Positions 1 to 64,000 of a stretch of DNA of 64,000 bases are shown here, piece after piece (the stretch's first letter is position 1; the number at the start of each line of letters is the position of its first letter). Both the position numbers and the translations under genes were made by a program. The notes under the pieces were generated by a model that searched no databases, was not told where the DNA came from, and saw only the letters and a list, made by a program, of their open reading frames with translations. The stretch lies in the IMG/VR virus record IMGVR_UViG_3300037455_001046, positions 7,901-71,900 of that record; one strand, 5' to 3'. The DNA is from a virus. Its lineage: Duplodnaviria; Caudoviricetes.

Positions 1-3000
1 GAGGTTCGCTTCTCCGTCCGGTATGCGCCGAAGGAATCGGAGGTCGATGCGATAGCGGAAGACATCGCGACGGCCACCGGCGTAAGCAAGGAAAAGGCAC
101 GGCAGTGGGTCGAGTCCGAAACGGGACTCGTCCCAATCATCATGGACGAGCAGAACTCGCCTTACCTCGACTATGAGGGCGACGACCGCTATACGGCCAT
201 CAAATCCGACTCGGACTACCCTCAGGGAACCGTAGACTTCAACAACATCTGCCGCAAGCGTCTCCCGTTCACGGAGATGTATCAGCGCATCCAGCGCGAC
301 TTCCCGAACACCATCATCACGGGCGACGACCTCGCCACGATCCGCAACATCATGAAGAGCCACGGCCTGATGGTGGCCTGCGGACTCTGCTATGTGGAAG
401 ACCGCCGGCAGCTGCTCGGCGAGATCGCGCAGGGTTTCATAGTGGAGCTGAGCCGCGACTTCCGCGACTATGAGAAGGGTAGCGAGCAGAAGAGAAAGAA
501 CGCCGAGAAATTCCGCAAGCTGGTCGGTGACGACCACAAGGAAGACCTGTCCATCTATGACCTGCTCACGCTTGAGGGTTCGTCGCGGCTGGCGCAGGAG
601 CACCCCGGCATCTACAATGCCTTCCAGGCCTTCAACAATGCGCGCGGACAGCAGTCCGGCAACCTCTTCCAGGGCTATGCCGAGTACAAGAGAGAGATTC
701 TGAGATGGAGCAAGAAGAAGGTCGCACAGGTGAACTCCCTGGGCGGCCTGAGAATCTTCTCCTATTCCGACTTCGAGGCCCATCACCTCATCGACCTCGT
801 CCAGATCATTCAGGACTGCGCGAAGAAGGGCGTCATGATCCAGGGCTACACCAAGGTGCCGGCCTTCGCGCGCATCGTGGCCGGTACGAACGTCAAGTTG
901 AACCGCTCGCTGATTCCACTCGGAGAGACCGGCATCGTGGATGGCCGCCTCGCATATGACCCGGTGGAGGGCATCGACATCAACGACCCCGACTTCCTCC
1001 CGTCCAACGACAACATCGGCAATATCCTCATCGGTATCAACGACGAGCAGATCCGTCTCGCGATGGCAGACCCCTTCGTCCACTTCATCATTCCGTACCA
1101 CTCCAACCAGAGCAGCCTGCTCCGCAAGATGAAGCAGACGGGAGCCTGGACGAACTACAAGAACGAGCAGACCGAGAAGGCGCTGCCTGGAACGGATAAG
1201 GGTTCGGTCGGGCATGGCGTCAACATCTACACCGATGTGCTCGCCGCCGCGAAGAAAGAGGGCAATCCCATCACGAACGAGAGGGAGTTTACCGAGAAAT
1301 ACCTCCAGGTGTGCAAGGAGCGCGGCCTAAAACCCGTGTTCGCCCGCTTCCTGGACGTCGACGAAGAGGGCGGCTACAAGTATGTCCCCGGCTACTACAA
1401 GATGCTCGTCGACTTCAAGCTCTTCGATGAGAACGGCAATATCCTTCCGCAGAAACCCGTCGTGGCAGAGTTCGACGATGCCTTCAACCAGAAGGTTCTC
1501 GAAGACTATGTCCGCGATGTCAAGGCCGAATCTGGCGAGAATCTCGACGGCGTGTACGAAGAGATCGTCAAGGAGCTTGGCCTGGTGGAGCGGTCTGCAT
1601 CGAAGCTGACCGACGCCCAGAAGAAAGCCCTCGCCTTCGTCAACGGCGAGACCATTGAGGAGGAAGAGGCCATCCGCCCGTCCATCTCCGGCGATACGCA
1701 GAGGCTCTTCGATGCGGCCAAGGAAAGGTTCGGCGTCACGAAGGACATCCGTGAGGCCGGCTATGTGCTTCCCGACGGCGCGATGCTGGATTTCAGCGGA
1801 CGCCATTGGCTCAAACCTGGCGACGACAGCAGCTATCTCGCCGGCGACAGGACTGTCGACCATCGTGACATCCAAGACATCGGATATGAGCGCGACGGCA
1901 ACACGCCGACCGGCATCAAGACGAGTATGTCCGACTTCATCAGCAGGGGCGCTATCCGCATCCACGACGGATCTGGCGCATCCATCAACCTTGCCGTGAA
2001 GCCTACGCCGGAGCAGGTGTCCGTGCTGACGCGCCTCATCGAGCACAACAACGGAGATGTCTACCTCGACCTTGGCGATGGCGAGCACACCAATGCCTCC
2101 GCTTACTACGACAAGACGAGACCCAATCGAATCATCAACGACATCAAGCGGTATTTCGACGAGGGTGTCGAGCCCGCAGGAAGCATCCGCTTCTCCCTCC
2201 GCGGCATCTCCGGCGCAGAGAACGATGCGGTGGCGATGCAGAACCTCGACATCGCTGAAGAGATGGAGGCCGCTGGCAAGGACGCCAAGACCATTTGGCA
2301 GGCCACCGGCTGGGAGAGAGGCGCTGACAAGGGATGGAGAAACGAGATTCCGGACGGGAAGCCGAAGGTGCTCCCGATGGGGAAGAAATCGTTCAAGGTA
2401 AAGGATCTCATCGAAGCGCCAGAACTGTTCGAGTCCTACCCTGAAATTGCGGACTATAAGGTCTCGCTCAAGAAGACCAGCGGAGCCGGCTCGTTCAACC
2501 CTACAAAGAAGGAGATCGAGCTGGACAGCGACTACAACGTAAAGACGGACATCAAGGAGGGAAGCCAAGAGGAGGCGATGAAATACTTCAGCGAGCATTT
2601 CACAGAGAACATCGACCGCATTGCCGCCTTCAGGCGCGATGTGGAGAAGCAGTTCGGCGAACGGAAGCTCGTCAAAGAAGGCGTCCGGACGTTGATGCAT
2701 GAGATCCAGCACGCAATCCAGAGCATCGAAGGCTTCGCCCGTGGCGGCAGCTCGCGGGGCCAGGCGCAAGACATTCTGTCCGCAGCATATAATGACAAGC
2801 CAGAGCTGGTTACCTTCGCGAGATGGTTCTCCTCTGAGAATTCCATCGCGAAGCTCCTTAACTTTGGGCGGGAAAGGATGCTCAATCTGCTTGACCAAAA
2901 AAGAAACATAGACGCTCTTGATGAAGAGTCGAAGCGCAGACTCACGGAATTGAGAGACTACATCTCAGACCGCCTTGATGTTTGGGGCTATCGCGGCTTC

Positions 3001-6000
3001 GTAAACGAGGCCAGTCGTCTTTGGCTCGACTCACTGGATAAGGGCGAGATGAACTACAACAAACTCGCAGGAGAGGTAGAAGCCCGCAATGTGGAGAAGC
3101 GCTCGAGGATGACCGAGGAAGAGCGCCGCAACACCCCTCCGTCCGAGACCGAGGACGTAGCCCGCGAAGAGCAGGGGGTGAGGTTCTCCGTCTCCGCCGG
3201 GAGGGTGGCGCGCGAGAATAACGCCGTCTTCGATGGGAAGCGGTTCTTCAGCGGGAGCGTAAACCTCAAGAATGGCAAGATTGAGGAGACGCATACCTAC
3301 GAAGATGCAAAGGAAGATGATTTTGGGACGGGATATTTCTCGAAAGGCCAGCAAGACAAGATGGAGTCGGGAGAGTCCTCGTCCTTCTACATCGATGAGG
3401 ATGGGAAACCTCGCAATGGAGATGGAGAAGAATTCTCGCCGGATATTGAGGAGGCGATTCTCAAGCAGGTATATCCCTCCGTTCTTGAAAACAGAGTCAT
3501 CTATAATGGCGCTCCAATCTATGCCGGCAGCATCAATGTCAAGGATGGTGCTATTGAGGAGACCCACTCCTATGAAGATGCGGAAAGGAGCGACTTCGAT
3601 AATTATTTCTCGCCGGAGCAGGAGGAAAAGATAGATAGCGGCGACAATGTCATTTTCTGGATTGATGAGAATGGCATTCACTTCCAGGGCGACATCACCG
3701 AAGAGGAGAAAGAGCGCCTGACGGAGGAAATCAGGAATCAGGTGTTCTCTATTCGGACGACACCGGTCGATGAGAGCAATGAAATCCGGTTCAGCATCCG
3801 CGAGGGCGAGCCGCCGAAGAAGACCGGAATCGGCTACAAGGTGTTCTACCAGAAAGATGGCAAACTGTATCCGCCGATGGTCGCCAATGCAGGCGGCGTT
3901 GACACTCCTGTCGGTGTTTGGCTCGATGCGGAAGCCGCTCCTATCGTCGGCGAGTCGAAGACCGGCCGGCCGAAGGTGAAGCAGGGCGGAAAAGGCACGC
4001 AGGGTGGCAGCGGCACGCTCGCATATCGCCCCGGCTGGCATCTCGGCGAGATCCCGTATGCGCTCCAGTTCAACCGCATCAACCCGGAGACCGGAAAGAA
4101 GGAGCTCTTCCCGAAGGATTTCGTGTGGGCAGAGGTTGAATACGCGATGGATAACGACTACCAGCAGGAGGCCGAGGCCGAAGGTATGACCGAGGGCGGC
4201 AAGTTCCGCCACTCATATGCCGGCCTGAAGCGCGTCCCTGAGAACGGCTACTATCGCTACCGCACAAACCCGAATCCGGAGACCGATCCCTGGATCATCA
4301 CGGGCGCGATGAAGGTCAACCGCATCCTCTCCAACGAGGAGGTCGACGACCTGGTGCGGCAGGCCGGAAGGGAGCCGCAACAGAGAGAGGGGGATGTCCG
4401 CTTCTCCATCGCTAACGATACATCCGATGAATCTAAAATCGCGGAAGGAATTGTCAGCAGCTACGATAACCAAGACGGCTCCGAACAGTACCCTTGGGTC
4501 GATAACGGGGAACTCGTCGACAGGATAGAGAAGGAACTCCCGTACGGAGTAAAGACGAAGCCTATCTTCGCCAAGATAGATGAGTACCGTAGGCTGGATG
4601 AAGAAGATTTCAACGAAGGCCGCAGGGATTTCTCGGGCGGGGAAAAGGAAGAATTGTTCAACGAGATCTTGTCAGACTTGCAATCGCTCGCCAGAAACGA
4701 TACCGGGCGGGGTGGAGACCTCCGCTTCTCCGTCGCCAACGCCAACCAGGAGGTCTTCGTGAGCAACGCCCAGCGCGCCGTGGAGAACATCCGCCAGGAG
4801 AAGGCGACGCCGGAGCAGTGGCTGAAGATGATCGAGAAGGGCGGCGGCATGAAGGCCGGCGAAGACAAGTGGCTGGGTCTCTCCGACTGGCTGAAGGGCC
4901 AGGACAAGAAGAGCATCACCAAGCAGGAGATTCTCGACTACATTGGGGAGAACAAGATTATCATCGAGGAGACAAGGTATACCGGAAACCTCAGGGATGA
5001 GATACAGGAGCATATTGGGCAAGGAAGAAGCCTCTCCGAACTCCAAAGCGAGATTGATGAAATACGCGCCTCGGAGGAGTATAAAGGTCTTGCCGGAGAC
5101 AGGATTGATTCGGATCTCCTGACAGAGGTTATGATTGACCGCTACGGCGATGATTTCGAGATGGGTTACATCATTGATGAGGAGGGTATGATTGATTACG
5201 ACATCGATGTGTATGCGGATCGAGAGTATCAGGAGAATTATACTGGGAAATCCAAGCCGATTAATTTTGTTCGTAGAGGATACACCACCGAAGGTCTCGA
5301 GAACAACGCGGAAATTGCCTTGACAGTCCCGACCATTGAACCGTGGAATGAGCAAGATGATATCCACTTCGGCGATGCCGGCGGTGGCAGAGCAATCGCG
5401 TGGGTGAGGTTCGGCGACGCCTTTACTGGCGAGGAAAAGTACGATAGCGGTTTGCTCGGCAATGCCGAAGAGGCGCGGAAATCTATGGATGAGTACACCT
5501 CCGAATTGATGAAGAAATATGGGTTAAGTCGGCTCAACCAACTTGACTCCGCAATTTCCAAGGAGGAGAGAGACAAGATGCGCCGCCTCCAAAAGAACTA
5601 TACCCGGGCTTCCTGGCATGCCGGCGAATCCAGGCAGGTCAGCAATGAGAAGAAAGTCCTCTTCATCGACGAGATCCAGAGCAAGCGGCATCAGGAGGCG
5701 AGAGAGATGGGATGGTATAAGGGAGATGCGGAATATACGCGAAAACTTGAAGAGCTCCGCAATGAAAGAATGGCAGCATCAAGAGAATTGGATTCCGCTG
5801 TCGCGCAGATTTCCAAGGAATATGATGAACCATTATCTCGCACTTGGAACAGTCTTGTATACCCTCTCCGTTCGGACACTACCGAAAAAACAAAGAGATT
5901 GAGGGAGAAAGAAGCCCGTCGGAAATATGGAGACGAAACTTATGAAAGAATCGTAGAGCTTGAGAGGAAAGACGGCGATTTGGCGCAACGGCTTGCAAAC

Positions 6001-9000
6001 CTTATCGGCAAAAACGAGGACGGCGTCCCCGCCGCCCCCTTCGAGAAGAACTGGGCCGAGCTGTCGATGAAGCGGATGCTCCGCTACGCCGCCGAGAACG
6101 GCTACGACTATGTGGCCTGGACGACGGGAGAGCAGCAGGCGGAGAGATATAGCCTCGGAGAGGTTTTGTCTTCAGTAGACAAGACGGGCGACAATGATTA
6201 CACCCTGTACCTTACGAACGGAAAATCGACTGATATTGTTGTTGACGACGAGGGCGTCATTACGGGGACGGATGCCTTCAGCGAGGAATGGGGAGGTAAG
6301 CGGCTTTCGGAGGTAGTCGGAAAGGATCTCGCCGTTAAGATGATGTCAATGGAAGTCGATAGCGACGATCTTGAACATATCGATTCGAGAATCGGCGGCG
6401 AGGGCATGAAGGGCTTCTACGACGAGATTCTGCCCCGCTTCATGAACAAGTACGGCAAGCAGTGGGGTGTGAAGGTGGAAGACATCACGCTGCCCGATCT
6501 CGGATACGGCGGTATTACCGCCCACTCCGTTCCCGTCAACGAGGCGATGAAGGAGTCCGTGATGGAAGGCCAGCTGATGTTCTCGGTGTCCCAGCAGGAA
6601 CAGACTGACCGCGAGCGCCTGATCGACGCCGCCGAAAACGGCGGCCTGAAGGCCGTCATCGGCCCGGAGAATGTCGAGGACATCTACCGCGAGGCCTATG
6701 CCTCCATCCCCCAGAGCGCCCTGAAACCCATCGTGGAGAAAGGGCTCGCCGAGGGTGGCGACATCATGGGCCAGCTGCGAGTGTATCTGCACGACCTTGC
6801 GCTGAACGGCACGGAGAACGACGGCACGGGCCTCCTGTTCAAGCTCTTCGAGGACATCCGATACATGTCGAACAACCCTGCACTCACGGACAACGACATC
6901 CGCTGGATGCTCTGGAAGGAGACGTGGAGCGAAGACCCCGACAGCATCCTCGCCATCGCGGCCAACCGCGCCATGAGAAACCGCTGGGGCGTCGGCGAGC
7001 CGCCCGTGGAGCAGGATTTCAAGGAAGCTGCGGAAGACGCGCAGAAAGCGGCCGCAGAGCGCGTGGAAACGGCGAAAAACGACCTGAAAGAGGAGAAGAA
7101 AGGCCTCTACGGGCCGCTGGATTCCATCGCGAAGGCCATGGCCGCGCAGAAGACCTACGACAAGGCGACCGTGGACAGCATCGTCCGCTTCGCCAAGGAC
7201 ATCCTCAAGGGCGGAAACGTCAGCGAACTGAGCCGCAGAGAGGTGTCCCGGCTGCTCTCGCTCATCAACACCAGCACGGGCAAGAGCCCGAAGCAGGCCT
7301 CGCGCTATGCAGACCAGCTGGTGGAGATGCTCCTGAACCATATCGCCGAGGAGGAGAAGAAGAAATTCGAGAAACTCGTCAAGGTGAAGGCCAGCAAGGT
7401 CAAGGACAGCGGCGTCGAGGTGCAGGGCAAGCTCGACCTCGTCGGCCAGGCCGTCATCAAGGCCTTCCGCGAGAACATGGGCAGCCCCGTGGAGGACATC
7501 CGCACCCGCCTCGAGGAGGTGTCCGACCAAATCACCAGCGAGGACGACGCCGTCCGCGAGGGTGCCCTGGCCGAATACAGCGGCCTGATGCTGGCTCTCC
7601 AGTACAAGGAGGACATCGCGGAGAACATCGAGGAATACAAGGATCTCAAGAAGGAATTCGACGCCACCGGCGTGAAACTCGCCGACGTCATCGGGCGCAA
7701 GGCCTACGAAGAGTTCGTCAAGGAGTCGCGAGACGCCCTCCGCAAGAACCTGATGGAGCGCATTGATATGTATCGCGACCTCTCGAAGCGGCTGACCGAC
7801 ATCATCACGGGCAGCGCAGAGGCCGCCGCGGCCTTCCGCAAGGCCGAGCAGCAGCGCGTGGAGGAGATCCACCACGATGCGAACCGCGACATGAAGGGAA
7901 CGCCGTCGAACGAGCATCTGCGCGAGAATGCCTGGCAGCGGTTCCTGAACTCCGACTTCATCCGTTTCTTCTTCAAGTCGCTGTCCACGGCAGACCAGAT
8001 GTTCCGCCTCCTGGGCCGCAAGAGCGTGACCGGAGAGGGCTATCTCTTCAACCGCTTCATCAAGAACGGCTTCATCCCGGCCAGCGAGAAAGCCTCGCGC
8101 GGCATCCTCGAAGCCACGCAGATCCTCGACAAGAAGGTCAGCGAGGTATTCGGCAAGAAGGGGATGAGGTGGAGCGACCTGTACAAGGAGTCTCGCAAGA
8201 AGGGCGGCGAGGTGGAATTCCTCGACGGCGGCGAGATGAAGACGCACGACCTGACGCAGGGCAACCTCCTCTACATCTATATGGCCAACAAGATGCCGGA
8301 CGGCAAGATGAAGCTCCGCAAGATGGGCATCGGCGAGGACACCGTGGAGGAGATCAAGAAGAACCTCGACCCTCGCTTCATAGAGCTGGCCGACTGGCTC
8401 CAGGATGAGTTCTATGTGAACCTCCGCAACAAGTACAACGCCGTCCACGAACGGATGTTCGGTGCGCCGATGGCCGCCATCGAGGACTACGTCCCGTTGA
8501 AGATCCTGGCCAACGCCCGATTCGAGGACGTAGACCTCGGCGCGCAGACGCAGGGAGAGATGTCGTCCACCATCACGGGCAGCATCATCAAGCGCCGCAA
8601 GAACTCCCTCGCGCTGGACATCATGCACACCGACGCCTTCTCCCTGGCCATCGAGCACATCGAGCAGATGGAGGACTGGGCGGCCTTCGCCGAGCTCCGC
8701 CGCGATATGAACACCCTGCTTTCGTACAAGCACTTCCGCAACCAGGTGATGAATATGGACACCGTCTACGGCAGCGGCCGGACGCTCTGGAGTAACTTCT
8801 CCGACGCCTGCACCGTGCTGGTGGGCAAGTACCAGCCGAAGGTGAAGAAGGGTGACATCGACACCATTGCGCTGAACGTGGCCAAGGGCGTAACGGCTGC
8901 GAAGATCTCGTTCCGCGTGAACACCGCCCTCAAGCAGCTGCTCTCGTTCCCGGCGTATTTCTCGGATGCCCGCCCCGATCTCCTCGCGGCGAGCATCGGG

Positions 9001-10638
9001 AAGACGGTCTTGAGCGTATTCAGGAAAGGGAACGCAGGATCATCGTGGAAGTGGTGCATGGAGAACCTGCCTCTCTTCGAGAAGCGCTGGAAGAGCCGCA
9101 TCGCCGGCGACACGCGCCTCCTCGACACGGAGTCCGACTGGAAGATCTGGAAGGACAACGTCGTCAAGACCGCCTCGCGCCTCGGTATGACGCCCAACGC
9201 CTTCATCGATGCGACCACGGTCGCCATCGGCGCGAAGGCGATGTACGACACCAAGCGCGCCCGCTACATCAAGGACGGATACTCCGAGGAGAAGGCTGAC
9301 GAGATGGCCAAGCGAGATGCAGAGATACTCTACAACCAGACGCAGCAGTCTTCCGAGAATGCCTTCGTCGCCCCCGTGCAACTCGATCGCACATGGTGGT
9401 CGGTCGCGCTGACCACCTACCGGAATGCCTCGATGAGCTACCAGCGCCAGCTGCACGATGCCCTCCGCACGATGGGCAAGATGATGAAACCCGGCTACCG
9501 CCAGCGCTCCATCGACTTCATGACGCACCAGAACGAGAACGCCGGCCTCGAAGAGGAAGAGGCGAGGAAAGCGGCGAAACGCGATTACAACCGCCAATAC
9601 TACCGCAACCTCGTCCGCGTCGCTCTCTTCGGATATGGACTCCAGTTCCTCTGGGAGATAGGAAACGATATGATTTATCTCCTCTTTGGTGATGACGACG
9701 ATGAGAAGGAGAAGATCCTGAAGGTGGCTGCGCTCTCGGAGATGGCCGCACCCGTCGAGGGTCTCGTTGGCGGCAACACGATGAGCGACAGATGGGGAAG
9801 GAAGGCCGAGAAGAAGGTGATGGCCGAGTACGGGATAGACAAGAAGAACAGATTCGGAAGCGGGAATGGCATTTCAAAACTGCCTATCGAGAGCGATTTC
9901 GAGAACATCTCCGGCTGGTGGGAAAGCGATGAAGCCCGTGCCGTCAACGGCATCATCAACCTGTTCGTCCAGGCCGGCGTCGGCGTGAATCCGCAGACCC
10001 TGACGGATGCCGTGGTCGCCGCCATCGACTATGCAGACGGAGATCTCGACAAGGCCACGGAGATGACCCTGCTCGCAATGCGTATCCTCCAGGTGCCGCA
10101 GTCCACGGTGGACAAGCTCCTCGCCGATGAGATAGACATGGAGGCTGATCCGAAAGAGAGGAAGGCGCAGATCGACGAACTGGCCAAGCGTTATGCGATG
10201 TATATGCTCCTGAAGAACACCACGGTCTTCAACAAGATGTACGACGAGGGCAAGCGCGAGAAGAAGCTGGAATCCTATGAGAATCGGTTCAAGGATCTCG
10301 CGAAGGAACGCATCGCCCTGAAGCGCGTCACCACGGGCGAGGAGATTCCCGATGCACCAGAAGACTTCTACAAGAGTTTCGAGAAAGCGATGAAGGCATT
10401 CCAGACGGAGTACAACAGAACCGACGAGAAGCACGACAATGACACCCTCACCCGCAGAGTCCTCGAGGAGTCCCCGGAATACCAGCAGTACCTCATCTGG
10501 AAGAAGCACCAAAAGGGCATCAACAAGCTGAACAACGGCATTAAGAAGACGCAGGACGACAACCTCCGCCAGCAGTGGAAAGACCAGCTGGATGAATCCA
10601 TCCAGGCGCTGATAAACGAACTTAACGAGAATAAATAG
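1..10638 (+). CDS. Giant polyvalent / DNA-ejection (internal virion) protein, 5'-truncated by the window edge
   Basis: Frame +1 is open from base 1 (EVRFSVRYAPKE...) into the 3498-aa ORF, so the true start is upstream. Contains an LPD23-like WQATGWERGADKGWRNEIPD segment, a zincin metallopeptidase motif (LMHEIQHAIQ...LAGEVEARN), recurrent RFS[VIL] linkers and a long helical C-terminus. Confidence 0.85.
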   Translation, partial: EVRFSVRYAPKESEVDAIAEDIATATGVSKEKARQWVESETGLVPIIMDEQNSPYLDYEGDDRYTAIKSDSDYPQGTVDFNNICRKRLPFTEMYQRIQRDFPNTIITGDDLATIRNIMKSHGLMVACGLCYVEDRRQLLGEIAQGFIVELSRDFRDYEKGSEQKRKNAEKFRKLVGDDHKEDLSIYDLLTLEGSSRLAQEHPGIYNAFQAFNNARGQQSGNLFQGYAEYKREILRWSKKKVAQVNSLGGLRIFSYSDFEAHHLIDLVQIIQDCAKKGVMIQGYTKVPAFARIVAGTNVKLNRSLIPLGETGIVDGRLAYDPVEGIDINDPDFLPSNDNIGNILIGINDEQIRLAMADPFVHFIIPYHSNQSSLLRKMKQTGAWTNYKNEQTEKALPGTDKGSVGHGVNIYTDVLAAAKKEGNPITNEREFTEKYLQVCKERGLKPVFARFLDVDEEGGYKYVPGYYKMLVDFKLFDENGNILPQKPVVAEFDDAFNQKVLEDYVRDVKAESGENLDGVYEEIVKELGLVERSASKLTDAQKKALAFVNGETIEEEEAIRPSISGDTQRLFDAAKERFGVTKDIREAGYVLPDGAMLDFSGRHWLKPGDDSSYLAGDRTVDHRDIQDIGYERDGNTPTGIKTSMSDFISRGAIRIHDGSGASINLAVKPTPEQVSVLTRLIEHNNGDVYLDLGDGEHTNASAYYDKTRPNRIINDIKRYFDEGVEPAGSIRFSLRGISGAENDAVAMQNLDIAEEMEAAGKDAKTIWQATGWERGADKGWRNEIPDGKPKVLPMGKKSFKVKDLIEAPELFESYPEIADYKVSLKKTSGAGSFNPTKKEIELDSDYNVKTDIKEGSQEEAMKYFSEHFTENIDRIAAFRRDVEKQFGERKLVKEGVRTLMHEIQHAIQSIEGFARGGSSRGQAQDILSAAYNDKPELVTFARWFSSENSIAKLLNFGRERMLNLLDQKRNIDALDEESKRRLTELRDYISDRLDVWGYRGFVNEASRLWLDSLDKGEMNYNKLAGEVEARNVEKRSRMTEEERRNTPPSETEDVAREEQGVRFSVSAGRVARENNAVFDGKRFFSGSVNLKNGKIEETHTYEDAKEDDFGTGYFSKGQQDKMESGESSSFYIDEDGKPRNGDGEEFSPDIEEAILKQVYPSVLENRVIYNGAPIYAGSINVKDGAIEETHSYEDAERSDFDNYFSPEQEEKIDSGDNVIFWIDENGIHFQGDITEEEKERLTEEIRNQVFSIRTTPVDESNEIRFSIREGEPPKKTGIGYKVFYQKDGKLYPPMVANAGGVDTPVGVWLDAEAAPIVGESKTGRPKVKQGGKGTQGGSGTLAYRPGWHLGEIPYALQFNRINPETGKKELFPKDFVWAEVEYAMDNDYQQEAEAEGMTEGGKFRHSYAGLKRVPENGYYRYRTNPNPETDPWIITGAMKVNRILSNEEVDDLVRQAGREPQQREGDVRFSIANDTSDESKIAEGIVSSYDNQDGSEQYPWVDNGELVDRIEKELPYGVKTKPIFAKIDEYRRLDEEDFNEGRRDFSGGEKEELFNEILSDLQSLARNDTGRGGDLRFSVANANQEVFVSNAQRAVENIRQEKATPEQWLKMIEKGGGMKAGEDKWLGLSDWLKGQDKKSITKQEILDYIGENKIIIEETRYTGNLRDEIQEHIGQGRSLSELQSEIDEIRASEEYKGLAGDRIDSDLLTEVMIDRYGDDFEMGYIIDEEGMIDYDIDVYADREYQENYTGKSKPINFVRRGYTTEGLENNAEIALTVPTIEPWNEQDDIHFGDAGGGRAIAWVRFGDAFTGEEKYDSGLLGNAEEARKSMDEYTSELMKKYGLSRLNQLDSAISKEERDKMRRLQKNYTRASWHAGESRQVSNEKKVLFIDEIQSKRHQEAREMGWYKGDAEYTRKLEELRNERMAASRELDSAVAQISKEYDEPLSRTWNSLVYPLRSDTTEKTKRLREKEARRKYGDETYERIVELERKDGDLAQRLANLIGKNEDGVPAAPFEKNWAELSMKRMLRYAAENGYDYVAWTTGEQQAERYSLGEVLSSVDKTGDNDYTLYLTNGKSTDIVVDDEGVITGTDAFSEEWGGKRLSEVVGKDLAVKMMSMEVDSDDLEHIDSRIGGEGMKGFYDEILPRFMNKYGKQWGVKVEDITLPDLGYGGITAHSVPVNEAMKESVMEGQLMFSVSQQEQTDRERLIDAAENGGLKAVIGPENVEDIYREAYASIPQSALKPIVEKGLAEGGDIMGQLRVYLHDLALNGTENDGTGLLFKLFEDIRYMSNNPALTDNDIRWMLWKETWSEDPDSILAIAANRAMRNRWGVGEPPVEQDFKEAAEDAQKAAAERVETAKNDLKEEKKGLYGPLDSIAKAMAAQKTYDKATVDSIVRFAKDILKGGNVSELSRREVSRLLSLINTSTGKSPKQASRYADQLVEMLLNHIAEEEKKKFEKLVKVKASKVKDSGVEVQGKLDLVGQAVIKAFRENMGSPVEDIRTRLEEVSDQITSEDDAVREGALAEYSGLMLALQYKEDIAENIEEYKDLKKEFDATGVKLADVIGRKAYEEFVKESRDALRKNLMERIDMYRDLSKRLTDIITGSAEAAAAFRKAEQQRVEEIHHDANRDMKGTPSNEHLRENAWQRFLNSDFIRFFFKSLSTADQMFRLLGRKSVTGEGYLFNRFIKNGFIPASEKASRGILEATQILDKKVSEVFGKKGMRWSDLYKESRKKGGEVEFLDGGEMKTHDLTQGNLLYIYMANKMPDGKMKLRKMGIGEDTVEEIKKNLDPRFIELADWLQDEFYVNLRNKYNAVHERMFGAPMAAIEDYVPLKILANARFEDVDLGAQTQGEMSSTITGSIIKRRKNSLALDIMHTDAFSLAIEHIEQMEDWAAFAELRRDMNTLLSYKHFRNQVMNMDTVYGSGRTLWSNFSDACTVLVGKYQPKVKKGDIDTIALNVAKGVTAAKISFRVNTALKQLLSFPAYFSDARPDLLAASIGKTVLSVFRKGNAGSSWKWCMENLPLFEKRWKSRIAGDTRLLDTESDWKIWKDNVVKTASRLGMTPNAFIDATTVAIGAKAMYDTKRARYIKDGYSEEKADEMAKRDAEILYNQTQQSSENAFVAPVQLDRTWWSVALTTYRNASMSYQRQLHDALRTMGKMMKPGYRQRSIDFMTHQNENAGLEEEEARKAAKRDYNRQYYRNLVRVALFGYGLQFLWEIGNDMIYLLFGDDDDEKEKILKVAALSEMAAPVEGLVGGNTMSDRWGRKAEKKVMAEYGIDKKNRFGSGNGISKLPIESDFENISGWWESDEARAVNGIINLFVQAGVGVNPQTLTDAVVAAIDYADGDLDKATEMTLLAMRILQVPQSTVDKLLADEIDMEADPKERKAQIDELAKRYAMYMLLKNTTVFNKMYDEGKREKKLESYENRFKDLAKERIALKRVTTGEEIPDAPEDFYKSFEKAMKAFQTEYNRTDEKHDNDTLTRRVLEESPEYQQYLIWKKHQKGINKLNNGIKKTQDDNLRQQWKDQLDESIQALINELNENK

Positions 10639-10640
10639 CC

Positions 10641-13421
10641 ATGATCAAGCAACTCCAGCTCCGCGGCATCTCGCGCACCCCGTCCGACAGGGCAACCTCG
10701 GACGGCGGCTGCGCCGAGAGCCTGAACGTGCATCTCGACCAGAACGAGACCGCCCCGACGCTGCCGCCGGTGGATATCTCCGAATCGGTGTACGGCGCGA
10801 ACCGCACGGCCTCCGACAAGCAGCGCGTCGTGTATATCCACAAGATGCCGGGCATCGTGAACTACATCGCCGTCAACGACTCGGGGAATGCCTTCAACGT
10901 CTACGCATACGGCAGCACGATCACGGGCGGAATGGCCACGATATACACGGCCACGGGAACGGGCGAGTCGCTGAACCAGGTGGCGAGCATCGGCAACACC
11001 CTCATCGTATATTCCGGTACCCAGCCGCACTACTTCCTGTTCAAGGACAACGCATACTCACATCTCGGGAGCCGCGTCCCCGTGCCGGCGATGGAGGTGG
11101 CCTCGATGAAGGCGGACGTACGATACACCACGGCGAAGGCCGTCGGCCCGATCCTGCCCATCACCCACGACTACAATGTCTGGAATGCGGCATCCGGCGT
11201 CAACGATGAATATCACGCGGACCTTCTCGCCACGATGGACAACATCTGGGACTCGGTGTCCGTGGAGATCTCGGAGGCGCAGCAAGCCGGCGTCTTCGTA
11301 GCCCCATTCTTCATCCGCTACGCCGTGCGCCTGTATGACGGAAGCTACATCCACACCTCCACGCCCATCCTCTGCGGTGGCGGCGTATCGGCGGACTGGA
11401 TGAGCGTGGCCCAGTCGCAGGAGAGCACCCTGGTGGACGGCAAGTATGCTTTCCTGATGAACATCACGATGGCGAGTACCTTCAGGGTATGGCTGCACGG
11501 AAGCTACAACGTCGGCGGCTGGAGCGACATCGTCAAGTCCATCGACATCTTTGCCTCCACCCCCATCTATGCGCCGGCAATGAACGCCGGATATTTCAGC
11601 ATGGACAGCAGCAACAACATCACCCTCGAGGGCATGGACACCGATGCCAGAGACAAGACCATCCTCGACGAGGTGCTGTCGAAAGGTCAGTTCTACAAGG
11701 TGATGTCCATCAACGTGGACGATGCGACCACGATGGGGAAGCTCTCCGATGGGACGCTCCGCCTGGACAACGCCAGCACCATCAGCGGCGAGGGTCTCGC
11801 CCTGAACGATGACATGCCAGACGGCTACCGCGACGGCAACCAATACATCCCCGAGGAGGGCACGATGAACTACAACAACCACCTGATGCTCTTCGGCGCA
11901 AAGGAGCTGCTCTCGCACGGCGACCGCTACCTCAACGGGCAGGAGGCGACGGGCGACTGGGCGAGTCCATCCGGCCTGTCGTACTTTACCCTGCGCTTCA
12001 AGGTCGTGGACTCAACCACGGGGGCGGCGCACTATGTGCTGGCAAACTACGGCGGAGGCGCATCGTCGAGTCTCTACCAGGCCTATTTCCACAACACGGG
12101 CACCTCGACGTACCTGCGCTTCGGCAATGACTACCGCTCCAGCGGCACGTTCAAGAAATGTGATCCGTATGCGTGGATCTGCTATCCCGATACGCGGTGT
12201 ACGCAGGTAGAGGTTTTCTGTTCTTCGAATGTCAAGGGCAAGCTCATCCCGATGCAGCCGCATCCCTTGCTGAACTGCTCCTATGCCTTCATCGGCCTGG
12301 GTACCTCGTTCCGCAGTCCCGGCAGCGCCTATTCGGATGTGACCACGCCGGCGTCGTTCACGGAAGACCCGGTCATCCTCGCCCCGAACAAGCTCTTCCT
12401 CTCGGAGTTCGAGAACCCGTTCCTGTTCCCGGCCGGCAACATCGTGACCTTCTCCGACAAGGTGGTCGGCGCTGGCTTCACCAGCGTACCTCTCTCCGAA
12501 GGCCAGCTCGGCGACTTCCCGATCTACGTCTTCACGGAGGGCGGCATCCGTGTGGCCATCCCCACGGGCGACGGAAAGATATCCGCCACGATGGCGCATC
12601 CCAACATCTCGCGTCACGTTGCCATCCCCGGCACGATCCTCTCTATGGAACAGGCCATCGTCTTCACCACGAAAAAGGGCGTGATGATGCTCTCGGGAAA
12701 CCAGGTCACCGAGCTCTCGCGGAACATCAACGGCGCGCCGTTCATCCTCAACGGGGCGGCCGGCTCCGACCTTGCCGCCATCCGAACGATGCTGCTGTCA
12801 TCGCCGTGGGCCAGCATCCTCGGCCCTACGATTGACGAGGCCACGTTCATGGGCTTCATGTCGGCCGCCACGCCGGCCTACGACCACAACGGCGCGCGGC
12901 TGCTGTTCTTCCATCCCACGAAGACCTGGCAGTATGCCTATATGCTGGAGACGCAGACCTGGCACAAGGTGGCCTCGGGCATCAGCGATGCGAAGATCCT
13001 GAACGGATACCCCGACTGCCTGGTCTCCGTAGACCCCCACAACGCGCCGGCCCTCGGCAAGGTGGTGGACTTCTCCACCGTCCTCGACGACTCTTCGATG
13101 TTCGCCCAGCAGCCGACCAGTGGCGTAAGCGTACCCCAGCCCGTGAGGGGCATCATCGTCACGCGGCCCTTCGACCTGGACGCCCCCGACGTCCGCAAGG
13201 CCATCCGCAGCCTCCGCGTCCGCGGTGACTTCAACCGCCAGGATGTGCAGTACCTCCTCCTCGGATCGTTCGACGGCCTCTCCTGGAAGCACCTCACGTC
13301 GCTGCGAGGCGGGTCGTACAAGCTCTTCCGGCTGATCCTGCTGACGAACCTGATGCCGAAGGAGCGCATCACCTGGATAGACTTCGACTTTGACATCCGC
13401 TTCACCAACAGACTGAGATAA
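10641..13421 (+). CDS. Tail nozzle/stabilisation-like structural protein (926 aa)
   Basis: Beta-rich ~900-aa protein next to the ejection protein in a podovirus-type late region; function inferred from size and position. Confidence 0.55.
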   Translation: MIKQLQLRGISRTPSDRATSDGGCAESLNVHLDQNETAPTLPPVDISESVYGANRTASDKQRVVYIHKMPGIVNYIAVNDSGNAFNVYAYGSTITGGMATIYTATGTGESLNQVASIGNTLIVYSGTQPHYFLFKDNAYSHLGSRVPVPAMEVASMKADVRYTTAKAVGPILPITHDYNVWNAASGVNDEYHADLLATMDNIWDSVSVEISEAQQAGVFVAPFFIRYAVRLYDGSYIHTSTPILCGGGVSADWMSVAQSQESTLVDGKYAFLMNITMASTFRVWLHGSYNVGGWSDIVKSIDIFASTPIYAPAMNAGYFSMDSSNNITLEGMDTDARDKTILDEVLSKGQFYKVMSINVDDATTMGKLSDGTLRLDNASTISGEGLALNDDMPDGYRDGNQYIPEEGTMNYNNHLMLFGAKELLSHGDRYLNGQEATGDWASPSGLSYFTLRFKVVDSTTGAAHYVLANYGGGASSSLYQAYFHNTGTSTYLRFGNDYRSSGTFKKCDPYAWICYPDTRCTQVEVFCSSNVKGKLIPMQPHPLLNCSYAFIGLGTSFRSPGSAYSDVTTPASFTEDPVILAPNKLFLSEFENPFLFPAGNIVTFSDKVVGAGFTSVPLSEGQLGDFPIYVFTEGGIRVAIPTGDGKISATMAHPNISRHVAIPGTILSMEQAIVFTTKKGVMMLSGNQVTELSRNINGAPFILNGAAGSDLAAIRTMLLSSPWASILGPTIDEATFMGFMSAATPAYDHNGARLLFFHPTKTWQYAYMLETQTWHKVASGISDAKILNGYPDCLVSVDPHNAPALGKVVDFSTVLDDSSMFAQQPTSGVSVPQPVRGIIVTRPFDLDAPDVRKAIRSLRVRGDFNRQDVQYLLLGSFDGLSWKHLTSLRGGSYKLFRLILLTNLMPKERITWIDFDFDIRFTNRLR

Positions 13422-13747
13422 TGAACGCAGAACTGCAATACCTCAAGGCCATCGCCGACGCGCTGAAGAAGATCAAGGCTGCCGGCGGCCTCGGCTCATC
13501 GGGCAAGTCCGACGTGACACTCAGCGGAAACCTCGACACGACGGAGATCACGAACGTGCTGGCCAAGGGCCTCGTCGTGAAGGTCGTCGAGGGCGAGGGC
13601 TCGTCCGCCCAGGAGGTTGACGAGAGCGTCCTGAAGCTGCTCTACGACACCATCGAGGAGACGCTCCAGGATGCGATGTTCACCACGGTGAACCAGACGG
13701 AGAAAAGCTATTTCGAACTTATGGCGAACGACATCGCCGGAATCTGA
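13421..13747 (+). CDS. Small structural protein, paralogue of the N-terminus of the next gene
   Basis: LQYLKAIADAL...VTLSGNLDTTEI...FTTVNQTE aligns with LPYLKDIAESL...VSVSGNLDTSGI...FMTVNNTE of 13753-15585. Confidence 0.7.
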   Translation: MNAELQYLKAIADALKKIKAAGGLGSSGKSDVTLSGNLDTTEITNVLAKGLVVKVVEGEGSSAQEVDESVLKLLYDTIEETLQDAMFTTVNQTEKSYFELMANDIAGI

Positions 13748-13752
13748 CGACT

Positions 13753-15585
13753 ATGGACAACGGAACATTACCCTACCTGAAAGACATAGCGGAATCCCTG
13801 GGCGGCATCAGCAAGGGCACGTCCGCCGGCGGCACGCGCGGACGCGGTGAGGTATCCGTCAGCGGCAACCTCGACACCTCCGGCATCGTCGATGAACTCG
13901 ACAAGGGTCTCGTCGGCCTGGTGGAGGAGCAGCAGGGCAGTTCGACCGTGGAGGTGGAGAAGAGCCAGTTCGAGATCCTCGGCGACGAGATCGCGGACAT
14001 CCTCCACAGGGCGTTCTTCATGACGGTGAACAACACGGAGGTAAGCGCCTTCGCCTATATGCACGACCGCCTCGCATGGCTTGCCACGCTCGGCATCTCC
14101 GACATCATCCAGCATCTCTCGCTGAATGTCGTGGACGAGGGCCTGTCCACGGAGCACCTCGAGCTTCTTGCGGACATTCCGTTCCGATCTTTAGGCAACG
14201 TCACGGCGGGCGCGATAGGCGCTTCCTCCGGCTCTGCCGCATTCCCCACCGTCCTCGACGACTGGGATGACTACGGCGACGGCACCGGCGGCACGACCGA
14301 CACGCGGGACTGGGTGCCGAATGCGGAGATCGTATACACCGACAGGACATATTTCTATGCCCAGATCCAGCAGCTGTGGAATGCCATCAGCGGCGGCGGA
14401 GGAGGAGGAGGCAGCACCCTGACCTTCGGCCTTGAGATGCCCACGGGATTCACCGTCACGGGTTCGCCGGCCGACCCCGACGTCACCATCACGGTGGGTT
14501 TGGCCACGGGCTATGTCATCCCCACGCAGGATCAGCTCGCCGGCCTGTCGTACTTCGTGCCCGTCACGGATACGAACGACGACCTCATCGGCATCAAGAG
14601 TATTCACGATTTGTATATTATACAGACCGAGGCGGACGACACCACGAACCCCGCCACGGCGGAGGTCATCAAGAATGTCACGGAGCTCCTGCGGCGCGAG
14701 ACCTATGTACCGGCCGTGGCCGAGGATCTTGTCCTCGAAACTCCCGCCCGGCCGGAGTACCTGTCCTTCGACCTGGGCATCGTATCGAGCGGCAACATCA
14801 CGGCCGGGGCGGTCAGCGCCGACCCCGCCTTGAGCAACCAGATCCTCTACCGCCTCGATGACTGGGATGACTACGGAGACGGGACGGGCGGTACGACCGA
14901 CACGCGCGATTGGGTGCCGAGCGCGGAACTTGTGAAGGAATCGGTCGACGACATAACGGCTCTCGACACCCGCGTGACCGCCCTCGAGAACAGCGGCGGA
15001 CAGGGAACGAGCAACGTGAACTGGGTTGCCGCCACCGAGACCAGCACCACCGTGGAGCTGGATGTCGACGGCACGACGAAAGCCCTGGCGAAAGCCGGAG
15101 CGTATCTGCCTCTGGCGGACTTCCAGGCGGTGTTCAACGTGCAGCCGACGAGCGTGGCCATCGTGGTCGCAACGGGTCAGTCCACGCGCGACCTCTCCGT
15201 CCCCGGCAACATCGTGGCAACGGGTAACGTCACCGCCGGCGCGGTGAGCGCAGACCCCGCTCTCAGCAACCAGATCCTCTACCGTCTCGACGATTGGGAC
15301 GACTATGTCGCCGGCAGCGGTAGCGGAAGCACCGAGGATTGGGTGCCGTCTGCTGCGCTGGTATATGCCCTGCGCCAGCAGATGCTCAACGGCGGATACG
15401 ACGACACCAACGTGTGGAACGCCATCACGGCTCTCCAGAACGTGGACGCCGGTTTCTCGACGCGCATCTCCGACCTCGAGGCTCTGCCTCGCATTGAGTA
15501 TGTCAAGCCGAACCAGACCTGGCCGCCCACGCCGTCGAGCATGGTTGACAATTGGTTCTATGTGAAACTCTCGCAGACAGCGTAA
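13753..15585 (+). CDS. Tail fibre/spike-like protein with three internal repeats
   Basis: Three copies of GN[VI]TAGA...LDDWDDY...DWVP[NS]A at ~14194, ~14791 and ~15223; short coiled-coil segments (ITALDTRVTALEN). Confidence 0.65.
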   Translation: MDNGTLPYLKDIAESLGGISKGTSAGGTRGRGEVSVSGNLDTSGIVDELDKGLVGLVEEQQGSSTVEVEKSQFEILGDEIADILHRAFFMTVNNTEVSAFAYMHDRLAWLATLGISDIIQHLSLNVVDEGLSTEHLELLADIPFRSLGNVTAGAIGASSGSAAFPTVLDDWDDYGDGTGGTTDTRDWVPNAEIVYTDRTYFYAQIQQLWNAISGGGGGGGSTLTFGLEMPTGFTVTGSPADPDVTITVGLATGYVIPTQDQLAGLSYFVPVTDTNDDLIGIKSIHDLYIIQTEADDTTNPATAEVIKNVTELLRRETYVPAVAEDLVLETPARPEYLSFDLGIVSSGNITAGAVSADPALSNQILYRLDDWDDYGDGTGGTTDTRDWVPSAELVKESVDDITALDTRVTALENSGGQGTSNVNWVAATETSTTVELDVDGTTKALAKAGAYLPLADFQAVFNVQPTSVAIVVATGQSTRDLSVPGNIVATGNVTAGAVSADPALSNQILYRLDDWDDYVAGSGSGSTEDWVPSAALVYALRQQMLNGGYDDTNVWNAITALQNVDAGFSTRISDLEALPRIEYVKPNQTWPPTPSSMVDNWFYVKLSQTA

Positions 15586-18500
15586 TGACCAAGGCGAGGA
15601 TAGACTGGATGGAGGCAGGAAGAGTCAAGTTTTCCGATGACTCTTTCGTCTTCGTGCAAAGGCGCAGCGGATACTACATCAATTCGAGCGGCGTTCCGAC
15701 CGGCACCACCACCAACGGGGCGCACCTGACCGAGTATACACTCAGCTATACCGGAAAGTCCTACTCCTTCACTTACTACAATCAGCAGTCGACGACGAGC
15801 TACGACATCGGATACTATGATGCCGACGGGGTGTTCCTCGGTGGTGTCCATAGCAATGGCTCGAAAGCGTACAGGACGGCAACCTATACGCCTCCGGCAG
15901 GGACTGTCACGGTTTTGGTATATGGTATTTATAGGGCGGGGCAGACGCAGTTCAATAAATACTCTTCGATGAAGACGACGGAGGCTGTAGGCGTGTTCGA
16001 TGCCGAGGAGATCCGCGTCAGGGCGGAGGGCGACGCGCAGAGCCAGATCGTCTGGCCGCTGGTGGACACCTATGAAATCACATCGAGCACCCTTTACTTC
16101 TACGACGGAGTGGTTGTCTCCGGCGCGCAGGTTCTCCGGGCGTCGGGAACGAGCTATGCCTACGCCGTCGGCACGGTGGTGAAGCGCAGGGGCAGCACCA
16201 TCGTGGCGACTTACACCAGCGTCGACCTGACGCCGATCCGCATAGTGAATCAGGTCAGGGACACCATCGATGGCGAGCAAATGGATAGGTTCCACATCAC
16301 CACGCGCGGCGTACTGAAGGTGGTTACGGGCAACAACCTCGGGAAAACGCCTGTCCCCGGCGGCTTTGGCACGGATGTCGTCTTCACATACCAGGGCCTT
16401 GTGGACACCACCATCTTCATTGGGCAGCAGGGGAATACCGCCAACACAAGCGGCTATGTAGATCAGGCTACCCTCGGCTACCAGCTGGAGGCCTCCGCCA
16501 CGGAGATGGCCCAGGGCGGCGGCACGGCGACGGTGACCGGCTATCTGCGGCAGACAAGGACGCAGCGATACCTCTGGACGTCGGGTTCGTACTCCTACGA
16601 CTCGCCCGAGGTGTATTACACGGCAGCCATGTCCAATGCCACCATCGACAGCCACGGGGCATCGGCGGCCACGCTCGTCGCCTTGGCGAACGGCCAGGCT
16701 CAGATCAGCTTCCCGTCGAACCCGAATGCCGACGAGAACACCTATACCGTCACGGGTACATACGGAAACTACTCTGCGAATGTCAACATCATCGTAAAGG
16801 GGACGGAGACCGGCCGGACATACAGCAACCTCCGTGTCCATTCCTACACCTACCCCGTGACGGGGTCGGGGAGCTCGCAGTATTCCATCCCTGCCGGCGG
16901 CGGCGGCGTATACCCCACCATCGTGATAAAACTCGACTGCGCCATCACGGGCGTTGGCAGCGGCACTCTCACGGGGAACGTGGCCAACGGCGACAACATC
17001 TGCACGGTCAGCGGCACGATAGGAGGGCAATCCGTGTCCACCACCGTCGCCATCGAGTGGCACAACTCCAACAACGGCTATGTATCTGCACCCAGCCGCG
17101 GCATCAATGTGGATTCCGGTCGCACGCTCGTCCAGTCGAACGTGTATTTCCGCGCCACGAAGAGCGGCGTCACGGCGGCGCAGTCATCCGCTATCTCCAT
17201 CTACCAGCAGCAGAACCAAAGGTGGATATCCCAGCAGGGTTCGTTCACCTTGCAGTCGTTTACCATCACCCCCTTTGTCGGAAATACCGCGCTGACCTGG
17301 GACTCCGTAAACAGCCGCTTCGAGCTGGACAATGCCGGAGAGGTGTCGGTATATGTAGAAACGAGGGTCACGGGCAGCGGCACGACGACGGAATATACCT
17401 ACACAGCCTTGAAAGCCGACGGCGTCACGCACGAAAAGAGCGGTGGAACGCCTATCAATCTGGACAACGACCCCGTCGTGCCGGACACCCTCAATGTGGC
17501 GCTGAACGGAAACAACGTCACGGTGACGAATCAAAGGTTCACGGCTGACAACCGCCATCTCCTGAATCCGAAGGACTATATCATCACGGCATCGTATGAG
17601 TCCAGTGGCAACGTCAGCAGGACGGTGCGGCAGAAGGCCGATGAGAAGGTGGATAGCGACACGCCGGTCTACTATGTCACCCTGGATGAGGTGCCCGGCA
17701 CGAACACCCTGTCCGCGGCCGGCGGCGAGGTAAAGATGCAGGCCACGGCATACCATACCCTCGGCAAGGTGTGGGAGTCCGACGGCTATCCGGCCGAGGA
17801 AGGGGCGACGCCCATCTACGATCTCGACAAGATCGCGATGGTGGAGGTGCAGAACATAGGCTACCAGCGGAGCGTAGACTCGCAGACAGAGCAGTTCATC
17901 GTGTACAAGTACGCCCATCGCGACATGAAGAACTATGTCACGACCGACCCCTTGCGCGTGTATGCCGAGATCCCCGGCAAGAAGGACACCAGCGCCAACC
18001 CGCTGGTCTATTCCGTGTCGAATCAGCTCATTACCTCGCAGACCTATAGCGTATACGGCACGGTCACCTACGGCCCGGAATATGCCGAGGCGCACGACTA
18101 CACCGTTTCCTTCGCCATCGACCGCTACTCCTCGTCTTCCGACCCCGCCCCGTTCCAGGGCGCGACGACGACGTACCGGTACAATGCATACCACCTCGAG
18201 TCCATATACCACGACGGCACGCAGCCGGTGTACCAATACCAACACTACTCCTCCTGGACGGCGGCGCACGACGATGACGAGCACCGCGAGCTGATCGGCG
18301 TCACCGAGGACACCGAGACATACCGCCATCGGTATGTCGGCATCCGCAGCGTCAGCGGCGACGGCGTGGAGGTGACCAAGCGCCATCCTACCGACACCTG
18401 GGCTACGCTCAACACGACGAACCACACCATCACCATCGCGGCGCAGGTGGACTCCGTGAACGGGACGCCGCCGCGCTGGACGGGGTTCGATGCGGTGAAC

Positions 18501-18962
18501 ACCTCCGACCCGGCATACGGCGACGGAAACCCCGACACGGAACCCGCCTCCGCAAACAAGTCCGTATACCAGCAGGCCTACCAGAAGCTCACGGCAAGCG
18601 AGAACAGCAAGACCTGGGAATGGGACGGCACGCAGGCGTGGATCATCGACATCAACGCCTGGTACGTCGAGTTCAAGGTGACCACTGCGGGCAACTGGAT
18701 CAGCGTGATGATATCCCTTGACGGCGGCGTCACCTGGTCTGCCGTCGACCCCACGACGAACTACGGCAACGCCGGCGGCTCCACGCATCCCAAGCTGAGG
18801 ATCGCCCCGCTGTCCGTGAACGACCCCACCTTCAACCCGTCCGGCTACCAGAGTATGCGCCTCGCCCAGGTAAACCTCGTTCCGCAGAACACCAGCGGCG
18901 TCGGGAGCGTGTACATCAGCGCCTCGCAGGAGGAATACGATGGAGGATTGTCAAACGAATAA
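15585..18962 (+). CDS. Large Thr/Ser/Tyr-rich tail fibre/adhesin with BACON/Ig-like repeats
   Basis: Start placed at the TAATG overlap with the upstream stop. Beta-rich modules end in ISIYQQQN / RTVRQKAD / KSVYQQAY, typical of BACON-like repeats in Bacteroidetes phages. Confidence 0.6.
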   Translation: MTKARIDWMEAGRVKFSDDSFVFVQRRSGYYINSSGVPTGTTTNGAHLTEYTLSYTGKSYSFTYYNQQSTTSYDIGYYDADGVFLGGVHSNGSKAYRTATYTPPAGTVTVLVYGIYRAGQTQFNKYSSMKTTEAVGVFDAEEIRVRAEGDAQSQIVWPLVDTYEITSSTLYFYDGVVVSGAQVLRASGTSYAYAVGTVVKRRGSTIVATYTSVDLTPIRIVNQVRDTIDGEQMDRFHITTRGVLKVVTGNNLGKTPVPGGFGTDVVFTYQGLVDTTIFIGQQGNTANTSGYVDQATLGYQLEASATEMAQGGGTATVTGYLRQTRTQRYLWTSGSYSYDSPEVYYTAAMSNATIDSHGASAATLVALANGQAQISFPSNPNADENTYTVTGTYGNYSANVNIIVKGTETGRTYSNLRVHSYTYPVTGSGSSQYSIPAGGGGVYPTIVIKLDCAITGVGSGTLTGNVANGDNICTVSGTIGGQSVSTTVAIEWHNSNNGYVSAPSRGINVDSGRTLVQSNVYFRATKSGVTAAQSSAISIYQQQNQRWISQQGSFTLQSFTITPFVGNTALTWDSVNSRFELDNAGEVSVYVETRVTGSGTTTEYTYTALKADGVTHEKSGGTPINLDNDPVVPDTLNVALNGNNVTVTNQRFTADNRHLLNPKDYIITASYESSGNVSRTVRQKADEKVDSDTPVYYVTLDEVPGTNTLSAAGGEVKMQATAYHTLGKVWESDGYPAEEGATPIYDLDKIAMVEVQNIGYQRSVDSQTEQFIVYKYAHRDMKNYVTTDPLRVYAEIPGKKDTSANPLVYSVSNQLITSQTYSVYGTVTYGPEYAEAHDYTVSFAIDRYSSSSDPAPFQGATTTYRYNAYHLESIYHDGTQPVYQYQHYSSWTAAHDDDEHRELIGVTEDTETYRHRYVGIRSVSGDGVEVTKRHPTDTWATLNTTNHTITIAAQVDSVNGTPPRWTGFDAVNTSDPAYGDGNPDTEPASANKSVYQQAYQKLTASENSKTWEWDGTQAWIIDINAWYVEFKVTTAGNWISVMISLDGGVTWSAVDPTTNYGNAGGSTHPKLRIAPLSVNDPTFNPSGYQSMRLAQVNLVPQNTSGVGSVYISASQEEYDGGLSNE

Positions 18963-18973
18963 AACGATAAGCC

Positions 18974-20368
18974 ATGTCACATCTCATCGACGGACAAACC
19001 AATGTATATGTAATCGCCCGGACGCTCGGCCACTGCTCGGTAGACGTCGGCCAGCTCTGCACCAGCACCAAGATCAACAAGTTCTCAAAGGCCAAGCCGT
19101 TCCGCTACAATGCGCCGAACTTCGCATCGGACAGCGCGCAGACCGCCGCGCTCGTCGCCGCGAAATACGGATTCACGGGTCCCGTGTTTACGGGGAAGGC
19201 CGCCCTGTTCAGCGGAACGCCGGCGAACGGCGCAATGAACTACAACTACGAAAGGCCGAACCAATACTGCCGAGAGCGCGACTTCCTGAACTATTTCCAC
19301 CACGCACAGCCGTGCTTCATGCAGGCCGTGGGCAGGACGTTCACCATCGACCTTATGCCGATCAACCCCGACCCCGTGCTGTTCTACCTCCTGATGAACT
19401 ACACGACGAATGGGTCGCAGGGCCTTCTCTCAAACAAGGCCTTCAGCACGGAGTCCGGCATCGACAGGACTAATACCGCCGTGAAAGACCCCAACGACCT
19501 GCCGTGCAACATCTGCATCGAAGACCTGACTTTCGCGGATGCCCAGGGGAGCTACAACTTCAACCTGCTCGGGCAATATGCCGCCTACCTCGGCATCGTG
19601 GTGGACAAGGGCAGCGGACAGGAGTCCGTGCGCTATGTGGAATGTTTCGAGAGCACCTACCCCGTTGAGGAGCAGACAACCGTCCACGACGAGATGTACA
19701 AGGTCGGCACATCGTCGCTGACGACCGACCTCCCCATCGGCACATACTCTGCCGTGGCCTGCGCGAAACTAAACGATGGCAGTTTCGACTACTACCTCCC
19801 CGTCTTCTCCAAGCGCAGCTTCCCCGCGAAGTTCACCCTGAACTGCGGAGGCCTGTCAAACTATGCAATCGAATACCGGGGCCTCGGCGAGACCGCGACC
19901 GGGAACTTCATGGCGGAACTCACGGGTTCGAGCGTTGACGAGGTTTACCTGAAGATCCGCTTCTACAACAAGCGAGGCCGGTCGCTGGACGTCCTCGTCA
20001 GCGGAAACATCAAGATCTGCCTACAGTATACCGTGCAGAGCGTAGACCTCGGCGGCGGCACAACCAGCGTGGAGGATGAGCGCGGAGAAAACTACATTAC
20101 CGTCGACAAGACCAAGGACACCGTCACGTTTTACTACCCAAATCCGAGCGATGTGAACTCCGTTTCCATCCAGAACAACGACTATGCGGAGTTCGTTTTC
20201 AAGATTGTGAACCCCTTCCAAAACGACGATACCATTTCCGGCCTGGCGCGCCTGGCCGGCAGCTACGTCAACATCACGCCGAAGGTCAAGTTCAAGGCCG
20301 GCACGTCCGACTTCTTCCCCGTAAAGGGCAACGCAGGATATCCCACATTCAAATACACGAAATCATAA
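18974..20368 (+). CDS. Tail-associated structural protein
   Basis: N-terminal DVGQLCTSTKINKFSKAKP motif typical of Bacteroidetes phage fibre-associated proteins; coupled to the next gene by TAATG. Confidence 0.55.
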   Translation: MSHLIDGQTNVYVIARTLGHCSVDVGQLCTSTKINKFSKAKPFRYNAPNFASDSAQTAALVAAKYGFTGPVFTGKAALFSGTPANGAMNYNYERPNQYCRERDFLNYFHHAQPCFMQAVGRTFTIDLMPINPDPVLFYLLMNYTTNGSQGLLSNKAFSTESGIDRTNTAVKDPNDLPCNICIEDLTFADAQGSYNFNLLGQYAAYLGIVVDKGSGQESVRYVECFESTYPVEEQTTVHDEMYKVGTSSLTTDLPIGTYSAVACAKLNDGSFDYYLPVFSKRSFPAKFTLNCGGLSNYAIEYRGLGETATGNFMAELTGSSVDEVYLKIRFYNKRGRSLDVLVSGNIKICLQYTVQSVDLGGGTTSVEDERGENYITVDKTKDTVTFYYPNPSDVNSVSIQNNDYAEFVFKIVNPFQNDDTISGLARLAGSYVNITPKVKFKAGTSDFFPVKGNAGYPTFKYTKS

Positions 20369-20754
20369 TGAAAAAGCAAGACATCTTGACATTGGCCAAG
20401 GGTGGCTTCTTCGAGGCCACGGCACACTGCCTTCCGGCAGACGAGTTTTACAAATGGTACACCTTCCGGCGCAAGCTATTCGCATCGCTGCTGGAGATCA
20501 AGAGGGATGAGGACGCCCTGCGCGAGCAGTGCGGCATCCGCCCCGGACAAAAGGACGTAGCCAAGGAAACGAAAGAGCGCTTCCTGGAGGTGGAGAAAAA
20601 GCTCCTCGACGAGAACATCGCCGTGGAGATATCCGCGCGCATTCCGTTCAAATACTACAAGGAAATCTACGACGAGAACAACATCGGCGGCCGCGACATC
20701 TTCTCCGCCGTGGCCGTGGAGTCGCTGGTCATAGACCACCTCTTCGAGGCATAG
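20368..20754 (+). CDS. Hypothetical protein (possible fibre chaperone)
   Basis: 128-aa ORF translationally coupled to the upstream tail gene. Confidence 0.55.
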   Translation: MKKQDILTLAKGGFFEATAHCLPADEFYKWYTFRRKLFASLLEIKRDEDALREQCGIRPGQKDVAKETKERFLEVEKKLLDENIAVEISARIPFKYYKEIYDENNIGGRDIFSAVAVESLVIDHLFEA

Positions 20755-20829
20755 AATACCCGGGCCACGGCGTGGTAATAACCCTCAAAAAGGAGGGGAG
20801 GTGTGATGTGTTACCGGGTCGTGGCCTGT

Positions 20830-20874
20830 TTGGGAAAGATAGACCGTGGGAACAATTTATTGTTCCCATTTTTG
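20830..20874 (+). promoter_or_regulatory. Late-promoter element copy 1 (lysis operon)
   Basis: TTGGGAAAGATAGACC (20830-20845); CATTTTTG ends 29 nt after the motif. Confidence 0.7.
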
Positions 20875-20898
20875 ATTCAGCAAATTATCGGTACCATA

Positions 20899-21240
20899 AT
20901 GAACTGGACAAGCATCATCATAGCATTGGTAGGGGCGATCTTCGGGGCCGGCTTCTGGGCGGTGGTGAAGTCTATCGTCGACAAGAAGAAGACGCCATAT
21001 GAGATGTTCATGGAGTTGATGCAGAAGCAGACGGAGTTCTACGATTCCCTGAACGCAGCCTATGAGCTGGAGAAGCAGGACAGCGCGGAGAAATCTGCCG
21101 TCATCGCCAAGACCCACAAGTGCAAGCACCGCTTCAACGACCCGGAGATCATCTGCCCCGTGGAGACCGCCAACGAGGAACGCCTCAACCAGCGCTGTGT
21201 GCGCTGCGAATATAATCAGGACAAGGACGACGGGAAATGA
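20899..21240 (+). CDS. Putative holin
   Basis: N-terminal TM helix (WTSIIIALVGAIFGAGFWAVV) plus coiled-coil; overlaps the endolysin start (ATGA). Confidence 0.6.
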   Translation: MNWTSIIIALVGAIFGAGFWAVVKSIVDKKKTPYEMFMELMQKQTEFYDSLNAAYELEKQDSAEKSAVIAKTHKCKHRFNDPEIICPVETANEERLNQRCVRCEYNQDKDDGK

Positions 21241-21707
21241 AGACCATCGACACCATAGTCCTCCATTGCTCGGCCACGCGCGCCGGGATGGACGTCCGCG
21301 CCTCCGACATCGACAAGTGGCACAAGGAACGCGGCTTTGCGATGATCGGCTACAACTTCGTCATAGACCTTGACGGCACGGTGGAGGAGGGCCGCCCCCT
21401 GACAATGGACGGCGCGCACTGCATCGGCTACAACAACCACTCCATCGGCATCTGCTACATCGGCGGCCTGGACGCTTTCGGCAAGCCTTTCGACACGCGC
21501 ACCGTCGCGCAGAAGATCGCGATGCACCAGCTCGTCGGCAGACTGATGGACGAATATCCTACCATAACGCAGGTGATAGGCCACCGCGACACGTCACCCG
21601 ACCTGAACGGCGACGGCAAGATCACGCCGAACGAATGGATCAAAGCCTGTCCGTGCTTCGATGCCAGGTCGGAGTTTCCGATGTCCTATTGCTTTGCCAA
21701 CCGTTGA
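21237..21707 (+). CDS. Endolysin, N-acetylmuramoyl-L-alanine amidase (amidase_2 / T7 lysozyme-like)
   Basis: IVLHCSAT, HCIGYNNHSIGICYIGG, GHRD and KACPCFD zinc-amidase motifs. Confidence 0.92.
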   Translation: MKTIDTIVLHCSATRAGMDVRASDIDKWHKERGFAMIGYNFVIDLDGTVEEGRPLTMDGAHCIGYNNHSIGICYIGGLDAFGKPFDTRTVAQKIAMHQLVGRLMDEYPTITQVIGHRDTSPDLNGDGKITPNEWIKACPCFDARSEFPMSYCFANR

Positions 21708-21815
21708 CCATTGCAGCTCTTGCTGTTGTGTTTCGTGTGTTTTTGGTTTTTTGTATCAGTTGTGTGTGAGTGGGGACAGCGGTGAACGCTCTCCCCACAA
21801 ATTTTTGATAAAGCC

Positions 21816-22298
21816 ATGAAAGAAAAGATCATCTCAACCGTAATTGCAATCGCGGTAATCGCCGCGGCCTTCCTCGCCGGCTGGCTCGTCCGCGGCGAGA
21901 AACCCGCCCAAAACATCGTGATCACGGAGATCGTTGAGGTTCACGACACCACATTCGTTGACCGCCCTGTTTACATCAGCGAACGGGTCGTGGATACGCT
22001 CTTCTATCCCGTCCACATCTCCGACACAGTCAACATCCACACGATCGACTCCATCTACATCCCCCTGCCACGCGTCCAGCGGGAGTATGCCGACTCCACC
22101 TACCACGCCTGGGTGTCCGGCGTCGACCCCGCGCTGGACTCGCTCAATGTTTACAATCGTACACAGTACATCACCACGGTGGTGCAGAAGCCGCCGAAGC
22201 ACTGGCACGTCGGCGTGTCGGCCGGCTACGGCATCACGACGAAGGGACTCGCTCCGTACTGGGGCGTCGGCCTGTCCTACAGCCTCTTCTCCTTTTAG
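21816..22298 (+). CDS. Membrane-anchored lysis accessory protein (spanin-like)
   Basis: N-terminal TM helix, HDTTF/VDTL repeats and a C-terminal GVSAGYG...GVGLSY beta-hairpin; follows the endolysin. Confidence 0.55.
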   Translation: MKEKIISTVIAIAVIAAAFLAGWLVRGEKPAQNIVITEIVEVHDTTFVDRPVYISERVVDTLFYPVHISDTVNIHTIDSIYIPLPRVQREYADSTYHAWVSGVDPALDSLNVYNRTQYITTVVQKPPKHWHVGVSAGYGITTKGLAPYWGVGLSYSLFSF

Positions 22299-22343
22299 TT
22301 GGGAAAGATAGACCAAGAAAGCAGAGGCATTTCGGCACATTTG
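22299..22343 (+). promoter_or_regulatory. Late-promoter element copy 2 (portal)
   Basis: TTGGGAAAGATAGACC (22299-22314); CACATTTG ends 29 nt after the motif. Confidence 0.7.
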
Positions 22344-22359
22344 CCAAAAGTGCATTACT

Positions 22360-24402
22360 ATGATCAAGGCTGATCACCTCATAAGAAGAAAATCCTCGCC
22401 GGCCGACATGGACTCCGTGAAGGCGCGGCGGACTGAGCTTCGCTCCAAGGGCAAGGACCTCGACCTGCTGAAACGCTGCAACAGCATCTGGCGAAACAAC
22501 CTCGACGAATTCCGGCAGATGCGCGCCCGCGGCCACCGATTCTACGACGGCGACCAATGGGGTGACATGATCGAGGTCAACGGCAAGAAGATGACATACC
22601 GCCAGTACCTCCAGGCGACGGGCAACGTGGTCTTGCAGACGAACCAGATCAAGAACCGCGTGGACACCATCGTGGGCATCATGGTCAAGGAGAAGGGCGA
22701 GCCCGTGTGCCACGCCATAGACCGCGACGAGCAGCAGCTCGGCGAGATCGTAACGGAGGCGCTCCAGGCGAACTGCGACAAGAACGTCATCTCCGAGCTC
22801 TATATGAAATGGCTGAAGGAGATGTGCCTCGGCGGCCTCGCCGTGGCGTATGAGTCCTACGACGACACGCACGGACCCTCACGCCGCCTGGACTCCTGGA
22901 CGCAGTACATCAACCCGAACATGGTGTTCTTCGACGGCGAGGCCGTCGACCCGCGCTTCTGGGATTTCTCCATCGTCGGCCGTTTCTACTACGGCAGCTT
23001 CGAGGACATCTGCGCCCAGTTCGTGAAGTCGCCCGGCGACTACGACGTCCTCCGCCAGATCTACGCCACCAGCGCCGACAAGTTCAAGAGCGACGACCTC
23101 GAGAGCCCTGAGGAGCGTTTCGAGGACGGCAGCCTCGAGTTCGCCGAGAGCAACGACCCGAAGCGCTGTTTCGTCTGCGAGGTATGGACGAAGGAGACGC
23201 GGTCGTGCATCCGCCTCCACGACACCAACGACGGCACGGAGGAGATCATCGACGCCGACGACTATGCCTACCGCAAGGAGATCAAGGCGGAGAACGAGCG
23301 CCGCCGGCAGCTGGCCATCCAGGCCGGCTGGGGCGAGGAGGACGTGCCTTACATCGTCGGCGACGGCTACGGCAAGGACAAGGACGAGCGCAGCGGTTTC
23401 TTCATCGACACCTATTGGTACTGCCGCTTCCTGGCCCCCGACGGAACGATCCTCTGGGAGGGCGAGTCGCCGTATGCCGACCGCAGCCATCCGTTCTCGT
23501 TCTGCATTTTCTCATACATCGACGGCCGCATCGTGGGCTACTGCAACGACGCCATCGACCACAACGTCGCGATGAACCGCGCCGTCATCCTCCACGAATG
23601 GCTGGTGCGTTCACAGGCCAAGGGCGTCACGGTCGTGCCGCGGAAGCTCCTCGGCAACACCGATCCCACCGAGTTCTCGCGCTCCTGGACGGCCATCGAC
23701 GAGCTGGTGTTCGTCGACCTCGAACCCGGCGAGGAGGGCCTCATGCCGAAGCAGTTCAACGGCGTGGCGCAGACATTCGACATCGCCGGCCTGCTGGCCA
23801 CCTACCAGAGGCTGATGGACAGCGGATCGCCCGTGAACGGCGCGCTCCAGGGCGACACGCCCCACGCCGGCACGTCCGGCAGCCTGTATGCCCAGATGGC
23901 GACGAACGCGTCGACCCCCGTGGCCGCGATGATGGAGCAGTTCCGCAACTTCATCGTGACGGTGCTGAACAAGAAAATGAAGAACATCGTGAAGTTCTAC
24001 GCCCCCGAGCGTTTCCGCAGCATCGCCGGGCAGGTGGACAGCGTCACGGACATGGCCAACGTCGACCTGAACGACATCGCAGACCTGGAGTACGACCTCC
24101 GCATCCGCGAGAGTGCGAACACCCCCGTGTTCCGCGAGATGCAGGAGCAGGATCTGCTGCTCTTCCTCCAGGCCGGGTTCATCACCTTCGAGGAATACCT
24201 CGAGGCCTCCAGCAAGCCGTATGTGGACAAGATCCTCCAGAAGCGTCAGGCGCAGCAGGCGGAGATGCAGGACATGCAGCAGGGCGGGATGATGCCGCCG
24301 CAGCCGCAGGGCGGAGGCGGCATCCCCGAGAAGGCCATAGAAAGCGCCGGCCAGGATGCTCGCCCCGCGTCCCAGCTCCCCATCGGCGTCACGCCGTCCT
24401 AA
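22360..24402 (+). CDS. Portal protein
   Basis: 680 aa; RFYDGDQW...NQIKNRVDTIVG N-terminal pattern of P22/T7-like podovirus portals, with a Gln/Pro-rich C-tail; adjacent to the terminase. Confidence 0.85.
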   Translation: MIKADHLIRRKSSPADMDSVKARRTELRSKGKDLDLLKRCNSIWRNNLDEFRQMRARGHRFYDGDQWGDMIEVNGKKMTYRQYLQATGNVVLQTNQIKNRVDTIVGIMVKEKGEPVCHAIDRDEQQLGEIVTEALQANCDKNVISELYMKWLKEMCLGGLAVAYESYDDTHGPSRRLDSWTQYINPNMVFFDGEAVDPRFWDFSIVGRFYYGSFEDICAQFVKSPGDYDVLRQIYATSADKFKSDDLESPEERFEDGSLEFAESNDPKRCFVCEVWTKETRSCIRLHDTNDGTEEIIDADDYAYRKEIKAENERRRQLAIQAGWGEEDVPYIVGDGYGKDKDERSGFFIDTYWYCRFLAPDGTILWEGESPYADRSHPFSFCIFSYIDGRIVGYCNDAIDHNVAMNRAVILHEWLVRSQAKGVTVVPRKLLGNTDPTEFSRSWTAIDELVFVDLEPGEEGLMPKQFNGVAQTFDIAGLLATYQRLMDSGSPVNGALQGDTPHAGTSGSLYAQMATNASTPVAAMMEQFRNFIVTVLNKKMKNIVKFYAPERFRSIAGQVDSVTDMANVDLNDIADLEYDLRIRESANTPVFREMQEQDLLLFLQAGFITFEEYLEASSKPYVDKILQKRQAQQAEMQDMQQGGMMPPQPQGGGGIPEKAIESAGQDARPASQLPIGVTPS

Positions 24403-24800
24403 CCCAGCCGCGCCATCCGAAGGCGCTCCCTGATGAAGGCCTTGCGCCGGATCGTCATCTCATGGACTGACATCGCATCCCTTCCGAAGCGGTCTGCCGT
24501 ATGGTAGTAGCAGCCGCTCCGTAGGGAGTTCATCGTGAGAAGGCGCGCGGCCGTGCCGTAGACGTGCTTCTCGGCCTTGAACTGCGCCTTGTCGTAGGTG
24601 ACGAGCCTGTTCGGCCTGAACGAGTCCGCCGCAAGGTAGATGGTCACGCCCTCGATGCGGTGGCGCTGGTCGGCGGCGGCGACGCCCATGCGGTAGACGT
24701 GGCGAGCCCAGAGGGTCACGAACAGCGCGGCCGGCTTGCGGAATATCCTGCGGAAGAACTTGCCGATGACGGCAAGGATGTAGAGGTGTTTCGTGTTCAT
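24399..24800 (-). CDS. Hypothetical basic protein, last gene of the inverted terminase operon
   Basis: 133-aa ORF; its stop overlaps the portal stop at 24399-24402. Confidence 0.6.
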   Translation of the reverse strand: MNTKHLYILAVIGKFFRRIFRKPAALFVTLWARHVYRMGVAAADQRHRIEGVTIYLAADSFRPNRLVTYDKAQFKAEKHVYGTAARLLTMNSLRSGCYYHTADRFGRDAMSVHEMTIRRKAFIRERLRMARLG

Positions 24801-24818
24801 ATATCGTTTCGCATAAAA

Positions 24819-26927
24819 TTATAGTCTCGTCAGGTTCGAGTCGTCGCCTCGGATGACGGTGCGCCCTGAACGGCTCTCCTTCACCTCCCACGAAGGGAGC
24901 GGCATCTCCTTGTAGCATATCCACAGGCCGATGGCCCGCGACATCACGACATCGTCGTGCTTGCCATGTTCCGCATCGGTCTTCCCGTGGTCTTCCATAT
25001 AGGACGCCATCTGGTTGCAGCACAGGATGCTCGGCTCGTCCCATAGGTCGTCGCGGAGGCACTCCTTCATGAAGTTGATGATCTTTGGTTTCGTGCTGCG
25101 GTTGGTGTGGAACCCCCACTTGCTGCCGGTCTTCGTCTTGATGTCCTCCTCGGCGTTCTTCCTCATGTAGAGGTGGCCGTACAGGCCGGACACGATGTCC
25201 AGAATGTATTCGAAGGAGTCGATGCCGTTGTTGCGGTCCTCGTTCATTGACTCCATCGTGTTGCTCTCTATGACCAGCAGGGCGTTGTTGTACCACGCCG
25301 CGATCCTCATCGCGTCGTAGGCCTGGAGGTCGGGGTCTGCCTTGTAGTTCATTTCCGCCACGACGCCCGGCTTGCCGCCGAGGCCGAAGTCCGGCATCAT
25401 CAGGAGTCGGTCGATCACCGTGATGCAGGCAGGGTCCGCGCCGTCGCTCGCCCCTCTGCGCGGGTCGAGGATGACGATGTAGCGGTTCTTCACGGGCGAG
25501 TCGTCCGGCATCTCCCACACGCGCAGATTGCCCGTAGAGTTCGGGATGAACTGGATGTCCTGGAGGGCCTCCTCGCCTTTCGCGCCGGCGGCGACGAGGT
25601 CGCCGACGAACACGGGACGTCTGCACCGCTTGCTCTTCTCGTCAACCAGGAACGGGTCGAACACATGGTTGCCGGCGGTGAAGAACGCCTGCGCCGGCGT
25701 CTCGGGGGCCTCGTTGCACATCTTGGAGAACGACAGGCGCAGCCGGCGGTAGCGGTACCAGTTGATGTGTTCCAGCGTGGACCCCATCTCCCAGAGCCAG
25801 TAGTAATACTTGCCGCTGTCCTTCCATTTCCCATTTGGCACGTCCTCGTCCTTGTGGGTGACGAGCCATTCTATGAACCCGCGCAGATCCGCGATGGGCT
25901 TGTTGTCGTAGATGACGTCGCGCGAGGGCACGAACACCTGACGGTAGCCGCCCTTGCCGTCGTCGCACGACTTCCAGGTCTCCGCGAAATAGTCATCCGA
26001 GCTCTTCGCCGTGGACTCCATCACGCGCATATTGTCAGCGCCCTCCGTGATGCCGCCCTCGATGTCCGCGATGATGTCCTCCGCCTGTTTCCCTGGCGTG
26101 TCCGGCCAGAGTCCGACCTCGGAATAGTGCGCGCCGGAGATGTCCTTCGAGCGGAGGGTGTTCGGCTTCTCTGCCGTGCCGACGTAGATGTAACCCTCGA
26201 GTACCTGCCTGTTGCTCCCGTCCTTGAGCGTGAAGGCGTGACCCGTGGAGTCCGCTGGTGCGAGGTGCAGCTCCGTCTTGTCCGGCAGGCCGAGATCCCA
26301 GGACGGGTAGTCGGCGATGGTGCGCTTGAGCATCGTCAGGATCGTCTCCGACGCCGACGAGGTGTGTGCGGCGATGGCGAAGGAGTGGAACTCGTTCCAC
26401 TTGAACTGAAGCCAGCATTGGTAGAAGAAGCAGAACGTCGAGCCGCCCCACTGCCGCGCCTTGAGGATGATCAGCGATATGGGCTCGCCCAGCGCCCGCA
26501 TCTCCTCGCAGATGGCCAGCGCCATCAGCTGCGGCAGGTTGAGGGTGAACCTCACGCGCTTCTTCGCCGTCTTGTGCTTGATCCAAATGCAGAAGAACGC
26601 CCAGCACACGAAGTCGTGCTTGTGGCGTATTCGCCGTATCCGGCGCTCTATCTCCAGCGGTGACGGCTTGCCGTACTTCCATTTCTTCTTCTCGATGTAC
26701 GGCGCGATGCCCTTCGCCCGCACCACCTCCCTGACCAGCTTGTTCTTCATCATCTCGGGCGGCACCCACTGCACGGGGATGGCATAGTCCGGGATGCAGA
26801 GCTTCACGCGCTTGAGCCCCGTCAGCTCGGCCACGCCTTGGCCGGTCACGGGATCGTATTCCGCCCGCAGCCGCTCCCAGCGCCTCTCGTTCTCGGCGAT
26901 GAACTGCCTATAGATATCTTCCTGCAT
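24819..26927 (-). CDS. terL: Terminase large subunit
   Basis: Walker A IILKARQWGGST, Walker B-like SGAHYSEVGLW, RNase H nuclease motifs IVILDP and HDDVVMSRAIG. Confidence 0.92.
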   Translation of the reverse strand: MQEDIYRQFIAENERRWERLRAEYDPVTGQGVAELTGLKRVKLCIPDYAIPVQWVPPEMMKNKLVREVVRAKGIAPYIEKKKWKYGKPSPLEIERRIRRIRHKHDFVCWAFFCIWIKHKTAKKRVRFTLNLPQLMALAICEEMRALGEPISLIILKARQWGGSTFCFFYQCWLQFKWNEFHSFAIAAHTSSASETILTMLKRTIADYPSWDLGLPDKTELHLAPADSTGHAFTLKDGSNRQVLEGYIYVGTAEKPNTLRSKDISGAHYSEVGLWPDTPGKQAEDIIADIEGGITEGADNMRVMESTAKSSDDYFAETWKSCDDGKGGYRQVFVPSRDVIYDNKPIADLRGFIEWLVTHKDEDVPNGKWKDSGKYYYWLWEMGSTLEHINWYRYRRLRLSFSKMCNEAPETPAQAFFTAGNHVFDPFLVDEKSKRCRRPVFVGDLVAAGAKGEEALQDIQFIPNSTGNLRVWEMPDDSPVKNRYIVILDPRRGASDGADPACITVIDRLLMMPDFGLGGKPGVVAEMNYKADPDLQAYDAMRIAAWYNNALLVIESNTMESMNEDRNNGIDSFEYILDIVSGLYGHLYMRKNAEEDIKTKTGSKWGFHTNRSTKPKIINFMKECLRDDLWDEPSILCCNQMASYMEDHGKTDAEHGKHDDVVMSRAIGLWICYKEMPLPSWEVKESRSGRTVIRGDDSNLTRL

Positions 26928-27396
26928 CGCTCTTTATGCCTTGCCACCAGCGGCCGACGGCCGCGCCGCCCATCCCCAGGAGGAAGGCGGCGACGTGCGT
27001 GGTGGCGCTGAAACGGGGGATGAAGACCATCGCCACGGTCACGGCGAGGAACACCCACACCACGGGCTGCCGCCACCAGGGCGAGGACAGGGGCGGGGTG
27101 CGTAGACCCAGCACGGCGTAGAGGATGTTCGAGAATCCGATCACGGGGCGGAAGGAGAGGGGATAGACCGCTATGGCAATAATATAAGGAATGACAAAAT
27201 CCCTGCAAGCCTTGCAGCGGCCGGGGCGGTAGATGCTCCAGATGGCGACGCTGTTCACGGCGAGGTGCCGCCAGTTCGCGTGGAAGAACGAGTACAGCAG
27301 GGCGCGGTCCCAGTAGCCGCCCGTGGTCAGGATCTCGGGGATGCCGACGGCGGCCTGGATGACGGCGAAGGCCACGATGAGGATCAGTCGTACCAT
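26908..27396 (-). CDS. Rhomboid-like intramembrane serine protease (162 aa)
   Basis: Start at the ATG (27396) overlapping the upstream stop. Several TM helices; FFHANWRHLAVN (HxxxxHxxxN), GFS (candidate catalytic Ser) and THVAAFLLG (candidate catalytic His). Confidence 0.72.
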   Translation of the reverse strand: MVRLILIVAFAVIQAAVGIPEILTTGGYWDRALLYSFFHANWRHLAVNSVAIWSIYRPGRCKACRDFVIPYIIAIAVYPLSFRPVIGFSNILYAVLGLRTPPLSSPWWRQPVVWVFLAVTVAMVFIPRFSATTHVAAFLLGMGGAAVGRWWQGIKSDAGRYL

Positions 27397-27800
27397 CCCA
27401 GCCTCCTCCTGCGGCGTTTCATCTCGCCCCGCAGCATCTTTCGCGCTCCGTCCGTGGAGATGTAGAACTCGGGGGCGGGGCGGTCCACCAGCAGCTCCAT
27501 GATCCGCTCGCGGGAGAGCGACGTGCCTGGGTTCTCCTCGAGGAAGCGCAGGTAGTCCGCATAGAGCTGGCGCACCATCCGGCGCTGCGATTCGTGGCAC
27601 TCGGACAGCGTCGAGCCGGCGATCATCTTGCCGACGAGGAGGGATGCGGACTTGGATGATATGAAGAAACAGGGGGCCGGCTGGCGCGCACACCACGACG
27701 CCGCGCCGAACATCGAGTCGAAGCGGCCCTCCTTCAGTCCTCTCTTGTAAACGGAATAGAGCGCCTCCGCCTTCTTCCGCGTAAGCCCGTTGTCTCTCAA
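27384..27800 (-). CDS. Hypothetical protein, first gene of the terminase operon (possible regulator or small terminase)
   Basis: Probable TTG start at 27800; internal duplication QPAPCFFIS / RPAPEFYIS; basic C-terminus. Confidence 0.55.
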   Translation of the reverse strand: MRDNGLTRKKAEALYSVYKRGLKEGRFDSMFGAASWCARQPAPCFFISSKSASLLVGKMIAGSTLSECHESQRRMVRQLYADYLRFLEENPGTSLSRERIMELLVDRPAPEFYISTDGARKMLRGEMKRRRRRLGWYD

Positions 27801-27827
27801 GGCAGTGAAGAAGGTGGTCGCAGTCCG

Positions 27828-27838
27828 TTGCGAATATA
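27828..27838 (-). promoter_or_regulatory. Leftward -7 box for the terminase operon
   Basis: Minus-strand TATATTCGCAA, identical to the 11-mer at 61282-61292 downstream of late element copy 4. Confidence 0.5.
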
Positions 27839-27866
27839 CGAAAAAAAGTTGAATGGAGGGGCTCCT

Positions 27867-27912
27867 TTGGGAAAGATAGACCAAAATGCACAAGTCAAAG
27901 AAATAATTTTGA
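27867..27912 (+). promoter_or_regulatory. Late-promoter element copy 3 (scaffold/capsid operon)
   Basis: TTGGGAAAGATAGACC (27867-27882); AATTTTTG ends 30 nt after the motif. Confidence 0.7.
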
Positions 27913-27942
27913 TCCGTTAAGGATTGTAAACACTTTTTCACA

Positions 27943-28713
27943 ATGGAAGAAGAGAATAAGACTCAAGCCCCTTCGCCCCGCGAGAACCTGCTCGCCAGGG
28001 CGCGTGAGCGCTTCAGCGACCGCACGTTCGACGACCTCGGCGTGGAGCAGCCCTCGGAGGGTGCCGCCGATCTTGACGAGGCCATCGACGAGATGCTGAC
28101 TGAGCTCATCAACAAGCAGACGACCTACGACGAGAAGAACGCCCGCCTCACGGAACTCCTGATGTCAGACCCTTCCGCCGCGGAGTACCTCCAGAGATGG
28201 GTGGAGACGAAAGATCCGCGCACCGCCCTCGTCGAGACTTTCGGCGACGAGCTCGGCATGAGCGAGGAGGCGCAGGCCGGTTTCCAGGGCAACCTCGAAA
28301 GCTGGCGCGAGCGCAAGGCCGCCAACGACGCCATCGAGGCGCAGGCCCAGGCCAACTGGGACGAGTCCCTCGCCGCCCTCGAGTCGTGGGGCGATGAGCG
28401 CGGACTCTCGATGGAGAACAAACGCGACATCATGCTGCACCTCCTCGGCGTCACCTACAACGGTCAGGAGAACAAGTACGGACCCGAAGAGTTCGAGATG
28501 GCGTGGCATGCGATGAACTACGACAATGATGTGGCCGCCGCCCGCGCAGAGGGTCAGGTCGCCGGACGCAACGAGCGCATCGAGGCCGCCCGCCGCGACC
28601 GCTCCGTCGCCGGTGCCATGCCGCCCGCGGCATCCGGCAGCCAGGGAGGCCGCACCCGCGAACGCCGCCCCGAGCCGGAAGGCGACATCTGGGACAACCT
28701 TTCCAAACGATAA
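27943..28713 (+). CDS. Capsid scaffolding protein
   Basis: Acidic helical 256-aa protein immediately upstream of the capsid gene. Confidence 0.65.
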   Translation: MEEENKTQAPSPRENLLARARERFSDRTFDDLGVEQPSEGAADLDEAIDEMLTELINKQTTYDEKNARLTELLMSDPSAAEYLQRWVETKDPRTALVETFGDELGMSEEAQAGFQGNLESWRERKAANDAIEAQAQANWDESLAALESWGDERGLSMENKRDIMLHLLGVTYNGQENKYGPEEFEMAWHAMNYDNDVAAARAEGQVAGRNERIEAARRDRSVAGAMPPAASGSQGGRTRERRPEPEGDIWDNLSKR

Positions 28714-28734
28714 ACCATAACATTTTGATTTAAT

Positions 28735-30465
28735 ATGAAACGGATCAATTTCTTCAAAACCCATAAGATGAGCGTCCTCTCGATGCTTCTTGTGGTGGCC
28801 GCGGTCCTGCTGGGTGCAGACCCCGGCTTTGCGATGGCTGTCGACCCCGTCGACCTGGCTGGCAACGCCAACCCGTCCACGAACCTCGACACCTATGACG
28901 CCTCTACGAACCCCGGCGGCCGTCCGGCCGACGAGACCCTCCAGACCGATGAGCAGGGTGGCAAGACCCAGCTCCAGGGCAAGGCCGCTACCGGCACCGA
29001 CGTCACCGACGCCGGCCTCGAGGCGGAAGACTACGACGACCGCGTGGACAACTTCAAGAAGTTCGCCTTCCCGATCGAGACCTACGTCGCCCGCCGCTGC
29101 CGTCCGCAGAAGGTCAACAGCTACATCCACAAGCACTACCGCACGGGTTCGACCGACCTGGTCGCCACCTACACCGGCAGCAGCTTCAACATCGTGGCCG
29201 GCCAGAACACCTCGACGACCTACATCGCATCGACGCGCATCCTGACCCTGTCGGTCTCCGACTTCGAGAACCCCGAGTGCCTGCTCGAATACTCCACCGT
29301 CGCCGTGCGTGGCGTCGAGGGCTTCAAGAAGGACGACTCCGGCAACGAGATCTCCGACGGCGAGATGATCCTCTATGTCCTGGATCACAAGGACACCAAC
29401 GACAAGGTTAAGTTCTATGTCGTGAACGCCCCGTTCAACACCACGGGCAGCGCCACCACCGTGACCTTCGCCGCGAACACCGAGCTCTACGTCATGGGTA
29501 CCGCCTGCTCCGAGTCGCAGATGAGAGTCGCCCCCGAGACCTACCTCCCGGAAGGCTTCGACCAGTATCTCCAGAAGAAGATCGAGACCGTCGTCATCAC
29601 CGACTACTTCGACGAGCAGACCAAGAAGGTCAGCCACAAGACCCAGCAGGTTCTGGACAACGCCGCCTATAACTTCAAGCGCAAGTGCGCCCGCTCCCAC
29701 TGGAACGGCACGATGGCCGCCAAGGACATCATCGTTCCCGAGACCGGCCGCGAGCGCGTGTACATGGAGAACGGCCTGCTCCGTCAGGTCAACATGCTCT
29801 ACACACACGGCAGCGAGTTCACCGACGACGACCTCCTCGCCCTCACCACGCTGATGTTCACGGACAACTCCGCCAGCGAGAAGGCCACCGCCTTCTGCGG
29901 AAAGAAAGCTATGAAGCGCTTCATCCAGCTGGTCAACAGCGCCCAGAAGTACAAGGAAGTCAGCAAGGTCACCGTGAACGACTACGGCATCCGCGTCCGC
30001 AAGTACGAAGACAACTTCGGCGAGATCGAATTCGTCTGGGACCGCACCCTCGACGACCTCGGCTATGAGGAATACATGGTCATCCTCGACCTGAGTAACG
30101 CCACCCGTTACTATATGCGTAACGACCAGAAGACGACCCGCGACATGAGCAAGACCGGCGAGGCCCGCGAGGCCAAGGAGCACAACCTCTGCCGCATCGA
30201 CTGCGTCGCGCTGAACGGCTTCAACAGCATCATCGCCTGCCCGAGCTCGATGGCCATCGCCGCCAAGAACACCGGCGGCATCCAGGCCGAGTTCCACAGC
30301 GTGAGCGCCCTGCCTACCGGCAGCGCCCTCGATGCCACGGCCAAGTCCTATCGCTACTACCTGACCGCCGACGACGAAACCTCCGGCTTCAACAAGGGAG
30401 ACGTCGTCGAATGGGATACCGACCTCGACGGCTGGGTGGAATTCGAAGGCCTCATCCGCGCCTAA
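28735..30465 (+). CDS. Major capsid protein (HK97-fold, SU10-like) with an N-terminal signal-peptide-like leader
   Basis: Follows the scaffold, precedes a strong terminator and has strongly biased codons. Segments YLQKKIETVVITD, YNFKRKCARSHWNG, MENGLLRQ and YEDNFGEIEFVWD resemble this capsid class. Confidence 0.78.
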   Translation: MKRINFFKTHKMSVLSMLLVVAAVLLGADPGFAMAVDPVDLAGNANPSTNLDTYDASTNPGGRPADETLQTDEQGGKTQLQGKAATGTDVTDAGLEAEDYDDRVDNFKKFAFPIETYVARRCRPQKVNSYIHKHYRTGSTDLVATYTGSSFNIVAGQNTSTTYIASTRILTLSVSDFENPECLLEYSTVAVRGVEGFKKDDSGNEISDGEMILYVLDHKDTNDKVKFYVVNAPFNTTGSATTVTFAANTELYVMGTACSESQMRVAPETYLPEGFDQYLQKKIETVVITDYFDEQTKKVSHKTQQVLDNAAYNFKRKCARSHWNGTMAAKDIIVPETGRERVYMENGLLRQVNMLYTHGSEFTDDDLLALTTLMFTDNSASEKATAFCGKKAMKRFIQLVNSAQKYKEVSKVTVNDYGIRVRKYEDNFGEIEFVWDRTLDDLGYEEYMVILDLSNATRYYMRNDQKTTRDMSKTGEAREAKEHNLCRIDCVALNGFNSIIACPSSMAIAAKNTGGIQAEFHSVSALPTGSALDATAKSYRYYLTADDETSGFNKGDVVEWDTDLDGWVEFEGLIRA

Positions 30466-30485
30466 GTTCCGCTGAATCCACAAGA

Positions 30486-30517
30486 GGGGGAGGGGAGGCC
30501 CCTCCCCCTTCTCTTTT
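30486..30517 (+). terminator. Intrinsic terminator after the capsid gene
   Basis: GGGGGAGGGG-AGG-CCCCTCCCCC 10-bp stem followed by TTCTCTTTT. Confidence 0.75.
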
Positions 30518-30535
30518 AACACAAACAACAATACT

Positions 30536-30970
30536 ATGACCAAAGTTTATTCTTACGCCGAAAAGACGACGGCCATCATCCGAATCCCCGTGGGAAGCTC
30601 GGGCAAGGCATTCCTCAACGTGGAATTCAAGGGCGGCCGCAAAGTCGGCAACAGCTTCAAACCGGCGACGTACTGCACCGCCGACCCCACCGAACAGGCG
30701 ATCATCGAGAACAGCCCCTATTTCGGCCGCGGCGTCAAGCTCGTCCGCAGCTACGACAACGGCGGCAACGAGGTCGCCCCCGCCCTGGCCACCGACAAGC
30801 CGGAGGCCGTGGAGGTCACCATCGTCAACGTGACGGAAGTGAAGACCCGTGAGGAGGCAGTGGCCTACCTCAAGTCCAAGGGCGTGAAAGCAACCCAGCT
30901 GCGGGACGACGCAGCCATACAGAAACAGGCGCAGCGCATCGGCGTCGCGTTCCCCAACCTTTTTGAATGA
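30536..30970 (+). CDS. Hypothetical virion protein
   Basis: 144-aa ORF with an A/C-rich leader, directly after the capsid terminator. Confidence 0.65.
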   Translation: MTKVYSYAEKTTAIIRIPVGSSGKAFLNVEFKGGRKVGNSFKPATYCTADPTEQAIIENSPYFGRGVKLVRSYDNGGNEVAPALATDKPEAVEVTIVNVTEVKTREEAVAYLKSKGVKATQLRDDAAIQKQAQRIGVAFPNLFE

Positions 30971-31662
30971 TGACCGATCTCTCCATCAGCGAAGTCGTAG
31001 AAGCCGTCCGCAAGAACCTGGACGAGCTCGACCCGAACGGAAATGCCTCCGTGATGTATACCGATGAAGCATCCGACAACGAGTCGTTGACGGATGTCAT
31101 CGCGCGCTTCATCCCCGAAGCCATCAACGCCATCCATATGGCGGCACCCGTCGCGCTGCTGGAGGGAAAGGACTTTGTGGTGGGCGACCTGGACTCCGTC
31201 ACGGAAGACGGCGGAGTCCTGGCCGTCACACTCGACGACGGGACGGACTTCCTGCGCCTGGTGGCATTCCGCGCCAAGGACTCCGCCATCGTCGTCACCG
31301 ACGCCATCCCCGAGGCATCGGCGGAAGGGCGCAAGCAGCTGAACCCGTACATCCGCGGACGTTACGACCGCCCGCGCCTGGTGCAGCTCCAGGGGGCGCA
31401 TACCGGCCCCTCGTTCAAATACTATACGCTGGACACGGAAGGGTCGGGCTATTCGGGATACCATACCACGCCGTCCTCCGCCATCGCCCAGCTCACCTTC
31501 ATCCAGGAACAATTCTATGACGAGGACGCCGAGGACTATCCCATCTCGCGCCGCCTTCGCCAGAACATCATAGACTACGTCACCGCCTCCGTGATGGTGA
31601 CGTACAACGACCAGCGGGCGCAGACCTATTTCGAAAAAGCGAACAACTTCCCAAGAGCGTAG
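30967..31662 (+). CDS. Putative head-tail adaptor/neck protein
   Basis: 231 aa with helical N- and C-termini around a beta-insert; ATGA-coupled; function inferred from position. Confidence 0.5.
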   Translation: MMTDLSISEVVEAVRKNLDELDPNGNASVMYTDEASDNESLTDVIARFIPEAINAIHMAAPVALLEGKDFVVGDLDSVTEDGGVLAVTLDDGTDFLRLVAFRAKDSAIVVTDAIPEASAEGRKQLNPYIRGRYDRPRLVQLQGAHTGPSFKYYTLDTEGSGYSGYHTTPSSAIAQLTFIQEQFYDEDAEDYPISRRLRQNIIDYVTASVMVTYNDQRAQTYFEKANNFPRA

Positions 31663-31665
31663 GCC

Positions 31666-32049
31666 ATGTCAAGGAAATTCAGGATCGGCACGGATGTGTC
31701 CGTGGCTTGGACGCTCGAAGACAGGGAGGGCTCTGCCTATGACCTGACGGGGAGGAGCATCAATGTGTACCTCTTCTGCCGGGGCTTGCAGATCCCCATC
31801 CAGAGCCCGGCGGTCTCCGCCAACACGATATCGTTTACTTTCCGCGGCAAGGACCAGACCGTCTTCGGGCAGTACGGCCTGCTCTACGTCGAGAACGACG
31901 GGCAGGTCGGCATGGTCTCCTTCGACATCCCCGACGCCTTCCAGCTTACGCCACACACCTGGCTCACAAGGCCGGCGTGTCCGCCGAAAGGCGTGGAGAC
32001 CGGGTCCGTCGAGATCACCTCGAGAATGCCGCTTAAAATACCAGCATAG
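31666..32049 (+). CDS. Stand-alone BppU-like fibre attachment domain, paralogue of the next gene's N-terminus
   Basis: MSRKFRIGTDVSVAWTL...YDLTG...GKDQ...GQYGL...ENDGQV matches MSKKFRIGNDIPVRWIL... of 32052-34862. Confidence 0.7.
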   Translation: MSRKFRIGTDVSVAWTLEDREGSAYDLTGRSINVYLFCRGLQIPIQSPAVSANTISFTFRGKDQTVFGQYGLLYVENDGQVGMVSFDIPDAFQLTPHTWLTRPACPPKGVETGSVEITSRMPLKIPA

Positions 32050-32051
32050 CC

Positions 32052-34862
32052 ATGTCGAAGAAATTCAGGATCGGAAATGACATCCCCGTCCGCTGGATAC
32101 TGAAGGACGGCAGCGGTGAGCCTTACGACCTCACCGGGAAAAGTTACAAGATATATCTCGTCAACCACAGCAAGCTGATGCGGATCTCGACCCCGACCGT
32201 CGAGGTCAACGTGGTGTCGTTCGTGTACTATGGCAAAGACCAGAAGCTCGACGGCCAGTACGGGCTGATGCTGGTGGAGAACGACGGCCAGGTGGATATG
32301 GTCACCTACGACGTCCTCGACGCCTTCTGGATCGTCCGCCATTCCTGGCTCATCGAGCAGGGCGAAGACCCCGCCTGCGTGGAGACGGACTGCGTGGAGA
32401 TCACCTCCAGGGTGACCCCCGATCCGATCACGGCGGAGGATGTCATCATGGCCCTCGGCTACACGCCGGCGGACGAGGACGACCTGGACGGCAAGGCCGA
32501 CAAGGTGGACGGCGCGGTCGCCGGACACCTCGCGTCGCTGGATGCGAACGGGAACCTGACGGACTCGGGAATACCCGCCAGCGGAGGCGGCGGCTTCCAG
32601 CATGTCTATAGCGGATCTCTCGCGTCTGTAACAAATCCCGCCGAGGGCGACATCTGTATCGTACCGGCCCACGACGATGTACCTGCCGAGGCCTATGAAT
32701 ACCTGAACGGGGAATGGCAGAGTCGGGATGATATCTCCGACGCCATAGCCTTGGCTCAGTCGGCCTACCAGAAACCCGAAAGCGGTATCCCGGCGGCAGA
32801 CTTGGCAAGCGGCGTGATTCCTGACATCTCCGGCAAGGAGGACAAGTCCAACAAGGTAACCTCACTTTCGGGTTCTTCCACGGACGCGCAATATCCTTCT
32901 GCCAAAGTGGTGTATGACGCCTTGCCGAAGACCCTTGTGAGCAGCCTGTATGTGATGCCGGACACTTACGACACCACCAAGGATATCCAAGAGTCGACCG
33001 CCGCACTCGGCATCTCCGAGGATGACTTGAACGACTTGTTTGCCGGGAAGTATGAAAAGATCAAGTTCGGCGACGACACGCTCGATGTTACGGTCGTGAA
33101 CGGTCAAAGCCCTTGGCGGGTTAAGTTCGTGAGTCCGGATATGCTGACGGAGTACATACTCTACGGAATCACGATTATGGCTGGTGGCGTTTTCCTTGTC
33201 GGAACGACGCTTTACAAGGGAGCTGCGGTTCAGTTTACCGAGCAGAGCCTATCGGCGGCGCAACGCGAGCAAGCCCGGGCGAACATTATGGCAGAGGCGG
33301 CGTGGCAGGACTTGCCGGTGCTGTATAACTATTCGAGTAGTACTACGGCGGAACAAAAGGCGCACAATCTCGAGGTGTTAGATGCGATATGCACCAATAC
33401 CAGCTTGGCTAATCCAAAACAACGTGTCGCGATTGATGATTCCGGCTTTTACACTAACCACATCACCGTCTATTATGCGTATAAGAACGGCTCCGAATAT
33501 ATCGTCTATGGCTATGGCTATCTGTTCGAGTTGTTCTGGGCGAATTATTGTGAAGTGACCATAAAGTCCACGGATGGCGAGTTGGATTTTGCAATAACAC
33601 AGGTATTGAAAGACCCGATCGCCGTTCCATTTACAGACGCCGAACTTGCAGCCGCAACTGAGAATGTCGAGTACACTATCGCCAAGACGACCGATACCAG
33701 TGATGTGCTAACCGCAGATAACGATCTTGCGGATAGTCAACTGTACCGATATAAAAACAGCCTCTCCTACGGATTCAAACCCGATGTGCAAACCGTCTGG
33801 GATCGCGATTATTACGATGTCTTCTTCGACACCGACGACAAGACCATCCGTATGCGCGTCTACTACGACAAGCACATCACGATCCTCTGGTGGCACAAGG
33901 CGGAGCAGGACAACTACCTCATCGGCGACTCATCGTCTCCCTACGGCGGAACTCCTCTTGAGTTGGAGAGCAAGGCGAATCGGGTGAACGCGCTCACGGG
34001 CAACGAGGCTGACACCAGCAAATATCCGAGTACGAAAGCCCTCGCCGATGCCCTCGGCAAGATGGGCGTGGTCAGCCAGACGCAGACCTGGACGGGGAGC
34101 GATGCAAACGGGTGGACTTATGCGATGTCCGACATTGTGCGCGGACTGATTCCGCAAGCCGCCATTGACCTATACACCGAGGCAGGGGCAACCTTTAACG
34201 CCACTACGGGATATTTTGAACTCAATGGCTTGACCGACTTGTCCTACGAGGAAATCAAACTCGCCTATAAATTCTCATACAATACAAACGGCGAGTGGAC
34301 AAATATCAGCACGGGTGTTGACATTTGCAACATCCGTACGAACTTTCCTTTGAAAAAAGGTCAAGTTATTGACGGGGGGATCGCCGCATATAAACGGGGT
34401 ATTGTTACAACATTGTATTATTTCGGCCTTCTTCCGAACTTAGAGGTGTTTTGTTTGACATATGGCGATGATACTCAACTTACTCTTTCTTCGTATTCAG
34501 GATATTTATTCTATCAAATCCCGACACGATTAAGAGAAGTTATCGGAGGATTAAATGTTTATAATGGGGGGCGAATTGATGAGAACTATTTTTTCAATGC
34601 TTGCTATTTTTTGGAAAAATTACATCTTGTTGACCTCCGCAAAAATGTGATGTTGAAAAACCTTAAAGCACTCGCTCTTGAGTCGGTTGTGTTCGCCGTT
34701 GACCACTCTGCCAACGGCAGCACCGCCATCACGATAACCCTGCACGCCACGGCCTACGCACGCTGCCAAGCGGACACCACCACCTACACCTACAACGGCA
34801 ACACCTACACGGGCGTGATAGCCTATGGAGCCGCAAAGAATATCACGATAACCTCCGCATAA
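32052..34862 (+). CDS. Tail fibre / receptor-binding protein (936 aa)
   Basis: BppU-like N-terminus, GKADKV/YPSxK shaft repeats and a lower-GC C-terminal domain (FELNGLTDLSYEEI...RTNFP). Confidence 0.7.
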   Translation: MSKKFRIGNDIPVRWILKDGSGEPYDLTGKSYKIYLVNHSKLMRISTPTVEVNVVSFVYYGKDQKLDGQYGLMLVENDGQVDMVTYDVLDAFWIVRHSWLIEQGEDPACVETDCVEITSRVTPDPITAEDVIMALGYTPADEDDLDGKADKVDGAVAGHLASLDANGNLTDSGIPASGGGGFQHVYSGSLASVTNPAEGDICIVPAHDDVPAEAYEYLNGEWQSRDDISDAIALAQSAYQKPESGIPAADLASGVIPDISGKEDKSNKVTSLSGSSTDAQYPSAKVVYDALPKTLVSSLYVMPDTYDTTKDIQESTAALGISEDDLNDLFAGKYEKIKFGDDTLDVTVVNGQSPWRVKFVSPDMLTEYILYGITIMAGGVFLVGTTLYKGAAVQFTEQSLSAAQREQARANIMAEAAWQDLPVLYNYSSSTTAEQKAHNLEVLDAICTNTSLANPKQRVAIDDSGFYTNHITVYYAYKNGSEYIVYGYGYLFELFWANYCEVTIKSTDGELDFAITQVLKDPIAVPFTDAELAAATENVEYTIAKTTDTSDVLTADNDLADSQLYRYKNSLSYGFKPDVQTVWDRDYYDVFFDTDDKTIRMRVYYDKHITILWWHKAEQDNYLIGDSSSPYGGTPLELESKANRVNALTGNEADTSKYPSTKALADALGKMGVVSQTQTWTGSDANGWTYAMSDIVRGLIPQAAIDLYTEAGATFNATTGYFELNGLTDLSYEEIKLAYKFSYNTNGEWTNISTGVDICNIRTNFPLKKGQVIDGGIAAYKRGIVTTLYYFGLLPNLEVFCLTYGDDTQLTLSSYSGYLFYQIPTRLREVIGGLNVYNGGRIDENYFFNACYFLEKLHLVDLRKNVMLKNLKALALESVVFAVDHSANGSTAITITLHATAYARCQADTTTYTYNGNTYTGVIAYGAAKNITITSA

Positions 34863-34876
34863 AACTTGAAGTAACT

Positions 34877-37819
34877 ATGGCAATCAAAACTGGCCTTATA
34901 AAAGATAAGAACGGGGATACCTTCTTCCCCCAGACCGACGCGAGCCTCGTCATCGGCCTCACGCTGGTCAACGACCTTGTGAACTACTACCTCAAGAGCG
35001 AGGTCTACACCAAGGCTGAGGTGGCGGCACTCATCGGCGCGATCAATCAGTTCCACTATGAGATTGCGGCCTCGACCAGCGCCGTCACGAATCCGCAGAG
35101 CAATGTCCTCTACCTTATCGGCCCGACGGGAAGCGGCGCGGACAAGTATGAGGAGTATGTCTATCCCAACTCCACGACGGGGTGGGTAAAGATTGGCGAC
35201 ACCAGCATCGACTTGAGCGGTTATGAGCAGACAACAAACCGCGTGACGGCGGTATCCGCCCAGTCCGACAACAACCACTATCCCACGGCCAAGGCGGTGT
35301 GGGATGCCATCGTTGCAGGGAAGGAGATATTTTGGGTTACTTACGGAACAACCACCGCAAGCGAGATTGCGACTGCAATATCGGACGGAAAATTACCTTG
35401 CGTGCAGTATTCCAGCCGTGTTTATATCCTTGCGCTTACCGATTCCTCTTACTACTATTTCATAGCGGCGCAACCCGACAAGATTTCGTATCTGCGTCAG
35501 TCGCGTGGTAATAGTTCGTGGATAGGTGGGACTAACACATTTGAGAACACATCCGACAAGGTTTCCACCATCTCCGGCAACGAAACCTCGACCTCGAAAT
35601 ACCCCAACACCAAGGCTGTCGCCGACGCCCTTGCCCTGAAATACACCAAACCAAACGACGGCATCCCCAAGTCCGACCTCTCCGCCGAAGTCCAGTCGGC
35701 CATCGACAACGCCTCCATCACGAAGCTCGCCGACCAGACCTTCACCTTCCGCAAGTCGCCCGCCAACTCCACGCGGGGAAGGCTCAATGCGGTCAAGGGA
35801 AAGAGCGTGGTGTGGAACCAGCTGCTCGATGTTCAGCATATTCAAGGAACTGGTAATGGTTCGTATGTTTCGTTCGGTGCCACTCAGTTCCAGATGGTTT
35901 CGGGCCACAAATATCTCATCAAATTATCGAATTGGACGAATGTGGCGCAAGTTCGAGTAAGAGAGCCATTCATCGGTAGTAGTGTCACATCCGATACAAT
36001 TTTCACGGCCTCTGCTTCCGGCAACTGCTATTTCCAGTGGTTAGCCGCGAGTGGAGATTCGGTGGACTTCTATGCTTCTTGCATCGACTTGACTCTCCTC
36101 TGCACCTCTGGCTACGAGCCGTCCACGGTGGCCGAGTTCGAGGCTTTGTATCCTTTGCCGTACTACGCCTACGATGCCGGGACAATCAAGAGCAACGCGG
36201 CAACGGCGGTGGAGATGGTAGGACGCAACCAATGGGATGAGGAGTGGGAGAACGGAGTGTACGATACAATAACCGGAGAGAAGGCGGAGGATGAAAACAA
36301 AATAAGGAGTAAAAATAAGTTCCCGGCCCTTCCGAATACATCGTACTTTGTACAATGTCCGAGTAATGCAACAATGCAAGTTTTTTGCTTTGACGCGTCC
36401 GGGGAACTTATTAAGAGATGGAATGGCGCATACAATTTCAAAGGTGTCACCAGCCCACTCGCCTTCACCACTCCTGCCGGAACGCACTTGATGGCTTTCC
36501 ATATCACTCAAGCCACCTACAACCACGACATCTGCATCAACCTCTCCGACGCCTCGTTCAACGGCCAGTACGAACCCTACCGCAAGGAAACCCTCCAACT
36601 GAACATCCCAACCATCACGGGTAAACTCAACGGCGAGGGGACGAGCGTGACCATCTTCCCCGACGGACTCCGTCAGGCGGGTACGGCCTACGACGAACTC
36701 GTCGTGGACTCCGACGGCTGGATTCGGAGCGCCATAAAGAGGGTTGAGATGATAGACCTTGGCGATGAGTCGCTGACCTATCACGACTATTCTACCGAAG
36801 CAACAACCGCACAACCTTACGGCAGTTCCAGAATTACGGATTTGTCAACAAGGGCATCAGGTAAGCAACTTTGTTGCTCGAAATATATCAATAGCGCCAG
36901 CTTCACTTCATCCGATAAAGCCGTAACTGGCTACGCAACAAGCTCTACATTCTACATTATCGATAGTTCGATGATGGGCTATACTGCCGCACAAGTCAAG
37001 ACGGCGGTCACTGGCGCAAAGTTGAACTACGAACTCGCCACCCCTCTCGAGTACCTCCTCGACACCCCCATCTATGTGGGCTTCTCCGCCCTGCCCGGAG
37101 GTACCGAGAGAAGGCTCCCTGCCGATACCGCATCCTCCGTCATCGCCCCCTTCCGCGCAGACTTCCAGTACGGACTCACCGAGGAGGAGATGAGGCAGGA
37201 TACCACCGAAATCTTCTGGGTCACTTATGGGATAACTACTGCGGCTGAGATTGACGCAGCATCAGCTGCCGGGAAATTGTCGATGTGTTGGTACAACGGA
37301 AAGTGTTATGTGATATCACAGGATAAATCGAATGATGATTTTTATTTCGGTTGTCTTTACGGAAGGAACGGCTATCTGTTGAGGCTCTCAAGAAATGGCA
37401 CTTGGACAACTGGCTTAACCAATTTTGAGAGTACGGGAGACAAGGTGTCATCCGTCGCTGGTTACGAATCGAATACAACCAAGTATCCCTCCACCAAAGC
37501 CACCTACGACGCCATCCATCCCTCCGTCGCCACCACCCAGCCTTCCGGCGGCTTCCTCCCGAACATCGTCTACGACCTCGGAACGCTGACCGGCACGGTG
37601 ACCTTCTCCCTCGCCACGCCCACGGACGCGAACATCGCCAACGCCTACCATTGGACGTTCGAGACCGACACCACCGCGCCGACCATCACCTGGCCCGCGA
37701 ACCTCGTCTGGGCGGAAGGGAGCGCACCCACGATCTCCGCGTCGAAACACTATGAGATAATGATTCGCGGACACTACGCCAACGCCATCGAGTTCGACCT
37801 CTATGTCCCCGCATCGTAG
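34877..37819 (+). CDS. Tail fibre protein (980 aa), mosaic
   Basis: Three YP[TNS]xKAxxDA repeats, duplicated EIFWVTYGxTTAxEI module, alternating high- and low-GC blocks. Confidence 0.7.
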   Translation: MAIKTGLIKDKNGDTFFPQTDASLVIGLTLVNDLVNYYLKSEVYTKAEVAALIGAINQFHYEIAASTSAVTNPQSNVLYLIGPTGSGADKYEEYVYPNSTTGWVKIGDTSIDLSGYEQTTNRVTAVSAQSDNNHYPTAKAVWDAIVAGKEIFWVTYGTTTASEIATAISDGKLPCVQYSSRVYILALTDSSYYYFIAAQPDKISYLRQSRGNSSWIGGTNTFENTSDKVSTISGNETSTSKYPNTKAVADALALKYTKPNDGIPKSDLSAEVQSAIDNASITKLADQTFTFRKSPANSTRGRLNAVKGKSVVWNQLLDVQHIQGTGNGSYVSFGATQFQMVSGHKYLIKLSNWTNVAQVRVREPFIGSSVTSDTIFTASASGNCYFQWLAASGDSVDFYASCIDLTLLCTSGYEPSTVAEFEALYPLPYYAYDAGTIKSNAATAVEMVGRNQWDEEWENGVYDTITGEKAEDENKIRSKNKFPALPNTSYFVQCPSNATMQVFCFDASGELIKRWNGAYNFKGVTSPLAFTTPAGTHLMAFHITQATYNHDICINLSDASFNGQYEPYRKETLQLNIPTITGKLNGEGTSVTIFPDGLRQAGTAYDELVVDSDGWIRSAIKRVEMIDLGDESLTYHDYSTEATTAQPYGSSRITDLSTRASGKQLCCSKYINSASFTSSDKAVTGYATSSTFYIIDSSMMGYTAAQVKTAVTGAKLNYELATPLEYLLDTPIYVGFSALPGGTERRLPADTASSVIAPFRADFQYGLTEEEMRQDTTEIFWVTYGITTAAEIDAASAAGKLSMCWYNGKCYVISQDKSNDDFYFGCLYGRNGYLLRLSRNGTWTTGLTNFESTGDKVSSVAGYESNTTKYPSTKATYDAIHPSVATTQPSGGFLPNIVYDLGTLTGTVTFSLATPTDANIANAYHWTFETDTTAPTITWPANLVWAEGSAPTISASKHYEIMIRGHYANAIEFDLYVPAS

Positions 37820-37822
37820 CCT

Positions 37823-39112
37823 ATGAGCAACTTCTTCGATACATTCCTGCTACGGCGGTTCTCGGGCGCGAAAAGCGCATACATCGAGTTCGCGGACACG
37901 ACCGTCGCTTCCATCTGCGCCAGTACTTGGGGCGACGGAACGGGGCTTACCTACGCCCGTGCGAAGTCCATCACGACGCTCGGAACGGCGTTCAAGGGGA
38001 ACACCTCCATCGTGAGCTTCGACGAACTACAGTATTTCACGGGCCTCACGACGATCGACAACTACGCTTTCCAAGATTGCACCGCTCTCGCGCAGGTCAC
38101 TCTTCCTCCGACACTCTCCGTCGTCGGTCAGTACGCCTTCAACGGATGCACCTCGCTGGCGACCGTGAACTACTACGGCACGGGAACCTTCTCGATGAAC
38201 GCCCGCGCCTTCCAGAAGTGTCCGCTCACGACATTCCCGACGAAGGCGCTCTCGTCTATGGTGGGCGACTACGGGCTCCACGGCAACAAGCTCGCCGTCA
38301 TCGAGTTTTCGTCCTCCTTCACGGCTTTCGGCTACGGCGCTTGCATCCGTGGCGGACAGGCTCCCCAGACCGTCATCATACACGCAACGACGCCTCCTAC
38401 AAGCGGCGGACGCCCGTTCTACTATGACCGTGGCGGCGGCTCGTTCTACATCAACCCCTCCGTCCGCATATACGTTCCGTACTCCGCCGACCATTCCATC
38501 CTCGCCGCATACCAAGCCGCAAGCGGATGGTCTGAGTTCGCCAACTATATGTACGAATACCACGAAGTACCGGCGGCATACCGTCGGCTCACGGGCATCG
38601 TCTTCGACGGGAATGTGTACTACGAAACGAACTTCAAGCTCACGGGCGCAGACCGCGTGTCCGTGGACTTCTCCATCACGAAGGCTTGCAACGTATTCGG
38701 CTGCTATACCTCCGCCGAGGCGTCGAACAACTACTCCCTCTACGCCACGACGACATCCGGCGGAAAGTATATGCGCTACGACGGCGGAACCTACAACTCC
38801 TACCTCTCCACGAACACCCGATACACCGCGACCATCAAGCCCACGGGAACGGAAGGGTTACGCACGAACTCGTCTTGGACGGCGGCAACATTCACCGCCG
38901 ACAATAATATGCTCATCGGCACGACGGCGACAAACGCTACCTCGTCCAAATTCTCCGGCACATTATACGGAAACGTGGACGTCGCGGGGCGCACGTCCCT
39001 CATCCCCGTGGAGCGCATCTCCGACGGGGCGATAGGATACTACGACCCCATCGCCGACGCGTTCCTTGCCAACCAAGGCACGGGAACTCCAGTAAAACTC
39101 GGTTACGCTTAA
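37823..39112 (+). CDS. BspA-type LRR plus lectin-like fibre tip protein
   Basis: FKGNTSIVSFDELQYFTGLTTIDNYAFQDCTALAQVTLP LRR_5 repeats; C-terminal beta-sandwich ending GAIGYYDPIADAFLAN. Confidence 0.72.
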   Translation: MSNFFDTFLLRRFSGAKSAYIEFADTTVASICASTWGDGTGLTYARAKSITTLGTAFKGNTSIVSFDELQYFTGLTTIDNYAFQDCTALAQVTLPPTLSVVGQYAFNGCTSLATVNYYGTGTFSMNARAFQKCPLTTFPTKALSSMVGDYGLHGNKLAVIEFSSSFTAFGYGACIRGGQAPQTVIIHATTPPTSGGRPFYYDRGGGSFYINPSVRIYVPYSADHSILAAYQAASGWSEFANYMYEYHEVPAAYRRLTGIVFDGNVYYETNFKLTGADRVSVDFSITKACNVFGCYTSAEASNNYSLYATTTSGGKYMRYDGGTYNSYLSTNTRYTATIKPTGTEGLRTNSSWTAATFTADNNMLIGTTATNATSSKFSGTLYGNVDVAGRTSLIPVERISDGAIGYYDPIADAFLANQGTGTPVKLGYA

Positions 39113-39124
39113 AAGAAAAAGGCT

Positions 39125-39685
39125 ATGCTATACTACAAGATCATCAACGACAAGACCGTCATCTCCGACTGCCGGACGCTCTACATAGAGGAGCAAAATC
39201 AATGGCTCAGCAATCCCTCTCAGGAGCAGATTTTCCACGAGGGCTGGGCCATATACACTCCTCCGCCTACCCCGCCCCAGACCGAACCCTACGACTCCGA
39301 GGTCATCGCCGCCGTCAAGAAGATGCTGTCCTCGTCCGTCGAATCCCTCACCGACGAGGAAGCACTCGAGGTAGCCGCGCTGTACCCGACGTGGGCATCT
39401 ATGATTGACAAACCCGTCGTCACGGGCGAGAGATACTGGTACAACGAGAAACTGTACAAGGTCGTGCAGAACCATACCGTCCAAGCAGACTGGACTCCCG
39501 ATGTCGCGACTTCGCTCTTTACGGAAGTGTCAGTTGACCCCTGGCCGGAGTGGGTACAACCGACGGGAGCGCAGGATGCCTATATGACCGGCGACCAGGT
39601 GTCCTACGAAGGTCATCATTGGATTTGCACATCCGACTATAACATCTACGCCCCAGGAGTTTTCGGGTGGGAACAAGCTGACTAA
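39125..39685 (+). CDS. Carbohydrate-binding (CBM5/12-like) domain protein
   Basis: RYWYNEKLYKVVQNH...W and AYMTGDQVSYEGHHWICT...GW aromatic patterns. Confidence 0.7.
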   Translation: MLYYKIINDKTVISDCRTLYIEEQNQWLSNPSQEQIFHEGWAIYTPPPTPPQTEPYDSEVIAAVKKMLSSSVESLTDEEALEVAALYPTWASMIDKPVVTGERYWYNEKLYKVVQNHTVQADWTPDVATSLFTEVSVDPWPEWVQPTGAQDAYMTGDQVSYEGHHWICTSDYNIYAPGVFGWEQAD

Positions 39686-39688
39686 CCT

Positions 39689-39790
39689 ATGCGAAAATTC
39701 CTCATCGTCCTCAAAGACATCCTCATTCTCCCGATCGCGCTCATAGCGCTGGTCGGCATATTAATCATCAACCTGTTTTCAAATGAATAA
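39689..39790 (+). CDS. 33-aa hydrophobic single-TM peptide (not in the ORF track)
   Basis: MRKFLIVLKDILILPIALIALVGILIINLFSNE*; overlaps the next start. Confidence 0.5.
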   Translation: MRKFLIVLKDILILPIALIALVGILIINLFSNE

Positions 39791-39971
39791 GATCCCTTTC
39801 GGCATCTACGTCGTCGCCCTCTTCATCTGGGGGCTGATCGCCATCGCCACCTCCGCCGCGGTCTGGAACTCCCATCCCGGCACGTTCCTCTCCATCGTGG
39901 CCGCCCTGAACCTTGCCATCAACGGCTGGTGCATCTATTGGAAAATTAAGAACATCCCTCCGATGCAGTAG
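39783..39971 (+). CDS. Small two-TM membrane protein
   Basis: 62 aa with two hydrophobic helices. Confidence 0.6.
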   Translation: MNKIPFGIYVVALFIWGLIAIATSAAVWNSHPGTFLSIVAALNLAINGWCIYWKIKNIPPMQ

Positions 39972-39973
39972 CC

Positions 39974-40096
39974 ATGGCGACGAAACCCACACCCAGAAAG
40001 TCCTCCGGCAAGACGGCAAAGACCGTCAAGCCGCAGATGGTGCCCAGATCAAGAAAGACCGCAAATGGAAACCCCAGACCCAAGAAGCGCTCTTGA
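39974..40096 (+). CDS. 40-aa highly basic peptide (not in the ORF track)
   Basis: MATKPTPRKSSGKTAKTVKPQMVPRSRKTANGNPRPKKRS*; TAGCCATG coupling to the upstream gene. Confidence 0.5.
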   Translation: MATKPTPRKSSGKTAKTVKPQMVPRSRKTANGNPRPKKRS

Positions 40097-40493
40097 GCGG
40101 ATCATCGGGGTGACCAGGCGGTTCACGAAGGTTGTACAGGTACTACCTTTCGTGTATCTGCTGGTCTTTGCCTTCGTGGCGATCGCAGAGCCGTTCCTCT
40201 CGGACAGCGCCTTCGACCTGGTCAACAACCTCTTCTATGTAGCGCCGGGCATCCAGGCCGTTGCCCTCGGCCTCTCCCGGCTTCTCCGCCTCTGCCGCTG
40301 GCATAAGATAGCCTGCCTTCTGCCGATGTCGTCACAGGCGGAGAGCTACATAGACGGATATCTCTTCCAATTCGCGCAGAACGAAATCGTCTGCGTCAAC
40401 ACGGTGATCGGAATCATATCGGTCGCCTTCATCGTTTTCTCCATCCGCCATTTCTTCCATGGACGCCAAAGACCTGGTACGGCAAACGCTTGA
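40065..40493 (+). CDS. Multi-TM membrane protein
   Basis: Three to four hydrophobic segments in 142 aa. Confidence 0.55.
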   Translation: METPDPRSALERIIGVTRRFTKVVQVLPFVYLLVFAFVAIAEPFLSDSAFDLVNNLFYVAPGIQAVALGLSRLLRLCRWHKIACLLPMSSQAESYIDGYLFQFAQNEIVCVNTVIGIISVAFIVFSIRHFFHGRQRPGTANA

Positions 40494-40743
40494 CTACTGG
40501 CGCTACAAGCTCGATCACAACCTCTGCACGATGGAGGAGATCGACTCCATCGCCAGGATGATGGAGAACAACCTCAGGATCACGGGTACGGTCGAGGACT
40601 TCGCCAAGTTCTGCGGAAAGCCCGAGCAGGCCGTCCGCAACGTCATCAGCCGGAAGGTGCTGGACAAGCCGCGCCGCAGGGTCTACTACAACTTCTTCCC
40701 CTTTCTCAAAAATATACCGGACAAGTGGCTGAATAAAAAGTAG
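40459..40743 (+). CDS. Small putative DNA-binding (HTH-like) protein
   Basis: TVEDFAKFCGKPEQAVRNVISR helix-turn-helix-like segment. Confidence 0.5.
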   Translation: MDAKDLVRQTLDYWRYKLDHNLCTMEEIDSIARMMENNLRITGTVEDFAKFCGKPEQAVRNVISRKVLDKPRRRVYYNFFPFLKNIPDKWLNKK

Positions 40744-40854
40744 TTCACACTACTTTTGGACATAATTCCGTAGGGAATATACCATAGCGAACTTTGTATT
40801 GACGATAGCCGTGAGCTATCCAATGCAAAGTTTAATTTTTAATACACAATCGCT

Positions 40855-41790
40855 ATGGCTTCTGAGACTGTAGTTTATACTCCCGAACAGAACAACGGGG
40901 GTACTGTGCCCGCTTGGCTCGCTTACAACAATGGCGGCCTCGGTAATGGGCTTGGCGGCTGGGGCGGAGGCATTCTCGGCTTCCTTCTCGGCCTCTTCTT
41001 CGGTAATGGCGGTTGGGGCGGTTTCGGTAACGGCTTCGGCGGCTTCGGCGGCGGAGCTGGCGCTGGCTTCCTCTCCAACCAGCTGAGTAACGATTCTGGG
41101 CGTGAGCTCCTGATGAACGCGATCAACTCTAACGGCGAAGCCTCTCGCTCTGCCGTGCAGAATCTCGCGACCGCTCTCGGCCAGGATTTCAATCTCGTCA
41201 ACAGCGGCGTGAGCGCAATCCGCGACGGCCTCGCCGCGCTGACCGCGCAGACCGGTATGTCTGCACTCCAAATCCAGAATTCGATTCAGTCTGGCGACGC
41301 CGCACTCGCTTCGAAGCTCTGTGAGTGCTGCTGCAATATGAAGCAGCTGGTTACCACTCAGGGTTACGAAAACCAGATTGCAACCCTCAACCAGACCAAC
41401 GCACTGGCTGGCGCTATCACCGGCGGCAACCAGCGCATCGTTGATGCAATCTCGGATCTCAAGTCCACGACAATCTCCGAATTCTGCGCCGCTCGAGAGA
41501 GAGACATGCAGAGCAAGATCGACACGCAGGCTGACCTCATCACCCAGTTGCGCGGCCAGCTCGACAACGACCGCCAGACGGCCCAGCTCGCGGCTCTTAT
41601 CGCACCCATCCAGCAGGAGGTGAACGACATCAAGTGCAAGCAGCCGTCCACCGCGACCGTCACCTACCCGAACCTCGTTGCCGTCAATGCTACTCCGTAT
41701 GTCAGCGGCGGCTACTACCAGGGCGGTTATAACGGCTACTACGGCGGTGGAGTCCCCGGTTTCGGCTGGGGTAACGGCATCAGCTTCTAA
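40855..41790 (+). CDS. Gly-rich/hydrophobic N-terminus plus CECCC coiled-coil protein (accessory cassette gene 1)
   Basis: GGWGGGILGFLLGLFFGNGGWGG segment, CECCC motif, coiled-coil and Gly/Tyr-rich tail. Confidence 0.8.
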   Translation: MASETVVYTPEQNNGGTVPAWLAYNNGGLGNGLGGWGGGILGFLLGLFFGNGGWGGFGNGFGGFGGGAGAGFLSNQLSNDSGRELLMNAINSNGEASRSAVQNLATALGQDFNLVNSGVSAIRDGLAALTAQTGMSALQIQNSIQSGDAALASKLCECCCNMKQLVTTQGYENQIATLNQTNALAGAITGGNQRIVDAISDLKSTTISEFCAARERDMQSKIDTQADLITQLRGQLDNDRQTAQLAALIAPIQQEVNDIKCKQPSTATVTYPNLVAVNATPYVSGGYYQGGYNGYYGGGVPGFGWGNGISF

Positions 41791-41804
41791 GAAAGGAGGT
41801 CGCC

Positions 41805-42149
41805 ATGTTTTGTTGCACTTACATCACAACGAACAGCAATGGCACGCAGCTCCTTAGGACAAGCAGTGTGACCGTCGGTACGGACACCGTGGACTTCGCC
41901 CTCGGCTTCCGCAGAATCCCGCAGATGGGTTACCTGACGATCAACATTGCCGATGCCATTCCGACTGGAACGACGGGCACCTTACCCGTTCGCTTCACGC
42001 TGAACGGCAACACCCGTAACCTCACCTACTTCGGAGGTACGAACGTAACCGCCGAGGATCTCGAAGGCGTTGGAGTGATCACGGTCTTCTACGACTTCTT
42101 CAGCGGTCTGCTCCAGCTCACCTCACCTCTTGCACCGGCTGGTGCTTAA
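41805..42149 (+). CDS. Small beta-sandwich protein (cassette gene 2)
   Basis: 114-aa Thr-rich ORF beginning MFCC. Confidence 0.7.
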   Translation: MFCCTYITTNSNGTQLLRTSSVTVGTDTVDFALGFRRIPQMGYLTINIADAIPTGTTGTLPVRFTLNGNTRNLTYFGGTNVTAEDLEGVGVITVFYDFFSGLLQLTSPLAPAGA

Positions 42150-42173
42150 TCATCCATTCATTAACTCAACAAT

Positions 42174-42665
42174 ATGTTCCAGAACCTTAGTCAGGGGGCA
42201 TCCGTAACGCTCTTCTATCGTAACGAGCCCCGCATCATAACAGGAAAGGTCGCTTCCGTCAATACCCACATGCCGACCTACAACCCGAACCAGCCGATGG
42301 CGATGTTCAACGGACTCGTCACGGACATCACCGTCCAGGCTGGAAACGAATCAATCCCCTTCGCCGGGTTGCCGGCTAACGGAGTGGTAGCAGATTTCCC
42401 CAGCAAGGGGATGTTCCTGGCGATAGACAGCGCGGCGGCCTACCGCGAGGTGGACACCGCCATCGCCGCCTTCGAGCAGGATCTTGCGACGGTACCCGAG
42501 AAACAACGTCTCCTGGAAGGCTACAAAAAGCTGCGCCTGGAGAAGAACCCGGAGGCCAGAAGAGAGGCCGAATGGGAGAAAGAACGGGCCGAGATGCGGG
42601 GCCAGATCGAAGAGATGAAGCAGATGCTCTCTGCGGTTCTCGGTTCTAAAGCAAAGGAGAAATAA
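42174..42665 (+). CDS. Hypothetical protein with C-terminal coiled coil (cassette gene 3)
   Basis: 163-aa ORF with an A-rich leader. Confidence 0.7.
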   Translation: MFQNLSQGASVTLFYRNEPRIITGKVASVNTHMPTYNPNQPMAMFNGLVTDITVQAGNESIPFAGLPANGVVADFPSKGMFLAIDSAAAYREVDTAIAAFEQDLATVPEKQRLLEGYKKLRLEKNPEARREAEWEKERAEMRGQIEEMKQMLSAVLGSKAKEK

Positions 42666-42667
42666 CT

Positions 42668-42898
42668 ATGGGACTTATTCACATCATGGAGCGGAGCGAC
42701 GACACCGCCCGCTTCAACGAAGCTATGAAACGCGCCAAGTCCGGGCTGATGGAGGCCTGCGAGATCTGGGAGGATATGAAAGCCGAGCTCTCCGAGCGTG
42801 GCGGATACGGCGAGCGTAGCAGCTACCGCCGCCGCGACGACTGGGGCGGCGAGTACGAAGAGCGCCGTGGCCGGGACTCCCGTGGCCGCTATATGTAG
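42668..42898 (+). CDS. Small charged protein ending RGRDSRGRYM (cassette gene 4)
   Basis: 76 aa with an Arg/Gly/Tyr-rich tail. Confidence 0.65.
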   Translation: MGLIHIMERSDDTARFNEAMKRAKSGLMEACEIWEDMKAELSERGGYGERSSYRRRDDWGGEYEERRGRDSRGRYM

Positions 42899-42905
42899 CA
42901 CCGAG

Positions 42906-42930
42906 GCGGGGAGGGGCGACTCTCCCCGCT
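42906..42930 (+). terminator. GC-rich hairpin (terminator or processing site) inside the cassette
   Basis: GCGGGGAG...CTCCCCGC stem with no clear T-tract. Confidence 0.4.
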
Positions 42931-42947
42931 ATTAAAACGATACGACA

Positions 42948-43352
42948 ATGGAAAGGTTAGACTACTACGACATCATGCCAAAGGGCATGGATGCATACCT
43001 GGCAAGCCACGGCCATCACATATCCAAGCCGATGCTCGAGTGGGCGGTAGGCATGATGCGCGACCGCGCTGGGAACAAGGTCAACCTGATTGACCGGAAG
43101 GCCTTGGACGAGATGATTAAAGCCAACGGAATCCAGCTCCGCCGCAAGGAGGGGTTCTACGATCCGATCTATGTGTACTGCATGGCCAAAAGCGATTACC
43201 TCGGCTCCTCGATTACGGATGAGGCGAGGCTTGTCCGCTACGTCGTCGACTACATCGATGACGAGGATGGAAACCCGACGAGGGCCTTCGACGAACTCTA
43301 CATCAACTGCCTGGCGAAGGGGATCGACATCCCCTGGGCCGAACTGATTTGA
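42948..43352 (+). CDS. Hypothetical protein (cassette gene 5)
   Basis: 134 aa ending DDEDG...IPWAELI. Confidence 0.7.
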   Translation: MERLDYYDIMPKGMDAYLASHGHHISKPMLEWAVGMMRDRAGNKVNLIDRKALDEMIKANGIQLRRKEGFYDPIYVYCMAKSDYLGSSITDEARLVRYVVDYIDDEDGNPTRAFDELYINCLAKGIDIPWAELI

Positions 43353-43759
43353 TGATGGAACACCGCATTCTATACATAGGTAAGTGGCACATAGACTTCC
43401 TCTTCGCAGAAGAGGGCTATGACCGGGAGGAAGCGCTGGAGTATCTCTACGACTGCGGCGCTTCCGACTATGCCCTGCGGCAGGCGGAGAACCTGATGGT
43501 CTTGTGCGAGTGGAACTGTGGCTTCACATTCGCCAATCCGCTGGAGTATCGCGCCGTGGTTTTCATCGGGCCTACCAGCAGCAGCGATGAGTTCATCAAC
43601 ACGACGGTGCATGAAGTCCATCACCTGGCCGTCGCCATCGCGGAAGAGCTGGGCATAGACCTGGAGAGCGAGACGCCGGCCTACATCGCTGGAGACTCGG
43701 CGAAGGCGCTGGCCGATGTCATCTGCCAGATGGGCTGCCCTCACTGTCACGCTTCCTGA
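43349..43759 (+). CDS. Putative small zincin metallopeptidase-like protein (cassette gene 6)
   Basis: HEVHH (HExxH) motif followed by SETPAY with a candidate third-ligand Glu. Confidence 0.55.
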   Translation: MMMEHRILYIGKWHIDFLFAEEGYDREEALEYLYDCGASDYALRQAENLMVLCEWNCGFTFANPLEYRAVVFIGPTSSSDEFINTTVHEVHHLAVAIAEELGIDLESETPAYIAGDSAKALADVICQMGCPHCHAS

Positions 43760-44936
43760 AGTACGGGTTGTCCCGCATCAGCTCGGCGTTCTTCTCCTTC
43801 TCGAACTTGATGTACTTTCGGAAGGTGGCCTCGCTGGTGTGGCCGGTGATGAGCATGATGTTGTAGGCCGGGACTCCGTGCTTGTACATATTCGTGGCCG
43901 CCGTCCGCCTTGCGGTGTGGCTGGTCACCAGGTCGCACTTGGCCTTGACCTCCTCGACCCTCTTTCCGCCCTTGAAGAATACCCTCGTCACGGGCTGGGT
44001 CAGGCCGGCGTCGCGGCACACTTCCTTTATATAGGTGTTGAGCTTCTGCTCGGATATCTCCGGCACCTTTCCGTCATAGCGGTCGAGGATCTCCCTGACG
44101 ATAGGGTGGAGAGGGATGCTGACGCGGAAGCCTGTCTTCTTGTGCGTAAAGTATATGGTGTCGTCGGTGACGTCCTTCTTCTCCAGCCTGGAGTAGTCGC
44201 TCCAGCGCATCGCGGTGTAGCATCCGACGAGGAAGATGTCTCGGGCCTTGGCCTTGTAGCCTGTCAGCGGCAGGGCATAGATGGCATCCAGCTCCTGCTC
44301 CGTGAGGTACACCGCATCCACCTCCTCCTGCTGCTTGCGGAAACGCTGGTAGTCCGTGTTGTCGTGCAGCTTGTCCCTGAGGGCGGCGTTCATCACGGCC
44401 TTGAGGTTCTTGATCTGCGTTCCCTTCATATTCTCCTTGTAACCCTTGACCTCGTCCATCCATCGGCAGAAGTCTTCGTAGAACTTGTCGTCGATGGCGG
44501 AGAAGGACAGGGGAGTACGGAACTCGGAAAGGATTCTCCACGACAGGATGCGGTTGCGGCCGATGACCTTTCGGCTCTCCGACCGGGTGGTTGCCCAGTG
44601 GTGGTAGTATTCCAGCAGGGAGTTGTCGTCCGTCCTGGCGGCGGGCTGGTTCTTCGCCTTTAGGATGGCGTCCCGCACCTGATCCAGCGTCCAGCCATCG
44701 TCGGCCATATGGAGCAGGGCGGTCTGCGTGACGGTGTCCCAGGAAGAGAGCGATGCATTCTTTGCCCTGTAGGATATGTCAGATGGGCGAACCCGTTGCC
44801 GCTTGGAATCCCAATCCTTCGCCCAGACCTGTATCTTGGTGGAGATCTTTACCTGATCCTGGCCCTCGCGGATGCGGAGCAGGATCGTCGACAATGCGTT
44901 TTCGTTGTGTGTTCTCAGGATGAAAATGTGTGACAT
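43719..44936 (-). CDS. int: Tyrosine recombinase / phage integrase
   Basis: Catalytic residues R (TAMRWSD), K (HKKT), HxxR (SHTARR), H (ITGH) and Y (FRKY); start placed at ATG 44936. Confidence 0.93.
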   Translation of the reverse strand: MSHIFILRTHNENALSTILLRIREGQDQVKISTKIQVWAKDWDSKRQRVRPSDISYRAKNASLSSWDTVTQTALLHMADDGWTLDQVRDAILKAKNQPAARTDDNSLLEYYHHWATTRSESRKVIGRNRILSWRILSEFRTPLSFSAIDDKFYEDFCRWMDEVKGYKENMKGTQIKNLKAVMNAALRDKLHDNTDYQRFRKQQEEVDAVYLTEQELDAIYALPLTGYKAKARDIFLVGCYTAMRWSDYSRLEKKDVTDDTIYFTHKKTGFRVSIPLHPIVREILDRYDGKVPEISEQKLNTYIKEVCRDAGLTQPVTRVFFKGGKRVEEVKAKCDLVTSHTARRTAATNMYKHGVPAYNIMLITGHTSEATFRKYIKFEKEKNAELMRDNPYFRKRDSEGSPSGR

Positions 44937-44940
44937 GGTC

Positions 44941-45189
44941 TTGAAATCATAGGGTTCGACCCCCGTTTGTTTGAAATTCGGACCCCAATTGGGGTCTTTT
45001 TTGGTGGAAAATGGTGGAAAGTTCGTGGAAAGAGATGGACGGCACCCTCGTTTTAGGGGCGTAGAAGGCATATAACGGAAAAAGTCGCTGGCTTTCAGCG
45101 ACTTCTTCGTACCCCCTCAGGGGGTCGAATGGTCGCTGAGTATCAGCGTTTTGTAAAATTGGGGTCCCGTAACACATACTTTTGGGGTC
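44941..45189. other. attP region (intact): tRNA-3'-end-like core, terminator and GACCCC arm-type repeats
   Basis: Minus-strand TTCGACC-CCCTG-AGGGGGT-A-C (45129-45109) fits T-loop/T-stem/acceptor/discriminator. Six GACCCC(C/A) copies at 44958, 44981, 44989, 45120, 45159 and 45182. Confidence 0.65.
45077..45104 (-). terminator. Intrinsic terminator downstream of the att core / repressor
   Basis: Minus-strand AAGTCGCTG-AAAGC-CAGCGACTT followed by a T-run. Confidence 0.7.
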
Positions 45190-45516
45190 TTATTTCCCGG
45201 CGGTCAGCCGTTCGATGACGCTCGCCAGCCTGGCTATGGTCTCCTGCTGGCTGGCGATGATCCGCATCGCATCATCGCTCTGCCTCGGTAAGTGGCCGAA
45301 ATTTTGAAATAAATTAGGCTCACTTACTCCGAACGTCTCCGCAAACTTGTCGATAAATTTATCGCTGAGTCCGTTCGTTCCGACCTCAATGTTATTGAGT
45401 GCCTGAGGTAGGATGCCCAAAGCCTTGGCTATATCACTCTTAGTCATTTGTTTATCTACGATCAGGTGCTTCATTTGCTCTTCGTACCACTTTCTTTTCT
45501 GCTCTGCAATTTTCAT
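45190..45516 (-). CDS. XRE-family HTH repressor (CI-like)
   Basis: MTKSDIAKALGILPQALNNIEVG HTH; divergent from the early operon; no peptidase domain. Confidence 0.8.
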   Translation of the reverse strand: MKIAEQKRKWYEEQMKHLIVDKQMTKSDIAKALGILPQALNNIEVGTNGLSDKFIDKFAETFGVSEPNLFQNFGHLPRQSDDAMRIIASQQETIARLASVIERLTAGK

Positions 45517-45541
45517 ATAAGTGAAAATAAATGAAAAAAAT

Positions 45542-45574
45542 TTTGGAGGAATAAATTATTTTTATTTATCTTTG
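45542..45574 (+). promoter_or_regulatory. Rightward (lytic early) Bacteroidetes sigma-A promoter
   Basis: TTTG (45542-45545), 21-nt spacer, TATCTTTG (45567-45574): exact consensus. Confidence 0.8.
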
Positions 45575-45618
45575 TAATGCGAAACAATATCGCCGACTAA
45601 TAAACGAGGCGAAGTTCA

Positions 45619-45650
45619 CAAAGATAGAGAAAATGTTTACAAAACCCAAA
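45619..45650 (-). promoter_or_regulatory. Leftward (repressor) Bacteroidetes sigma-A promoter
   Basis: Minus-strand TTTG (45650-45647), 20-nt spacer, TATCTTTG (45626-45619). Confidence 0.7.
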
Positions 45651-45827
45651 ACACTCATCCAGCAACTGATGGAGATGGAGCTCTGGACGGAGGCTGAAAT
45701 CAAGTCCAGGGTGTTCAAGACGTCATCCGTCCGCGTGGCGGTGACCAAGCTGCGTAAGCAGGGATACGACTTCCTTGTGACGGAGAAAGGCATCTATGAC
45801 GGATGCAAGGTAACGAGAACACGCTAA
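45633..45827 (+). CDS. Small winged-HTH protein (Cro/Apl-like position)
   Basis: 64 aa, SSVRVAVTKLRKQGYDF; first gene of the rightward operon. Confidence 0.6.
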   Translation: MFTKPKTLIQQLMEMELWTEAEIKSRVFKTSSVRVAVTKLRKQGYDFLVTEKGIYDGCKVTRTR

Positions 45828-45920
45828 CACAACATCACCCGGGGAGGGGAATCACAATGTAACTCTTTTCATTGCAATCGGAATCCTTCTTCATATCACA
45901 GTTTTTCCCCTCCCTTTCTT

Positions 45921-46175
45921 ATGGCTATGCGAACCATCCAATACAAAGACATCAAGGAGCGCCTCACCCTGCTGGGTCAGGAGGCGCACACGATTGACGG
46001 CAAGAAGCGTAAATATGCCAAATGGCATTTCTCGCCGGGGACACTCAACGACGGGGTCGATTACGCATCGCCCGAGTACCTTGACCCGATCATCTTCTTC
46101 ACGAAGCGCCCCGCGACCAACGACGCCGCCAGGCGCATCGCCTACCTGTTCGAACTCGACATCAAATGGAGATGA
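45921..46175 (+). CDS. Hypothetical early protein
   Basis: 84-aa ORF, ATGA-coupled to the next gene. Confidence 0.6.
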   Translation: MAMRTIQYKDIKERLTLLGQEAHTIDGKKRKYAKWHFSPGTLNDGVDYASPEYLDPIIFFTKRPATNDAARRIAYLFELDIKWR

Positions 46176-46492
46176 ACGCCGCCGACGCCCTCGACCGCTT
46201 CGCCGGACTTTGCGACAGGCTCTGCCGCCTGATCGACGCGACCGACGACAAGATCTCCGCCCTGGAGAGGAAGGTCCGCGACCTCGAGGCCGGACAGGCC
46301 GAGCTGATGACCGCCACGGATGTGGCGAAGGCCACCGGCTGGTCGAAGTCCGCCGTGGCGAAGTGGGTTGAGACGGGGTTCATCAAGTCCGTGCATGTGA
46401 CGGGCAAGAAGAACCCGCTCATCCCCGCCAGCGAGGTGGAGACCATCCTCAACCGCCGGGGCATCGGCAAGAACTATGGGGGGATCAGGTGA
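46172..46492 (+). CDS. Excisionase-like HTH protein with N-terminal coiled coil
   Basis: LMTATDVAKATGWSKSAVAKWVETGFIKS MerR/HTH_17-like motif. Confidence 0.65.
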   Translation: MNAADALDRFAGLCDRLCRLIDATDDKISALERKVRDLEAGQAELMTATDVAKATGWSKSAVAKWVETGFIKSVHVTGKKNPLIPASEVETILNRRGIGKNYGGIR

Positions 46493-46644
46493 TGGAATGC
46501 TCCGACAAGTGCAAGTTTTTCCGCTGGTGGTACAACCGCCGCTACGACGAACCCGAGGACTTCTGCCGCCTCCTCCGCCGGAGGGTCTTCTTCGGCCCCG
46601 GCCACGACTGCAAGCACGGAATAGAGAAACAACCAACCAGATAA
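46492..46644 (+). CDS. 50-aa Cys-containing protein (not in the ORF track)
   Basis: MECSDKCKFF...FC...DCKH; coupled to the upstream stop. Confidence 0.5.
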   Translation: MECSDKCKFFRWWYNRRYDEPEDFCRLLRRRVFFGPGHDCKHGIEKQPTR

Positions 46645-46646
46645 CC

Positions 46647-46832
46647 ATGAAATCGAACCTCTGGAAAGCATTCGTCATCGGGATGATGATAGTCTGCACC
46701 GCCTTGTTCATCGCCTGCCTCATCGCGGGGTTCAGCGGCAAGGCCCATTGCTTCATCACCGCCATCATCTTCGCCATGGGCGCGCTCGTCAATGCGGATG
46801 AGCTGGCGGACATCATCAAGGAGAACAAGTAG
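46647..46832 (+). CDS. Small two-TM membrane protein
   Basis: MKSNLWKAFVIGMMIVCTALFIACLIAG... hydrophobic helices. Confidence 0.6.
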   Translation: MKSNLWKAFVIGMMIVCTALFIACLIAGFSGKAHCFITAIIFAMGALVNADELADIIKENK

Positions 46833-46833
46833 C

Positions 46834-47007
46834 ATGCTCAGTCGCAACGACAGGATCATCGTGGAGGCCATCAAGAAGGCCCAGGTCGTCGAGATCAGGC
46901 TTCTCGACCGCGGAGCGGAACATACCGTCCGCATCACGCGCGACTCCCGTTGTTGCCACGACATAGCGCTGGCCGTTCAGGACTACCTGAAGCGATCGGC
47001 GAAATAA
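46834..47007 (+). CDS. Hypothetical protein (57 aa)
   Basis: ORF in the operon chain. Confidence 0.5.
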   Translation: MLSRNDRIIVEAIKKAQVVEIRLLDRGAEHTVRITRDSRCCHDIALAVQDYLKRSAK

Positions 47008-47270
47008 CCCCCGCCGGAGGGCATCCGGCAAAGGCGAACACCGGCCTTCTCAAGAACGATGGTAGAAAGTGCGGCGACAAATTTACGCCGCGTGGGGTAA
47101 CGGCCTACATTAAGATTCGCGGGGCGCGTCCATAGCATAAGGATGCCAAGTAGGTTCCGGGGGAACCGAAAACGGCAAGGGAGGAAAGCATAACTCCTTG
47201 CGTCCCGGCCTGTAATGGGCGCGGCATCCGCCGCAAGGTCTAAAGCCCTTTGAAACGCAGATAGCAGGAA
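47008..47270 (+). ncRNA. Candidate structured non-coding RNA / leader upstream of the methyltransferase
   Basis: About 280 nt without a credible ORF and at least five consecutive stem-loops. Confidence 0.35.
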
Positions 47271-47288
47271 ACGAAAACACTTCAAGAT

Positions 47289-47990
47289 ATGGAATGGAAA
47301 TACACCAAGGAGAACCCTCTCCGCGTGGTCACCCTCTGCTCCGGCTATGATAGCCAGCTGATGGCGATCCGCAACCTGGGCATCCCCTATGAGTGCGTCG
47401 GCTGGTCGGAGATCGACACCTACGCCATCCGCGCCCACAACGCCGTGTTCCCCGAACTCGCGGGAAAGAACCTCGGCGACATGACCAAGATAGACTGGGA
47501 CCTCGTCGATGACTTCGACCTCCTGTTCTACTCCACGCCCTGCACCGACTTTTCCAACGCGGGCAAGCAGGCAGGCGGAGAGGAGGGGAGCGGAACGCGC
47601 TCCTCGATCCTCTGGTGGACGCGCTACGCCGTCCAGAAGAAGAAGCCGAAATACCTCATCATGGAGAACGTCAAGGCGCTGGTCAGCGACAAATTCCGTC
47701 CGCTCTTCCACAAGTGGTGCGATGAGCTTCAATCTTACGGTTACACGAACTTCGCCCAGGTGCTGAACGCAAAGGACTACGGCATCCCGCAGAACAGGGA
47801 GCGCATCTTCGTGGTTTCCATCCTCGGCGACGCCTGGTTCAACTTCCCCCAGCCGTTCCCGCTCAAGCTCCGGCTCAAGGACATGCTGGAGGAGAAGGTC
47901 GACGAGAAATACTATCTCCCTCAGGACAAGGTAGACCAGTTCATCGAGCAGCTCGACGATGAAAAGAAGGCTCTCATCGAGGCCGATTAA
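47289..47990 (+). CDS. dcm: C5-cytosine DNA methyltransferase, N-terminal catalytic half (motifs I-VIII)
   Basis: LCSGYDSQ (motif I variant), STPCTDFS (IV), MENVKAL (VI), IPQNRERIF (VIII); stops before the TRD and motifs IX-X. Confidence 0.92.
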   Translation: MEWKYTKENPLRVVTLCSGYDSQLMAIRNLGIPYECVGWSEIDTYAIRAHNAVFPELAGKNLGDMTKIDWDLVDDFDLLFYSTPCTDFSNAGKQAGGEEGSGTRSSILWWTRYAVQKKKPKYLIMENVKALVSDKFRPLFHKWCDELQSYGYTNFAQVLNAKDYGIPQNRERIFVVSILGDAWFNFPQPFPLKLRLKDMLEEKVDEKYYLPQDKVDQFIEQLDDEKKALIEAD

Positions 47991-50528
47991 CACCACCCCG
48001 TCCGGCATGGCTTACGGGATCAAGGCGAACTATTTCAAGAACGCAAGCCTGACGACCCTCACAGGGGGGGGGGCATCACTTCCCCTGTACCGGCGTGATG
48101 GAGATTTATGAAGACGACTCCCCTCAACACGGACATTGACGGCAACGCCTCCACCATCCTGGCGGGATACTACAAGTACGGCGTGGCGACCTTGATGCTC
48201 GGCAACTACGGAACGAGCGGAACAATAATCCTTGAGGCATATGAAAGCCCTATCGGCGCGGAATCCGCAGAAGAACTACGGCAGGGCTGAGTGGAGCGAC
48301 ATCGCCGCCACCCTGCTGGCAACGGACTACAAAGCCCCCCCCCTGTGCCTGATCTATGAAGATTGTACCAATCAACACGACGGCTGACGGCTGCGCGTTC
48401 GCGATACGGACTGGGTATGAGCGCCACGCCTACCTCAATGGGATGACTCGGGGGGGGGGGCTTCTATCCGGCAACGGGAGTCCTGGAGGTCGAGGACGAT
48501 ACTCAACGCCTGTGCGGATGGGACTTGCAAGACGATATTCGCCCGGCTGGGACGGCTGAGTTGGGAGAACTACCTCGGTAGGCTGGAACACGGCGGCTGG
48601 GATTGCCAAATGACCTGCATTCTTGAAACCTATGAAGATTGACGACACCATCCTGAAGGTCCGATTTACGCGAAACCGTATCGAGGGAATCCTGAACTAT
48701 CCGTACATATTTCTCCCTCATACACCCTCCCGCCCATGTGTCTTCGACTCGTTCCACGGCACAATCGGATTCTACATTTTCCCTTTCGCAGTAACCACGC
48801 GGATCAACGCCAGCAACCAAGTATTCCTGAAGGTCTATGAAGACGTGGATGATCCCGCTCAAGGGCAAGGGGCATGAGGTCACGGCGCGGAACATCGCGC
48901 TGGGGGAGCCTATGGAACTCGCCCGGCCCTTGACCACGGACGAATGGGACAACGCATTGCTATATGAGAAACAAGAGGCTGATGTGGGTCACGGAGAAGG
49001 CCTTTAGGATGCGATTAGGGGGGGGGGCAGTACGAACTCGACGGATACAACCAGCAGGTGCTGACAGACGGGGTATCCTACGCCATCACGACCCGCACCT
49101 TCGGCGACAACAACCATTTCCTGCTGGAGGTAGATGAATGACTCGATAAGAATCCGCCAGGCCACGAAGAGGGGCTACATTGAAGTTCCACGGGGGGGGT
49201 GTTCGACGGGTCGTACCTTACAAGCAAGACACGCAGGGGCAGATACCAGAACGGCCTCTGCCCGACGCTGACCGCCGGGGAGCCGGAGATATACTACTAT
49301 GAAGGAATCGAAGAAGCCTGAAGGCCTGTGGTACAACGGGCGCTTCTGCCCGGTCTGGAGTTCGCTCCATTGGAATGCCACAACGGGCTTCTATAGGGGG
49401 GGGCTTAAAGACCTCGCGAGGGCATGCAAATGCGATGACTCGCTTGCAGTCGTAGTTGAATATGACACCGAAACTGATACGGATAGGTAACATTTACGGA
49501 TCACAATACGGCCCCTCATTCGCCGGCAATGTCTATAATCCGTCAGGCTTATCCCCGGCGATAATGACTATGCAGGGGGGGGGCAGAGAACCGATGATAG
49601 CGACCTATGAGGACGGACGAGACGATATGCCTCAACAGCAAGGTTGACGGGAAGCAGCCATCTCTTGCCGATCGGATATACTACGGGGGGGGGTGTATGA
49701 CGGCGATCACTACCGGCTGGCATCAGTATGTGCTTTATGAAGAAGATAATGGTCCGATACCCTCACGGGTACTATAGGGGGGGGGCATGGGAGAACGAGT
49801 ATTCACCGACCCTGACCACATCCGCCTGGGAGTTCAACAACTATGTCCTTGAGATTGATTGCCACGATGGTGATGACGCGGGAGCGGAGCGAGGAGGAGA
49901 AACGCCGTAGGCATCTCCACGGAGACCGCGGCGCGAAGTTCAGCAAGGGAAAGATTCCAAAGCTCGCCCCCCCCCCATATCATAGGAACGATAACCACTT
50001 TCATCACGAAGGACATCCTGATAGCGGAGATATATGATGATCGGTAACATCTACCCATCGAACGGCCAGAACGGCGAGATACACACCACGGGCGACTGCT
50101 CCCCGGCAATCATATCCGGGCAGGGCGTAAAGGGCAGAGGCATCGGAAGCTGCAACGCGCCGAAGATCATCCTATACGACGACTACAACCACAAGATTGC
50201 CCCCCCCTATGGGTCGGTACGGTAGTCCAGAACTTCGGCCGGTCCGCCTGGCGCAACGGCTGGAAACTGATAGAGATCTATGAAGGCGATGCAGAGGGTG
50301 GGCGACAGGGATAAGACCTGCTGGAGCGTCAAGGACATCGCGTTCACGATAACCGCCAACGCCCAGAGCAAGGTTCAGCTGATAGTTGACTATGAAACCG
50401 CAGATAATCCCGATCGGGATGATATGGAAGAGTGAGGCCAACGGCTGGGTGTATCATAGGGGGGGGGGCTCTCCCCGACCCTGTGCTGCGGCGCGCATAA
50501 CGGAGTACAACCAAAGATTAATGACAAT
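47959..50528 (+). other. Array of about 17 TRD-like mini-ORF cassettes between the two methyltransferase halves
   Basis: Cassette starts at 47959, 48108, 48241, 48356, (~48490, no ATG), 48632, 48837, 48964, 49134, 49299, 49462, 49607, 49737, ~49843, 50034, 50280 and 50392. Modules resemble C5-MTase variable-region units (IGNIY..G.VY...G.SP.I; RQATKRGY...KTRRGR...CPTL), most ending [ILV]xYE. Confidence 0.75.
48064..50468. repeat. Twelve poly-G/poly-C homopolymer tracts (8-11 nt)
   Basis: G10 48064, C9 48335, G11 48450, G10 49018, G8 49192, G8 49396, G9 49575, G9 49685, G9 49777, C10 49967, C8 50200, G10 50459. Confidence 0.9.
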
Positions 50529-50807
50529 ATGGCAAAGATTTATCGTATCAGGAAGCTCACTCCGCGCGAGTGCGGAAGACTTATGGGATGCAGTGATGCG
50601 GACCTTGATAGAATGATCCGCTACCCCTATCGGCCTGATGAAAACGGAGAGTGGACTCTACCGAAAGGCGTAGATGAACAGATGGCAAAAAAGATGAGAA
50701 TAAGTGAATCTCAACTTTATAAATGTTTCGGGAATAGCATTGTCGTTCAAGTCCTTGAAGGGATTTTCACTCAATTACTGAGGGCCGATGGAGACTGCCT
50801 TTTTTGA
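50529..50807 (+). CDS. C5-cytosine DNA methyltransferase, C-terminal part (motifs IX-X)
   Basis: RIRKLTPRECGRLMG (IX) and QLYKCFGNSIVVQVL (X). The same frame extends upstream to the G10 tract at 50459. Confidence 0.85.
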   Translation: MAKIYRIRKLTPRECGRLMGCSDADLDRMIRYPYRPDENGEWTLPKGVDEQMAKKMRISESQLYKCFGNSIVVQVLEGIFTQLLRADGDCLF

Positions 50808-51357
50808 AGAATGGAAAGACATAGCCGGTTTTGAGGGGGTATATCAGGTATCTACCCTCGGACGTGTCCGCTCATGTGATAGATACCTCCGAGCATGCCA
50901 CGGAGGCAGACAGTTTAAAAAAGGACAAATAATAAGTCCCAAACGAATGCGGAACGGCTACTTTACCGTCGGTCTAAGTTATAACGGTAGGGTTAAGCGC
51001 ATGTATATTCATAGGCTTGTGGCAACGGTTTTCTTGTCTAATCCGAATTCCTATCCAGAAATAAACCACAGGGATGAGGATAAAGGGAATAACCGCTTTG
51101 ACAACCTGGAATGGTGTTCTCATAGGTACAACATCAATTATGGTACGACCGCGAAGAGAATAAGCATATCCCACCTCAATGGTGGATATGGGAAAAAACC
51201 AGTTGCGCAGCTCAAAGATGGGGTAGAAGTCGCCAGATACGATAGCGCCGCAGATGCATCAAGAGCAACGGGCATTGACGCCTCCGCGATCCGAAAGGTA
51301 TGTTTATCTAAGGAAAAGCACAACACGGCTGGCGGGTTCAGGTGGGTCTCCGTTTAG
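50788..51357 (+). mobile_element. NUMOD4-HNH-NUMOD1 free-standing homing endonuclease
   Basis: EEWKDIAGFEGVYQVSTLGRVRS (NUMOD4), IHRLVA...NHRDEDKGNNRFDNLEWC (HNH), YDSAADASRATG (NUMOD1); low GC. Confidence 0.88.
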
Positions 51358-51659
51358 GCGTCTTTGCTCAACTCTTTATTTTGACAATCATTGGGGCGAA
51401 TTCTTCTTTTCTCGTCAAGACATCAAGGCGGCGTAACGCCCCCGCCGCCGACTTTCAACGGGCTCCGCCGCCGGTGTACAAACCAGGCAAGCATTACAAA
51501 TCCGTCCGCTGGTCGCGGAGTCCGATTTTGAGCCATACCAAAGGATAAGCCGTACGTTATGAATTGATTATTGGTTGGTTGCAGTCCGGGCGGAACGCTT
51601 ATCGCCGCCCTTTGACATACCAGGCACACGAAACACAACACCTTAACACACACAACACC

Positions 51660-52082
51660 ATGAAAGAGAACAATGAAGTGCAGCCGGCACAGGCCGCTGC
51701 CGCGGGATTCCCCGCCCTCAAGAACCTGCCCGACCTCTCCAAGTGCGAGGTCGAGCCCATCGAGCTCGTCGGAGACTACTGGTCTCCCGAAACCGCCGGC
51801 GAGAAGAAGCGCGTCTTCTTCTACGACTTCTCCACGCAGTCCGTCCTCGACCAGGCCACGGGCGAGGAGCGCGACCTGAACATCGTCCGCTTCATCGAAC
51901 CCACGGGCGGCGACTACCGCCTCATCCGCAACGGCAGCGCCCGCCTCGTCGGCCAGTTCGAGCAGATGGCGCGCTCGCTCTCCGTGGGCGACGCCTTCGA
52001 GATCACCTATCTCGGCAAGAAGAAGACCACGACCGGCAAGCAGGCCGACTCCTGGAGCGTCAAACGGATCATCCTGAAGTAG
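51660..52082 (+). CDS. Putative single-stranded DNA-binding (OB-fold) protein
   Basis: 140 aa, beta-rich with FEITYLGKKKT; next to the exonuclease; A/C-rich leader. Confidence 0.45.
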   Translation: MKENNEVQPAQAAAAGFPALKNLPDLSKCEVEPIELVGDYWSPETAGEKKRVFFYDFSTQSVLDQATGEERDLNIVRFIEPTGGDYRLIRNGSARLVGQFEQMARSLSVGDAFEITYLGKKKTTTGKQADSWSVKRIILK

Positions 52083-52084
52083 CC

Positions 52085-53269
52085 ATGGACGCACAGCAAG
52101 CGAAGAACCTCCTCGGCGTCGATGACCGCGATCTCTTCAGCGTCCTTGACGCACCGACCGAGGAGACTGCACAGCAGCCCGTGCAGCTCCAGTTCGACCG
52201 CGACGAGTACCTCGACTTCGAGCAACTGAAATGGCTGCTCGCCGAGGCTCCCGTATCCGGCACGAAAAAGCCGTCCTGCAAGTCTCTCAGCGTCCATGGG
52301 CGCGTCGTGCAGGACAAGATGCAAAAGTACCTTGACGCGCGCGGAGAGAGCTCCAGCGCCCTGAAAGAGGCCTTGAAAAGCCCGCGCCACTACCTGATCT
52401 ACAAGAACGAGAAACAGCTGGAGGAGGACAAGACCCACTTCACGCTCGGCACGTTCATCCACTCCGCCTTCCTTGAGCCCACGAAGTTCAACAAGGTGAA
52501 GGTTCTGCCCGAGGCGAACAAGTCGTCGAAGGCCGGCGTCCAGACGCTCATCAAGTTCTACTGGGAGCTGCTCTGCCGTCCGCACACCCTGCTGGACGAT
52601 GCGAACATGAACGACCTGAAGGACATCCTCCTCGACCTGGAGACGGCGGCCGCCGCCCAGGGTTACACGTTCATCTCGCCCGACATGCTCAAGGTCGTGG
52701 ACATCATCCGCGCCTCCTACAAGACCTACGGCGGCGGCATCCTGCCGAAGCTGGTGTCGCTTGGCCGCACGGAGGTGTCGATGTACGGCAAGGACCCCGG
52801 CACCGGCCTCAGGGTCAAGATCCGCCCCGACTGCATGCTCCTGGAGGAGCAGATCGGCGCGAACGTCATCTTGTCCGTGAAGAGCACCAGCGCGACGAGC
52901 ATCGAGGGTTTCATGCGTGACGCGGCGAAATACCGCTACCACCTGGCGGAGGGGATGTATCTCCAGGTCGCCAGCGAGGTCACGGGCCGCCATTTCGCGG
53001 GTACGCTGATGCTGGTCGCCCAGACCGTCGTGCCGTACCAGTGCTTCCTGCTCTGGCTCGACGCCGAAGACCTCGCCTGTGGCAAGTACGCCTACCAGCA
53101 GGCCATCGACATCGTGCGCCAATGCAAGGACGCCGATTCGTGGCCGGGCTTCGAGACCTACGCCGAGGAGGACGCCCACGGCATCATCCAGGCACGGTTC
53201 CCCGCGTGGATCAAGAACGAACTCAAACCGCAGTACATACCCGAACTCTCGACGGATAACATCGACTGA
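52085..53269 (+). CDS. PD-(D/E)XK exonuclease (RecE/Exo VIII-like)
   Basis: SSSALKEALKSPRHY, LGTFIHSAFLEP, KIRPDC and LSVKST motifs; start at TAGCCATG. Confidence 0.75.
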   Translation: MDAQQAKNLLGVDDRDLFSVLDAPTEETAQQPVQLQFDRDEYLDFEQLKWLLAEAPVSGTKKPSCKSLSVHGRVVQDKMQKYLDARGESSSALKEALKSPRHYLIYKNEKQLEEDKTHFTLGTFIHSAFLEPTKFNKVKVLPEANKSSKAGVQTLIKFYWELLCRPHTLLDDANMNDLKDILLDLETAAAAQGYTFISPDMLKVVDIIRASYKTYGGGILPKLVSLGRTEVSMYGKDPGTGLRVKIRPDCMLLEEQIGANVILSVKSTSATSIEGFMRDAAKYRYHLAEGMYLQVASEVTGRHFAGTLMLVAQTVVPYQCFLLWLDAEDLACGKYAYQQAIDIVRQCKDADSWPGFETYAEEDAHGIIQARFPAWIKNELKPQYIPELSTDNID

Positions 53270-53271
53270 CG

Positions 53272-54033
53272 ATGGCGAAGAAACGCTGGATAAAGGTCTA
53301 TTACGACATGGTGGGATGGGAGTGGTACAACACTCCTGGGATGCTCGACCTTTGGGTCCGGCTGCTGCTCAACGCCGACGAGAACGGGGTCGTCGAGATC
53401 TCGGTGAACAGGTTCGCCCAGGAGTGCGGGGTCTCCCGCCAGAGACTCCGCACGATGCTGGGCAACCTTGTTTTAACCAAGCAGATAACCAAGTCCGCAA
53501 CCAAGTCCCCAACCAAGTCTGCAACCAAGTTAATCATCTGCAACTATGCGAGTTATCAAGGGTCGCCACCAAGTTCGCAACCAAGTCTGCAACCAAGTTC
53601 GCAACCAAGTTCGCAACCAAGTTTTAACCAAGTAGACGAGGCCGTACCTATTTCCTCTTCTTCGAAGAGTAAACATAATAGAGAACAAGAAAAGAAAGAA
53701 ATACTAAAGAAAGAAAGTCCGGCCAACGAGAAATTCCTCCATTTCCTCGAGTGGATAAAGAAGAACGCCCCCCGCGTCGCGATGCTCGAGAAGCCGTTCA
53801 CGGAGGCGCAGTATGAGAAACTCAGGCTGGAGTTCACGGGCGAGGAGATGAAGGAGATCCTCACGCAGATGAACAACTACAAGCCGCTCCTGTCGAAGTA
53901 CGTCAGCGCCTACGACACCTGCCGCAACTGGCTGGCCAGGGAACGTGAGAGGGGATCGCCGGCGACCGCCGCCCCGAAGAAAACAAACCAAACCACGACA
54001 AAATCCGTCAACTCACTATGGAATCGAGATTAG
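53272..54033 (+). CDS. Replication initiator (lambda O / DnaD-like) containing the origin repeats
   Basis: N-terminal wHTH (SVNRFAQECGVSRQRLRTML), central repeat linker, C-terminal helical domain; upstream of a helicase loader. Confidence 0.72.
   Translation: MAKKRWIKVYYDMVGWEWYNTPGMLDLWVRLLLNADENGVVEISVNRFAQECGVSRQRLRTMLGNLVLTKQITKSATKSPTKSATKLIICNYASYQGSPPSSQPSLQPSSQPSSQPSFNQVDEAVPISSSSKSKHNREQEKKEILKKESPANEKFLHFLEWIKKNAPRVAMLEKPFTEAQYEKLRLEFTGEEMKEILTQMNNYKPLLSKYVSAYDTCRNWLARERERGSPATAAPKKTNQTTTKSVNSLWNRD
53475..53636. repeat. Iteron-like 12-bp repeats AACCAAGTYYGC (5 + 6 copies): probable replication origin
   Basis: Copies at 53475, 53487, 53499, 53511, 53523 and at 53567, 53579, 53591, 53603, 53615, 53626. 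Confidence 0.75.
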
Positions 54034-54710
54034 ACATCAAGGCATTGCTCAAGGACTGGCAGATGGCGTCCGCCATCCAGCGCCACTGCGTGGTCGTGCC
54101 GTTCGAGGACGTGATGTCGCTGATCTGGGAGATCGGCCGCCGCCTGTGCCCCGACTTCTCCCTGGACGGCAAGAACGGGTTCGTCTACCGCAACATCGCC
54201 CTGTGGATGCTCGGCAGCCAGGAGACCCTGGCGCAAGACGCCTCAGGCCAGATCGTCCGCGGCGACATCACAAGGGGTTTGTACCTCGCCGGACCCACGG
54301 GAACGGGGAAGACGCTCTGCATGCGCGTGTTCCATAATTTCGCCAAGTGCCTCGGCCTGAACTACACGATAGGGGACAAGCTCCAGTACATAGACCTGAA
54401 CTTCTACCGCGCCGACCTGATCTGCGACGACTACGCCAAGGAGGGCGACCTCCAGAAATTCAAGCAGATGCCGATCCTCTCCATCGAGGATCTCGGCAGC
54501 GAGAATCAGGAGACGCTCTACATGGGCAACCGCCGCAACGTCATCCAGAGCATCCTCGAGGCGCGCGGCGACCGCCCTCTCCAGCTGACGAACATCACCA
54601 GCAACATCCCCATAGAACATCTCGGGGATACCTACGGCGATCGCGTCCAGAGCCGCGCCTACTCGATGTTCAACTACTACATCCTGTCCGGCAGCGACCG
54701 AAGAAAATAG
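54018..54710 (+). CDS. DnaC/IstB-like AAA+ helicase loader
   Basis: Walker A GPTGTGKT, Walker B LSIEDLG, TNITSN and RVQSR. Confidence 0.82.
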   Translation: MESRLDIKALLKDWQMASAIQRHCVVVPFEDVMSLIWEIGRRLCPDFSLDGKNGFVYRNIALWMLGSQETLAQDASGQIVRGDITRGLYLAGPTGTGKTLCMRVFHNFAKCLGLNYTIGDKLQYIDLNFYRADLICDDYAKEGDLQKFKQMPILSIEDLGSENQETLYMGNRRNVIQSILEARGDRPLQLTNITSNIPIEHLGDTYGDRVQSRAYSMFNYYILSGSDRRK

Positions 54711-54717
54711 AACCATC

Positions 54718-55029
54718 ATGATAATCACGCTTATGAAACCAAGAAACATTAACCCGAATCCACACAGGAGCCGGTCGCAGAAGGCCGCCATCCTGAAGTA
54801 CCTCCAGGCCGGAGGTACGCTCACCCCGCTGGAGGCCGTGCGGATCATCGGAACGATGAAGCTCGCCACGCGCGTATCCGAACTCATCAGCGAAGGCCAC
54901 TCCGAAATCAGGAAGCGGATGGTCTACGTCATGCCGGACGGCCTCGGCGGCCATCCCTACCGCAACGAACTCGTCCGCGTGATGCAGTATTACATTCCCG
55001 CGGAACTCAGGAAACCAGCCAAGGCTTAA
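54718..55029 (+). CDS. Winged-helix DNA-binding protein
   Basis: ILKYLQAGGTLTPLEAVRIIGTMKLATRVSEL pattern. Confidence 0.65.
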   Translation: MIITLMKPRNINPNPHRSRSQKAAILKYLQAGGTLTPLEAVRIIGTMKLATRVSELISEGHSEIRKRMVYVMPDGLGGHPYRNELVRVMQYYIPAELRKPAKA

Positions 55030-55120
55030 ACATACGATCCTGGGCGGACTCCGACCCCTTAAACCAAAAACAAGAGGAATTGCGATGTGTTATTGGGGTT
55101 CGCCCAGGGTTTCAATAGCT

Positions 55121-55273
55121 ATGTACCAGATATCAAATACCGACTACGCCACGATGCTGCGCACGCTCCGCGCCTTCTGCGAGACCAAGGGGACTACCAT
55201 CCGCGAACAGGAGGATCGGAGGAAAGCCGCGCTGCTGCGGCGGAAGCTGGAAAGGAAGAACAGGATAGACTAA
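55121..55273 (+). CDS. Small hypothetical protein
   Basis: 50-aa ORF starting at AGCTATG. Confidence 0.5.
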   Translation: MYQISNTDYATMLRTLRAFCETKGTTIREQEDRRKAALLRRKLERKNRID

Positions 55274-55285
55274 AAACACACAACT

Positions 55286-55435
55286 ATGGACTACAAGAAA
55301 CAAGAAGAGCTGGCGGAGCTCGCCAGGCCGCTCCAGGAGTGGCTGATGAAGAACTATGGGCCGCATAACGAGATCATCGTCGACTTCAACGGCGTGAGCG
55401 TCAAGGAGAGTACGATGTTCACAAGGATCATGTAG
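55286..55435 (+). CDS. Small hypothetical protein (49 aa, not in the ORF track)
   Basis: MDYKKQEELAELARPLQEWL...; A/C-rich leader. Confidence 0.5.
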   Translation: MDYKKQEELAELARPLQEWLMKNYGPHNEIIVDFNGVSVKESTMFTRIM

Positions 55436-55437
55436 GG

Positions 55438-56244
55438 ATGGGAACAAACGACACAAGATACGAGGCCGCGCTGGAGCGCGCCCGCAAGCTCCGTGACTCG
55501 CAATACCAGACGATGAATGCCAGGAGGGTCGTGGAGGAGATCTTCCCCGAGCTCGCCGAGAGCGAGGACGAGAGGATAAGGAAAAGAATCAAATTGTGCC
55601 TTGAAGAGTGTGTGCATGGTGACATTATTCGCGACTATGAGGCGGAGAGTGCTATTACCTGGCTCGAAAAGCAAATAGAGCAGAAGCCTGGTGATATAGA
55701 ACGAGAATGGTACAACAAAGGCTATCTTGAAGGTAGGAAGAATGCACATATTCCGGCAAGAGAATTAGGACTGCCTAAAAAATACGATGTGTTCAATGAG
55801 CAGAAGCCCGCAGAGAAACAAGACTACTCTGGCCTCTCCGACCTTGAACGAGCAATCCATCGGGGTTTTCTTGTAGCTGGTGTGGAGAATGTCCCTGTCA
55901 CCATCATCAAGGAGACGGCACAAGAATGTCAGCGAAGGATTAAGCCCGCAGAGTGGAGCGAGGGGGATGAGGCATTTATAGACTTACTTATCGGTATTCT
56001 CAATACTGAACATCCAAATGGTTTATTCACAATGAGCCCGGAGCAGTCAGCTGCATTAAAATGTGAGCTAATGCCCGTAAATAGAATCATTGACTGGCTC
56101 AAATCCCTCCGTCCCCAGCCTCATTGGAAGCCCAGCGAGGAGCAGATGGCGGGACTTTGCAGAGGCATTTTAAATACAAGTGAAGGTTCAGATGCCAGAG
56201 AAGCTCTTGAATCTCTCTATGCTGACCTCAAAAAACTGATGTAA
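55438..56244 (+). CDS. Accessory protein with KPAE/WKPSEEQM repeats
   Basis: Modular QKPAE..., KPAEWSEGDE and WKPSEEQM segments; low GC. Confidence 0.65.
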   Translation: MGTNDTRYEAALERARKLRDSQYQTMNARRVVEEIFPELAESEDERIRKRIKLCLEECVHGDIIRDYEAESAITWLEKQIEQKPGDIEREWYNKGYLEGRKNAHIPARELGLPKKYDVFNEQKPAEKQDYSGLSDLERAIHRGFLVAGVENVPVTIIKETAQECQRRIKPAEWSEGDEAFIDLLIGILNTEHPNGLFTMSPEQSAALKCELMPVNRIIDWLKSLRPQPHWKPSEEQMAGLCRGILNTSEGSDAREALESLYADLKKLM

Positions 56245-56245
56245 T

Positions 56246-58633
56246 ATGACACAGGCAGAAATCGAAAATATGTTCGGTATAAATCTTATGACTCAAGAAG
56301 AATATGAATCCATTCCAAAGATAAGGGGATGGGTAACGAGGGATAAAGAGGGAACGTGTGTGATTTACAAAGTAAAACCACGGAGATACAACGATGAAAT
56401 GTGGTGTTCAGCTGGCGATGGTTGTATCGTAATTGATTTGGATATATTCAAAGACCTCAAATGGGAAGACGATCCAATCGAAGTAGAACTGATGATCCGA
56501 AAAGTATGAAATGCAACAAGTGTAACACTGAGATGGATGAGCAATATCCGTTTCTCTTCTGCCAAAGATGTGGGGCGAAGTTTCAGCATTTCGGGGCGAC
56601 CAGCTATTGCCTCCTTCTTCTGGATTTGGAAAACGGGCTGATCTATGAGTTCCCATTTGAGAATAAACCAAAGAGGTGGTGGCAGAAAATATGGAGGAAG
56701 AAGAAATGACAAGAGCAGAAGAAGCCGCGATGGAGGCTTACCCAAATGCAAGAGAGTATGGATGTGATACGCCGTATAATCCAGATGAATGTAGACGTGC
56801 TTACATTGACGGCTATAAACAGGCCGAGAAAGACTTGGCGTTGACCACCGAGGATATTAAAATGATTGATGATATTCTTATTAGGATAGATAGAGTTCCC
56901 AATGTGGATATGTCAAGAAAGGAGTTTTATGAAGAAGTCTTACGAAGATTCAAGGAGGATAAGAAATGAGTATGTGTTACGATTGTAAATTTTACGACTG
57001 CGCTTTTCGAAGATACGGTGGAGGGTGTGACGTTGGTCTTCTTGAAGACCCAAAAACTCCAATAGAAAGCAATCCATTCGACTGGGCCTCGTTTCGCAAC
57101 GAGGCGGCGAAGGATATACTCTGCTCTCTCCTGCAAGGCCCTTACACAAGGACTGCTGTCGTAGACGAGTCTGTAAGAATGGCAGACGAACTAATAGAAA
57201 AGTTGAAGGAGGAGAAGAAATGAATGCTCCTGGTAAAATCTACATAAATATCCCGAAGTGTAATGGCGATTTAGACTCTGCGACTTGGGATGATAGGGAG
57301 TATGCCGATTGCGAAAATGTTGAGTACATCCGCAAGGATGCGCTGATGGAGTGGCTGAAAGGAAGAATGGATAGACTTGACGCAGTATCTCAGCTGATTC
57401 CCTCTTCTGCTTTGGCCGGGAAATACGACGGAATGAAAGAAGTAATCGAAAAGATAGAATCGTTATGACCTTTGGAGAATTTAAGAAACTCGAATATCCA
57501 GACCAACTTCCACTTGAGTTGGTTCTTTCGCAAATTATGTATGACGGGCTATTAAGTACAGAGCAAGTAATGTCTGCCTATACTCGCGCCATCGAGAAAG
57601 ACAGGTGGAAACGAAAAATGCGCTTTGAGGAGGCTTGTACCAACCTTACTCAATTGCTGAACGGTCTTTGGCGTGGAAAAGATTTGAAAAAAGCACAACA
57701 ACGGGCAATTCATACTCTCAATATGTCGGAAACACTTCCACATAACATCTATAATGATATGTATGATTACACAGAAGAAACCAAGAAAGAATGGGACGAG
57801 TTCTGCGAAATGATTTATGGCAAGGAGATACAGTTATGACCGACAAAGAAAAAATCCGCGCCGAGATCGAGCGGCGATATGCCGAATATAAAACTGGATA
57901 TGAACTTACCGGTAGTAGTTATTGCGACGGTGCTATGGACGCTCTTGACGATCTCGAGCAATTCATCGACTCCCTGCCGGAAGAAAAGAAAAATCCCCTC
58001 TTCGAGAAATGCCTTGCCGAGGTTGACCCCGAAGTGAAAAAGGAAGTCAACGAAAATGTAGACGAAATGCTGAAAGCCCCCAATCCCGAAGAGGCGATGA
58101 AAATTCTCGACGAGAAAATCGCCAAGGCGTCGGAGGATTGGAAAGGGGTTAATGCAAACGAGTATATGGAGAAGGTAAGATGTGGAGCAGACTGCGATTG
58201 CAAATATGTTGGTTGTCACATCAATGCCGAGAGAAGATGGTGTCATTTTCTTGAAAACGAGATTCCATATGATAGATGTGGCGTCATTTGCAGAAAATAT
58301 GAAAAGAAATGCAAAGAATCTTTAACTATCCCAGAAATATGTAAAGAAAATGGCGATTCCTTTACATATCCGGGGTTGGAGGAGGCGGCAGAAAATGGAG
58401 CAACCAAGTATTATGCGGATGGTGGTTACGGGCCATTCCCGAACACCGAAAAAGCGGCATTTACGGCTGGCTTCATCGCTGGAGTGGAGTGGCTGAAAAG
58501 GAAGATGATGGAGGAGGCCGTGGAAACTTGTGTCGATGATTTGAATGGTGACATCTACAATCGCTGTATCGAAAGGGGGTTGACCGGTGAGGACAAAGTG
58601 AAACTAATAATCCTGAAAGATGGTGAAAGTTAA
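56246..58633 (+). other. Low-GC block of seven overlapping small hypothetical CDSs
   Basis: ORFs 56246-56509, 56506-56709, 56706-56969, 56966-57223, 57220-57468, 57465-57839 and 57836-58633, chained by ATGA overlaps. Confidence 0.7.
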
Positions 58634-59702
58634 AGAATTTATCGAAGCTCTCCAGGGGCTGGATCAGGAGGCAAATATCTGGTTGATGTACGACCCTCCG
58701 TTTGCCTGTACGAAGCCCAAGGTGACGCATCTCGTCGGAGCCGATGAGGTGTATGCGAATATGTACGCAGATGATGGTGTCAGCGCCGGAGACTATGCAA
58801 TAATCTGTTGGTAATGCCCCGCAAGAAGAAAACCAATGACGAGCCGATGCCCTCGCTCAAGGAGCAGGTGGAGCGGTACATCTTCGAGGGGATCTCGGAG
58901 TTCGAGCAGGTGTCCGGCCTGAAGGTCGAGCGCGTCGAGATCAAGCACCACCGCGCCATCGGATTCGGGGCGAAGCCCGTCATGGAAGTGAACATAATAA
59001 CTGAATAGATATGGCAGAAATCGTAGTATTCAACCGGATCAGCAATCCGAGGGAGAGGCCGAGGACCAATTCCCCCTCCCTGTATTTTTCCTCCACGAAC
59101 GGCGTGGTGTACATCTCCACGAAGGCGACGCAGCTCCTGGGCCTCGAGGCCGGCGACAAGGTGGAGATCGTATGCGCCAAGCCGGCCGGAGGACTCCGCA
59201 TCGGCGTCCGCAAGACGGACAGCATCAACGGGTTCGAGGTGCATCCCAAGAGGACGGGGATGTGCTTCTCCTCCGCAAGCCTCGTCAGCCAGATGCTGAC
59301 AATGCTCGGCAGTGTCAGGAGCCGCACCATCCAGCTGGAGGAAACGCCGTCGAACGGAATTTATTGGTCGGAACGCTCAAGTATAGACAGACGGACATGG
59401 GCGCGATAAGATATTTCGAGAAATATCTCGACAACCTTGAGCAGTGGCTTGTGTCGAAATACCCTACCACGATTGTCCGAGACAGGTACGACGGGGTCTA
59501 TAGCTGCGCCCCTTGGCTCGCCTTTATCGAGTTGCCGGGAACGGTCCCGCCCGAGATATTCGGCGATGATGACGAGTGCGCCCATTACTTCTCCAACGAG
59601 AGATTTTTATTTGAAATCATCGGCCGCGGGACTACGCCGCAGGGCGCGCTCGAGGTTCTTGAGCGGGAGGTAAGGGCAACGCTTAAAAAGTACGGCAGAT
59701 GA
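58620..59702 (+). other. Four coupled small hypothetical CDSs
   Basis: ORFs 58620-58814, 58814-59008, 59011-59409 and 59397-59702. Confidence 0.6.
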
Positions 59703-60388
59703 TCCACATCATAATCCCCTGCTACAACATGAGGCGCTACGTTGCCGAGACCATCGCCTCGGTGAAGGCGCAGACCGCAGACGGCTGGGAATGCATCATC
59801 GTTGATGACGGCAGCGGCGACGGCAGCGGCCAGCTCGTCCGCAGCCTGACCGCCGGCGACGACCGTTTCATCGTGATCGGCTGGAAGCGGAACAGGGGCG
59901 TTGCCGCAGCGCGTAACTCCGCTATCCATACCATAGAAGGAGATGAGGGATACGTCCTGCCGCTGGATGCCGACGACCGCCTGCTGCCCCACGCCATAGA
60001 GACCTTCGCCAAGACCTGGGAGGCGCATCCCGACGCCTCACTCCTCGTTCCGCAGATCATCCGCTTCGACCCTCAGGGGCATCGCCAGGTGCAGGAAAGG
60101 GTCTGGAACGGCTACGAAGACCTGAAAGAGCGCTGCACCCCAACGAACTCCTCCTGCTTCAAGTTGAAAGACTTCTACCGCGTGGGCGGATATCGCTCTT
60201 GGTCGATGTATGAGGACTGGGAGTTCTGGCTCCGCCTCCTCTACCACAACGACCGCGTGGTGAACATCAACGAGCCGCTGGTCGAATACCGCATCCACGG
60301 CGACTCACGCTGGCACAAGGCCGTGCGGAACCACGACTGGGAGGTCAGCCAGATAAAACGTATGAACCCTCAAATCTTCAAGAAATGA
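59699..60388 (+). CDS. Glycosyltransferase family 2
   Basis: IIIPCYN, CIIVDDGSGD, NRGVAAARN, PLDADD (DxD) and EDWEFW. Confidence 0.9.
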   Translation: MIHIIIPCYNMRRYVAETIASVKAQTADGWECIIVDDGSGDGSGQLVRSLTAGDDRFIVIGWKRNRGVAAARNSAIHTIEGDEGYVLPLDADDRLLPHAIETFAKTWEAHPDASLLVPQIIRFDPQGHRQVQERVWNGYEDLKERCTPTNSSCFKLKDFYRVGGYRSWSMYEDWEFWLRLLYHNDRVVNINEPLVEYRIHGDSRWHKAVRNHDWEVSQIKRMNPQIFKK

Positions 60389-61143
60389 ACCTCGACAAAG
60401 AAATCCTCGTCGTGATTCCCTACCTCGCAAAGGGGGCGCAGGGGAATGAGCTGGAGCTCGCCGTCACCGGCTGGCGGCTGTTCTTCAAAGAGCCGTACCA
60501 CATCGTGGTGGTGGGAGACTACCACCACATCGTCGAGACCGGCGGCGACATCTCCTTCATCGAATGTCCGCAGATCGCGCCCATTGAGGGGCAGTATCTG
60601 CCGCACCTGGATCATGTGAACAAGTTCAGCGCCGTCATGAGCCAGATCTTCGGCTTCCATGGCTTTGTCTACACCTGCGATGATATCTACCCCACGGCGG
60701 ACTTCGACATCTGGGACATCATCCGGCCAAAGGAGCCCGTCCGCGGCTTCGACTTCGAGGTCTCGGACATAAAGGGCAAGAAGCCGGACTGGTACACCGA
60801 CAAGATGAAGACCGGGGAGCTCTGCGACCACCTCGGCATTCCCCGCAGGAACTGGGTGTGCCACCTTCCAGTGTACTACTATTGGGACAGGTGGTGGTGT
60901 TTCTGCAAGAGATTAGATATGGCCAACAAGAGCTATATCATGGAGAACATCTACTTCAACATTGAGTACAGGAACCCACACGCCGTGAGCGAGCGCCTGT
61001 ACCACGATGAGGTGACGACATCCGTGCCGGACATCCGGCCGCTGGGGAGCGTGAAGTGGGTGAGCAACGCGAACTCCGGCTGGAGTCCGCGCCTGGAGCA
61101 GATGCTCCGCGACTATTACAAGGCTTGTAAAGGCAAGCGATAA
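60385..61143 (+). CDS. Second glycosyltransferase-like protein (GT-A fold)
   Basis: ILVVIPY...ELELAV...HIVVVGD and FVYTCDDIY (DxD-like). Confidence 0.6.
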   Translation: MNLDKEILVVIPYLAKGAQGNELELAVTGWRLFFKEPYHIVVVGDYHHIVETGGDISFIECPQIAPIEGQYLPHLDHVNKFSAVMSQIFGFHGFVYTCDDIYPTADFDIWDIIRPKEPVRGFDFEVSDIKGKKPDWYTDKMKTGELCDHLGIPRRNWVCHLPVYYYWDRWWCFCKRLDMANKSYIMENIYFNIEYRNPHAVSERLYHDEVTTSVPDIRPLGSVKWVSNANSGWSPRLEQMLRDYYKACKGKR

Positions 61144-61210
61144 AAGTTTCCACACCTAAAGTCCCCGTAAAGGAGCGGGGAGGGTTGACAGTTTAGTTTT
61201 TTGTTGTGAT

Positions 61211-61240
61211 CCCCGGCGGAGAAATCCGCCGGGGTTTTTT
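61211..61240 (+). terminator. Intrinsic terminator ending the early/middle region
   Basis: CCCCGGCGGA-GAAA-TCCGCCGGGG followed by TTTTTT. Confidence 0.85.
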
Positions 61241-61244
61241 CGTT

Positions 61245-61292
61245 TTGGGAAAGATAGACCGAACAAGCGGGCGGGTACTCCTATATTCGCAA
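61245..61292 (+). promoter_or_regulatory. Late-promoter element copy 4 (tail ring operon)
   Basis: TTGGGAAAGATAGACC (61245-61260); TATATTCG ends 29 nt after the motif. Confidence 0.75.
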
Positions 61293-61313
61293 GTACACTT
61301 ACTTGAGCGGACT

Positions 61314-61772
61314 ATGTACTACACGATCAACAATACGGCACTCCGGGCGCTCGTCGAAGAGGAGGTGTCCCACATCGCGGACGCGGCCTACGGCGAGGAC
61401 GGAACGCCCCTGTACGACTCCGTGGCGATCACCAGCAAGGACTGGGACGCGGTCGACGGCTACCTTGAGGACGCCGCCGGCCTCCTCGTCCGCAGGAACG
61501 ACGACATCGCGCGCCACGCCCCGCTTGTGGTCACGGCCGACGAGGTCACCACCACCACGCCGCGCATCCTGTTCAACGTGCCGGACATGGCCTCGTCGCA
61601 GGAGCCGTTCGTGCAGGCGGAATGCGACCGCTACATGGCGGTGTACGCCGCCTGCGCCCTGATGCAGAGCCGCCGCCCGACCGTGGTGCCGGAGCTGACC
61701 AGCCGCATCCAGAACGCGCTGGACGACGTGAAGTCTATGCTTAGAAAACGGGAAGACCCGTCGAGGACATAA
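61314..61772 (+). CDS. Tail ring/adaptor-like paralogue 1
   Basis: 152 aa with the same helix-beta-helix layout as the following genes. Confidence 0.55.
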   Translation: MYYTINNTALRALVEEEVSHIADAAYGEDGTPLYDSVAITSKDWDAVDGYLEDAAGLLVRRNDDIARHAPLVVTADEVTTTTPRILFNVPDMASSQEPFVQAECDRYMAVYAACALMQSRRPTVVPELTSRIQNALDDVKSMLRKREDPSRT

Positions 61773-62248
61773 TGGAGACCGTAACGATAAACATCACAAG
61801 GGCGAGCGTCCTGGCCGACATGAAGGTGAAATCCCACGCGGAGGTCGCCTCCACGGAGGACGACAAGGCCCGCTACCTGTCCGAGCTGGGCACGGAGAAG
61901 ACCCAGGAGGCGAACCAGTGCATTAACGACGCCGCGGCGGAGGTGGTGTCGGTCCTTCGGCCTTTCGCCGCCACGGTGACGGGCACGGAGACGGCCGGCG
62001 ACGCCTACGACACCACGGCCACGATCGCCTTCACGCTCTCCGTGACCGCAAGGAAATCCCCCGGCATGGCGAAGGCTCTCGCGAACCTCATCCACCCGTA
62101 CATCGTGGACTCCGCCCTCGACAAGTTCTACGTCGCGGTGTCGCGCCCCGACCTGGCGGAACGTCACCGCGCGAGGCTGGCCTCGGAGATAGCGGCCATC
62201 CAGGGAATACTCTACCGCCGCCAGGCACCCACATACGCCACATCATGA
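61772..62248 (+). CDS. Tail ring/adaptor-like paralogue 2
   Basis: TVTINI...DMKVKSH...LIHPYIVDSALDKFY. Confidence 0.6.
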   Translation: METVTINITRASVLADMKVKSHAEVASTEDDKARYLSELGTEKTQEANQCINDAAAEVVSVLRPFAATVTGTETAGDAYDTTATIAFTLSVTARKSPGMAKALANLIHPYIVDSALDKFYVAVSRPDLAERHRARLASEIAAIQGILYRRQAPTYATS

Positions 62249-62721
62249 AGACCCGCACCATAACCATCCCGAAGAAGGATGTCTTCTTCGACGTAGACGC
62301 CGCCACGCACGTCTTCTCCGTGGCGTCGGGGCAGAACCCCCAGCGCTCGGACGCGCTGGAGTCCGACACCCTCGACCCCACGAACCTGTCGATGATAACG
62401 CGCTACGCCGACCGCGCCGTGGCGAAGCTCCGCGAGGCGATCTCGCGCTTCCTGACGAGCGAGACGGCGACGGCGGCCGAGGTCGCCCTGTCGTCCGCCA
62501 CGGACTACGAATTCTCCCTGTCGGTGGAGGATGCCTTCCAGGACGAGCTCCTCGCCCCGCTGGCCTTGGCGATGGAGTCGTATGTGGCGCACTGCGCGAT
62601 AGCGGACTGGTACCGCGCCGCCGGCGACGCCCAGGCCGCAGCCTACGTCCAGGCCACGGACGGCGACGTCATCCGCATCAAGAACTATCTCGTCAACCGC
62701 AAATTCCCCGCCCGCTCATGA
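62245..62721 (+). CDS. Tail ring/adaptor-like paralogue 3
   Basis: TITIPKKDVFFDVD...MESYVAHCAIADWY. Confidence 0.6.
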   Translation: MKTRTITIPKKDVFFDVDAATHVFSVASGQNPQRSDALESDTLDPTNLSMITRYADRAVAKLREAISRFLTSETATAAEVALSSATDYEFSLSVEDAFQDELLAPLALAMESYVAHCAIADWYRAAGDAQAAAYVQATDGDVIRIKNYLVNRKFPARS

Positions 62722-63194
62722 TAACGATCACCATAAAGACGGCGTCACTTCTCAGCGAGCTGAAGGTGAAGTCCTATATGAACACCCTGCGGGTCGTGAA
62801 CCCCGACGACCGCTACGCCGTGCGCGCCGGCGAGGAGAACGAGAGCGAGCTCAAGCAGGCCATACAGGACGCGTGGCGCGAGGCCATCGCCCTGTGCCGC
62901 CGTTTCCTCGATCCCACGGACGACACCACGGGCACGGACGCCACCGTGACCACGCTGACCACGACCGACCAGACCCTGACCTTCGACGTGTCCGTGCGCC
63001 GCTCCTCGAACTTCGGGGCGACCCTGGCGGAGGCCATCCACGAATTCCTCGTCGCAGGGTCGCTGCGCCGCTTCTACACCAGCGCCGCGGAGGGGCCTCT
63101 CGTCCAGGCATACGCCGCCGGCGAGAACGCCGCCCGCGACCGCATCGTGCGCCTCCTGCACACCAAGACCGAACCCATCTACGACGAATCATAG
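62718..63194 (+). CDS. Tail ring/adaptor-like paralogue 4
   Basis: TITIKT...ELKVKSY...AIHEFLVAGSLRRFY. Confidence 0.6.
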   Translation: MITITIKTASLLSELKVKSYMNTLRVVNPDDRYAVRAGEENESELKQAIQDAWREAIALCRRFLDPTDDTTGTDATVTTLTTTDQTLTFDVSVRRSSNFGATLAEAIHEFLVAGSLRRFYTSAAEGPLVQAYAAGENAARDRIVRLLHTKTEPIYDES

Positions 63195-63198
63195 CCAT

Positions 63199-63684
63199 AT
63201 GGACACAAGATACACCAAGACCCGGACGGTGACCGTCAAGAAGAAGGACGTATACTTCGACATAGACTACCTGTCGTGGTACTACGCCCACACCTCCGCC
63301 GGCGACGACGCCGTGAAAGGCGACGCCATCTCCACGGAGACGGACAGGCCGGGGGGCAGGCGCATCGTTAAGCGCCTCTGCGACCGCAAGGCCAGCGACC
63401 TGAAGACGGAGCTGGAGAAATTCCTCGACGTGACGACCGTGACGAGCGCCGACGACACCTACGCCGATGCGAACTGGGTGTTCAACGTCCGCATCACCAC
63501 CGAGGCCGAGGACAACATCTTCCCCACGCTGGCGGACTACTTCCACCACTACATCGTGGACGGCGCGCTCGCCGCCTACTATGCCGAGATCGGCGTCCAG
63601 GGCAACCGCGAGTCGCTCCAGAAGAACTGCGCCGACTACATAGAGAACATCAGGAGACTCGTTTTCCACAGACCGCAGCCGTAG
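63199..63684 (+). CDS. Tail ring/adaptor-like paralogue 5
   Basis: TVTVKKKDVYFDID...YFHHYIVDGALAAYY. Confidence 0.6.
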   Translation: MDTRYTKTRTVTVKKKDVYFDIDYLSWYYAHTSAGDDAVKGDAISTETDRPGGRRIVKRLCDRKASDLKTELEKFLDVTTVTSADDTYADANWVFNVRITTEAEDNIFPTLADYFHHYIVDGALAAYYAEIGVQGNRESLQKNCADYIENIRRLVFHRPQP

Positions 63685-63686
63685 AG

Positions 63687-64000
63687 ATGAACATCACATT
63701 GAACACTACAAACATATTCAACGAGATGCGCCTGAAGTCGCACCTCGAGGTGCAGGACATCAAGGACCCGGAGGCCCGCGACAACGCCCGCGCCGGCATC
63801 ACGAAGACCGACGAGATCAACCGCTGCATCCTCGACGCCCTCGGCCAGCTGGAGCGCCGCTGCCTTCGCTTCCTCACCGAGACCATCGTCCAGGATGCCA
63901 GCGACGCCGGGAGCCTGCCGAACTCCTATGTCTTCGACCTCAACCTGTCGGAGCGCAGGGCGGCGAACAAGATCCCCGCGCTGACCGCCGTGATGCACGA
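63687..64000 (+). CDS. Tail ring/adaptor-like paralogue 6 (3'-truncated)
   Basis: MNITLNTTNIFNEMRLKSH...; open to the window end, so absent from the ORF track. Confidence 0.6.
   Translation, partial: MNITLNTTNIFNEMRLKSHLEVQDIKDPEARDNARAGITKTDEINRCILDALGQLERRCLRFLTETIVQDASDAGSLPNSYVFDLNLSERRAANKIPALTAVMH

Follow-up and report, generated by a model that had tools for sequence, protein, structure and literature searches.

The locus described here raises the question of why the major capsid protein (MCP) of a tailed phage begins with a leader that resembles a membrane signal, and whether a rhomboid protease gene in the packaging operon of the same phage acts on that leader. The window, which is the whole stretch of DNA that was analysed, covers 64 kb of a complete virus record, 71.9 kb long, from an uncultured Bacteroidales phage, whose host is a member of the Bacteroidales. 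Its head and packaging genes are arranged as follows.

22360..24402, plus strand: P22-type portal protein (Pfam P22_portal, 88.7 bits; PHROG 156)
24819..26927, minus strand: large terminase, terL, 702 aa (PHROG 24361 'terminase')
26908..27396, minus strand: rhomboid intramembrane serine protease, 162 aa, minimal six-TM form (Pfam, motifs, AF2 model and fold matches)
27384..27941, minus strand: small ORF upstream of the rhomboid, phrog_27246 (PHROG match over residues 57-177)
27943..28713, plus strand: scaffold-like protein, 256 aa, directly before the capsid gene (phrog_22323, E 5e-31)
28735..30465, plus strand: MCP, 576 aa (Pfam PF17236, PHROG 1328, profile match to PDB 9in6)
28735..28839, plus strand: MCP leader, codons 1-35 (direct reading, homologue conservation and synonymous codon variation)
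28840..29025, plus strand: acidic Pro/Gly/Thr-rich segment, MCP residues 36-97, between the leader and the HK97 core (residues 46-97 above core conservation, few K/R)

The terL gene is syntenic across all related loci, and the scaffold-like gene keeps its position in all of them; position and composition point to a scaffold function for its product. The phrog_27246 ORF carries two 'APxFY'-type motifs and probably starts downstream of the GTG at 27941. Its homologues lie directly before terL in leaderless phages (as in locus L006) and before the rhomboid gene in leader-bearing phages, and this terS position suggests a small terminase. The rhomboid gene sits between this ORF and terL. It overlaps both neighbours, by 13 nt where the upstream ORF ends and by 20 nt where terL begins; it is probably co-transcribed with the packaging genes and translationally coupled to them. 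A sequence-only reading of the window had placed the gene in the terminase operon and 2 kb away from the capsid gene; the actual distance is 1.3 kb.

The phage rhomboid

The rhomboid ORF starts at the ATG at 27396 and matches Pfam PF01694 (Rhomboid) with 29.9 bits against a cut-off of 22.6. It contains the motifs H39-x4-H44-x3-N48 in TM2 (codons 27280-27282, 27265-27267 and 27253-27255), G87-F-S89-N with the catalytic serine S89 (27130-27132), and H134 (26995-26997). H39, H44, G87, S89, A94 and H134 are invariant in 60 rhomboid homologues, down to 28% identity. The AF2 model has a pLDDT of 94.6 and a pTM of 0.88, and the top 39 Foldseek matches with this model all belong to the rhomboid superfamily. 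VIA-align against GlpG 95-272 gave a Z score of 14.1 and an rmsd of 3.0 Å over 151 residues. The membrane ORF, which the sequence-only reading had called rhomboid-like, with HxxxxHxxxN, GFS and a TM histidine, is thus a bona fide and apparently active rhomboid. Rhombosortase identity was rejected for the phage enzyme, which scored 13.7 bits with TIGR03902 against a cut-off of 84. By the positive-inside rule, the topology is predicted to be GlpG-like, N-in/C-in, with the active site facing the periplasm.

The capsid leader and its putative cleavage site

The MCP is an SU10-type HK97 capsid protein, which matches Pfam SU10_MCP (PF17236) over residues 98-479 with 51.5 bits against a cut-off of 24.1, as well as PHROG 1328 'major head protein'. 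Its alignment profile finds the solved phage capsid 9in6 ('major capsid of VP1') with an E value of 3e-7. Direct reading of the first 35 residues agrees with the earlier description of a basic n-region, a hydrophobic stretch, a DPG and an AxA site: the basic n-region (1-11) is followed by a 17-residue hydrophobic h-region (M12-A28), a GADPG break and then F-A-M-A|V-D-P, with the putative cleavage site after A35.

The leader is present in all full-length members among 120 MCP homologues with 64-90% identity, and conservation in its h/c part matches that of the capsid core (mean top-residue frequency 0.85 versus 0.78). Residues 46-97 exceed the core in conservation (0.87 versus 0.78). At many leader positions, three to six different codons encode just one or two residues. 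In the wider family, the leader recurs down to about 22% identity, and the n-h-c pattern was found in 96 of 122 full-length representatives (50% clusters). The 30 nt upstream of M1 are 80% A+T, whereas those upstream of M34, the next Met past the hydrophobic stretch, are only 30% A+T. Because the leader is present in homologues, conserved as protein and varied in its codons, and the upstream A+T contexts differ in this way, it is translated coding sequence and not a miscalled start. Both the leader and the rhomboid are real, intact and under purifying selection.

An M-A anchor marks the leader end in 55 of the 96 diverged leader-bearing representatives; about 40% are without it, and several of these have I-A or L-A instead. 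Among the 55 anchored sequences, P3 is Ala in 32, P4 is L, F, V or I in 40, and P5-P7 are G, S or D. The rhomboid recognition motif has three key positions, which include a small P1 and a large hydrophobic P4 (PMC2941825). In contrast, P2' is frequently Asp or a small residue instead of a hydrophobic one, with Asp and Pro also near the site, and such residues were deleterious in TatA (PMC2941825). The leader site fits signal peptidase I equally well. In Bacteroidetes, however, Gln is the exposed +1 residue of most substrates of signal peptidase I (PMC5837995), and no Gln was found at P1' among 77 representatives or 117 clade members, so that the putative site departs from this Q-rule.

The leaderless MCPs of the family have in-frame stops upstream of their start, and a leaderless sister clade starts with M-A-E at the P2-P1-P1' positions, aligned with the L-M-A|D/E of its leader-bearing sisters. 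For these two reasons, the absence of a leader from these capsid proteins is genuine. Natural leaderless MCPs that start at the aligned M-A occur only in phages without a rhomboid.

The charge is about +2.6 for the n-region, against about -3.7 for the next 30 residues, with few K/R after the putative cleavage site. These charges give the leader the N-in/C-out polarity of the Sec signal of an exported protein, and such a polarity is difficult to square with a capsid that is cytoplasmic. Taken with the predicted rhomboid topology, this polarity would place the cleavage site on the periplasmic side, C-terminal to the helix, which would reverse the placement in canonical rhomboid substrates such as TatA. 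With a periplasmic site, either the bulk of the capsid protein would lie outside or the chain must slip back, and a cytoplasmic capsid protein would need such a slip-back step without precedent.

Distribution of leader and rhomboid among related phages

Co-distribution was analysed in 172 related loci, each covering both MCP and TerL. Leader and rhomboid occur together in 88 loci, 81 have neither, three (one clade) have only the leader, and none has only the rhomboid; this is the co-occurrence that the earlier reading had proposed to check. In complete genomes, searched in full, the rhomboid is present in 5/5 leader-bearing and 0/5 leaderless phages. In at least eight diverged leader-bearing lineages, it lies at one and the same place, between the terS-position ORF and terL. 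No Peptidase_S78, ClpP, S49 or S77 prohead protease was found in the whole 71.9 kb genome, and the earlier statement that the window has no prohead protease thus extends to the full genome for these families. Given the states of the 172 loci, the rhomboid-free complete leaderless genomes and the lack of a match to these four prohead protease families, a functional tie of leader and rhomboid is likely.

Leader-bearing and leaderless phages are interleaved in the TerL tree, and the rhomboid goes with the leader in all three supported independent contrasts. The phylogenetically independent contrasts on this tree number only three to four (sign test p 0.25), and the MCP-core tree has a single loss of the leader. 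Rhomboid divergence follows TerL (partial Spearman 0.60) and gives no co-evolution signal with MCP divergence (0.23). The rhomboid, terS-position ORF, scaffold and MCP genes adjoin one another; therefore, block recombination could explain the pattern. The leader-only clade (L114, L126 and L131) keeps the n-h-c leader and the A-M-A site, while two soluble ORFs replace the rhomboid, which indicates that a phage rhomboid is not always needed.

Explanations for the pairing and related systems

The explanation that we tentatively prefer, with somewhat less than even confidence, is that the MCP is a precursor whose 35-residue leader inserts into the membrane and is acted on by the phage's own rhomboid. 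The earlier reading had likewise proposed membrane-tethered subunits set free by the rhomboid, or else leader removal by host signal peptidase; it is partly supported, namely in the rhomboid, the conserved leader and the co-occurrence, while tethering and release are putative. The intact rhomboid, the conserved leader, their co-distribution, the agreement of the TerL-tree contrasts and the truly leaderless state of leaderless MCPs argue for rhomboid cleavage, as do the missing prohead proteases, the departure from the Q-rule and the independence of DUF6808 (below). The leader polarity, the P2' residues with Asp and Pro near the site, the rhomboid-less leader clade, the few contrasts, the physical linkage and the tracking of TerL argue against it. 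We infer membrane insertion, the cleavage, its position and the enzyme alike. The cut would most likely fall at or next to the hydrophobic-Ala-Met-Ala|Val site, just past the helix-breaking G-A-D-P-G. This would release from the membrane a mature subunit with its N-terminus near V36, which could then assemble with scaffold and portal. The topological difficulty might be overcome if the leader inserts N-in in the form of a loop, as happens when Sec translocation begins. The site would then be offered to the active site on the periplasmic face, the folded HK97 core would remain cytoplasmic, and the short threaded segment would slide back once cut.

It is unlikely, but deserves weighing, that the substrate is not the capsid protein but a membrane protein of the host, or a phage protein of lysis or entry, and that the association with the leader reflects physical linkage and block recombination within the head-packaging module. 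The contiguity of the genes, the single joint loss that suffices on the MCP tree, a divergence that tracks TerL and neither MCP nor leader, and a canonical substrate orientation opposite to that of the leader are all consistent with this; rhomboid genes of other phages, such as Stenotrophomonas phages DLP3 and DLP5, are annotated as morons (PMC7326821). However, a rhomboid without a leader was never found in the 172 loci, which include more than eight diverged lineages and several TerL backgrounds, and the gene lies inside a late packaging operon with overlapping stop and start codons, which is not a moron position. Among other candidate partners, DUF6808, a single-pass signal-anchor protein of the lysis cassette, is present in 3/5 rhomboid-less genomes and therefore does not co-vary with the rhomboid, and the other plausible membrane ORFs found by a hydropathy scan of the window have no leader ending in A-M-A.

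Removal of the leader at A-x-A by host signal peptidase I, with the rhomboid in a secondary leader-related job, is rather unlikely as well. Such a job could be the degradation of tens of thousands of freed hydrophobic leader peptides, a signal-peptide-peptidase role, or the clearing of jammed precursors, either of which would keep the membrane and translocon intact until programmed lysis. The site obeys the -3/-1 rule, with Ala at P1, frequent Ala at P3 and helix breakers at -5 to -7, and the rhomboid-less clade retains leader and A-M-A site. If the rhomboid acts on the leader, in its cleaved or its uncleaved form, it should never occur without one, as is seen in the 172 loci, and the G-A-D-P-G break is a helix-destabilising feature of the kind that rhomboids use (PMC2941825). 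The complete lack of Gln at +1 contradicts the Bacteroidetes rule, the leader is conserved far above ordinary signal peptides, and the topological paradox is the same because this enzyme likewise cuts on the periplasmic face. Least probable, in our estimate, is that the leader is not removed by proteolysis, and stays as a membrane anchor or internal procapsid element on all or some subunits, or that two starts are used, M1 giving a minor membrane-bound form and M34 (the P2 Met) giving the leaderless building block directly. Met is frequent at P2, a position that proteases constrain little (PMC2941825), and the leaderless clade starts exactly there; therefore, a protein starting at this Met is a working capsid protein. 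Yet the A+T-poor stretch before M34 does not favour a start there in a Bacteroidales host, many representatives have no M-A anchor, and the rhomboid would be left unexplained.

If leader and rhomboid do work together, the pairing points to an undescribed, putative membrane-linked step in tailed-phage capsid building; a literature search found no paper describing such a pairing. The enzyme itself resembles the GlpG of E. coli and H. influenzae (MEROPS S54, PF01694) in fold, TM2 HxxxxHxxxN, TM4 GxSx, TM6 His and predicted topology. The identity is 18-20%, and the phage protein is a bare core of 162 aa without a cytoplasmic domain and with a shorter L1 region; unlike GlpG, it is encoded by a virus inside a terS-terL operon. 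The AarA/TatA system of Providencia stuartii (PMC3712462, PMC2941825) likewise combines a bacterial-type six/seven-TM rhomboid with a short N-terminal extension and a small-P1/hydrophobic-P4 site; cleavage activates the substrate, which goes on to oligomerise, and the two proteins form one functional unit. TatA, however, is N-out/C-in and sheds 8 residues through a cut on the N-terminal side of its helix. The phage leader has N-in polarity and a putative site beyond the C-terminal end of the helix, so that the cut would take away about 35 residues with the entire helix among them, and the candidate substrate is a 576-aa HK97 capsid protein of a virus. For rhombosortase, a rhomboid subfamily, and GlyGly-CTERM, processing of the sorting signal was inferred from near-perfect co-distribution and from adjacency with a single target (Haft & Varghese 2011, PMC3237569), which is the same logic as used here. 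That signal is C-terminal (motif, helix and basic tail) and found on exported proteins, whereas in the phage it is a capsid protein that bears the signal, at its N-terminus.

As in the prohead maturation systems (HK97 gp4 S78, T4 gp21 S77 and ClpP/S49-like), an N-terminal part of the MCP would be carried by the precursor and not be required in the mature shell, and the protease gene is phage-encoded within the head module. Prohead proteases are soluble enzymes that are enclosed in the prohead and act once the shell has assembled, whereas the phage candidate is membrane-embedded. Unlike propeptides and delta domains, the leader resembles a membrane signal instead of a scaffolding domain, and a separate scaffold-like gene is present. 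In the filamentous phage M13, leader peptidase acts on procoat, a coat protein with a cleavable signal peptide followed by an acidic stretch, which assembles from the membrane. At 50 residues, the M13 coat is a membrane protein that has a second helix of its own, and the M13 virion leaves by extrusion through the envelope. The phage MCP is similarly a virus coat protein with a signal-like leader and an acidic stretch after it, but it is a large soluble HK97-fold subunit of a DNA-packaging phage with portal and terminase.

Packaging module, host and phage rhomboid

The 71.9 kb IMG/VR record, of which the window forms bases 7901-71900, is rated complete by CheckV. Its lysis cassette (20806-22298, +) lies just upstream of the portal gene, and the head-packaging genes follow on both strands.

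Lysis and head-packaging genes of the window (coordinates, strand, description)
20806-21240, +, holin-like ORF with one transmembrane (TM) helix, lysis cassette
21237-21707, +, Amidase_2 endolysin whose C-terminus is weakly EF-hand-like
21816-22298, +, DUF6808 signal-anchor protein (anchor at the N-terminus)
22360-24402, +, portal, P22-type
24819-26927, -, large terminase (terL)
26908-27396, -, rhomboid (Pfam PF01694 and fold)
27384-27941, -, small ORF at the usual terS position (phrog_27246)
27943-28713, +, scaffold-like gene (phrog_22323)
28735-30465, +, capsid gene
A 133-aa ORF, -, in the same divergent group as terL

The small terS-position ORF, the rhomboid, terL and the 133-aa ORF occupy the minus strand and are divergent from the portal, scaffold and capsid genes. 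The upstream ORF ends 13 nt inside the rhomboid gene, and the last 20 nt of the rhomboid gene overlap the start of terL; because of these overlaps with both neighbours, the rhomboid counts as an inherent part of the packaging operon. A tblastn search of 50,697 GenBank phage records found no relative of the capsid protein or the rhomboid, which leaves no cultured relative for comparison. Close rhomboid copies are present in two Bacteroidales MAGs, one of them within a 243 kb contig, and the host is therefore assigned, from these two matches, to the diderm Bacteroidales; its habitat is probably the rumen or gut. Members of this phage group are plentiful in rumen and gut metagenomes, with more than 270 capsid clusters, 250 rhomboid clusters and many complete genomes of 60-70 kb. 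The window also contains a giant ORF of at least 3498 aa (142-10638, +), followed by ORFs of 926, 610, 1136 and 464 aa up to 20368. These are probably ejected proteins, since the equivalents of the giant ORF in relatives (4000-5900 aa) carry the polyvalent-protein domains LPD38, ART-PolyVal, Kinase-PolyVal and helicase. RVT_1 genes, as in diversity-generating retroelements, are found in the tail region of two related phage loci collected for comparison (L006:20666-21554 and L118:15281-16603).

The minimal membrane ORF of the packaging operon, 162 aa long, had been read as rhomboid-like from the sequence alone, and its identification as a rhomboid is upheld by family, motif and fold. It matches PF01694 with 29.9 bits against a cut-off of 22.6 (30.5 bits in the genome scan), and the same family exceeds its cut-off in 5/5 related complete genomes. 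Metagenomes hold 250 homologues of about 160 aa. Sixty homologues, down to 28% identity, were aligned, including six from phages whose major capsid proteins (MCPs) are just 27-41% identical to that of the window. H39, H44, G87, S89, A94 and H134 are the sole invariant positions, and N48 is nearly invariant (at least 90% conserved). Judged from the alignment, the conserved residues are the TM2 HxxxxHxxxN, the TM4 GxSx with the catalytic Ser and the catalytic TM6 His of the family, and their equation with S201, H254, H145, H150 and N154 of GlpG rests on motif and helix position.

The AF2 model built from the 60-sequence alignment has a pLDDT of 94.6 and a pTM of 0.88; it superseded a poor single-sequence model (pLDDT 56). 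The top 39 Foldseek matches of the model are all GlpG, iRhom or Derlin. VIA-align superposes 151/162 residues on GlpG 95-272 (Z 14.1, rmsd 3.0 Å), and the score drops to Z 4 at the next unrelated fold. Against PDB sequences, phmmer gave no match to the rhomboid, and the structural relatives came from the fold search. Rhombosortase identity was rejected, as NCBIfam TIGR03902 scored 13.7 bits against an equivalog cut-off of 84 and the candidate phage signal is N-terminal, whereas rhombosortase targets carry a C-terminal motif, helix and basic tail. K and R are concentrated at the N-terminus, in the TM2-3 and TM4-5 loops and at the C-terminus; by the positive-inside rule we therefore read the topology as GlpG-like, with a predicted active site opening to the periplasm.

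The absence of an HK97-type prohead protease, noted earlier for the window, extends to the whole 71.9 kb record, where the S78, S77, ClpP and S49 families (PF04586, PF03420, PF00574 and PF01343) gave no match at E <= 1. A hydropathy scan marked as other plausible membrane proteins the lysis cassette and two ORFs near the integrase region (39783-39971 and 40065-40493, +; 62 and 142 aa), each with two predicted TM helices and no family match. The DUF6808 protein may act as a spanin. It was rejected as a rhomboid partner, being present in 3/5 rhomboid-less genomes without co-variation.

The capsid leader and the natural leaderless form

The 576-aa capsid protein matches SU10_MCP (PF17236) over residues 98-479 with 51.5 bits versus 24.1, and it also matches PHROG 1328; the capsid alignment matches the capsid protein of PDB 9in6 at E 3e-7. 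The capsid gene follows the scaffold gene, and synteny with portal, terL and scaffold is common to the related loci. On these profile matches, the protein is an HK97-type capsid protein of the SU10 family. Its first 35 residues, here called the leader, consist of a basic n-region with K/R/K/H/K in residues 2-11 and a hydrophobic stretch of 17 residues (12-28), then D-P-G and F-A-M-A; V-D-P comes next, after the leader. This A-M-A leader is found in none of the lysis-cassette ORFs or the two 2-TM ORFs.

The sequence-only reading had described a signal-peptide-like capsid N-terminus, and the same tripartite layout was recovered far beyond the window. All full-length members among 120 homologues (64-90% identity) have the leader. 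A search of 1.84 billion cluster representatives yielded 271 relatives, 122 of them full-length, and an n-h-c leader is present in 96/122, down to about 22% identity. The h/c part of the leader has a mean top-residue frequency of 0.85 against 0.78 for the capsid core, and leader positions that admit a single residue use up to six different codons. A true start downstream of the hydrophobic stretch had been named as a possible refutation; the sequence upstream of M1 is 80% A+T, which is typical of Bacteroidales starts, against 30% upstream of M34. Because of the conservation among homologues, the core-like conservation, the codon variety and the M1 context, it is concluded that the leader is a real coding sequence and no annotation artefact. 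Across the leader-bearing representatives, the n-region charge averages +2.6, and the mean over the 30 residues that follow the site is -3.7, with roughly one K/R among them. Capsid residues 46-97 (window 28870-29025) are acidic, look to be of low complexity and are conserved at 0.87 versus 0.78 in the HK97 core. This segment is no mere spacer, and its conservation fits a specific role.

Capsid proteins without the leader also occur naturally. These leaderless proteins start with M-A-E, which aligns with L-M-A and the following D/E in the leader-bearing sister clade. By this alignment, a capsid protein starting at the proposed site is thus functional. The simplest origin of the leaderless form is a 5' truncation in which the P2 Met was re-used as the start codon (positions counted around a putative cut after A35), and the alignment alone does not fix the cleavage position for this reason. 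The start of leaderless proteins at the aligned Met would also agree with a second, internal start at the P2 Met of leader-bearing genes; the G+C-rich context at M34 speaks against this, and it is considered a minor explanation. Of the 5 complete leaderless genomes, three are classified as proviruses, which makes the leaderless clade, at the least, temperate.

Co-distribution and phylogeny of leader and rhomboid

Loci were gathered with the rhomboid alignment, the leaderless-capsid alignment, an alignment of a third capsid subgroup and exact look-up of diverged representatives, and each was scored by HMMs for MCP, rhomboid and TerL. Some looked-up contigs were too short to judge, and L118 is unscored as its terL region lies outside the locus. 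Co-occurrence of leader and rhomboid, a requirement of the earlier proposal, is borne out by the 172 loci that span MCP and TerL: 88 have both, 81 have neither, three have the leader only and none has the rhomboid only. The rhomboid lies between the terS-position ORF and terL in every positive lineage, namely the window clade, L029, L030-32, L115, L116, L117, L119, L120, L127/130, L132/144, L156-159 and L160-202. In leaderless phages, terL directly follows the small ORF, and in-frame stops close the frame upstream of the capsid start. No rhomboid was found in leaderless loci even at E <= 10 with filters off, and the Pfam rhomboid is present in 0/5 complete leaderless genomes versus 5/5 complete leader-bearing genomes. 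Long tblastn spans in leaderless loci had hinted at a concealed leader exon further upstream; this was rejected, as the extra match is a separate mini-ORF without a hydrophobic stretch. This mini-ORF, about 55 aa long, occurs in some members of the leaderless clade, placed after the scaffold gene and before the capsid gene (L074:~6992-7162, L053:~6960-7140; also L056, L060 and relatives) and is a diverged copy of the capsid N-terminal arm (...GSAGL.TQVPG...ATGGI.PGN...).

One clade, that of L114, L126 and L131, lost the rhomboid and kept an n-h-c leader with the A-M-A site. Its c-region is longer and more polar, with a D-(N/E)-E-x-G insert. Two paralogous soluble ORFs (L114:4584-5563, -; also in L126 and L131) take the rhomboid's place, with the terS-position ORF on one side and terL on the other, and those of L114 (phrog_19255) carry no protease signature. 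The asymmetry of the counts, with no enzyme without a leader and an occasional leader without the enzyme, is expected if the rhomboid acts on the leader and can be replaced by a host enzyme, although it is not proof.

The pairing is less independent than the raw counts suggest. TerL and MCP trees were built for 47 representative loci, with the leader columns removed for the MCP-core tree. On this MCP-core tree, the leaderless proteins form one clade nested among leader-bearing proteins, sister to L132/L144, which implies that the leader was lost once. On the TerL tree, leader-bearing and leaderless phages are interleaved. The leader state changes four times, and three independent contrasts have support, in each of which the rhomboid goes with the leader; three contrasts are too few and cannot establish significance. 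The two phylogenies are strongly discordant. The TerL proteins of L032 and L160, for example, are near those of leaderless phages, and their capsid proteins are just ~24% identical to those of the same phages. Evidently, head modules were exchanged between terminase backgrounds in this phage group, and the rhomboid always accompanied the leader-bearing capsid gene. The rhomboid, terS-position ORF, scaffold gene and MCP gene are contiguous, and block transfer of contiguous genes could yield the same pattern. In a co-evolution test, rhomboid distances correlated more strongly with those of TerL than with those of the MCP core or leader, with no signal of co-evolution; the partial Spearman correlation of rhomboid divergence was 0.60 with TerL versus 0.23 with MCP.

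Proposed cleavage of the leader and its possible mechanism

Two enzymes come into question for cutting the leader, the phage rhomboid and the host signal peptidase I, in which case the rhomboid would have a secondary job related to the leader. The leader has the Sec/signal peptidase I layout (n-h-c, with small residues at -3 and -1). In the 55 leader sequences with an M-A anchor, P1 is Ala, as in the window, P3 is Ala in 32/55, P4 is L/F/V/I in 40/55 (F in the window) and P5-P7 are G/S/D. As a sequence pattern, this fits signal peptidase I. Most signal peptidase I substrates of Bacteroidetes have Gln at +1, the Q-rule (PMC5837995), and the leaders do not follow it, with Gln at P1' in 0/77 representatives and 0/117 clade members. 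The rhomboid recognition motif consists of a small P1, a large hydrophobic P4 and a hydrophobic P2' (Strisovsky et al. 2009, PMC2941825), placed next to a helix with destabilising residues (PMC2941825). The leader would fit this motif in part, with Ala at P1, F at P4 and G-A-D-P-G upstream. At P2', the window has Asp and other leaders have A/V/G/T, so that this position is not reliably hydrophobic, and the leader's helix lies on the P side of the site versus the P' side in the rhomboid motif. Apart from the missing Q-rule, the data do not distinguish the two enzymes. Taken jointly over both possibilities, a functional tie between leader and rhomboid is fairly likely; that the rhomboid itself removes the leader is a reading to which we give somewhat less than even odds.

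The earlier picture of membrane tethering and release faces a real topological objection and stands as a proposal. The predicted polarity of the leader is N-in/C-out and the rhomboid active site would face out, so that the bond to be cut would be on the outer side, beyond the C-terminal end of the helix, and there is no useful way to export a capsid domain of 540 residues. One way out would be loop insertion, in which the helix sits in the membrane with the conserved G-A-D-P-G turn and the site exposed on its outer side, and the conserved acidic segment (residues 36-97) threads back while the folded core stays in the cytoplasm; the N-terminus made by the cut would then slide back. Alternatively, the leader may be an interfacial anchor that the protease reaches unconventionally. 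That, across this phage group, a Sec-type leader takes capsid subunits to the cytoplasmic membrane and inserts them there, with release for assembly only upon a cut by the viral rhomboid, is, all told, rather unlikely. If this membrane-release reading is true, it would represent a membrane-coupled checkpoint of tailed-phage head assembly, and a viral structural protein would be a natural rhomboid substrate with a cleavage geometry opposite to the canonical one.

Should the proposed pairing hold, capsid proteins would have a further, new way to mature, an export-type signal on a highly expressed cytoplasmic protein would be accounted for, and rhomboid biology would gain a clean and genetically compact pair of enzyme and substrate, for which the 'pre-cleaved' clade is a natural control. 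Were host signal peptidase the cutting enzyme, the presence of a Sec-type leader on an HK97 coat protein would still call for an explanation. To our knowledge, tailed-phage capsid assembly is regarded as purely cytoplasmic, and maturation proteases, where there are any, as soluble. We know of very few bacterial-type rhomboids with known natural substrates, and of none for a virus-encoded one. No account connecting a phage rhomboid with a capsid leader turned up in the literature searched, which included the Benler 2021 gut-phage paper. Other phages have annotated rhomboid genes with no role proposed, among them the Stenotrophomonas phages DLP3 and DLP5 (PMC7326821). In TatA and GlyGly-CTERM substrates, the motif precedes an N-out/C-in helix, whereas the phage leader would have the reverse order (PMC2941825; PMC3237569).

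Follow-up and report, generated by a model that had tools for sequence, protein, structure and literature searches.

A candidate phase-variable, modular C5 DNA methyltransferase encoded by a chain of small genes in a temperate phage

A two-part core and the modules between its halves

The window, meaning the whole 64-kb stretch of phage DNA that was analysed, belongs to a temperate phage of rumen or gut Bacteroidia. Its frame map places at 47289-50807, on the + strand, the core of a C5 DNA methyltransferase (C5-MTase) in two ORFs, the N-half and the C-half, with 18 TRD-like modules between them. The approximately 2.5 kb separating the core halves consist of short coding units whose reading frame rotates from unit to unit. 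Sixteen of the 18 modules open with an ATG and are designated minigenes, the two modules without it being U5 (about 48499-48642) and U16 (50181-50314, continuous with U15). A first-pass annotation of the same DNA had counted about 17 TRD-like units; the units stand, and their number is revised to 18. The features are the following, with G or C and a number denoting a homopolymer run and its length.

47289..47990, + strand: N-half ORF, 233 aa, with motifs I-VIII and a short helix past the KYYL motif, ending in TAA; PF00145 at 2-214, E 5e-46
47959..48139, + strand: U1 minigene, with a frame break at G10 (48064-48073), 59 aa if the run were G9
48108..48290, + strand: U2 minigene, 60 aa, without a run, in frame
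48241..48387, + strand: U3 minigene, 48 aa, with C9 (48335-48343), in frame
48356..48581, + strand: U4 minigene, broken at G11 (48450-48460)
48499..48642, + strand: U5 module without start codon, its frame open back to the U4 run
48632..48877, + strand: U6 minigene, without a run, in frame
48837..49007, + strand: U7 minigene, 56 aa, without a run, in frame
48964..49141, + strand: U8 minigene, with a frame break at G10 (49018-49027), 58 aa if the run were G9
49134..49321, + strand: U9 minigene, with a frame break at G8 (49192-49199), 62 aa if the run were G9
49299..49490, + strand: U10 minigene, 63 aa, with G8 (49396-49403), in frame
49462..49647, + strand: U11 minigene, 61 aa, with G9 (49575-49583), in frame
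49607..49777, + strand: U12 minigene, 56 aa, with G9 (49685-49693), in frame
49737..49910, + strand: U13 minigene, 57 aa, with G9 (49777-49785), in frame
49873..50047, + strand: U14 minigene, with a frame break at C10 (49967-49976), 57 aa if the run were C9
50034..50314, + strand: U15 minigene, continuing in frame into U16, which lacks an ATG and has a frame break at C8 (50200-50207)
50280..50435, + strand: U17 minigene, 51 aa, without a run, in frame
50392..50528, + strand: U18 terminal TRD module; G10 (50459-50468) leaves it out of frame with the C-half
50529..50807, + strand: C-half ORF, 92 aa, with motifs IX-X and a Met just ahead of the YRIRKLT motif; PF00145 at 273-323, E 3e-7

The placement of motifs I-VIII in the first ORF and of motifs IX-X in the last, proposed in the first-pass annotation, is confirmed by the PF00145 matches to both halves. 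The N-half aligns with residues 10-210 of M.HhaI (E 1.5e-25), and its translation contains the TPC, ENV and QNRER motifs, invariant in the N-half alignment (A1), which correspond to the catalytic Pro-Cys, ENV and QxRxR of C5-MTases. In the C-half, the RKLT..EC and GNS.VV signatures of motifs IX and X are invariant in the corresponding alignment (A3). The stop codon of the N-half is conserved, the best 120 protein clusters being nearly all 233-239 aa long, and this truncated core of about 233 aa is common to more than 120 clusters. The start Met of the C-half is kept in 8 of 10 loci and is missing from the single-chain relatives. In one related locus (L007) the C-half is a stand-alone ORF without a fused TRD. 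No single polypeptide containing core, TRD and motifs IX-X is encoded, since the TAA ends the N-half and every module lies in another frame. The array thus has 18 tandem modules between motifs VIII and IX, as an SPR-type enzyme has its TRDs, but these are not covalently joined to the core.

The modules are TRD homologues, as first proposed: U3, U9 and U11 align to in-line TRD segments of uninterrupted multi-TRD C5-MTase ORFs from distant phages (L015, L017, L020 and L021; L015, L017 and L021 for U3). The U9 type is fused in line with motif IX in L017, L020, L021 and L067, in L004 the terminal TRD, joined to the C-half, is of the U10 type, and the types of U9, U10, U14, U16 and U18 all occur fused to motifs IX-X in other phages. 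The search of single modules against Pfam gave no match, and that of U11 against PDB sequences gave chance-level matches only (E 0.3 or worse). AlphaFold2 does not predict a fold for the lone U11 module (13-row alignment, pLDDT 47.4, pTM 0.18). The three protein motifs quoted in the first-pass annotation are all present in the array. IGNIYGSQYG lies within the in-frame U11, RQATKRGY...CPTL straddles the frame break at the G8 at 49192, and YDDYNHKI...WKLIE straddles that at the C8 at 50200. The mini-proteins bear acidic tails.

Being small, separately startable and acidic at their tails, the mini-proteins might act apart from the methylase, for instance by binding DNA as decoys or by inhibiting restriction enzymes of the host. 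This is highly improbable, given that they are homologous to TRDs found in line within intact methyltransferases, that they are always positioned between the two core halves and that other phages have these types joined to motifs IX-X.

Homopolymer runs and triple-coded junctions

The window contains 12 G/C runs of at least 8 bases, all of them inside 48064-50468 (2.4 kb) and none elsewhere. The runs are 8-11 bases long and lie where ten modules encode Gly-Gly-Gly or Pro-Pro. The rest of the window has 25 Gly-Gly-Gly tripeptides, of which not one is written as a G run, and GGG accounts there for 12% of the Gly codons. The length of a run sets whether the two halves of its module share a frame, as for the tract of a contingency locus. 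As assembled, 5 runs keep the module in frame and 7 break it. Judged from the sequence, the 12 runs probably switch modules on or off. Together with the junctions described below, they are the most distinctive elements of the proposed mechanism, and neither was part of the first-pass proposal.

Several runs would also determine which modules are joined. At the U4 run, G10 gives U4a plus U4b (74 aa), and either G12 or G9 would fuse U4a to U5 (95 aa). C9 at 50200 would give a 93-aa product with two TRD from U15 and U16. At the terminal run, G11 or G8 would give a 138-aa product containing the TRD and motifs IX and X, similar to the beta chain of M.AquI.

The minigenes start at ATGA in all 16 cases, preceded by T (TATGA) in 13. 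The junction is triple-coded. The upstream frame encodes the end of a hydrophobic strand followed by the Tyr/Asp-Glu/Asp that closes the prior module, the +1 frame provides the Met and the third frame reads TGA as a stop. Across loci, T occupies position -1 in 80 of 109 candidate starts, and T upstream, at -3, -9 and -12, is consistent with codons for hydrophobic residues. TATGAAG occurs seven times in the array, about 34-fold its density elsewhere on the + strand. The clustering of the runs, this density and the choice of Gly codons outside the array indicate that the features of the array are not due to chance. In 8 of the 12 runs, one of the wrong phases terminates exactly at the next ATGA.

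A conserved Shine-Dalgarno site ahead of each start was not found, similar motifs being present at only about 6 of the 16 starts. Inside the array, the scan for promoters and terminators returned sigma-70 signals at chance level and no terminators on the + strand. Long repeats or inverted repeats that could serve as recombination sites were not found in the array, where only the G/C runs and the junction of about 8 nt recur.

The frame shift at the junctions is always +1, which would also suit a recoded polyprotein, in which transcriptional or ribosomal slippage at the runs and a +1 shift at each TAT-GAA junction would yield one SPR-like enzyme. Runs of 9-11 G could slip in transcription, U15 and U16 are fused in frame in the window as is one module pair in L004, and the distant relative L015 is a single-ORF multi-TRD enzyme. 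However, the conserved TAA closes the N-half with no run ahead through which it could be bypassed. The junction offers neither a slippery re-pairing site nor a pausing codon, as a tRNA-Tyr paired with UAU is unable to pair anew with AUG, and the zero frame continues with GAA, a codon with nothing unusual about it. After about 16 inefficient shifts in a row the yield would be negligible, and a shift site would not need the ATG that the junctions retain. This reading is very unlikely.

Conservation and variation in related loci

The same layout is found in 11 diverged IMG/VR phages, whose N-halves share 64-92% amino acid but only about 65-83% nucleotide identity, in a prophage of a Bacteroidia MAG (L062) and in a Lachnospiraceae prophage (L067) with six G9 runs. 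The conserved architecture with variable order and content of cassettes that the first-pass annotation had anticipated is thus borne out. Single intact ORFs in the close homologues, which it had set in advance as evidence against its proposal, were looked for, and the close homologues are not such ORFs. Some loci have the same N-half protein and different cassette sets (L056/L057, L058 and L059). The homologue of U1 in L012 (6850-7065) is intact, with mixed Gly codons, and that of U8 in L001 is in frame with a G9 at 4870. The U5 homologues have an ATG in L001 and L007 and lack it in L003. The minigene chain of L012 is kept without any runs.

Differences at the third codon position dominate in every unit, both halves of the broken modules included (positions 1/2/3: 12/8/48 in U1b, 21/11/60 in U8b and 27/7/44 in U14b), in pairs picked by protein similarity, which biases the test somewhat. 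Near-identical phages taken from different samples differ mainly in the lengths of their runs. L045 and L046 differ within 1524 nt solely by C7 vs C8. L048, L049 and L050 show zero substitutions and vary only at two G runs, one being G9/G9/G10 and the other, at a contig end, G16 vs G14. Among L051, L052 and L053, 2.7 kb contain 12 substitutions, whereas the length varies at 8 of the 12 runs. Tract-length variation between near-identical genomes, as expected of contingency loci, is therefore observed in these sets. In two other near-identical sets (L040/L041/L042 and L043/L044), which may share samples, no run differences were found. Overall, 32 of the 88 scored runs are in frame, and this fraction of about one third agrees with the expectation for free switching. 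Also counted in favour of variable runs is that, of the 21 contigs that end inside an array, 13 do so at most 56 nt from a run.

Homopolymers are error-prone in sequencing, and part of the run-length calls and of the contig breaks could therefore be technical. That the whole arrangement is a decaying multispecific MTase pseudogene, or an intact gene disrupted by homopolymer sequencing or assembly error, is scarcely credible, even with 7 of the 12 runs breaking the frame as assembled and many contigs breaking at runs. No homopolymer is implicated where the frame changes at the 16 ATGA junctions, the split chain of L012 is free of runs and an identically truncated N-half recurs in the more than 120 clusters. 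In addition, the layout is kept across phages of such low nucleotide identity in two host phyla, third-position drift persists on either side of the breaks and the other genes of the window have no such runs or breaks.

The variable cassette sets beside a same N-half also bear on a silent-cassette library, in which only the terminal TRD with motifs IX-X and the N-half would form an M.AquI-like enzyme, and the internal modules would be an unexpressed store recombined into the terminal slot, as in pilE/pilS and vlsE. The last module alone is ever joined to motifs IX-X, and five TRD types of the window hold that fused terminal position in other phages. Furthermore, a three-piece C5-MTase would be unprecedented, none being known to us. 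On the other hand, silent donors are expected to lack start codons and to be untranslated, whereas 16 of the 18 modules have an ATG that is conserved across loci. The internal modules retain the ATGA at 16 of 16 junctions with its third-frame TGA, and carry their own length-variable runs; a store needs neither starts nor runs. At about 8 nt, the common junction does not offer the length that ordinary homologous exchange requires. In the window the terminal run leaves U18 and the C-half in different frames, as do its homologues in L001, L003 and L009, with in-frame fused forms in L004 and L053. In L007 the C-half stands alone, so that an M.AquI-type beta chain is absent. A silent library is therefore considered unlikely.

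A probable phase-variable methyltransferase and its place among known systems

The locus is probably a phase-variable, modular, multispecific anti-restriction C5 DNA methyltransferase made from a chain of small overlapping genes, a reading that derives from comparison of sequences. A description of such a locus was not found in the literature searched. In the proposed mechanism, ribosomes would stop close to the next start in whichever phase a run stands. The minigenes would consequently be translationally coupled, with each run switching its own module alone, an arrangement that would suit a host not using Shine-Dalgarno sites. Slipped-strand changes at replication, and possibly transcriptional slippage, would alter the run lengths. 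The working TRDs, and with them the methylated sequences, would then differ from one progeny genome to the next, and sibling phages could carry different protective methylation patterns. The phage would in this way spread its risk between Type II restriction by the host, against which methylation protects, and methylation-dependent restriction, to which it exposes. Counting against this reading are that no three-piece C5-MTase is known, that the lone module has no predicted fold, that Shine-Dalgarno-like motifs are few, that U5 and U16 lack a start codon and that two near-identical sets show no run differences.

The least certain step is how the internal modules reach the split core; the leading guess from this analysis is that they do so as free subunits in trans, one of two routes suggested in the first-pass annotation, the other being recombination of cassettes. 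The TRD peptides would dock as exchangeable subunits on the N-half and the free C-half, and an M.AquI-like beta subunit would be formed by the terminal TRD whenever the phase of its run allows. A broader proposal is put forward tentatively, as a conjecture that may well fail. C5-MTases would work like Type I enzymes, a constant split core accepting in trans any of about 18 separately translated TRD subunits of 45-75 aa. A hypermutable G/C run of its own would gate each subunit, the triple-coded junctions would make the switches independent, and one locus could produce thousands of methylome states.

The multispecific C5-MTases of Bacillus phages have tandem independent TRDs between motifs VIII and IX, one for each specificity. 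M.SPRI, M.Phi3TI, M.Rho11sI and M.H2I, from work of the Trautner laboratory, are reportedly phage-borne orphan enzymes with an anti-restriction role. The tandem arrangement, the phage location and the orphan state are shared with the present locus, as is, probably, the anti-restriction role, and the single-ORF form is seen in its distant relative L015. However, the Bacillus enzymes have 3-5 TRDs, whereas here the core is split, the modules number about 18 and nearly every one has its own frame and start, most with a probably hypermutable run.

M.AquI and M.EcoHK31I are natural two-chain C5-MTases, and fragment complementation is described for M.SssI, M.HhaI and M.BspRI, in M.SssI with a cut in the proximal variable region (PMC3404938). 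As in the two natural enzymes, motifs I-VIII are placed here on one chain, and motifs IX-X would share another with a TRD if the terminal run were in phase. The N-half ends, like an M.AquI-type alpha chain, in the proximal variable region, where artificial splits such as those of M.SssI are tolerated (PMC3404938), and an in-phase terminal TRD with the C-half would be the equivalent of the beta chain. M.AquI and M.EcoHK31I have one fixed TRD on two chains, whereas the phage locus has many alternative TRD genes, putative phase switches and a C-half able to stand alone.

Repeat contingency loci in bacterial MTase genes, the phasevarions, include Type III mod, Type I hsdS/hsdM and the poly-G phasome of Campylobacter (PMC6321876). 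The phage locus resembles them in having homopolymers within coding sequence, whose length toggles the frame and is polymorphic between near-identical genomes. Nevertheless, phasevarions toggle one whole bacterial enzyme or pick among few alleles, whereas up to a dozen putative switches are present in this single phage locus, one per C5 specificity module. Type I HsdS and its shufflon or inverton variants likewise have exchangeable specificity modules, separate from the catalytic subunit, and combinatorial diversity. They belong, however, to another enzyme class (N6-adenine, HsdM2S) and exchange modules by recombinase-driven DNA inversion rather than by frame switches in a row of minigenes.

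Precedents exist for multispecificity in phage methylases, for split C5 enzymes and for phase variation driven by repeats, but their combination would be new. The novelty would lie in a phage locus with a dozen mutational switches that act independently, each on its own recognition module. Should the modules prove to act in trans, they would amount to a natural set of interchangeable, tiny sequence-reading domains for cytosine methylation, of interest for building targeted methylation tools. If the proposed reading is true, the locus would be a counter-defence that diversifies the phage epigenome within a single burst, some of the progeny escaping methylation-sensitive and methylation-dependent restriction alike. 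With more than 120 core clusters, and with its occurrence in rumen or gut Bacteroidia and in Lachnospiraceae prophages, the family could shape phage host range in these communities.

Split catalytic core and its conservation

The locus is a conserved, selected chain composed of a split C5 cytosine methyltransferase core and minigenes for target-recognition domains (TRD), in which homopolymer runs of variable length set the frame of each module. The source record is a 71.9-kb IMG/VR virus rated as complete, of which the window is a part. The two core ORFs are:

47289-47990, + strand: N-half, C5 cytosine methyltransferase core (233 aa, PF00145)
50529-50807, + strand: C-half, motifs IX-X (92 aa, PF00145 positions 273-323)

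The N-half matches PF00145 positions 2-214 (E 5e-46), aligns with M.HhaI residues 10-210 (E 1.5e-25) and contains the Pro-Cys, ENV and QNRER motifs. Its TAA stop is placed about 20 residues past the KYYL motif, inside the proximal variable region. For the C-half, 8 of 10 family members have a Met directly ahead of the YRIRKLT motif; single-chain relatives lack it. The C-half of the related locus L007 is a separate ORF, whose start is a junction of the ordinary module kind. A homing-endonuclease-like gene (NUMOD4 and HNH_3, 50788-51357) shares 20 nt with the 3' end of the C-half ORF and is not conserved there in relatives such as L012 and L040.

The layout is common to 11 IMG/VR phages, with N-half identities of 64-92% in amino acids and only about 65-83% in nucleotides, and is also found in a Bacteroidia MAG prophage (L062). 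A Lachnospiraceae MAG prophage (L067, 5380-7600) contains the split core and a minigene chain with six G9 runs; the design thus crosses host phyla. The same prophage has a (GACA)10 repeat at 8340, about 750 nt 3' of the C-half. Nearly all of the best 120 N-half protein clusters measure 233-239 aa; one of them takes its annotation from a Bacteroidales MAG. Third codon positions hold most of the differences from homologues in all units, and in the broken ones this applies to either half. In L012 the minigene chain is kept and mixed Gly codons replace the runs, so that splitting and switching are separable features. Decay, or sequencing or assembly error, is rejected as the source of the layout on the cross-phage conservation, the N-half clusters, the third-position drift, L012, the C-half Met and L007.

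TRD modules and their junctions

Three-frame translation and comparison with related loci distinguished 18 TRD-like modules (U1-U18) in the 2.5 kb that separate the halves. The first-pass annotation had proposed a split methyltransferase with about 17 such cassettes; the three peptide strings it quoted were all located, two of them crossing frame breaks. An ATG starts 16 of the 18 modules, the exceptions being U5 and U16, the latter an in-frame continuation of U15. Judged by sequence, several modules are true TRD homologues. U3, U9 and U11 match segments placed in line between motifs VIII and IX of unbroken multi-TRD methyltransferase ORFs from distant phages (L015, L017, L020 and L021), and other phages have types U9, U10, U14, U16 and U18 joined directly to motifs IX-X. 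This homology, and the constant placement of the modules between the core halves, argue against mini-proteins working independently of the methylase.

Other loci show related arrangements. Pentanucleotide repeats, translated as NRTEQ or RQTD repeats, occur at the hinge past the N-half helix in the more distant phages L017 (6650-6900), L020 (6380-6440) and L021 (6560-6600), whose N-half identity is 40-46%; they are repeats of a different kind, which could shift the frame in the same place. On another viral contig, a single ORF with motifs IX-X ahead of motifs I-VIII (L014, 4015-5100) looks like a circularly permuted C5-methyltransferase. Directly 3' of the array in the close relative represented by L040 and L041 (8133-8615 in both), a Mom-like gene (weak PF25680 match) may be a sign that the module serves a second DNA-modification function.

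All 16 module starts lie on ATGA, preceded by T in 13; in the 11 scored arrays, 80 of 109 candidate starts follow a T, and upstream T at -3, -9 and -12 is compatible with hydrophobic codons. At this junction the upstream frame reads the end of a hydrophobic strand (Tyr/Asp then Glu/Asp), the +1 frame reads Met, usually followed by Lys, and the third frame stops at TGA. The density of TATGAAG in the array is about 34 times that in the rest of the strand. A recoded polyprotein would join the modules into one product, but the N-half stop is conserved and the junction has no slippery site.

Homopolymer runs and module frame

All G or C runs of at least 8 bases in the 64-kb window fall within 48064-50468. 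Nine are G runs and three are C runs; their lengths range from 8 to 11 bases, and they encode Gly-Gly-Gly or Pro-Pro. None of the 25 Gly-Gly-Gly tripeptides elsewhere in the window is built from a G run and GGG accounts for only 12% of Gly codons; therefore, the runs represent a special codon choice. Seven of the 12 runs break the frame, and adding or removing one base would mend each. The other five join their module halves in frame:

48335: C9
49396: G8
49575: G9
49685: G9
49777: G9

One wrong phase terminates exactly at the next ATGA in 8 of 12 runs, and other phases often terminate a few dozen bases or less from the next start, which could allow restart at the next module. The G11 run of U4 (in the U4-U5 stretch, 48356-48642) is an apparent three-way switch: G10 joins U4a and U4b, G12 or G9 gives a 95-aa product of U4a, a 16-aa linker and the ATG-less U5, and G11 is a dead end of 67 aa. 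The ATG-less U5 arrangement recurs in L003, while U5 has its own ATG in L001 and L007.

Comparison of run lengths offers evidence of switching. Runs are in frame in 32 of 88 cases in the 11 arrays, close to the one third that free drift of phase would produce. L045 and L046, from different samples, differ over 1524 nt solely by C7 versus C8. L048, L049 and L050 show no substitutions over up to 2.7 kb and differ only in two G-run lengths (G9/G9/G10 at one; G16 versus G14 at the other, a contig end). In L051, L052 and L053, length differs at 8 of 12 runs against 12 substitutions in 2.7 kb. Run differences were absent from two further sets of near-identical loci, which may come from the same samples. 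Among contigs terminating inside an array, 13 of 21 stop within 56 nt of a run, which fits both mixed populations and homopolymer sequencing trouble. The G17, G16 and G14 runs at such ends in L002, L048 and L049 are either genuine extreme alleles or break-point assembly artefacts.

Proposed mechanism and related systems

The whole locus would form one transcription unit, weakly supported by the lack of any terminator-like site on the + strand in a scan inside the array. The minigenes would be translationally coupled, and ribosomes could re-initiate at the next module whatever the switch state. When in phase, the terminal module and the C-half would form an M.AquI-like beta chain. Natural two-chain C5 enzymes exist, and complementation is known for fragments divided within the proximal variable region (PMC3404938).

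For the internal modules, docking in trans on the N-half and a free C-half is favoured, as the least certain step, because otherwise there would be no role for their starts, third-frame stops and private switches or for the free C-half. A single module alone has a poor predicted fold, and three-piece C5 enzymes are not known. Phages with an identical N-half protein can carry differing cassette sets. Cassette shuffling is compatible with a silent store feeding the terminal slot; the conserved starts and the switches of the internal modules speak against such a store.

The locus would work similarly to multispecific SPR-type enzymes but is not the single chain of that family. It shares its split with M.AquI and adds many alternative TRD genes; with phasevarions it would share the logic, but here a single phage locus holds about a dozen switches. 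The literature searched contained no account of a locus of this kind, and docking in trans, if proven, would be of greater novelty. Through slipped-strand changes, each genome would acquire a particular subset of working TRD, and this may hedge the phage between Type II and methylation-dependent restriction.

Follow-up and report, generated by a model that had tools for sequence, protein, structure and literature searches.

Bacillus phages encode multispecific C5 DNA methyltransferases, such as M.SPRI, M.Phi3TI, M.Rho11sI and M.H2I, that carry several target-recognition domains (TRDs) in one polypeptide. Methyltransferase genes are also known as SSR contingency loci, including the phasevarions (mod, hsdS) and the poly-G/C methylases of H. 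pylori, in which one tract controls one gene. M.AquI and M.EcoHK31I are natural two-chain C5 methyltransferases, the former split within the variable region and the latter with its small chain in an overlapping frame; fragment complementation is known for M.HhaI, M.BspRI and M.SssI (PMC3404938). Finally, hsdM and hsdS of EcoKI are translationally coupled through an overlapping stop and start (ATGA) (PMC3510504).

We analysed a window of 64,000 nt from the Caudoviricetes virus IMGVR_UViG_3300037455_001046, in which about 18 TRD cassettes lie in an array between the parts of a split C5 DNA methyltransferase. The source is a phage of Bacteroidales, and a homologous array was found in a Bacteroidales MAG. 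The N part (motifs I-VIII and linker) is a 233-aa ORF at 47289-47990 matching PF00145 over 2-214 of 324 (E-value = 4.7e-46). The C part (motifs IX-X; 92 aa, 50529-50807) has its own ATG and aligns with PF00145 270-323 (E-value = 1.7e-7). All these features, and the cassettes below, are on the + strand. The profile matches give the motifs in the usual order, I-VIII then IX-X, and the TRD-sized units sit between motifs VIII and IX, as the C5 methyltransferase layout requires. Cassettes that open at an ATG within the final two codons of the preceding unit are common to dozens of related phages. The array resembles the Bacillus phage enzymes in being phage-borne, in the tandem arrangement, between motifs VIII and IX, of TRDs about 40-50 aa long, and in that a TRD would confer a specificity of its own, gained or lost as a module. 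Those enzymes are, however, single polypeptides, whereas here each TRD has its own +1-offset ATG, many TRDs contain a poly-G/C tract, and N and C parts occupy distinct ORFs; the array does not place all TRDs and catalytic parts in one polypeptide as in the SPR type.

Cassette frames are offset by +1 at all 18 boundaries. The first junction, GATGA at 47958-47962, reads Asp-Glu in the frame of the N part, the final 11 codons of which overlap cassette 1; its ATG (47959) opens that cassette in +1. Cassette 1 (47959-48112, family A, G10 at 48064-48073) is OFF as assembled. Its ORF (47959-48111) terminates on the TGA of the next junction (48109-48111), overlapping the ATG at 48108, exactly as the sequence-only reading had described for a slipped cassette ending on the next start. 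Cassette 2 (48108-48290, family A) is an intact ORF without a tract, which passes the junction at 48240 as Tyr-Glu and stops 14 codons on; free-standing homologues of 43-66 aa are called as genes in public data. Cassette 3 (48241-48387, family F, C9 at 48335-48343) is ON as assembled, and cassette 4 (48356-48500, family A, G11 at 48450-48460), the native end of which is VLEVEDD, is OFF. The start of cassette 5 (48496-48636) has decayed to ACG (GACGA, 48495-48499) with the +1 offset retained. Cassette 5 is translatable solely via a shifted cassette 4; its homologues in three related loci (L001, L006 and L007) retain the ATG.

Cassettes 6 (48632-48877, family E) and 7 (48837-49007, family G) are intact ORFs without a tract. 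Cassette 8 (48964-49138, family O, G10 at 49018-49027) is OFF, its shifted frame being open for 35 codons and ending on the junction TGA at 49135-49137. Cassette 9 (49134-49303, family I, G8 at 49192-49199) is also OFF as assembled. Four consecutive cassettes are ON: 10 (49299-49490, family C, G8 at 49396-49403), 11 (49462-49647, family B, G9 at 49575-49583), 12 (49607-49777, family D, G9 at 49685-49693) and 13 (49737-49910, family J, G9 at 49777-49785). Cassette 14 (49873-50038, family D, C10 at 49967-49976), which opens at the GATGA junction at 49872, is OFF. Cassettes 15 and 16 together span 50034-50284; the former has no tract, the latter belongs to family H and contains C8 at 50200-50207, and their boundary has become TACGA (50175-50179), with loss of the ATG and the +1 offset again kept. 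Cassette 17 (50280-50435, family M) is an intact ORF without a tract. The last cassette, 18 (50392-50528, ATG at 50392, G10 at 50459-50468), is OFF as assembled and has no junction downstream; a suitable length of its G10 tract would fuse it in frame to the C part at motif IX. The best PDB matches of the family B profile (cassette 11) all fall on residues 223-257 of the M.HhaI TRD, with weak scores (E-value = 0.7). An AlphaFold2 model of a lone cassette (61 aa, family B alignment of 9 rows) has a pLDDT of 53 and so predicts no independent fold, a result that carries little information.

The sequence-only reading had listed 15 (T/G)ATGA sites as cassette junctions. All 15 are present on the + strand as TATGA or GATGA, and at each of them Tyr/Asp-Glu/Asp is read in the frame in which the upstream cassette ends, ATG in the +1 frame and TGA in the +2 frame. 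The site at 49872 is an additional junction missing from that list. The claim that nearly every cassette opens at such an ATG is thus borne out at 16 of the 18 boundaries, and fails at 48495 and 50175. With 15 occurrences in 2.58 kb, the pentamer TATGA reaches 5.8/kb in the array; on the + strand elsewhere in the window its density is 1.16/kb. Copies of the array generated by a first-order Markov model contain 2.9 ± 1.7 occurrences, with a maximum of 10 among 2000 copies. The pattern extends to homologous loci. In 13 curated arrays we counted 127 junctions (99 TATGA, 14 GATGA, 6 TATGG, 5 AATGA, 2 GATGG and 1 CATGA), not all of which are independent events, since a cassette brings its junction with it by descent. 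The junctions of locus L012 also include TATGT. Many further metagenome loci contain the junction.

The junction ATG is under selection. In 21 loci that were not used for calling junctions, cassette ends were located by protein homology, and their Tyr codon is TAT in 112 cases and TAC in 9; in the phage's own genes TAT makes up 38% of Tyr codons (binomial P = 1.3e-36). Of the cassettes without a tract, 31 of 34 are intact from their junction ATG as far as the following junction, against 24 of 64, about one third, of those bearing a tract (Fisher P = 1.5e-7). L012 has no tract longer than 6; of its 12 called cassettes, 11 form intact ORFs of their own and use the same junction. The cassettes behave like separate small genes. 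The constancy of the +1 offset had earlier been taken to argue against random decay. By itself it is weak evidence, since the cassettes are homologous and the junction is inherited; the case is properly made by the bias in Tyr codons and by the integrity of cassettes that lack a tract.

These observations also bear on the idea of a decaying or silent library, either the relic of a fused multispecific methyltransferase or a set of untranslated donors for gene conversion into the last cassette, with a junction that is merely inherited. The two window cassettes without an ATG (48495 and 50175) and the 40 of 64 tract cassettes that are out of frame could be read in this way, as could the last cassette of L041, a chimera in which a family-A first half is joined at the G tract to the second half of the usual last cassette. 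However, the architecture is retained, with intact N and C parts, across loci whose N parts are 57-96% identical, tract-less cassettes are almost always intact, and the ATG is under strong selection at the codon level. Silent donors need neither start codons nor stops around them. We therefore consider a silent or decaying array very unlikely.

The window contains 12 G/C tracts of 8-11 nt, all inside cassettes, and they are the sole tracts of at least 8 nt in the 64 kb. We rejected the possibility that they are sequencing artefacts, because many independent assemblies contain them and they coincide with Gly/Pro residues conserved in the TRDs. Tract length differs between relatives. Orthologous family-A cassettes contain G11 in the window, G12 in L002, G10 in L009 and G8 in L001, L003 and L007, and the orthologue in L012 has an interrupted, non-slippery version. 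Across the arrays 24 tract cassettes are ON and 40 are OFF as assembled. These are coding homopolymers of at least 7-8 nt with variable, frame-setting length, as in SSR contingency loci. Tract-length polymorphism was sought in three assemblies of one Bacteroidales prophage (L121, L122 and L123), which may not be independent samples; they differ by one SNP and have identical tracts, so no switching was seen within this population. As in phasevarions, homopolymers within coding sequence decide whether a specificity determinant is in frame. Phasevarions have a single tract per gene, whereas the phage array has up to 12 in one operon. Such a number is workable only if every unit restarts translation, and this is the role that we propose for the junction.

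The distribution of stop codons is consistent with this role. At every +1 boundary the upstream frame stops within 0-25 codons. In the ON frame the stop lies at a median of 10 codons past the Tyr codon (mean 10.9 codons, against 16.8 ± 0.8 under a synonymous-codon null, the type of null used for all stop positions). The +1 OFF frame meets a stop before the next ATG in 60 of 65 cases (null 48.3 ± 3.1), mostly 6-15 nt upstream of it. The +2 OFF frame stays open until the junction TGA, and so ends on ATGA, in 36 of 65 cases across arrays (null 28.7 ± 2.8); this enrichment is modest (P = 0.012). In the window array the same frame reaches the junction TGA in 8 of the 10 tract cassettes.

We think it likely that each cassette cistron begins at its (T/G)ATGA junction, and that this junction insulates the neighbouring cassettes from poly-G switching. 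The start codon would overlie the last two sense codons of the preceding cassette (NAT GAN, that is Tyr/Asp/Asn followed by Glu/Asp). One transcript would contain many cistrons: the N part, about 17 TRD mini-ORFs (40-80 aa), and the C part, to which the last TRD may or may not be fused. Each cassette would re-initiate at its own ATG, and a ribosome that has passed a poly-G/C tract would be released near the next ATG in any frame: when ON, at a median distance of 10 codons past the Tyr codon; in the +1 OFF frame, usually 6-15 nt ahead of the ATG; and in the +2 OFF frame, exactly on ATGA. Because release would occur near the next ATG whatever the frame, a change of tract length would switch that cassette only, leaving the downstream cassettes and the C part unaffected. 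Such an arrangement probably allows every module to be translated, and to be switched by its own G run, with no effect on the neighbours. The proposed device is a three-frame junction of sense, start and stop, together with a stop a short way ahead of the ATG in the frame of the start. The insulation of downstream cassettes that had been suggested from the sequence alone is accordingly upheld by a selected ATG for each cassette, a +2 frame open to the TGA and an early stop in the other OFF frame.

Translation from the junction ATGs would be initiated by termination-reinitiation coupling, in a host that presumably makes no use of Shine-Dalgarno sequences; we looked for Shine-Dalgarno motifs in the phage genes and found none. 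As in hsdM-hsdS of EcoKI, the start of a specificity unit overlaps the end of the preceding one, and translation of the phage cassettes would likewise be coupled. In classical ATGA coupling the upstream ORF ends on the TGA. In the phage array only one OFF frame does so, whereas the ON frame passes the junction as NAT GAN, reading Tyr-Glu, and has its stop beyond the next ATG, a geometry that differs from classical coupling. A scan for sigma-70 promoters and terminators gave nothing above chance in the interior of the array, and no + strand terminator there, the promoter model being probably unsuited to Bacteroidales. An Rfam scan of 46000-52000 detected no intron or recoding element within the array, and a twister-core DNA pattern had no match across the loci searched.

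The sequence-only reading had also raised the possibility of a +1 frameshift site. A programmed ribosomal frameshift or hop at every junction would yield one multi-TRD polyprotein in the classical multispecific style. The offset is always +1, as such a mechanism requires, and a +1 shift after TAT would read Tyr-Lys-x-x-Pro, a fused chain like that of the single-ORF multi-TRD relatives L015, L016, L019 and L025. However, the P-site codon varies (TAT, GAT, AAT, CAT, and TATGT in L012), the ATG being the constant element, and the 0-frame A-site is occupied by common GAN codons (GAA, GAG, GAC, GAT) or by GGN, with no stop or rare codon following. The junctions thus show neither the conserved slippery P-site nor the slow or stop codon of programmed +1 frameshifting. 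About 17 successive shifts would be required before motif IX. A single OFF tract would, moreover, cost the polyprotein every unit after it, and the assemblies show 40 of the 64 tract cassettes as OFF. In L041 an HNH gene separates the array from the C part. Junction frameshifting is in our view very unlikely.

Comparison of related loci reveals cassette gain and loss. Window cassette 7 is missing from L001, and cassettes 3 and 15-16 are missing from L059, in each case from junction to junction; many blastn segment ends lie no more than 2 nt from a junction, and the order and copy number of cassette families vary between arrays. The octamer TATGAAGA is found in 38 of the 127 junctions. The junction might be mainly a recombination site, with the octamer as a microhomology or recombinase target for shuffling, duplication and loss, and the ATG secondary. 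The pattern of breakpoints at TATGA anticipated by the earlier reading is indeed observed, but a recombination-site function does not follow from it: if selection retains whole modules, any mechanism would yield variants that run from junction to junction and no others, and the two are not separable on this evidence. The common sequence is only 5-8 nt long, the array has no linked recombinase, the rearranged last cassette of L041 is joined at the G tract, away from the junction, and the bias for TAT over TAC and the clustering of stops in three frames are left unexplained. We regard a mainly recombinational junction as unlikely. A recombination role may nevertheless be compatible with a junction that restarts translation, the two being not mutually exclusive.

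In some relatives the pieces of the enzyme are separate genes. In L041 the C part beyond the HNH gene has its own ATG. The C part of L007 begins directly with a junction ATG and lacks a TRD. L014 has a permuted core, in which IX-X precedes I-VIII, and its cassettes, joined by TATGA, lie upstream of that core. The proposed phage enzyme would resemble the two-chain enzymes in building its catalytic fold from separately translated pieces; the N ORF at 47289-47990 and cassette 18 with the C part would fit the M.AquI type, in which one chain has motifs I-VIII and the other the TRD part and motifs IX-X, both being required for activity, if G10 shifts. Sixteen further window cassettes have no counterpart in M.AquI. 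M.AquI and M.EcoHK31I consist of two chains with one specificity, whereas the phage array has up to about 20 cistrons, and its recognition domain appears to be free-standing and exchangeable. Free TRD peptides may act in trans, docking on the N and C core to give alternative specificities, in a manner analogous to HsdS of Type I systems. The full proposal, in which TRD cassettes are free-standing specificity subunits docking in trans on a TRD-less two-piece core, and the three-frame junction is a selected restart device serving some 20 cistrons and a dozen independent switches, is put forward tentatively, with slightly more doubt than confidence.

In the literature that we searched, which included few subscription journals, we found no account of phage C5 methyltransferases whose TRD arrays are poly-G-switched or separately encoded, and to our knowledge a free-standing, working recognition domain has not been described for this enzyme family. 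If the proposal is correct, a junction of 5 nt restarts translation from any frame, so that many frame-shifting switches can share one operon, and in a C5 methyltransferase the domain that recognises DNA can function as a separate small protein. The arrays would then be a natural kit of exchangeable specificity modules of 40-70 aa. Up to 2^12 methylation phenotypes could exist in one phage population, which would provide rumen and gut Bacteroidales phages with a large combinatorial bet-hedging against restriction and methylation-dependent restriction.

The IMG/VR phage record is 71.9 kb long, 64 kb of which form the window, and is rated complete by CheckV. At positions 47289-50807 (+) it encodes a C5 cytosine DNA methyltransferase split over many reading frames. 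A 233-aa ORF (47289-47990, +; "N part") matches positions 2-214 of the Pfam profile PF00145, corresponding to motifs I-VIII (E-value = 4.7e-46), and a second match (50469-50804, +), over the "C part", covers profile positions 270-323, corresponding to motifs IX-X (E-value = 1.7e-7). The 2.5 kb separating them is filled with about 18 units of 112-205 nt each, two adjacent pairs of which each occupy a single junction-to-junction interval (246 and 276 nt). Each unit encodes 40-70 residues exhibiting features of a target-recognition domain (TRD), namely T-[LIV] and Gly-rich loops. For the profile of one unit family, the top PDB matches, though weak (E-value = 0.7), are all to the M.HhaI TRD (residues 223-257). 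The TRD units contain twelve homopolymer runs (G or C) of 8-11 nt, and no other run of 8 nt or more occurs in the 64 kb. Three-frame translation of the segments between these tracts was used to reconstruct the cassettes: each begins with a half read from an ATG, in most cases has a tract next, and finishes with a half leading to a hydrophobic strand and Tyr/Asp-Glu/Asp. As assembled in the window, the reading frame stays open from the ATG through to Tyr-Glu in 10 cassettes, and in 7 it shifts at the tract.

The surroundings of the locus show several further features. Sub-threshold matches to the type-P1 twister self-cleaving ribozyme (RF03160) are found at 47209-47268 (+), separated from the methyltransferase ATG by 20 nt, and in the related locus L041 (3754-3814). 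Their scores of 32 and 34.8 bits fall below the gathering score, 67.2; they span the full model, keep the UAA and AAGCCC elements, and lie inside a 59-nt block with 90% identity between the window and L041, the flanks of which are unaligned. L041 also has a tRNA gene (4377-4473) immediately before the methyltransferase; its anticodon region contains about 32 additional nucleotides, which may be an intron. Homing endonucleases seem to target the methyltransferase locus repeatedly: a NUMOD4/HNH (HNH_3) gene directly follows the C part in the window (50788-51357), and in L041 an HNH endonuclease ORF (5620-6030) has been inserted after the last TRD cassette, ahead of the C part. Within the C part (residues 29-54; 50613-50690), an insertion of 24-26 residues separates motif IX from motif X in the window, L001, L003, L006 and L009, and is absent from L004, L007 and L010-L012 (C-part alignment A1).

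The sequence-only reading had listed a recurrent (T/G)ATGA junction between cassettes. This observation is confirmed: all the positions in its list are TATGA or GATGA, and a GATGA-type junction at 49872 had been omitted. At 18/18 boundaries, that between the N part and cassette 1 included, a cassette reads in the +1 frame with respect to the end of the unit before it. An ATG overlapping the codons NAT GAN opens this frame at 16 boundaries; at two, the ATG has decayed (GACGA at 48495, TACGA at 50175). The array contains 15 copies of TATGA (5.8/kb), versus 1.16/kb elsewhere on the + strand, while Markov copies contain 2.9 ± 1.7 (maximum 10 in 2000). A search with the N part identified 38 viral and 80 metagenome loci, for the most part from rumen and gut samples, from which 13 arrays spanning 1.2-3 kb were curated by hand. 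Their 127 junctions comprise TATGA (99), GATGA (14), TATGG (6), AATGA (5), GATGG (2) and CATGA (1). The ATG is the constant element, the residue before it (Tyr, Asp, Asn, His) and the residue after it (Glu, Asp, Gly) being variable. The same junction is found in lineages with N parts just 46-59% identical (L014, L075, L079).

The positions of stops around the next ATG were compared with nulls in which the protein was kept and synonymous codons were resampled. In the ON frame (that of the intact cassette), the upstream ORF passes through the junction and stops at a median of 10 codons past the Tyr codon, the mean distance being 10.9 codons versus 16.8 ± 0.8 in the null. The +1-shifted frame, which is the frame of the next ATG, has a stop before that ATG in 60 of 65 single-tract cassettes (null 48.3 ± 3.1), in most cases 6-15 nt upstream. 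In 36/65 the +2-shifted frame has no stop between the tract and the junction and terminates on the TGA of ATGA (null 28.7 ± 2.8, P = 0.012); in the window it does so in 8/10, including runs of 33 and 35 codons. In every tract state, ribosomes would be released only a few codons away from the following start, and read-through fusions into the following cassette are avoided. Enrichment of the frame that terminates on ATGA is modest, and stronger signals come from the stop preceding the ATG in the start frame and from the shortness of the overlap in the ON frame. The proposal that the junction insulates downstream cassettes from upstream switches is supported by these stops, and extends to the third frame.

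To avoid circularity, cassette ends were located by tblastn of 14-residue ends in 21 loci unused for the junction definition. The codon aligned with Tyr at those ends is TAT in 112 cases and TAC in 9, whereas TAT makes up 38% of Tyr codons in the long genes of the phage (P = 1.3e-36). Therefore the third base of the Tyr codon is held as T, which is a need of the overlapping ATG and not of the upstream protein. Of the cassettes without a tract of at least 7 nt, 31 of 34 have an ORF that is intact between the junction ATG and the following junction, against 24 of 64 tract cassettes, about the one third expected of a freely varying homopolymer (Fisher P = 1.5e-7). In the relative L012, which has no run longer than 6, 11 of the 12 cassettes called are intact as ORFs of their own and share this junction. 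L012 can have non-slippery codons at the tract sites, its homologue of cassette 4 of the window reading Arg-Gly-Gly-Lys-Phe. The TAT bias, the intact tract-less cassettes and L012 thus argue that the cassettes are maintained as small genes starting at the junction.

It had also been suggested that the junction might be a +1 frameshift site, and a shift at each one would recreate a fused multispecific enzyme. The evidence speaks against this: conservation is seen at the ATG and not at the codon that would have to be slippery, the next 0-frame codon is a common GAN, and 17 successive events would be required. Any OFF tract (one that puts its cassette out of frame) would then abolish motifs IX-X, yet tract cassettes are mostly OFF in the assemblies. 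In relatives, moreover, the pieces occur as genes of their own. The HNH gene of L041, whose N part is 96% identical, separates the last cassette from a C part with its own ATG; in L007, the C part begins at a junction ATG and carries no TRD. L014 (4015-5115, on the contig that also bears L092) encodes a circularly permuted core in one ORF, motifs IX-X being fused ahead of I-VIII, with TATGA-joined TRD cassettes upstream. M.AquI and M.EcoHK31I are natural two-chain C5 methyltransferases and, together with fragment complementation, demonstrate that the fold tolerates splitting (PMC3404938). We infer that free TRD peptides dock and confer specificity; no fold was predicted for a single cassette alone (pLDDT 53).

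A recombination role of the junction, also raised from the sequence, is possible and compatible with the restart role. The cassettes fall into at least 15 families, and their order and copy number vary among arrays. Where arrays differ in having or lacking a cassette, the difference runs exactly from one junction to another, as that reading had anticipated: L059 is without cassette 3 and cassettes 15-16 of the window, L001 is without cassette 7, homology picks up again at TATGA in each case, and numerous blastn segments end no more than 2 nt from a junction. The same result would nevertheless follow if whole modules were selected, the shared sequence is just 5-8 nt, and a rearrangement of the last cassette of L041 was joined at a G tract rather than a junction. 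That L041 cassette (5453-5603) is a chimera joined at a G9 tract, with a first half of TRD family A (like 48108-48196 of the window) and the usual last-cassette second half (like 50456-50520), which suggests deletion or recombination at G tracts.

In more distant relatives (L015, L016, L019, L025) the enzyme is of the ordinary kind, a single ORF in which several TRDs follow in frame, so that the split, junction-bearing form is a derived state of the classical multispecific type. A cassette homologue in a 296-kb contig of a Bacteroidales MAG, and the lack of a Shine-Dalgarno motif upstream of any of the phage's genes, fit a Bacteroidales host. The low-GC relatives L017, L018, L020 and L021 carry perfect pentanucleotide repeats between the N part and the TRDs, for example (CAGAA)17.6 and (AGACA)7.4 in L018 (6387-6474 and 6762-6798). 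Their three frames translate as EQNRT/RQTDR/TRQDK, which makes them another kind of repeat-based frame switch acting on TRD choice. One further relative, a Bacteroidales prophage (L121/L122/L123), has a G8 tract inside the catalytic N part (position 3332) as well, and all tract lengths are identical across the three assemblies.

The system is a mix of multispecific phage C5 methyltransferases, split C5 methyltransferases, overlapping start/stop coupling as known at hsdM-hsdS (PMC3510504), and homopolymer phase variation of methyltransferase genes. It differs from each: the TRDs are not in a single chain, the pieces are many instead of two, ATGA is not where the functional upstream frame ends, and a dozen switches lie in one operon. 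Our literature search for such TRD arrays found no paper describing them. What this analysis adds is evidence that selection acts on the junction ATG and on the stops around it. The junction is best interpreted as the place where translation restarts for each cassette cistron, and as a new variant of translational coupling serving a combinatorial, phase-variable specificity array.

Follow-up and report, generated by a model that had tools for sequence, protein, structure and literature searches.

Twelve runs of G or C, each of 8-11 bases and packed into 2.4 kb of the 64,000-nucleotide stretch of phage DNA analysed here (the window), are in our judgement likely to be hypermutable contingency tracts. 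They appear to have been selected in Gly/Pro-rich loop codons, where they would switch the single TRD mini-genes of a split multispecific C5-methyltransferase and so provide a hedge via methylation patterns. Phase variation at homopolymers, a familiar phenomenon in bacteria, was demonstrated in phages only recently; as a rule a single tract controls a single gene. Here, a dozen tracts share one locus, each apparently gating one recognition module of a phage methyltransferase, and the design is found in dozens of uncultured phages.

A methyltransferase core split around a cassette array

The locus consists of an N-core, an array of diverged TRD-like cassettes (c01-c18) and a C-core (Table 1). 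Pfam PF00145 is matched at positions 2-214 and 273-323, that is, the catalytic core of a multispecific phage C5-methyltransferase, and the ~18 cassettes stand in tandem between motifs VIII and IX, as TRDs do in enzymes of the SPR/phi3T type. The single polypeptide of that type is not what we find: the N-core ends in a TAA, 32 nt past the ATG of the first cassette, and a +1 step occurs at nearly every junction. Both the stop and the junction steps are also present in a tract-free relative (L014). The ATG of the C-core is conserved in the closest relatives (Met in 8 of 10 array-bearing relatives) and absent from single-chain relatives, in which the same modules are covalently linked in one polypeptide. 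Set beside a split of the M.AquI type, the locus has its N-core in an ORF apart. Fusion of the last cassette with the C-core depends on tract length and is seen in 2 of 7 orthologues, and an ATG belonging to the C-core is present as well. The other long ORFs of the window are intact, one of them running to 3498 aa.

Table 1. Features of the methyltransferase locus, with positions in the window.
Feature	Position	Strand	Basis or frame state
N-core, C5-cytosine DNA methyltransferase (motifs I-VIII)	47289..47990	+	Pfam PF00145 E=4.7e-46, profile positions 2-214 of 324; ORF list
Array, ~18 diverged TRD-like cassettes c01-c18	47959..50528	+	three-frame map, cassette table, 230-junction profile, homology
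G10 in c01	48064..48073	+	out of frame by one extra base; in-frame length G9; Gly run after T-L-T motif
C9 in c03 (Pro run)	48335..48343	+	in frame
G11 in c04	48450..48460	+	out of frame by one extra base; in-frame length G10
G10 in c08	49018..49027	+	out of frame by one extra base; in-frame length G9
G8 in c09	49192..49199	+	out of frame by one missing base; in-frame length G9
G8 in c10	49396..49403	+	in frame
G9 in c11	49575..49583	+	in frame
G9 in c12	49685..49693	+	in frame
G9 in c13	49777..49785	+	in frame
C10 in c14	49967..49976	+	out of frame by one extra base; in-frame length C9
C8 in c16	50200..50207	+	out of frame by one missing base; in-frame length C9
G10 in c18, last cassette	50459..50468	+	out of frame by one missing base; in-frame lengths G11 and G8
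C-core (motifs IX-X)	50529..50807	+	Pfam PF00145 E=3.3e-7, profile positions 273-323

Cassettes c02, c09, c11 and c12 match TRD modules that are fused in frame in single-chain relatives. The c18-type cassette of relative L059, which is in frame, aligns together with its C-core with M.MpeI (E=1.3e-5) and with M.HhaI residues 224-287, and in this alignment its Gly run sits just before the conserved T-L motif. For most cassettes besides these, TRD assignment is by shared layout only. Among the records searched, which may leave out the window's very closest ones, there was no strain nearly identical to it; in the N-core, nucleotide identity reached 85% at best. Cultured phages gave no close N-core relative; the best match (65% identity) is an uncultured human-gut phage, which has an ordinary in-frame multi-TRD gene with no tracts.

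Cassettes start at the ATG inside a (T/G/A)ATGA junction, in the +1 frame relative to the terminal Tyr-Glu of the cassette before. This ATG is present at 15 of 18 cassettes and one more may start at TTG; three are without an ATG start. The c15/c16 junction is the sole one with TAC, and there the same frame is carried on without a step. Across arrays TATGA outnumbers TACGA (301 vs 78), though the preferred Tyr codon genome-wide is TAC (439 vs 253 TAT), a bias towards TAT which argues that the junction start codons are kept by selection. A profile built from 230 junctions contained no slippery or stop context, and the search for a Shine-Dalgarno at the junctions gave just a weak GAGG at -7 to -4, too near the ATG to count. 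Quadruplet decoding or +1 frameshifting at the junctions via a phage tRNA was considered and rejected, as no tRNA or Rfam family is found in the 71.9-kb record.

Confinement, frame and length variation of the tracts

A scan of the whole window for G/C runs of at least 7 bases returned 12, all inside 48064-50468; the longest run outside the array is 6 bases (5 cases), and there are no such runs in the rest of the virus record (8 kb beyond the window). An iid model predicts 4.4 runs of at least 8 per 64 kb and 0.17 per 2.4-kb stretch, and the Poisson probability of observing 12 in one such stretch is ~1e-18. As in simple-sequence-repeat contingency loci, these coding-region homopolymers are longer than composition predicts (12 vs 0.17 expected). 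Every tract lies within a cassette and encodes Gly-Gly(-Gly) or Pro-Pro(-Pro). Outside the array no Gly codon is used less than GGG (141 of 1158), and all-GGG coding is seen in none of 23 Gly-Gly-Gly triplets and in 2 of 120 Gly-Gly pairs; Gly runs written in GGG alone are restricted to the array.

Frame states in the window come from a manual three-frame map and were reproduced for 12 of 12 tracts by a codon-usage frame predictor. The predictor failed on the c18-type cassette, for which frames were called by motifs, and the state given for c16 assumes that its upstream part is read in the c15 frame, as codon usage indicates. A longest-open-frame heuristic miscalled 2 of the 12 window tracts and was dropped, and Viterbi frame segmentation, tried on arrays without tracts, was discarded because of its noise. 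The observations of an earlier sequence-only reading were borne out on each count: 12 runs of 8-11 in 2.4 kb and none of at least 8 elsewhere (the rescan gives an outside maximum of 6), their position at mid-cassette Gly-Gly/Pro-Pro codons (the three-frame map agrees for all 12), the division into five tracts in frame and seven broken (the same from map and predictor), and the repair of each of the seven out-of-frame modules by a single-base change.

The tracts recur at orthologous sites in about 40 related phage arrays, at 3.2 per kb vs at most 0.12 per kb in the flanks; runs of at least 8 number 201 in 62.6 kb of related arrays vs 34 in 289 kb of flanks. Among 94 confidently called tracts of at least 8, 40 are in frame, 31 at +1 and 23 at -1. 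A check proposed earlier was whether homologues use mixed Gly/Pro codons at these positions. Most retain the homopolymer, at lengths of G7-G12, and contracted G5-G7 forms at orthologous sites are frameshifted too. The minority with mixed codons are all in frame (L014; window cassette c06 vs the C10 of L003), and these look like locked-ON variants, not a refutation. Because the arrays of L014, L081 and L086 have no tract at all, tracts are dispensable for the array's existence. Cassette order and content also vary between relatives.

The unshifted frame of c01 ends at the TGA of the next ATGA junction; orthologues of its tract are G9 plus CGG in L008 and mixed Gly codons in L014. The c03 Pro run is C8 in L011 and L004, and C7, out of frame, in L045. 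From the c04 tract the third frame runs on without a stop into c05, a cassette that lacks a start codon, and three outcomes may be possible at this tract; its orthologues toggle between G8 and G9 in L058/L059 and have mixed codons, in frame, in L014. At c08 there is G9 in L003, and G8 vs TTG6 in L058/L059. The c09 orthologue in L010 reads AGGAGGAG, and the c09 module is in frame in the single-chain relatives L023 and L029. L058/L059 differ again at c10 (G6, out, vs G8, in) and at c11 (G9, out, vs G8, in), the c11 tract being G7 and out of frame in L005. Single-chain relative L102 is 75% identical to c12 over 32 aa and has Ser-Ser-Glu-Gly at the tract position. Orthologues of the c13 tract are G8 (L011), G9 (L008) and interrupted GGGGAGGG (L006); a search for longer proteins containing c13 gave no candidates. 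The unshifted frame of c14 ends at the next ATGA junction, and the orthologue in L011 is C8. At the position equivalent to the c16 tract, this cassette type has G9 in L012 and mixed codons in L014. Cassette c18, when in frame, is fused to the C-core; two of seven distinct c18-type orthologues are in frame (L054 G9, L059 G8) and five are out.

Length also differs between near-identical genomes, in three pairs from different metagenomes: L058/L059 (99.7% over 3.1 kb), L064/L067 (99.8% over 3.0 kb) and L003/L118 (96%). All indels within these pairs fall in tracts, the flanks being conserved, and six tract changes toggle a cassette between in-frame and out-of-frame. Between L003 (C10, out) and L118 (C9, in) there are 20 nucleotide differences 3' of the tract, 19 at third codon positions, with one amino-acid change, a pattern that indicates purifying selection on OFF cassette halves. 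The comparison of related genomes suggested earlier thus finds what is typical of contingency loci: lengths are polymorphic between close genomes, the changes toggle the frame of the same cassette, and the OFF part is intact. One L003/L118 cassette has clustered synonymous divergence between near-identical flanks.

A proposed switching mechanism and its alternatives

Length polymorphism, orthologous tracts, array-confined GGG and separate cassette ATGs all favour the view, put forward in the sequence-only reading, that the tracts are phase-variation switches. Polymerase slippage in phage DNA replication would gain or lose a G/C, by a mechanism and at a rate that we infer, and would bring the second half of one TRD, the part carrying the T-L motif or the terminal strand, into frame or take it out. 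Each switch would be confined to its own module because the next cassette has its own ATG and out-of-frame reading ends at or before the junction. The switches should also act independently, since each cassette has its own ATG in a TATGA junction, +1 to the preceding one, which makes the proposed individual switching of cassettes plausible. Each mini-gene would be translated, the free TRDs would assemble with the split core, and each active TRD set, given its predicted specificities, would produce a different 5mC pattern. With single-module switching, one burst would therefore hold genomes with differing active TRD sets and differing 5mC patterns. The presumed benefit would be a hedge between hosts whose restriction enzymes demand protective methylation and hosts with methyl-dependent (Type IV) enzymes. 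Since tract length differs and toggles modules between near-identical phages, the phage population probably varies its methylated sequences, hedging against host restriction. The suggested figure of up to 2^12 specificity states is retained as an upper bound only; tract 48450 may have three outcomes.

More tentatively, and short of even confidence, we propose that the TRDs act as separate, exchangeable subunits of 40-70 aa that dock on one common split C5-methyltransferase core, much as HsdS does for Type I, each gated by its own mutational switch. The result would be a combinatorial methylome, heritable yet reversible, with up to thousands of states per population. Several points weigh against the switch reading as well as this one: we know of no free-standing TRD subunit in any C5-methyltransferase, a TRD of 40-70 aa untethered from the core may be non-functional, and single-chain relatives have these modules covalently linked.

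The strongest alternative, though in our view an unlikely one, is that only the last cassette works with the N-core, being fused in frame to the C-core as an M.AquI-like beta chain. The internal cassettes would then be an unexpressed reservoir, moved into the expressed position or swapped between phages by recombination, and the G/C runs would mainly be microhomology for half-cassette recombination. An N-core plus (TRD + IX-X) is the sole precedented architecture (PMC3404938), and in L054, L059, L006 and L014 the last cassette reads in frame into the C-core. The differing cassette order and content of relatives would fit, as would the clustered synonymous divergence in L003/L118 and the 7 of 24 BLAST matches touching a window tract that start or stop at the tract. 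However, every internal cassette has an open frame outside its tract, the start codons appear to be under selection (TAT bias), and GGG-only coding is as well kept in internal cassettes as in the last. An 8-bp junction is short for homologous recombination, and there is no associated recombinase or inverted repeats, the neighbouring HNH gene being unlinked to arrays. This HNH/NUMOD4 gene, beside the C-core, was considered as a cassette recombinase and set aside, as it occurs at this position in the window and L003 only.

We give slightly less credence still to recoding, in which RNA polymerase or the ribosome would slip at the tracts in a programmed way, giving a fixed full-length/truncated mix whatever the DNA length (a rheostat, not a heritable switch). 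Long homopolymers can cause transcriptional slippage, and routine read-through would make it tolerable that the consensus puts 54 of the 94 confidently called tracts out of frame, along with 5 of 7 c18-type last cassettes. Yet tract DNA lengths do vary between near-identical genomes, all three frame states are found at orthologous sites (a misfit to one conserved offset), and no stimulatory element was seen; moreover, bacterial RNA polymerase slippage is documented mainly at A/T runs.

Least probable of all is a technical artefact, with real homopolymers but erroneous sequenced or assembled lengths and all cassettes in frame in the phage: homopolymers of 8-11 are prone to error, near-identical assemblies differ in length at tracts only, as errors would (and as homopolymer consensus error could in principle produce), and relative L004 ends in G17 at a contig end, but the 57% of tracts out of frame is far over consensus error rates, shortened G5-G7 versions at orthologous sites are also frameshifted, the window's other long ORFs (including that of 3498 aa) are intact, and homopolymers, codon bias and confinement to TRD cassettes would need the same explanation anyway.

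We thus favour contingency tracts. If the modules they gate act as separate subunits, this would be a new C5-methyltransferase architecture, and a form of counter-defence in which a population samples many methylation patterns at once, something that matters for host range where communities are dense. The cassettes would also provide a natural collection of small TRDs whose boundaries are defined, of use in specificity mapping and methyltransferase engineering.

Relation to known systems

A literature search found no published description of TRD cassette arrays with homopolymers. The multispecific C5-methyltransferases of Bacillus phages, M.SPRI, M.Phi3TI, M.Rho11sI and M.H2I (Wilke et al. 1988 EMBO J, PMC457134, via PMC8936443), share with the present locus, as summarised in the latter source, a phage C5-methyltransferase core, tandem TRDs between motifs VIII and IX and a presumed anti-restriction role. 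They have 3-5 modules, whereas here there are ~18, in separate +1-shifted cistrons, with an N/C-split core and a homopolymer in 12.

M.AquI and M.EcoHK31I (PMC3404938) likewise have their catalytic motifs on separate polypeptides, which in those two assemble; the M.AquI break lies in the variable region, as here, and motif IX of M.EcoHK31I comes from the small subunit (PMC3404938). In contrast to our locus, both have two fixed subunits and one specificity, with no cassette array and no repeats.

Slipped-strand mispairing at homopolymers leads to phase variation, and methylation protecting from one enzyme sensitises to McrBC-type enzymes (PMC12707154). Bacterial phasevarions (Type III mod, Type I hsd; PMC12707154, PMC11868660) resemble the array in having a coding-sequence homopolymer in a DNA-methylation gene, on/off switching by frame and population methylome heterogeneity. 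They have one tract per gene, switch the whole enzyme and act on host gene regulation, whereas here 12 tracts lie in 2.4 kb and each would gate one module of a phage enzyme. The likeness to phasevarions drawn in the sequence-only reading stands for simple-sequence-repeat switching; as a concept of host gene regulation it is an analogy only, the present gene being a phage one.

Contingency loci have been shown experimentally in coliphages (Gomez, Barrick and Waters 2025, bioRxiv 10.1101/2025.10.21.683753). As in phage loci of this kind (T2 agt, T4 rIIA and the poly-G of the Fletchervirus receptor-binding protein), homopolymer frameshifts in the array would be reversible and would serve as bet-hedging against host defence. 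Methyltransferase TRD arrays and combinatorial module switching are absent from that report (bioRxiv 10.1101/2025.10.21.683753); whereas the T2 agt, T4 rIIA and Fletchervirus loci are single tracts in ordinary genes, the present locus would switch the modules of a methyltransferase TRD array in combination.

Split methyltransferase and its cassettes

Two ORFs of the window carry the parts of one C5-cytosine DNA methyltransferase, an N-core with motifs I-VIII and a C-core with motifs IX-X (see table). The 2.5 kb separating them holds about 18 diverged cassettes (c01-c18) of 40-70 residues each, and the frame changes along the translation. Their layout resembles that of a target-recognition domain (TRD), with an S/T-P-T-L/I-like motif, Gly-rich loops and a hydrophobic terminal strand ending in Tyr-Glu-Asp. 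In relatives where all parts form a single chain (L029, L102, L023 and L115), homologous modules sit between the two core parts as in-frame fusions, as they do in the uncultured human-gut phage MT835567. For example, c12 is 75% identical to part of L102 over 32 residues. In the related locus L059, a natural in-frame last cassette plus C-core (5422-5832) aligns with M.MpeI across its TRD, motif IX and motif X (E=1.3e-5), and with M.HhaI residues 224-287; in these alignments its Gly run sits immediately ahead of the conserved T-L motif. We take the cassettes, judged by sequence, to be genuine TRD modules.

Each cassette is also predicted to be a separate cistron. At almost all boundaries the TAT GAA (Tyr-Glu) of one cassette overlaps a +1-frame ATG opening the next, usually as Met-Lys, and a stop in the upstream frame follows 0-33 codons past the junction. 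An ATG start is present in 15 of the 18 window cassettes, and the N-core ends in the same overlap arrangement. A profile of 230 junctions has an invariant TATGA preceded by period-3 hydrophobic codons. TATGA outnumbers TACGA in related arrays (301 vs 78) against a genome-wide preference for TAC as the Tyr codon (439 vs 253), and the window's sole TAC junction is the one whose next module stays in the same frame, which argues that the junction ATG is under selection. At this TAC boundary (50172-50183) c16 continues unshifted, a natural fusion of two modules. L014, an array without long homopolymers, has the same +1 chain, and all of its cassettes examined are intact small ORFs.

Of 10 array-bearing relatives, 8 retain the C-core's own Met, which the single-chain ones lack, suggesting that the C-core may also be made alone, regardless of the last tract's state. 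This Met lies five to six residues ahead of an R-K-L-T-P motif (window 50517-50531 and relatives). Cassette c05 lacks its own start codon both in the window (48450-48640) and in 70%-identical L059 (3230-3400); in L008 a c05-type cassette comes after a different cassette and has its own ATG. Because the third frame runs open from the 48450 G tract into c05, that tract could have three outcomes, giving complete c04, a fusion of the c04 N-half with c05, or a truncated product.

A homing-endonuclease-like ORF with NUMOD4 and HNH_3 domains (50788-51357) overlaps the C-core end by 20 nt. Its only same-place homologue is in L003 and, since other arrays lack it, the ORF has the look of a sporadic mobile insertion, not of a part of the system.

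Homopolymer tracts in the window

The whole window was scanned for homopolymers of all four bases. Nine G runs and three C runs of 8-11 bases each were recovered, all within 48064-50468, and their coordinates are those of the 12 candidate ON/OFF switches in the sequence-only reading. Its claim that the 64 kb holds no comparable G/C run elsewhere also stands: the scan of the window found no further G or C run of at least 7 (the maximum beyond the array is 6 bases) and no A or T run longer than 7, and the remaining 8 kb of the 71.9-kb virus record contains no such runs. Window base composition predicts 4.4 runs of at least 8 per 64 kb and 0.17 per 2.4-kb stretch, so that 12 in 2.4 kb represents clustering far beyond chance. 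The rest of the genome avoids long G/C runs.

Beyond the array, Gly is least often written as GGG (141 of 1158 Gly codons); there, GGG alone encodes none of the 23 Gly-Gly-Gly triplets and just 2 of the 120 Gly-Gly pairs, and CCCCCC encodes 0 of 20 Pro-Pro pairs. Array tracts are all pure GGG or CCC. Codon choice thus points to selection for the homopolymers.

The reading state of the cassette half downstream of each tract was called by manual mapping and by a codon-usage frame predictor, which agreed at 12 of 12 sites and reproduced the earlier split of five in-frame (ON) and seven out-of-frame (OFF) tracts; a one-base change does put each of the seven back in frame. The commonest in-frame length is 9, i.e. 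three GGG or CCC codons. In c01, c08 and c14 (one extra base, no earlier stop) the unshifted frame runs to the TGA of the following ATGA junction and terminates exactly there, so the next cassette can still be started.

Methyltransferase parts, window tracts by frame state and near-identical locus pairs
Feature	Window position or identity	Detail
N-terminal two-thirds of C5-cytosine DNA methyltransferase (N-core)	ORF 47289-47990	PF00145 positions 2-214
C-terminal part of the same enzyme (C-core)	ORF 50529-50807	PF00145 positions 273-323
In-frame tracts	48335, 49396, 49575, 49685, 49777	manual map and frame predictor
Tracts with one base too many	48064, 48450, 49018, 49967	manual map and frame predictor
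Tracts with one base too few	49192, 50200, 50459	manual map and frame predictor
Pair L058/L059	99.7% over 3.1 kb	G8/G9, G6/G8, G9/G8
Pair L064/L067	99.8% over 3.0 kb	G9/G8
Pair L003/L118	96%	G9/G10, C10/C9

Tract length among related loci

With the N-core as query, 118 loci were collected from viral and metagenome contigs, and those with N-core identity of at least 55% share the order N-core, array, C-core. Non-redundant related arrays hold 201 G/C runs of at least 8 in 62.6 kb (3.2 per kb); the flanks hold 34 in 289 kb, part of these being array bases of truncated loci, miscounted. Tract positions are orthologous across relatives, with lengths from G7 to G12, and certain orthologues with interrupted or mixed codons at the tract site are in frame. 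A few arrays are tract-free (L014, L081, L086). The 94 confidently called tracts of at least 8 divide into 40 in-frame cases, 31 with an extra base and 23 lacking one.

Arrays range from 0.8 to 3.0 kb among relatives, and cassette order varies: L008 (6758-6997) has a c08-like cassette ahead of a c01-like one (cf. window 48064 and 49018). When BLAST matches to L003, L004, L005 and L008 touch a window tract, 7 of 24 begin or finish exactly at it; the halves flanking a tract may have different histories, with tracts as recombination joints between TRD halves. Many related contigs terminate inside arrays, and a G17 run (L004:7972-7988) lies 27 nt from a contig end, as if assemblies had broken at variable or low-complexity tracts.

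Comparison of related genomes had been proposed as a check on switching. In three near-identical pairs, each drawn from two different metagenome assemblies, all indels fall inside tracts, and at all six tract differences the cassette is in frame in one member and out in the other. In the cassette at L003:4701-4819 and L118:730-847, the 108 bases downstream (3') of the C10/C9 tract show 20 differences between the two loci. Of these, 19 fall on third codon positions in the TRD frame, and one amino acid changes, although this half is out of frame in L003. The OFF half is thus under purifying selection, which agrees with reversible switching and not with decay. Only a few sites differ in the 700 nt upstream, a contrast suggesting that a cassette-sized piece recombined between diverged lineages. 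Among seven distinct orthologues of the last cassette type, two read in frame into the C-core and five do not, so this tract is variable, not a fixed programmed frameshift.

Proposed switching, its alternatives and known systems

We propose that slipped-strand mispairing at the G/C tracts during replication would toggle single TRD mini-genes, and that the sequences methylated by the shared split core would be set by which TRDs are in frame. Burst-level variation could then hedge between hosts in which methylation is protective and those whose methyl-dependent enzymes attack it, a trade-off already described (PMC12707154).

One less likely alternative is a recombination reservoir, in which the last cassette alone is functional, the others are a store and the tracts serve as microhomology. 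Mosaic boundaries falling at tracts and the shuffling of cassettes among relatives favour it, but it is weakened by internal start codons and internal tracts under selection. Programmed slippage at the tracts, whether transcriptional or ribosomal, is argued against by tract changes at the DNA level and by the occurrence of all three frame states. Sequencing error at homopolymers can account neither for the 57% of tracts out of frame nor for the codon bias.

Recent experiments have demonstrated homopolymer contingency loci in coliphages, and the same work mentions poly-G tracts in the receptor-binding proteins of Campylobacter phages (bioRxiv 10.1101/2025.10.21.683753). Among C5 enzymes, only M.AquI and M.EcoHK31I offer a precedent for a multi-chain make-up (PMC3404938), and no description of homopolymer-gated TRD cassette arrays was found in the literature searched. 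The switching of single cassettes would be SSR phase variation, known in kind, here acting module by module on a split, multispecific phage methyltransferase.
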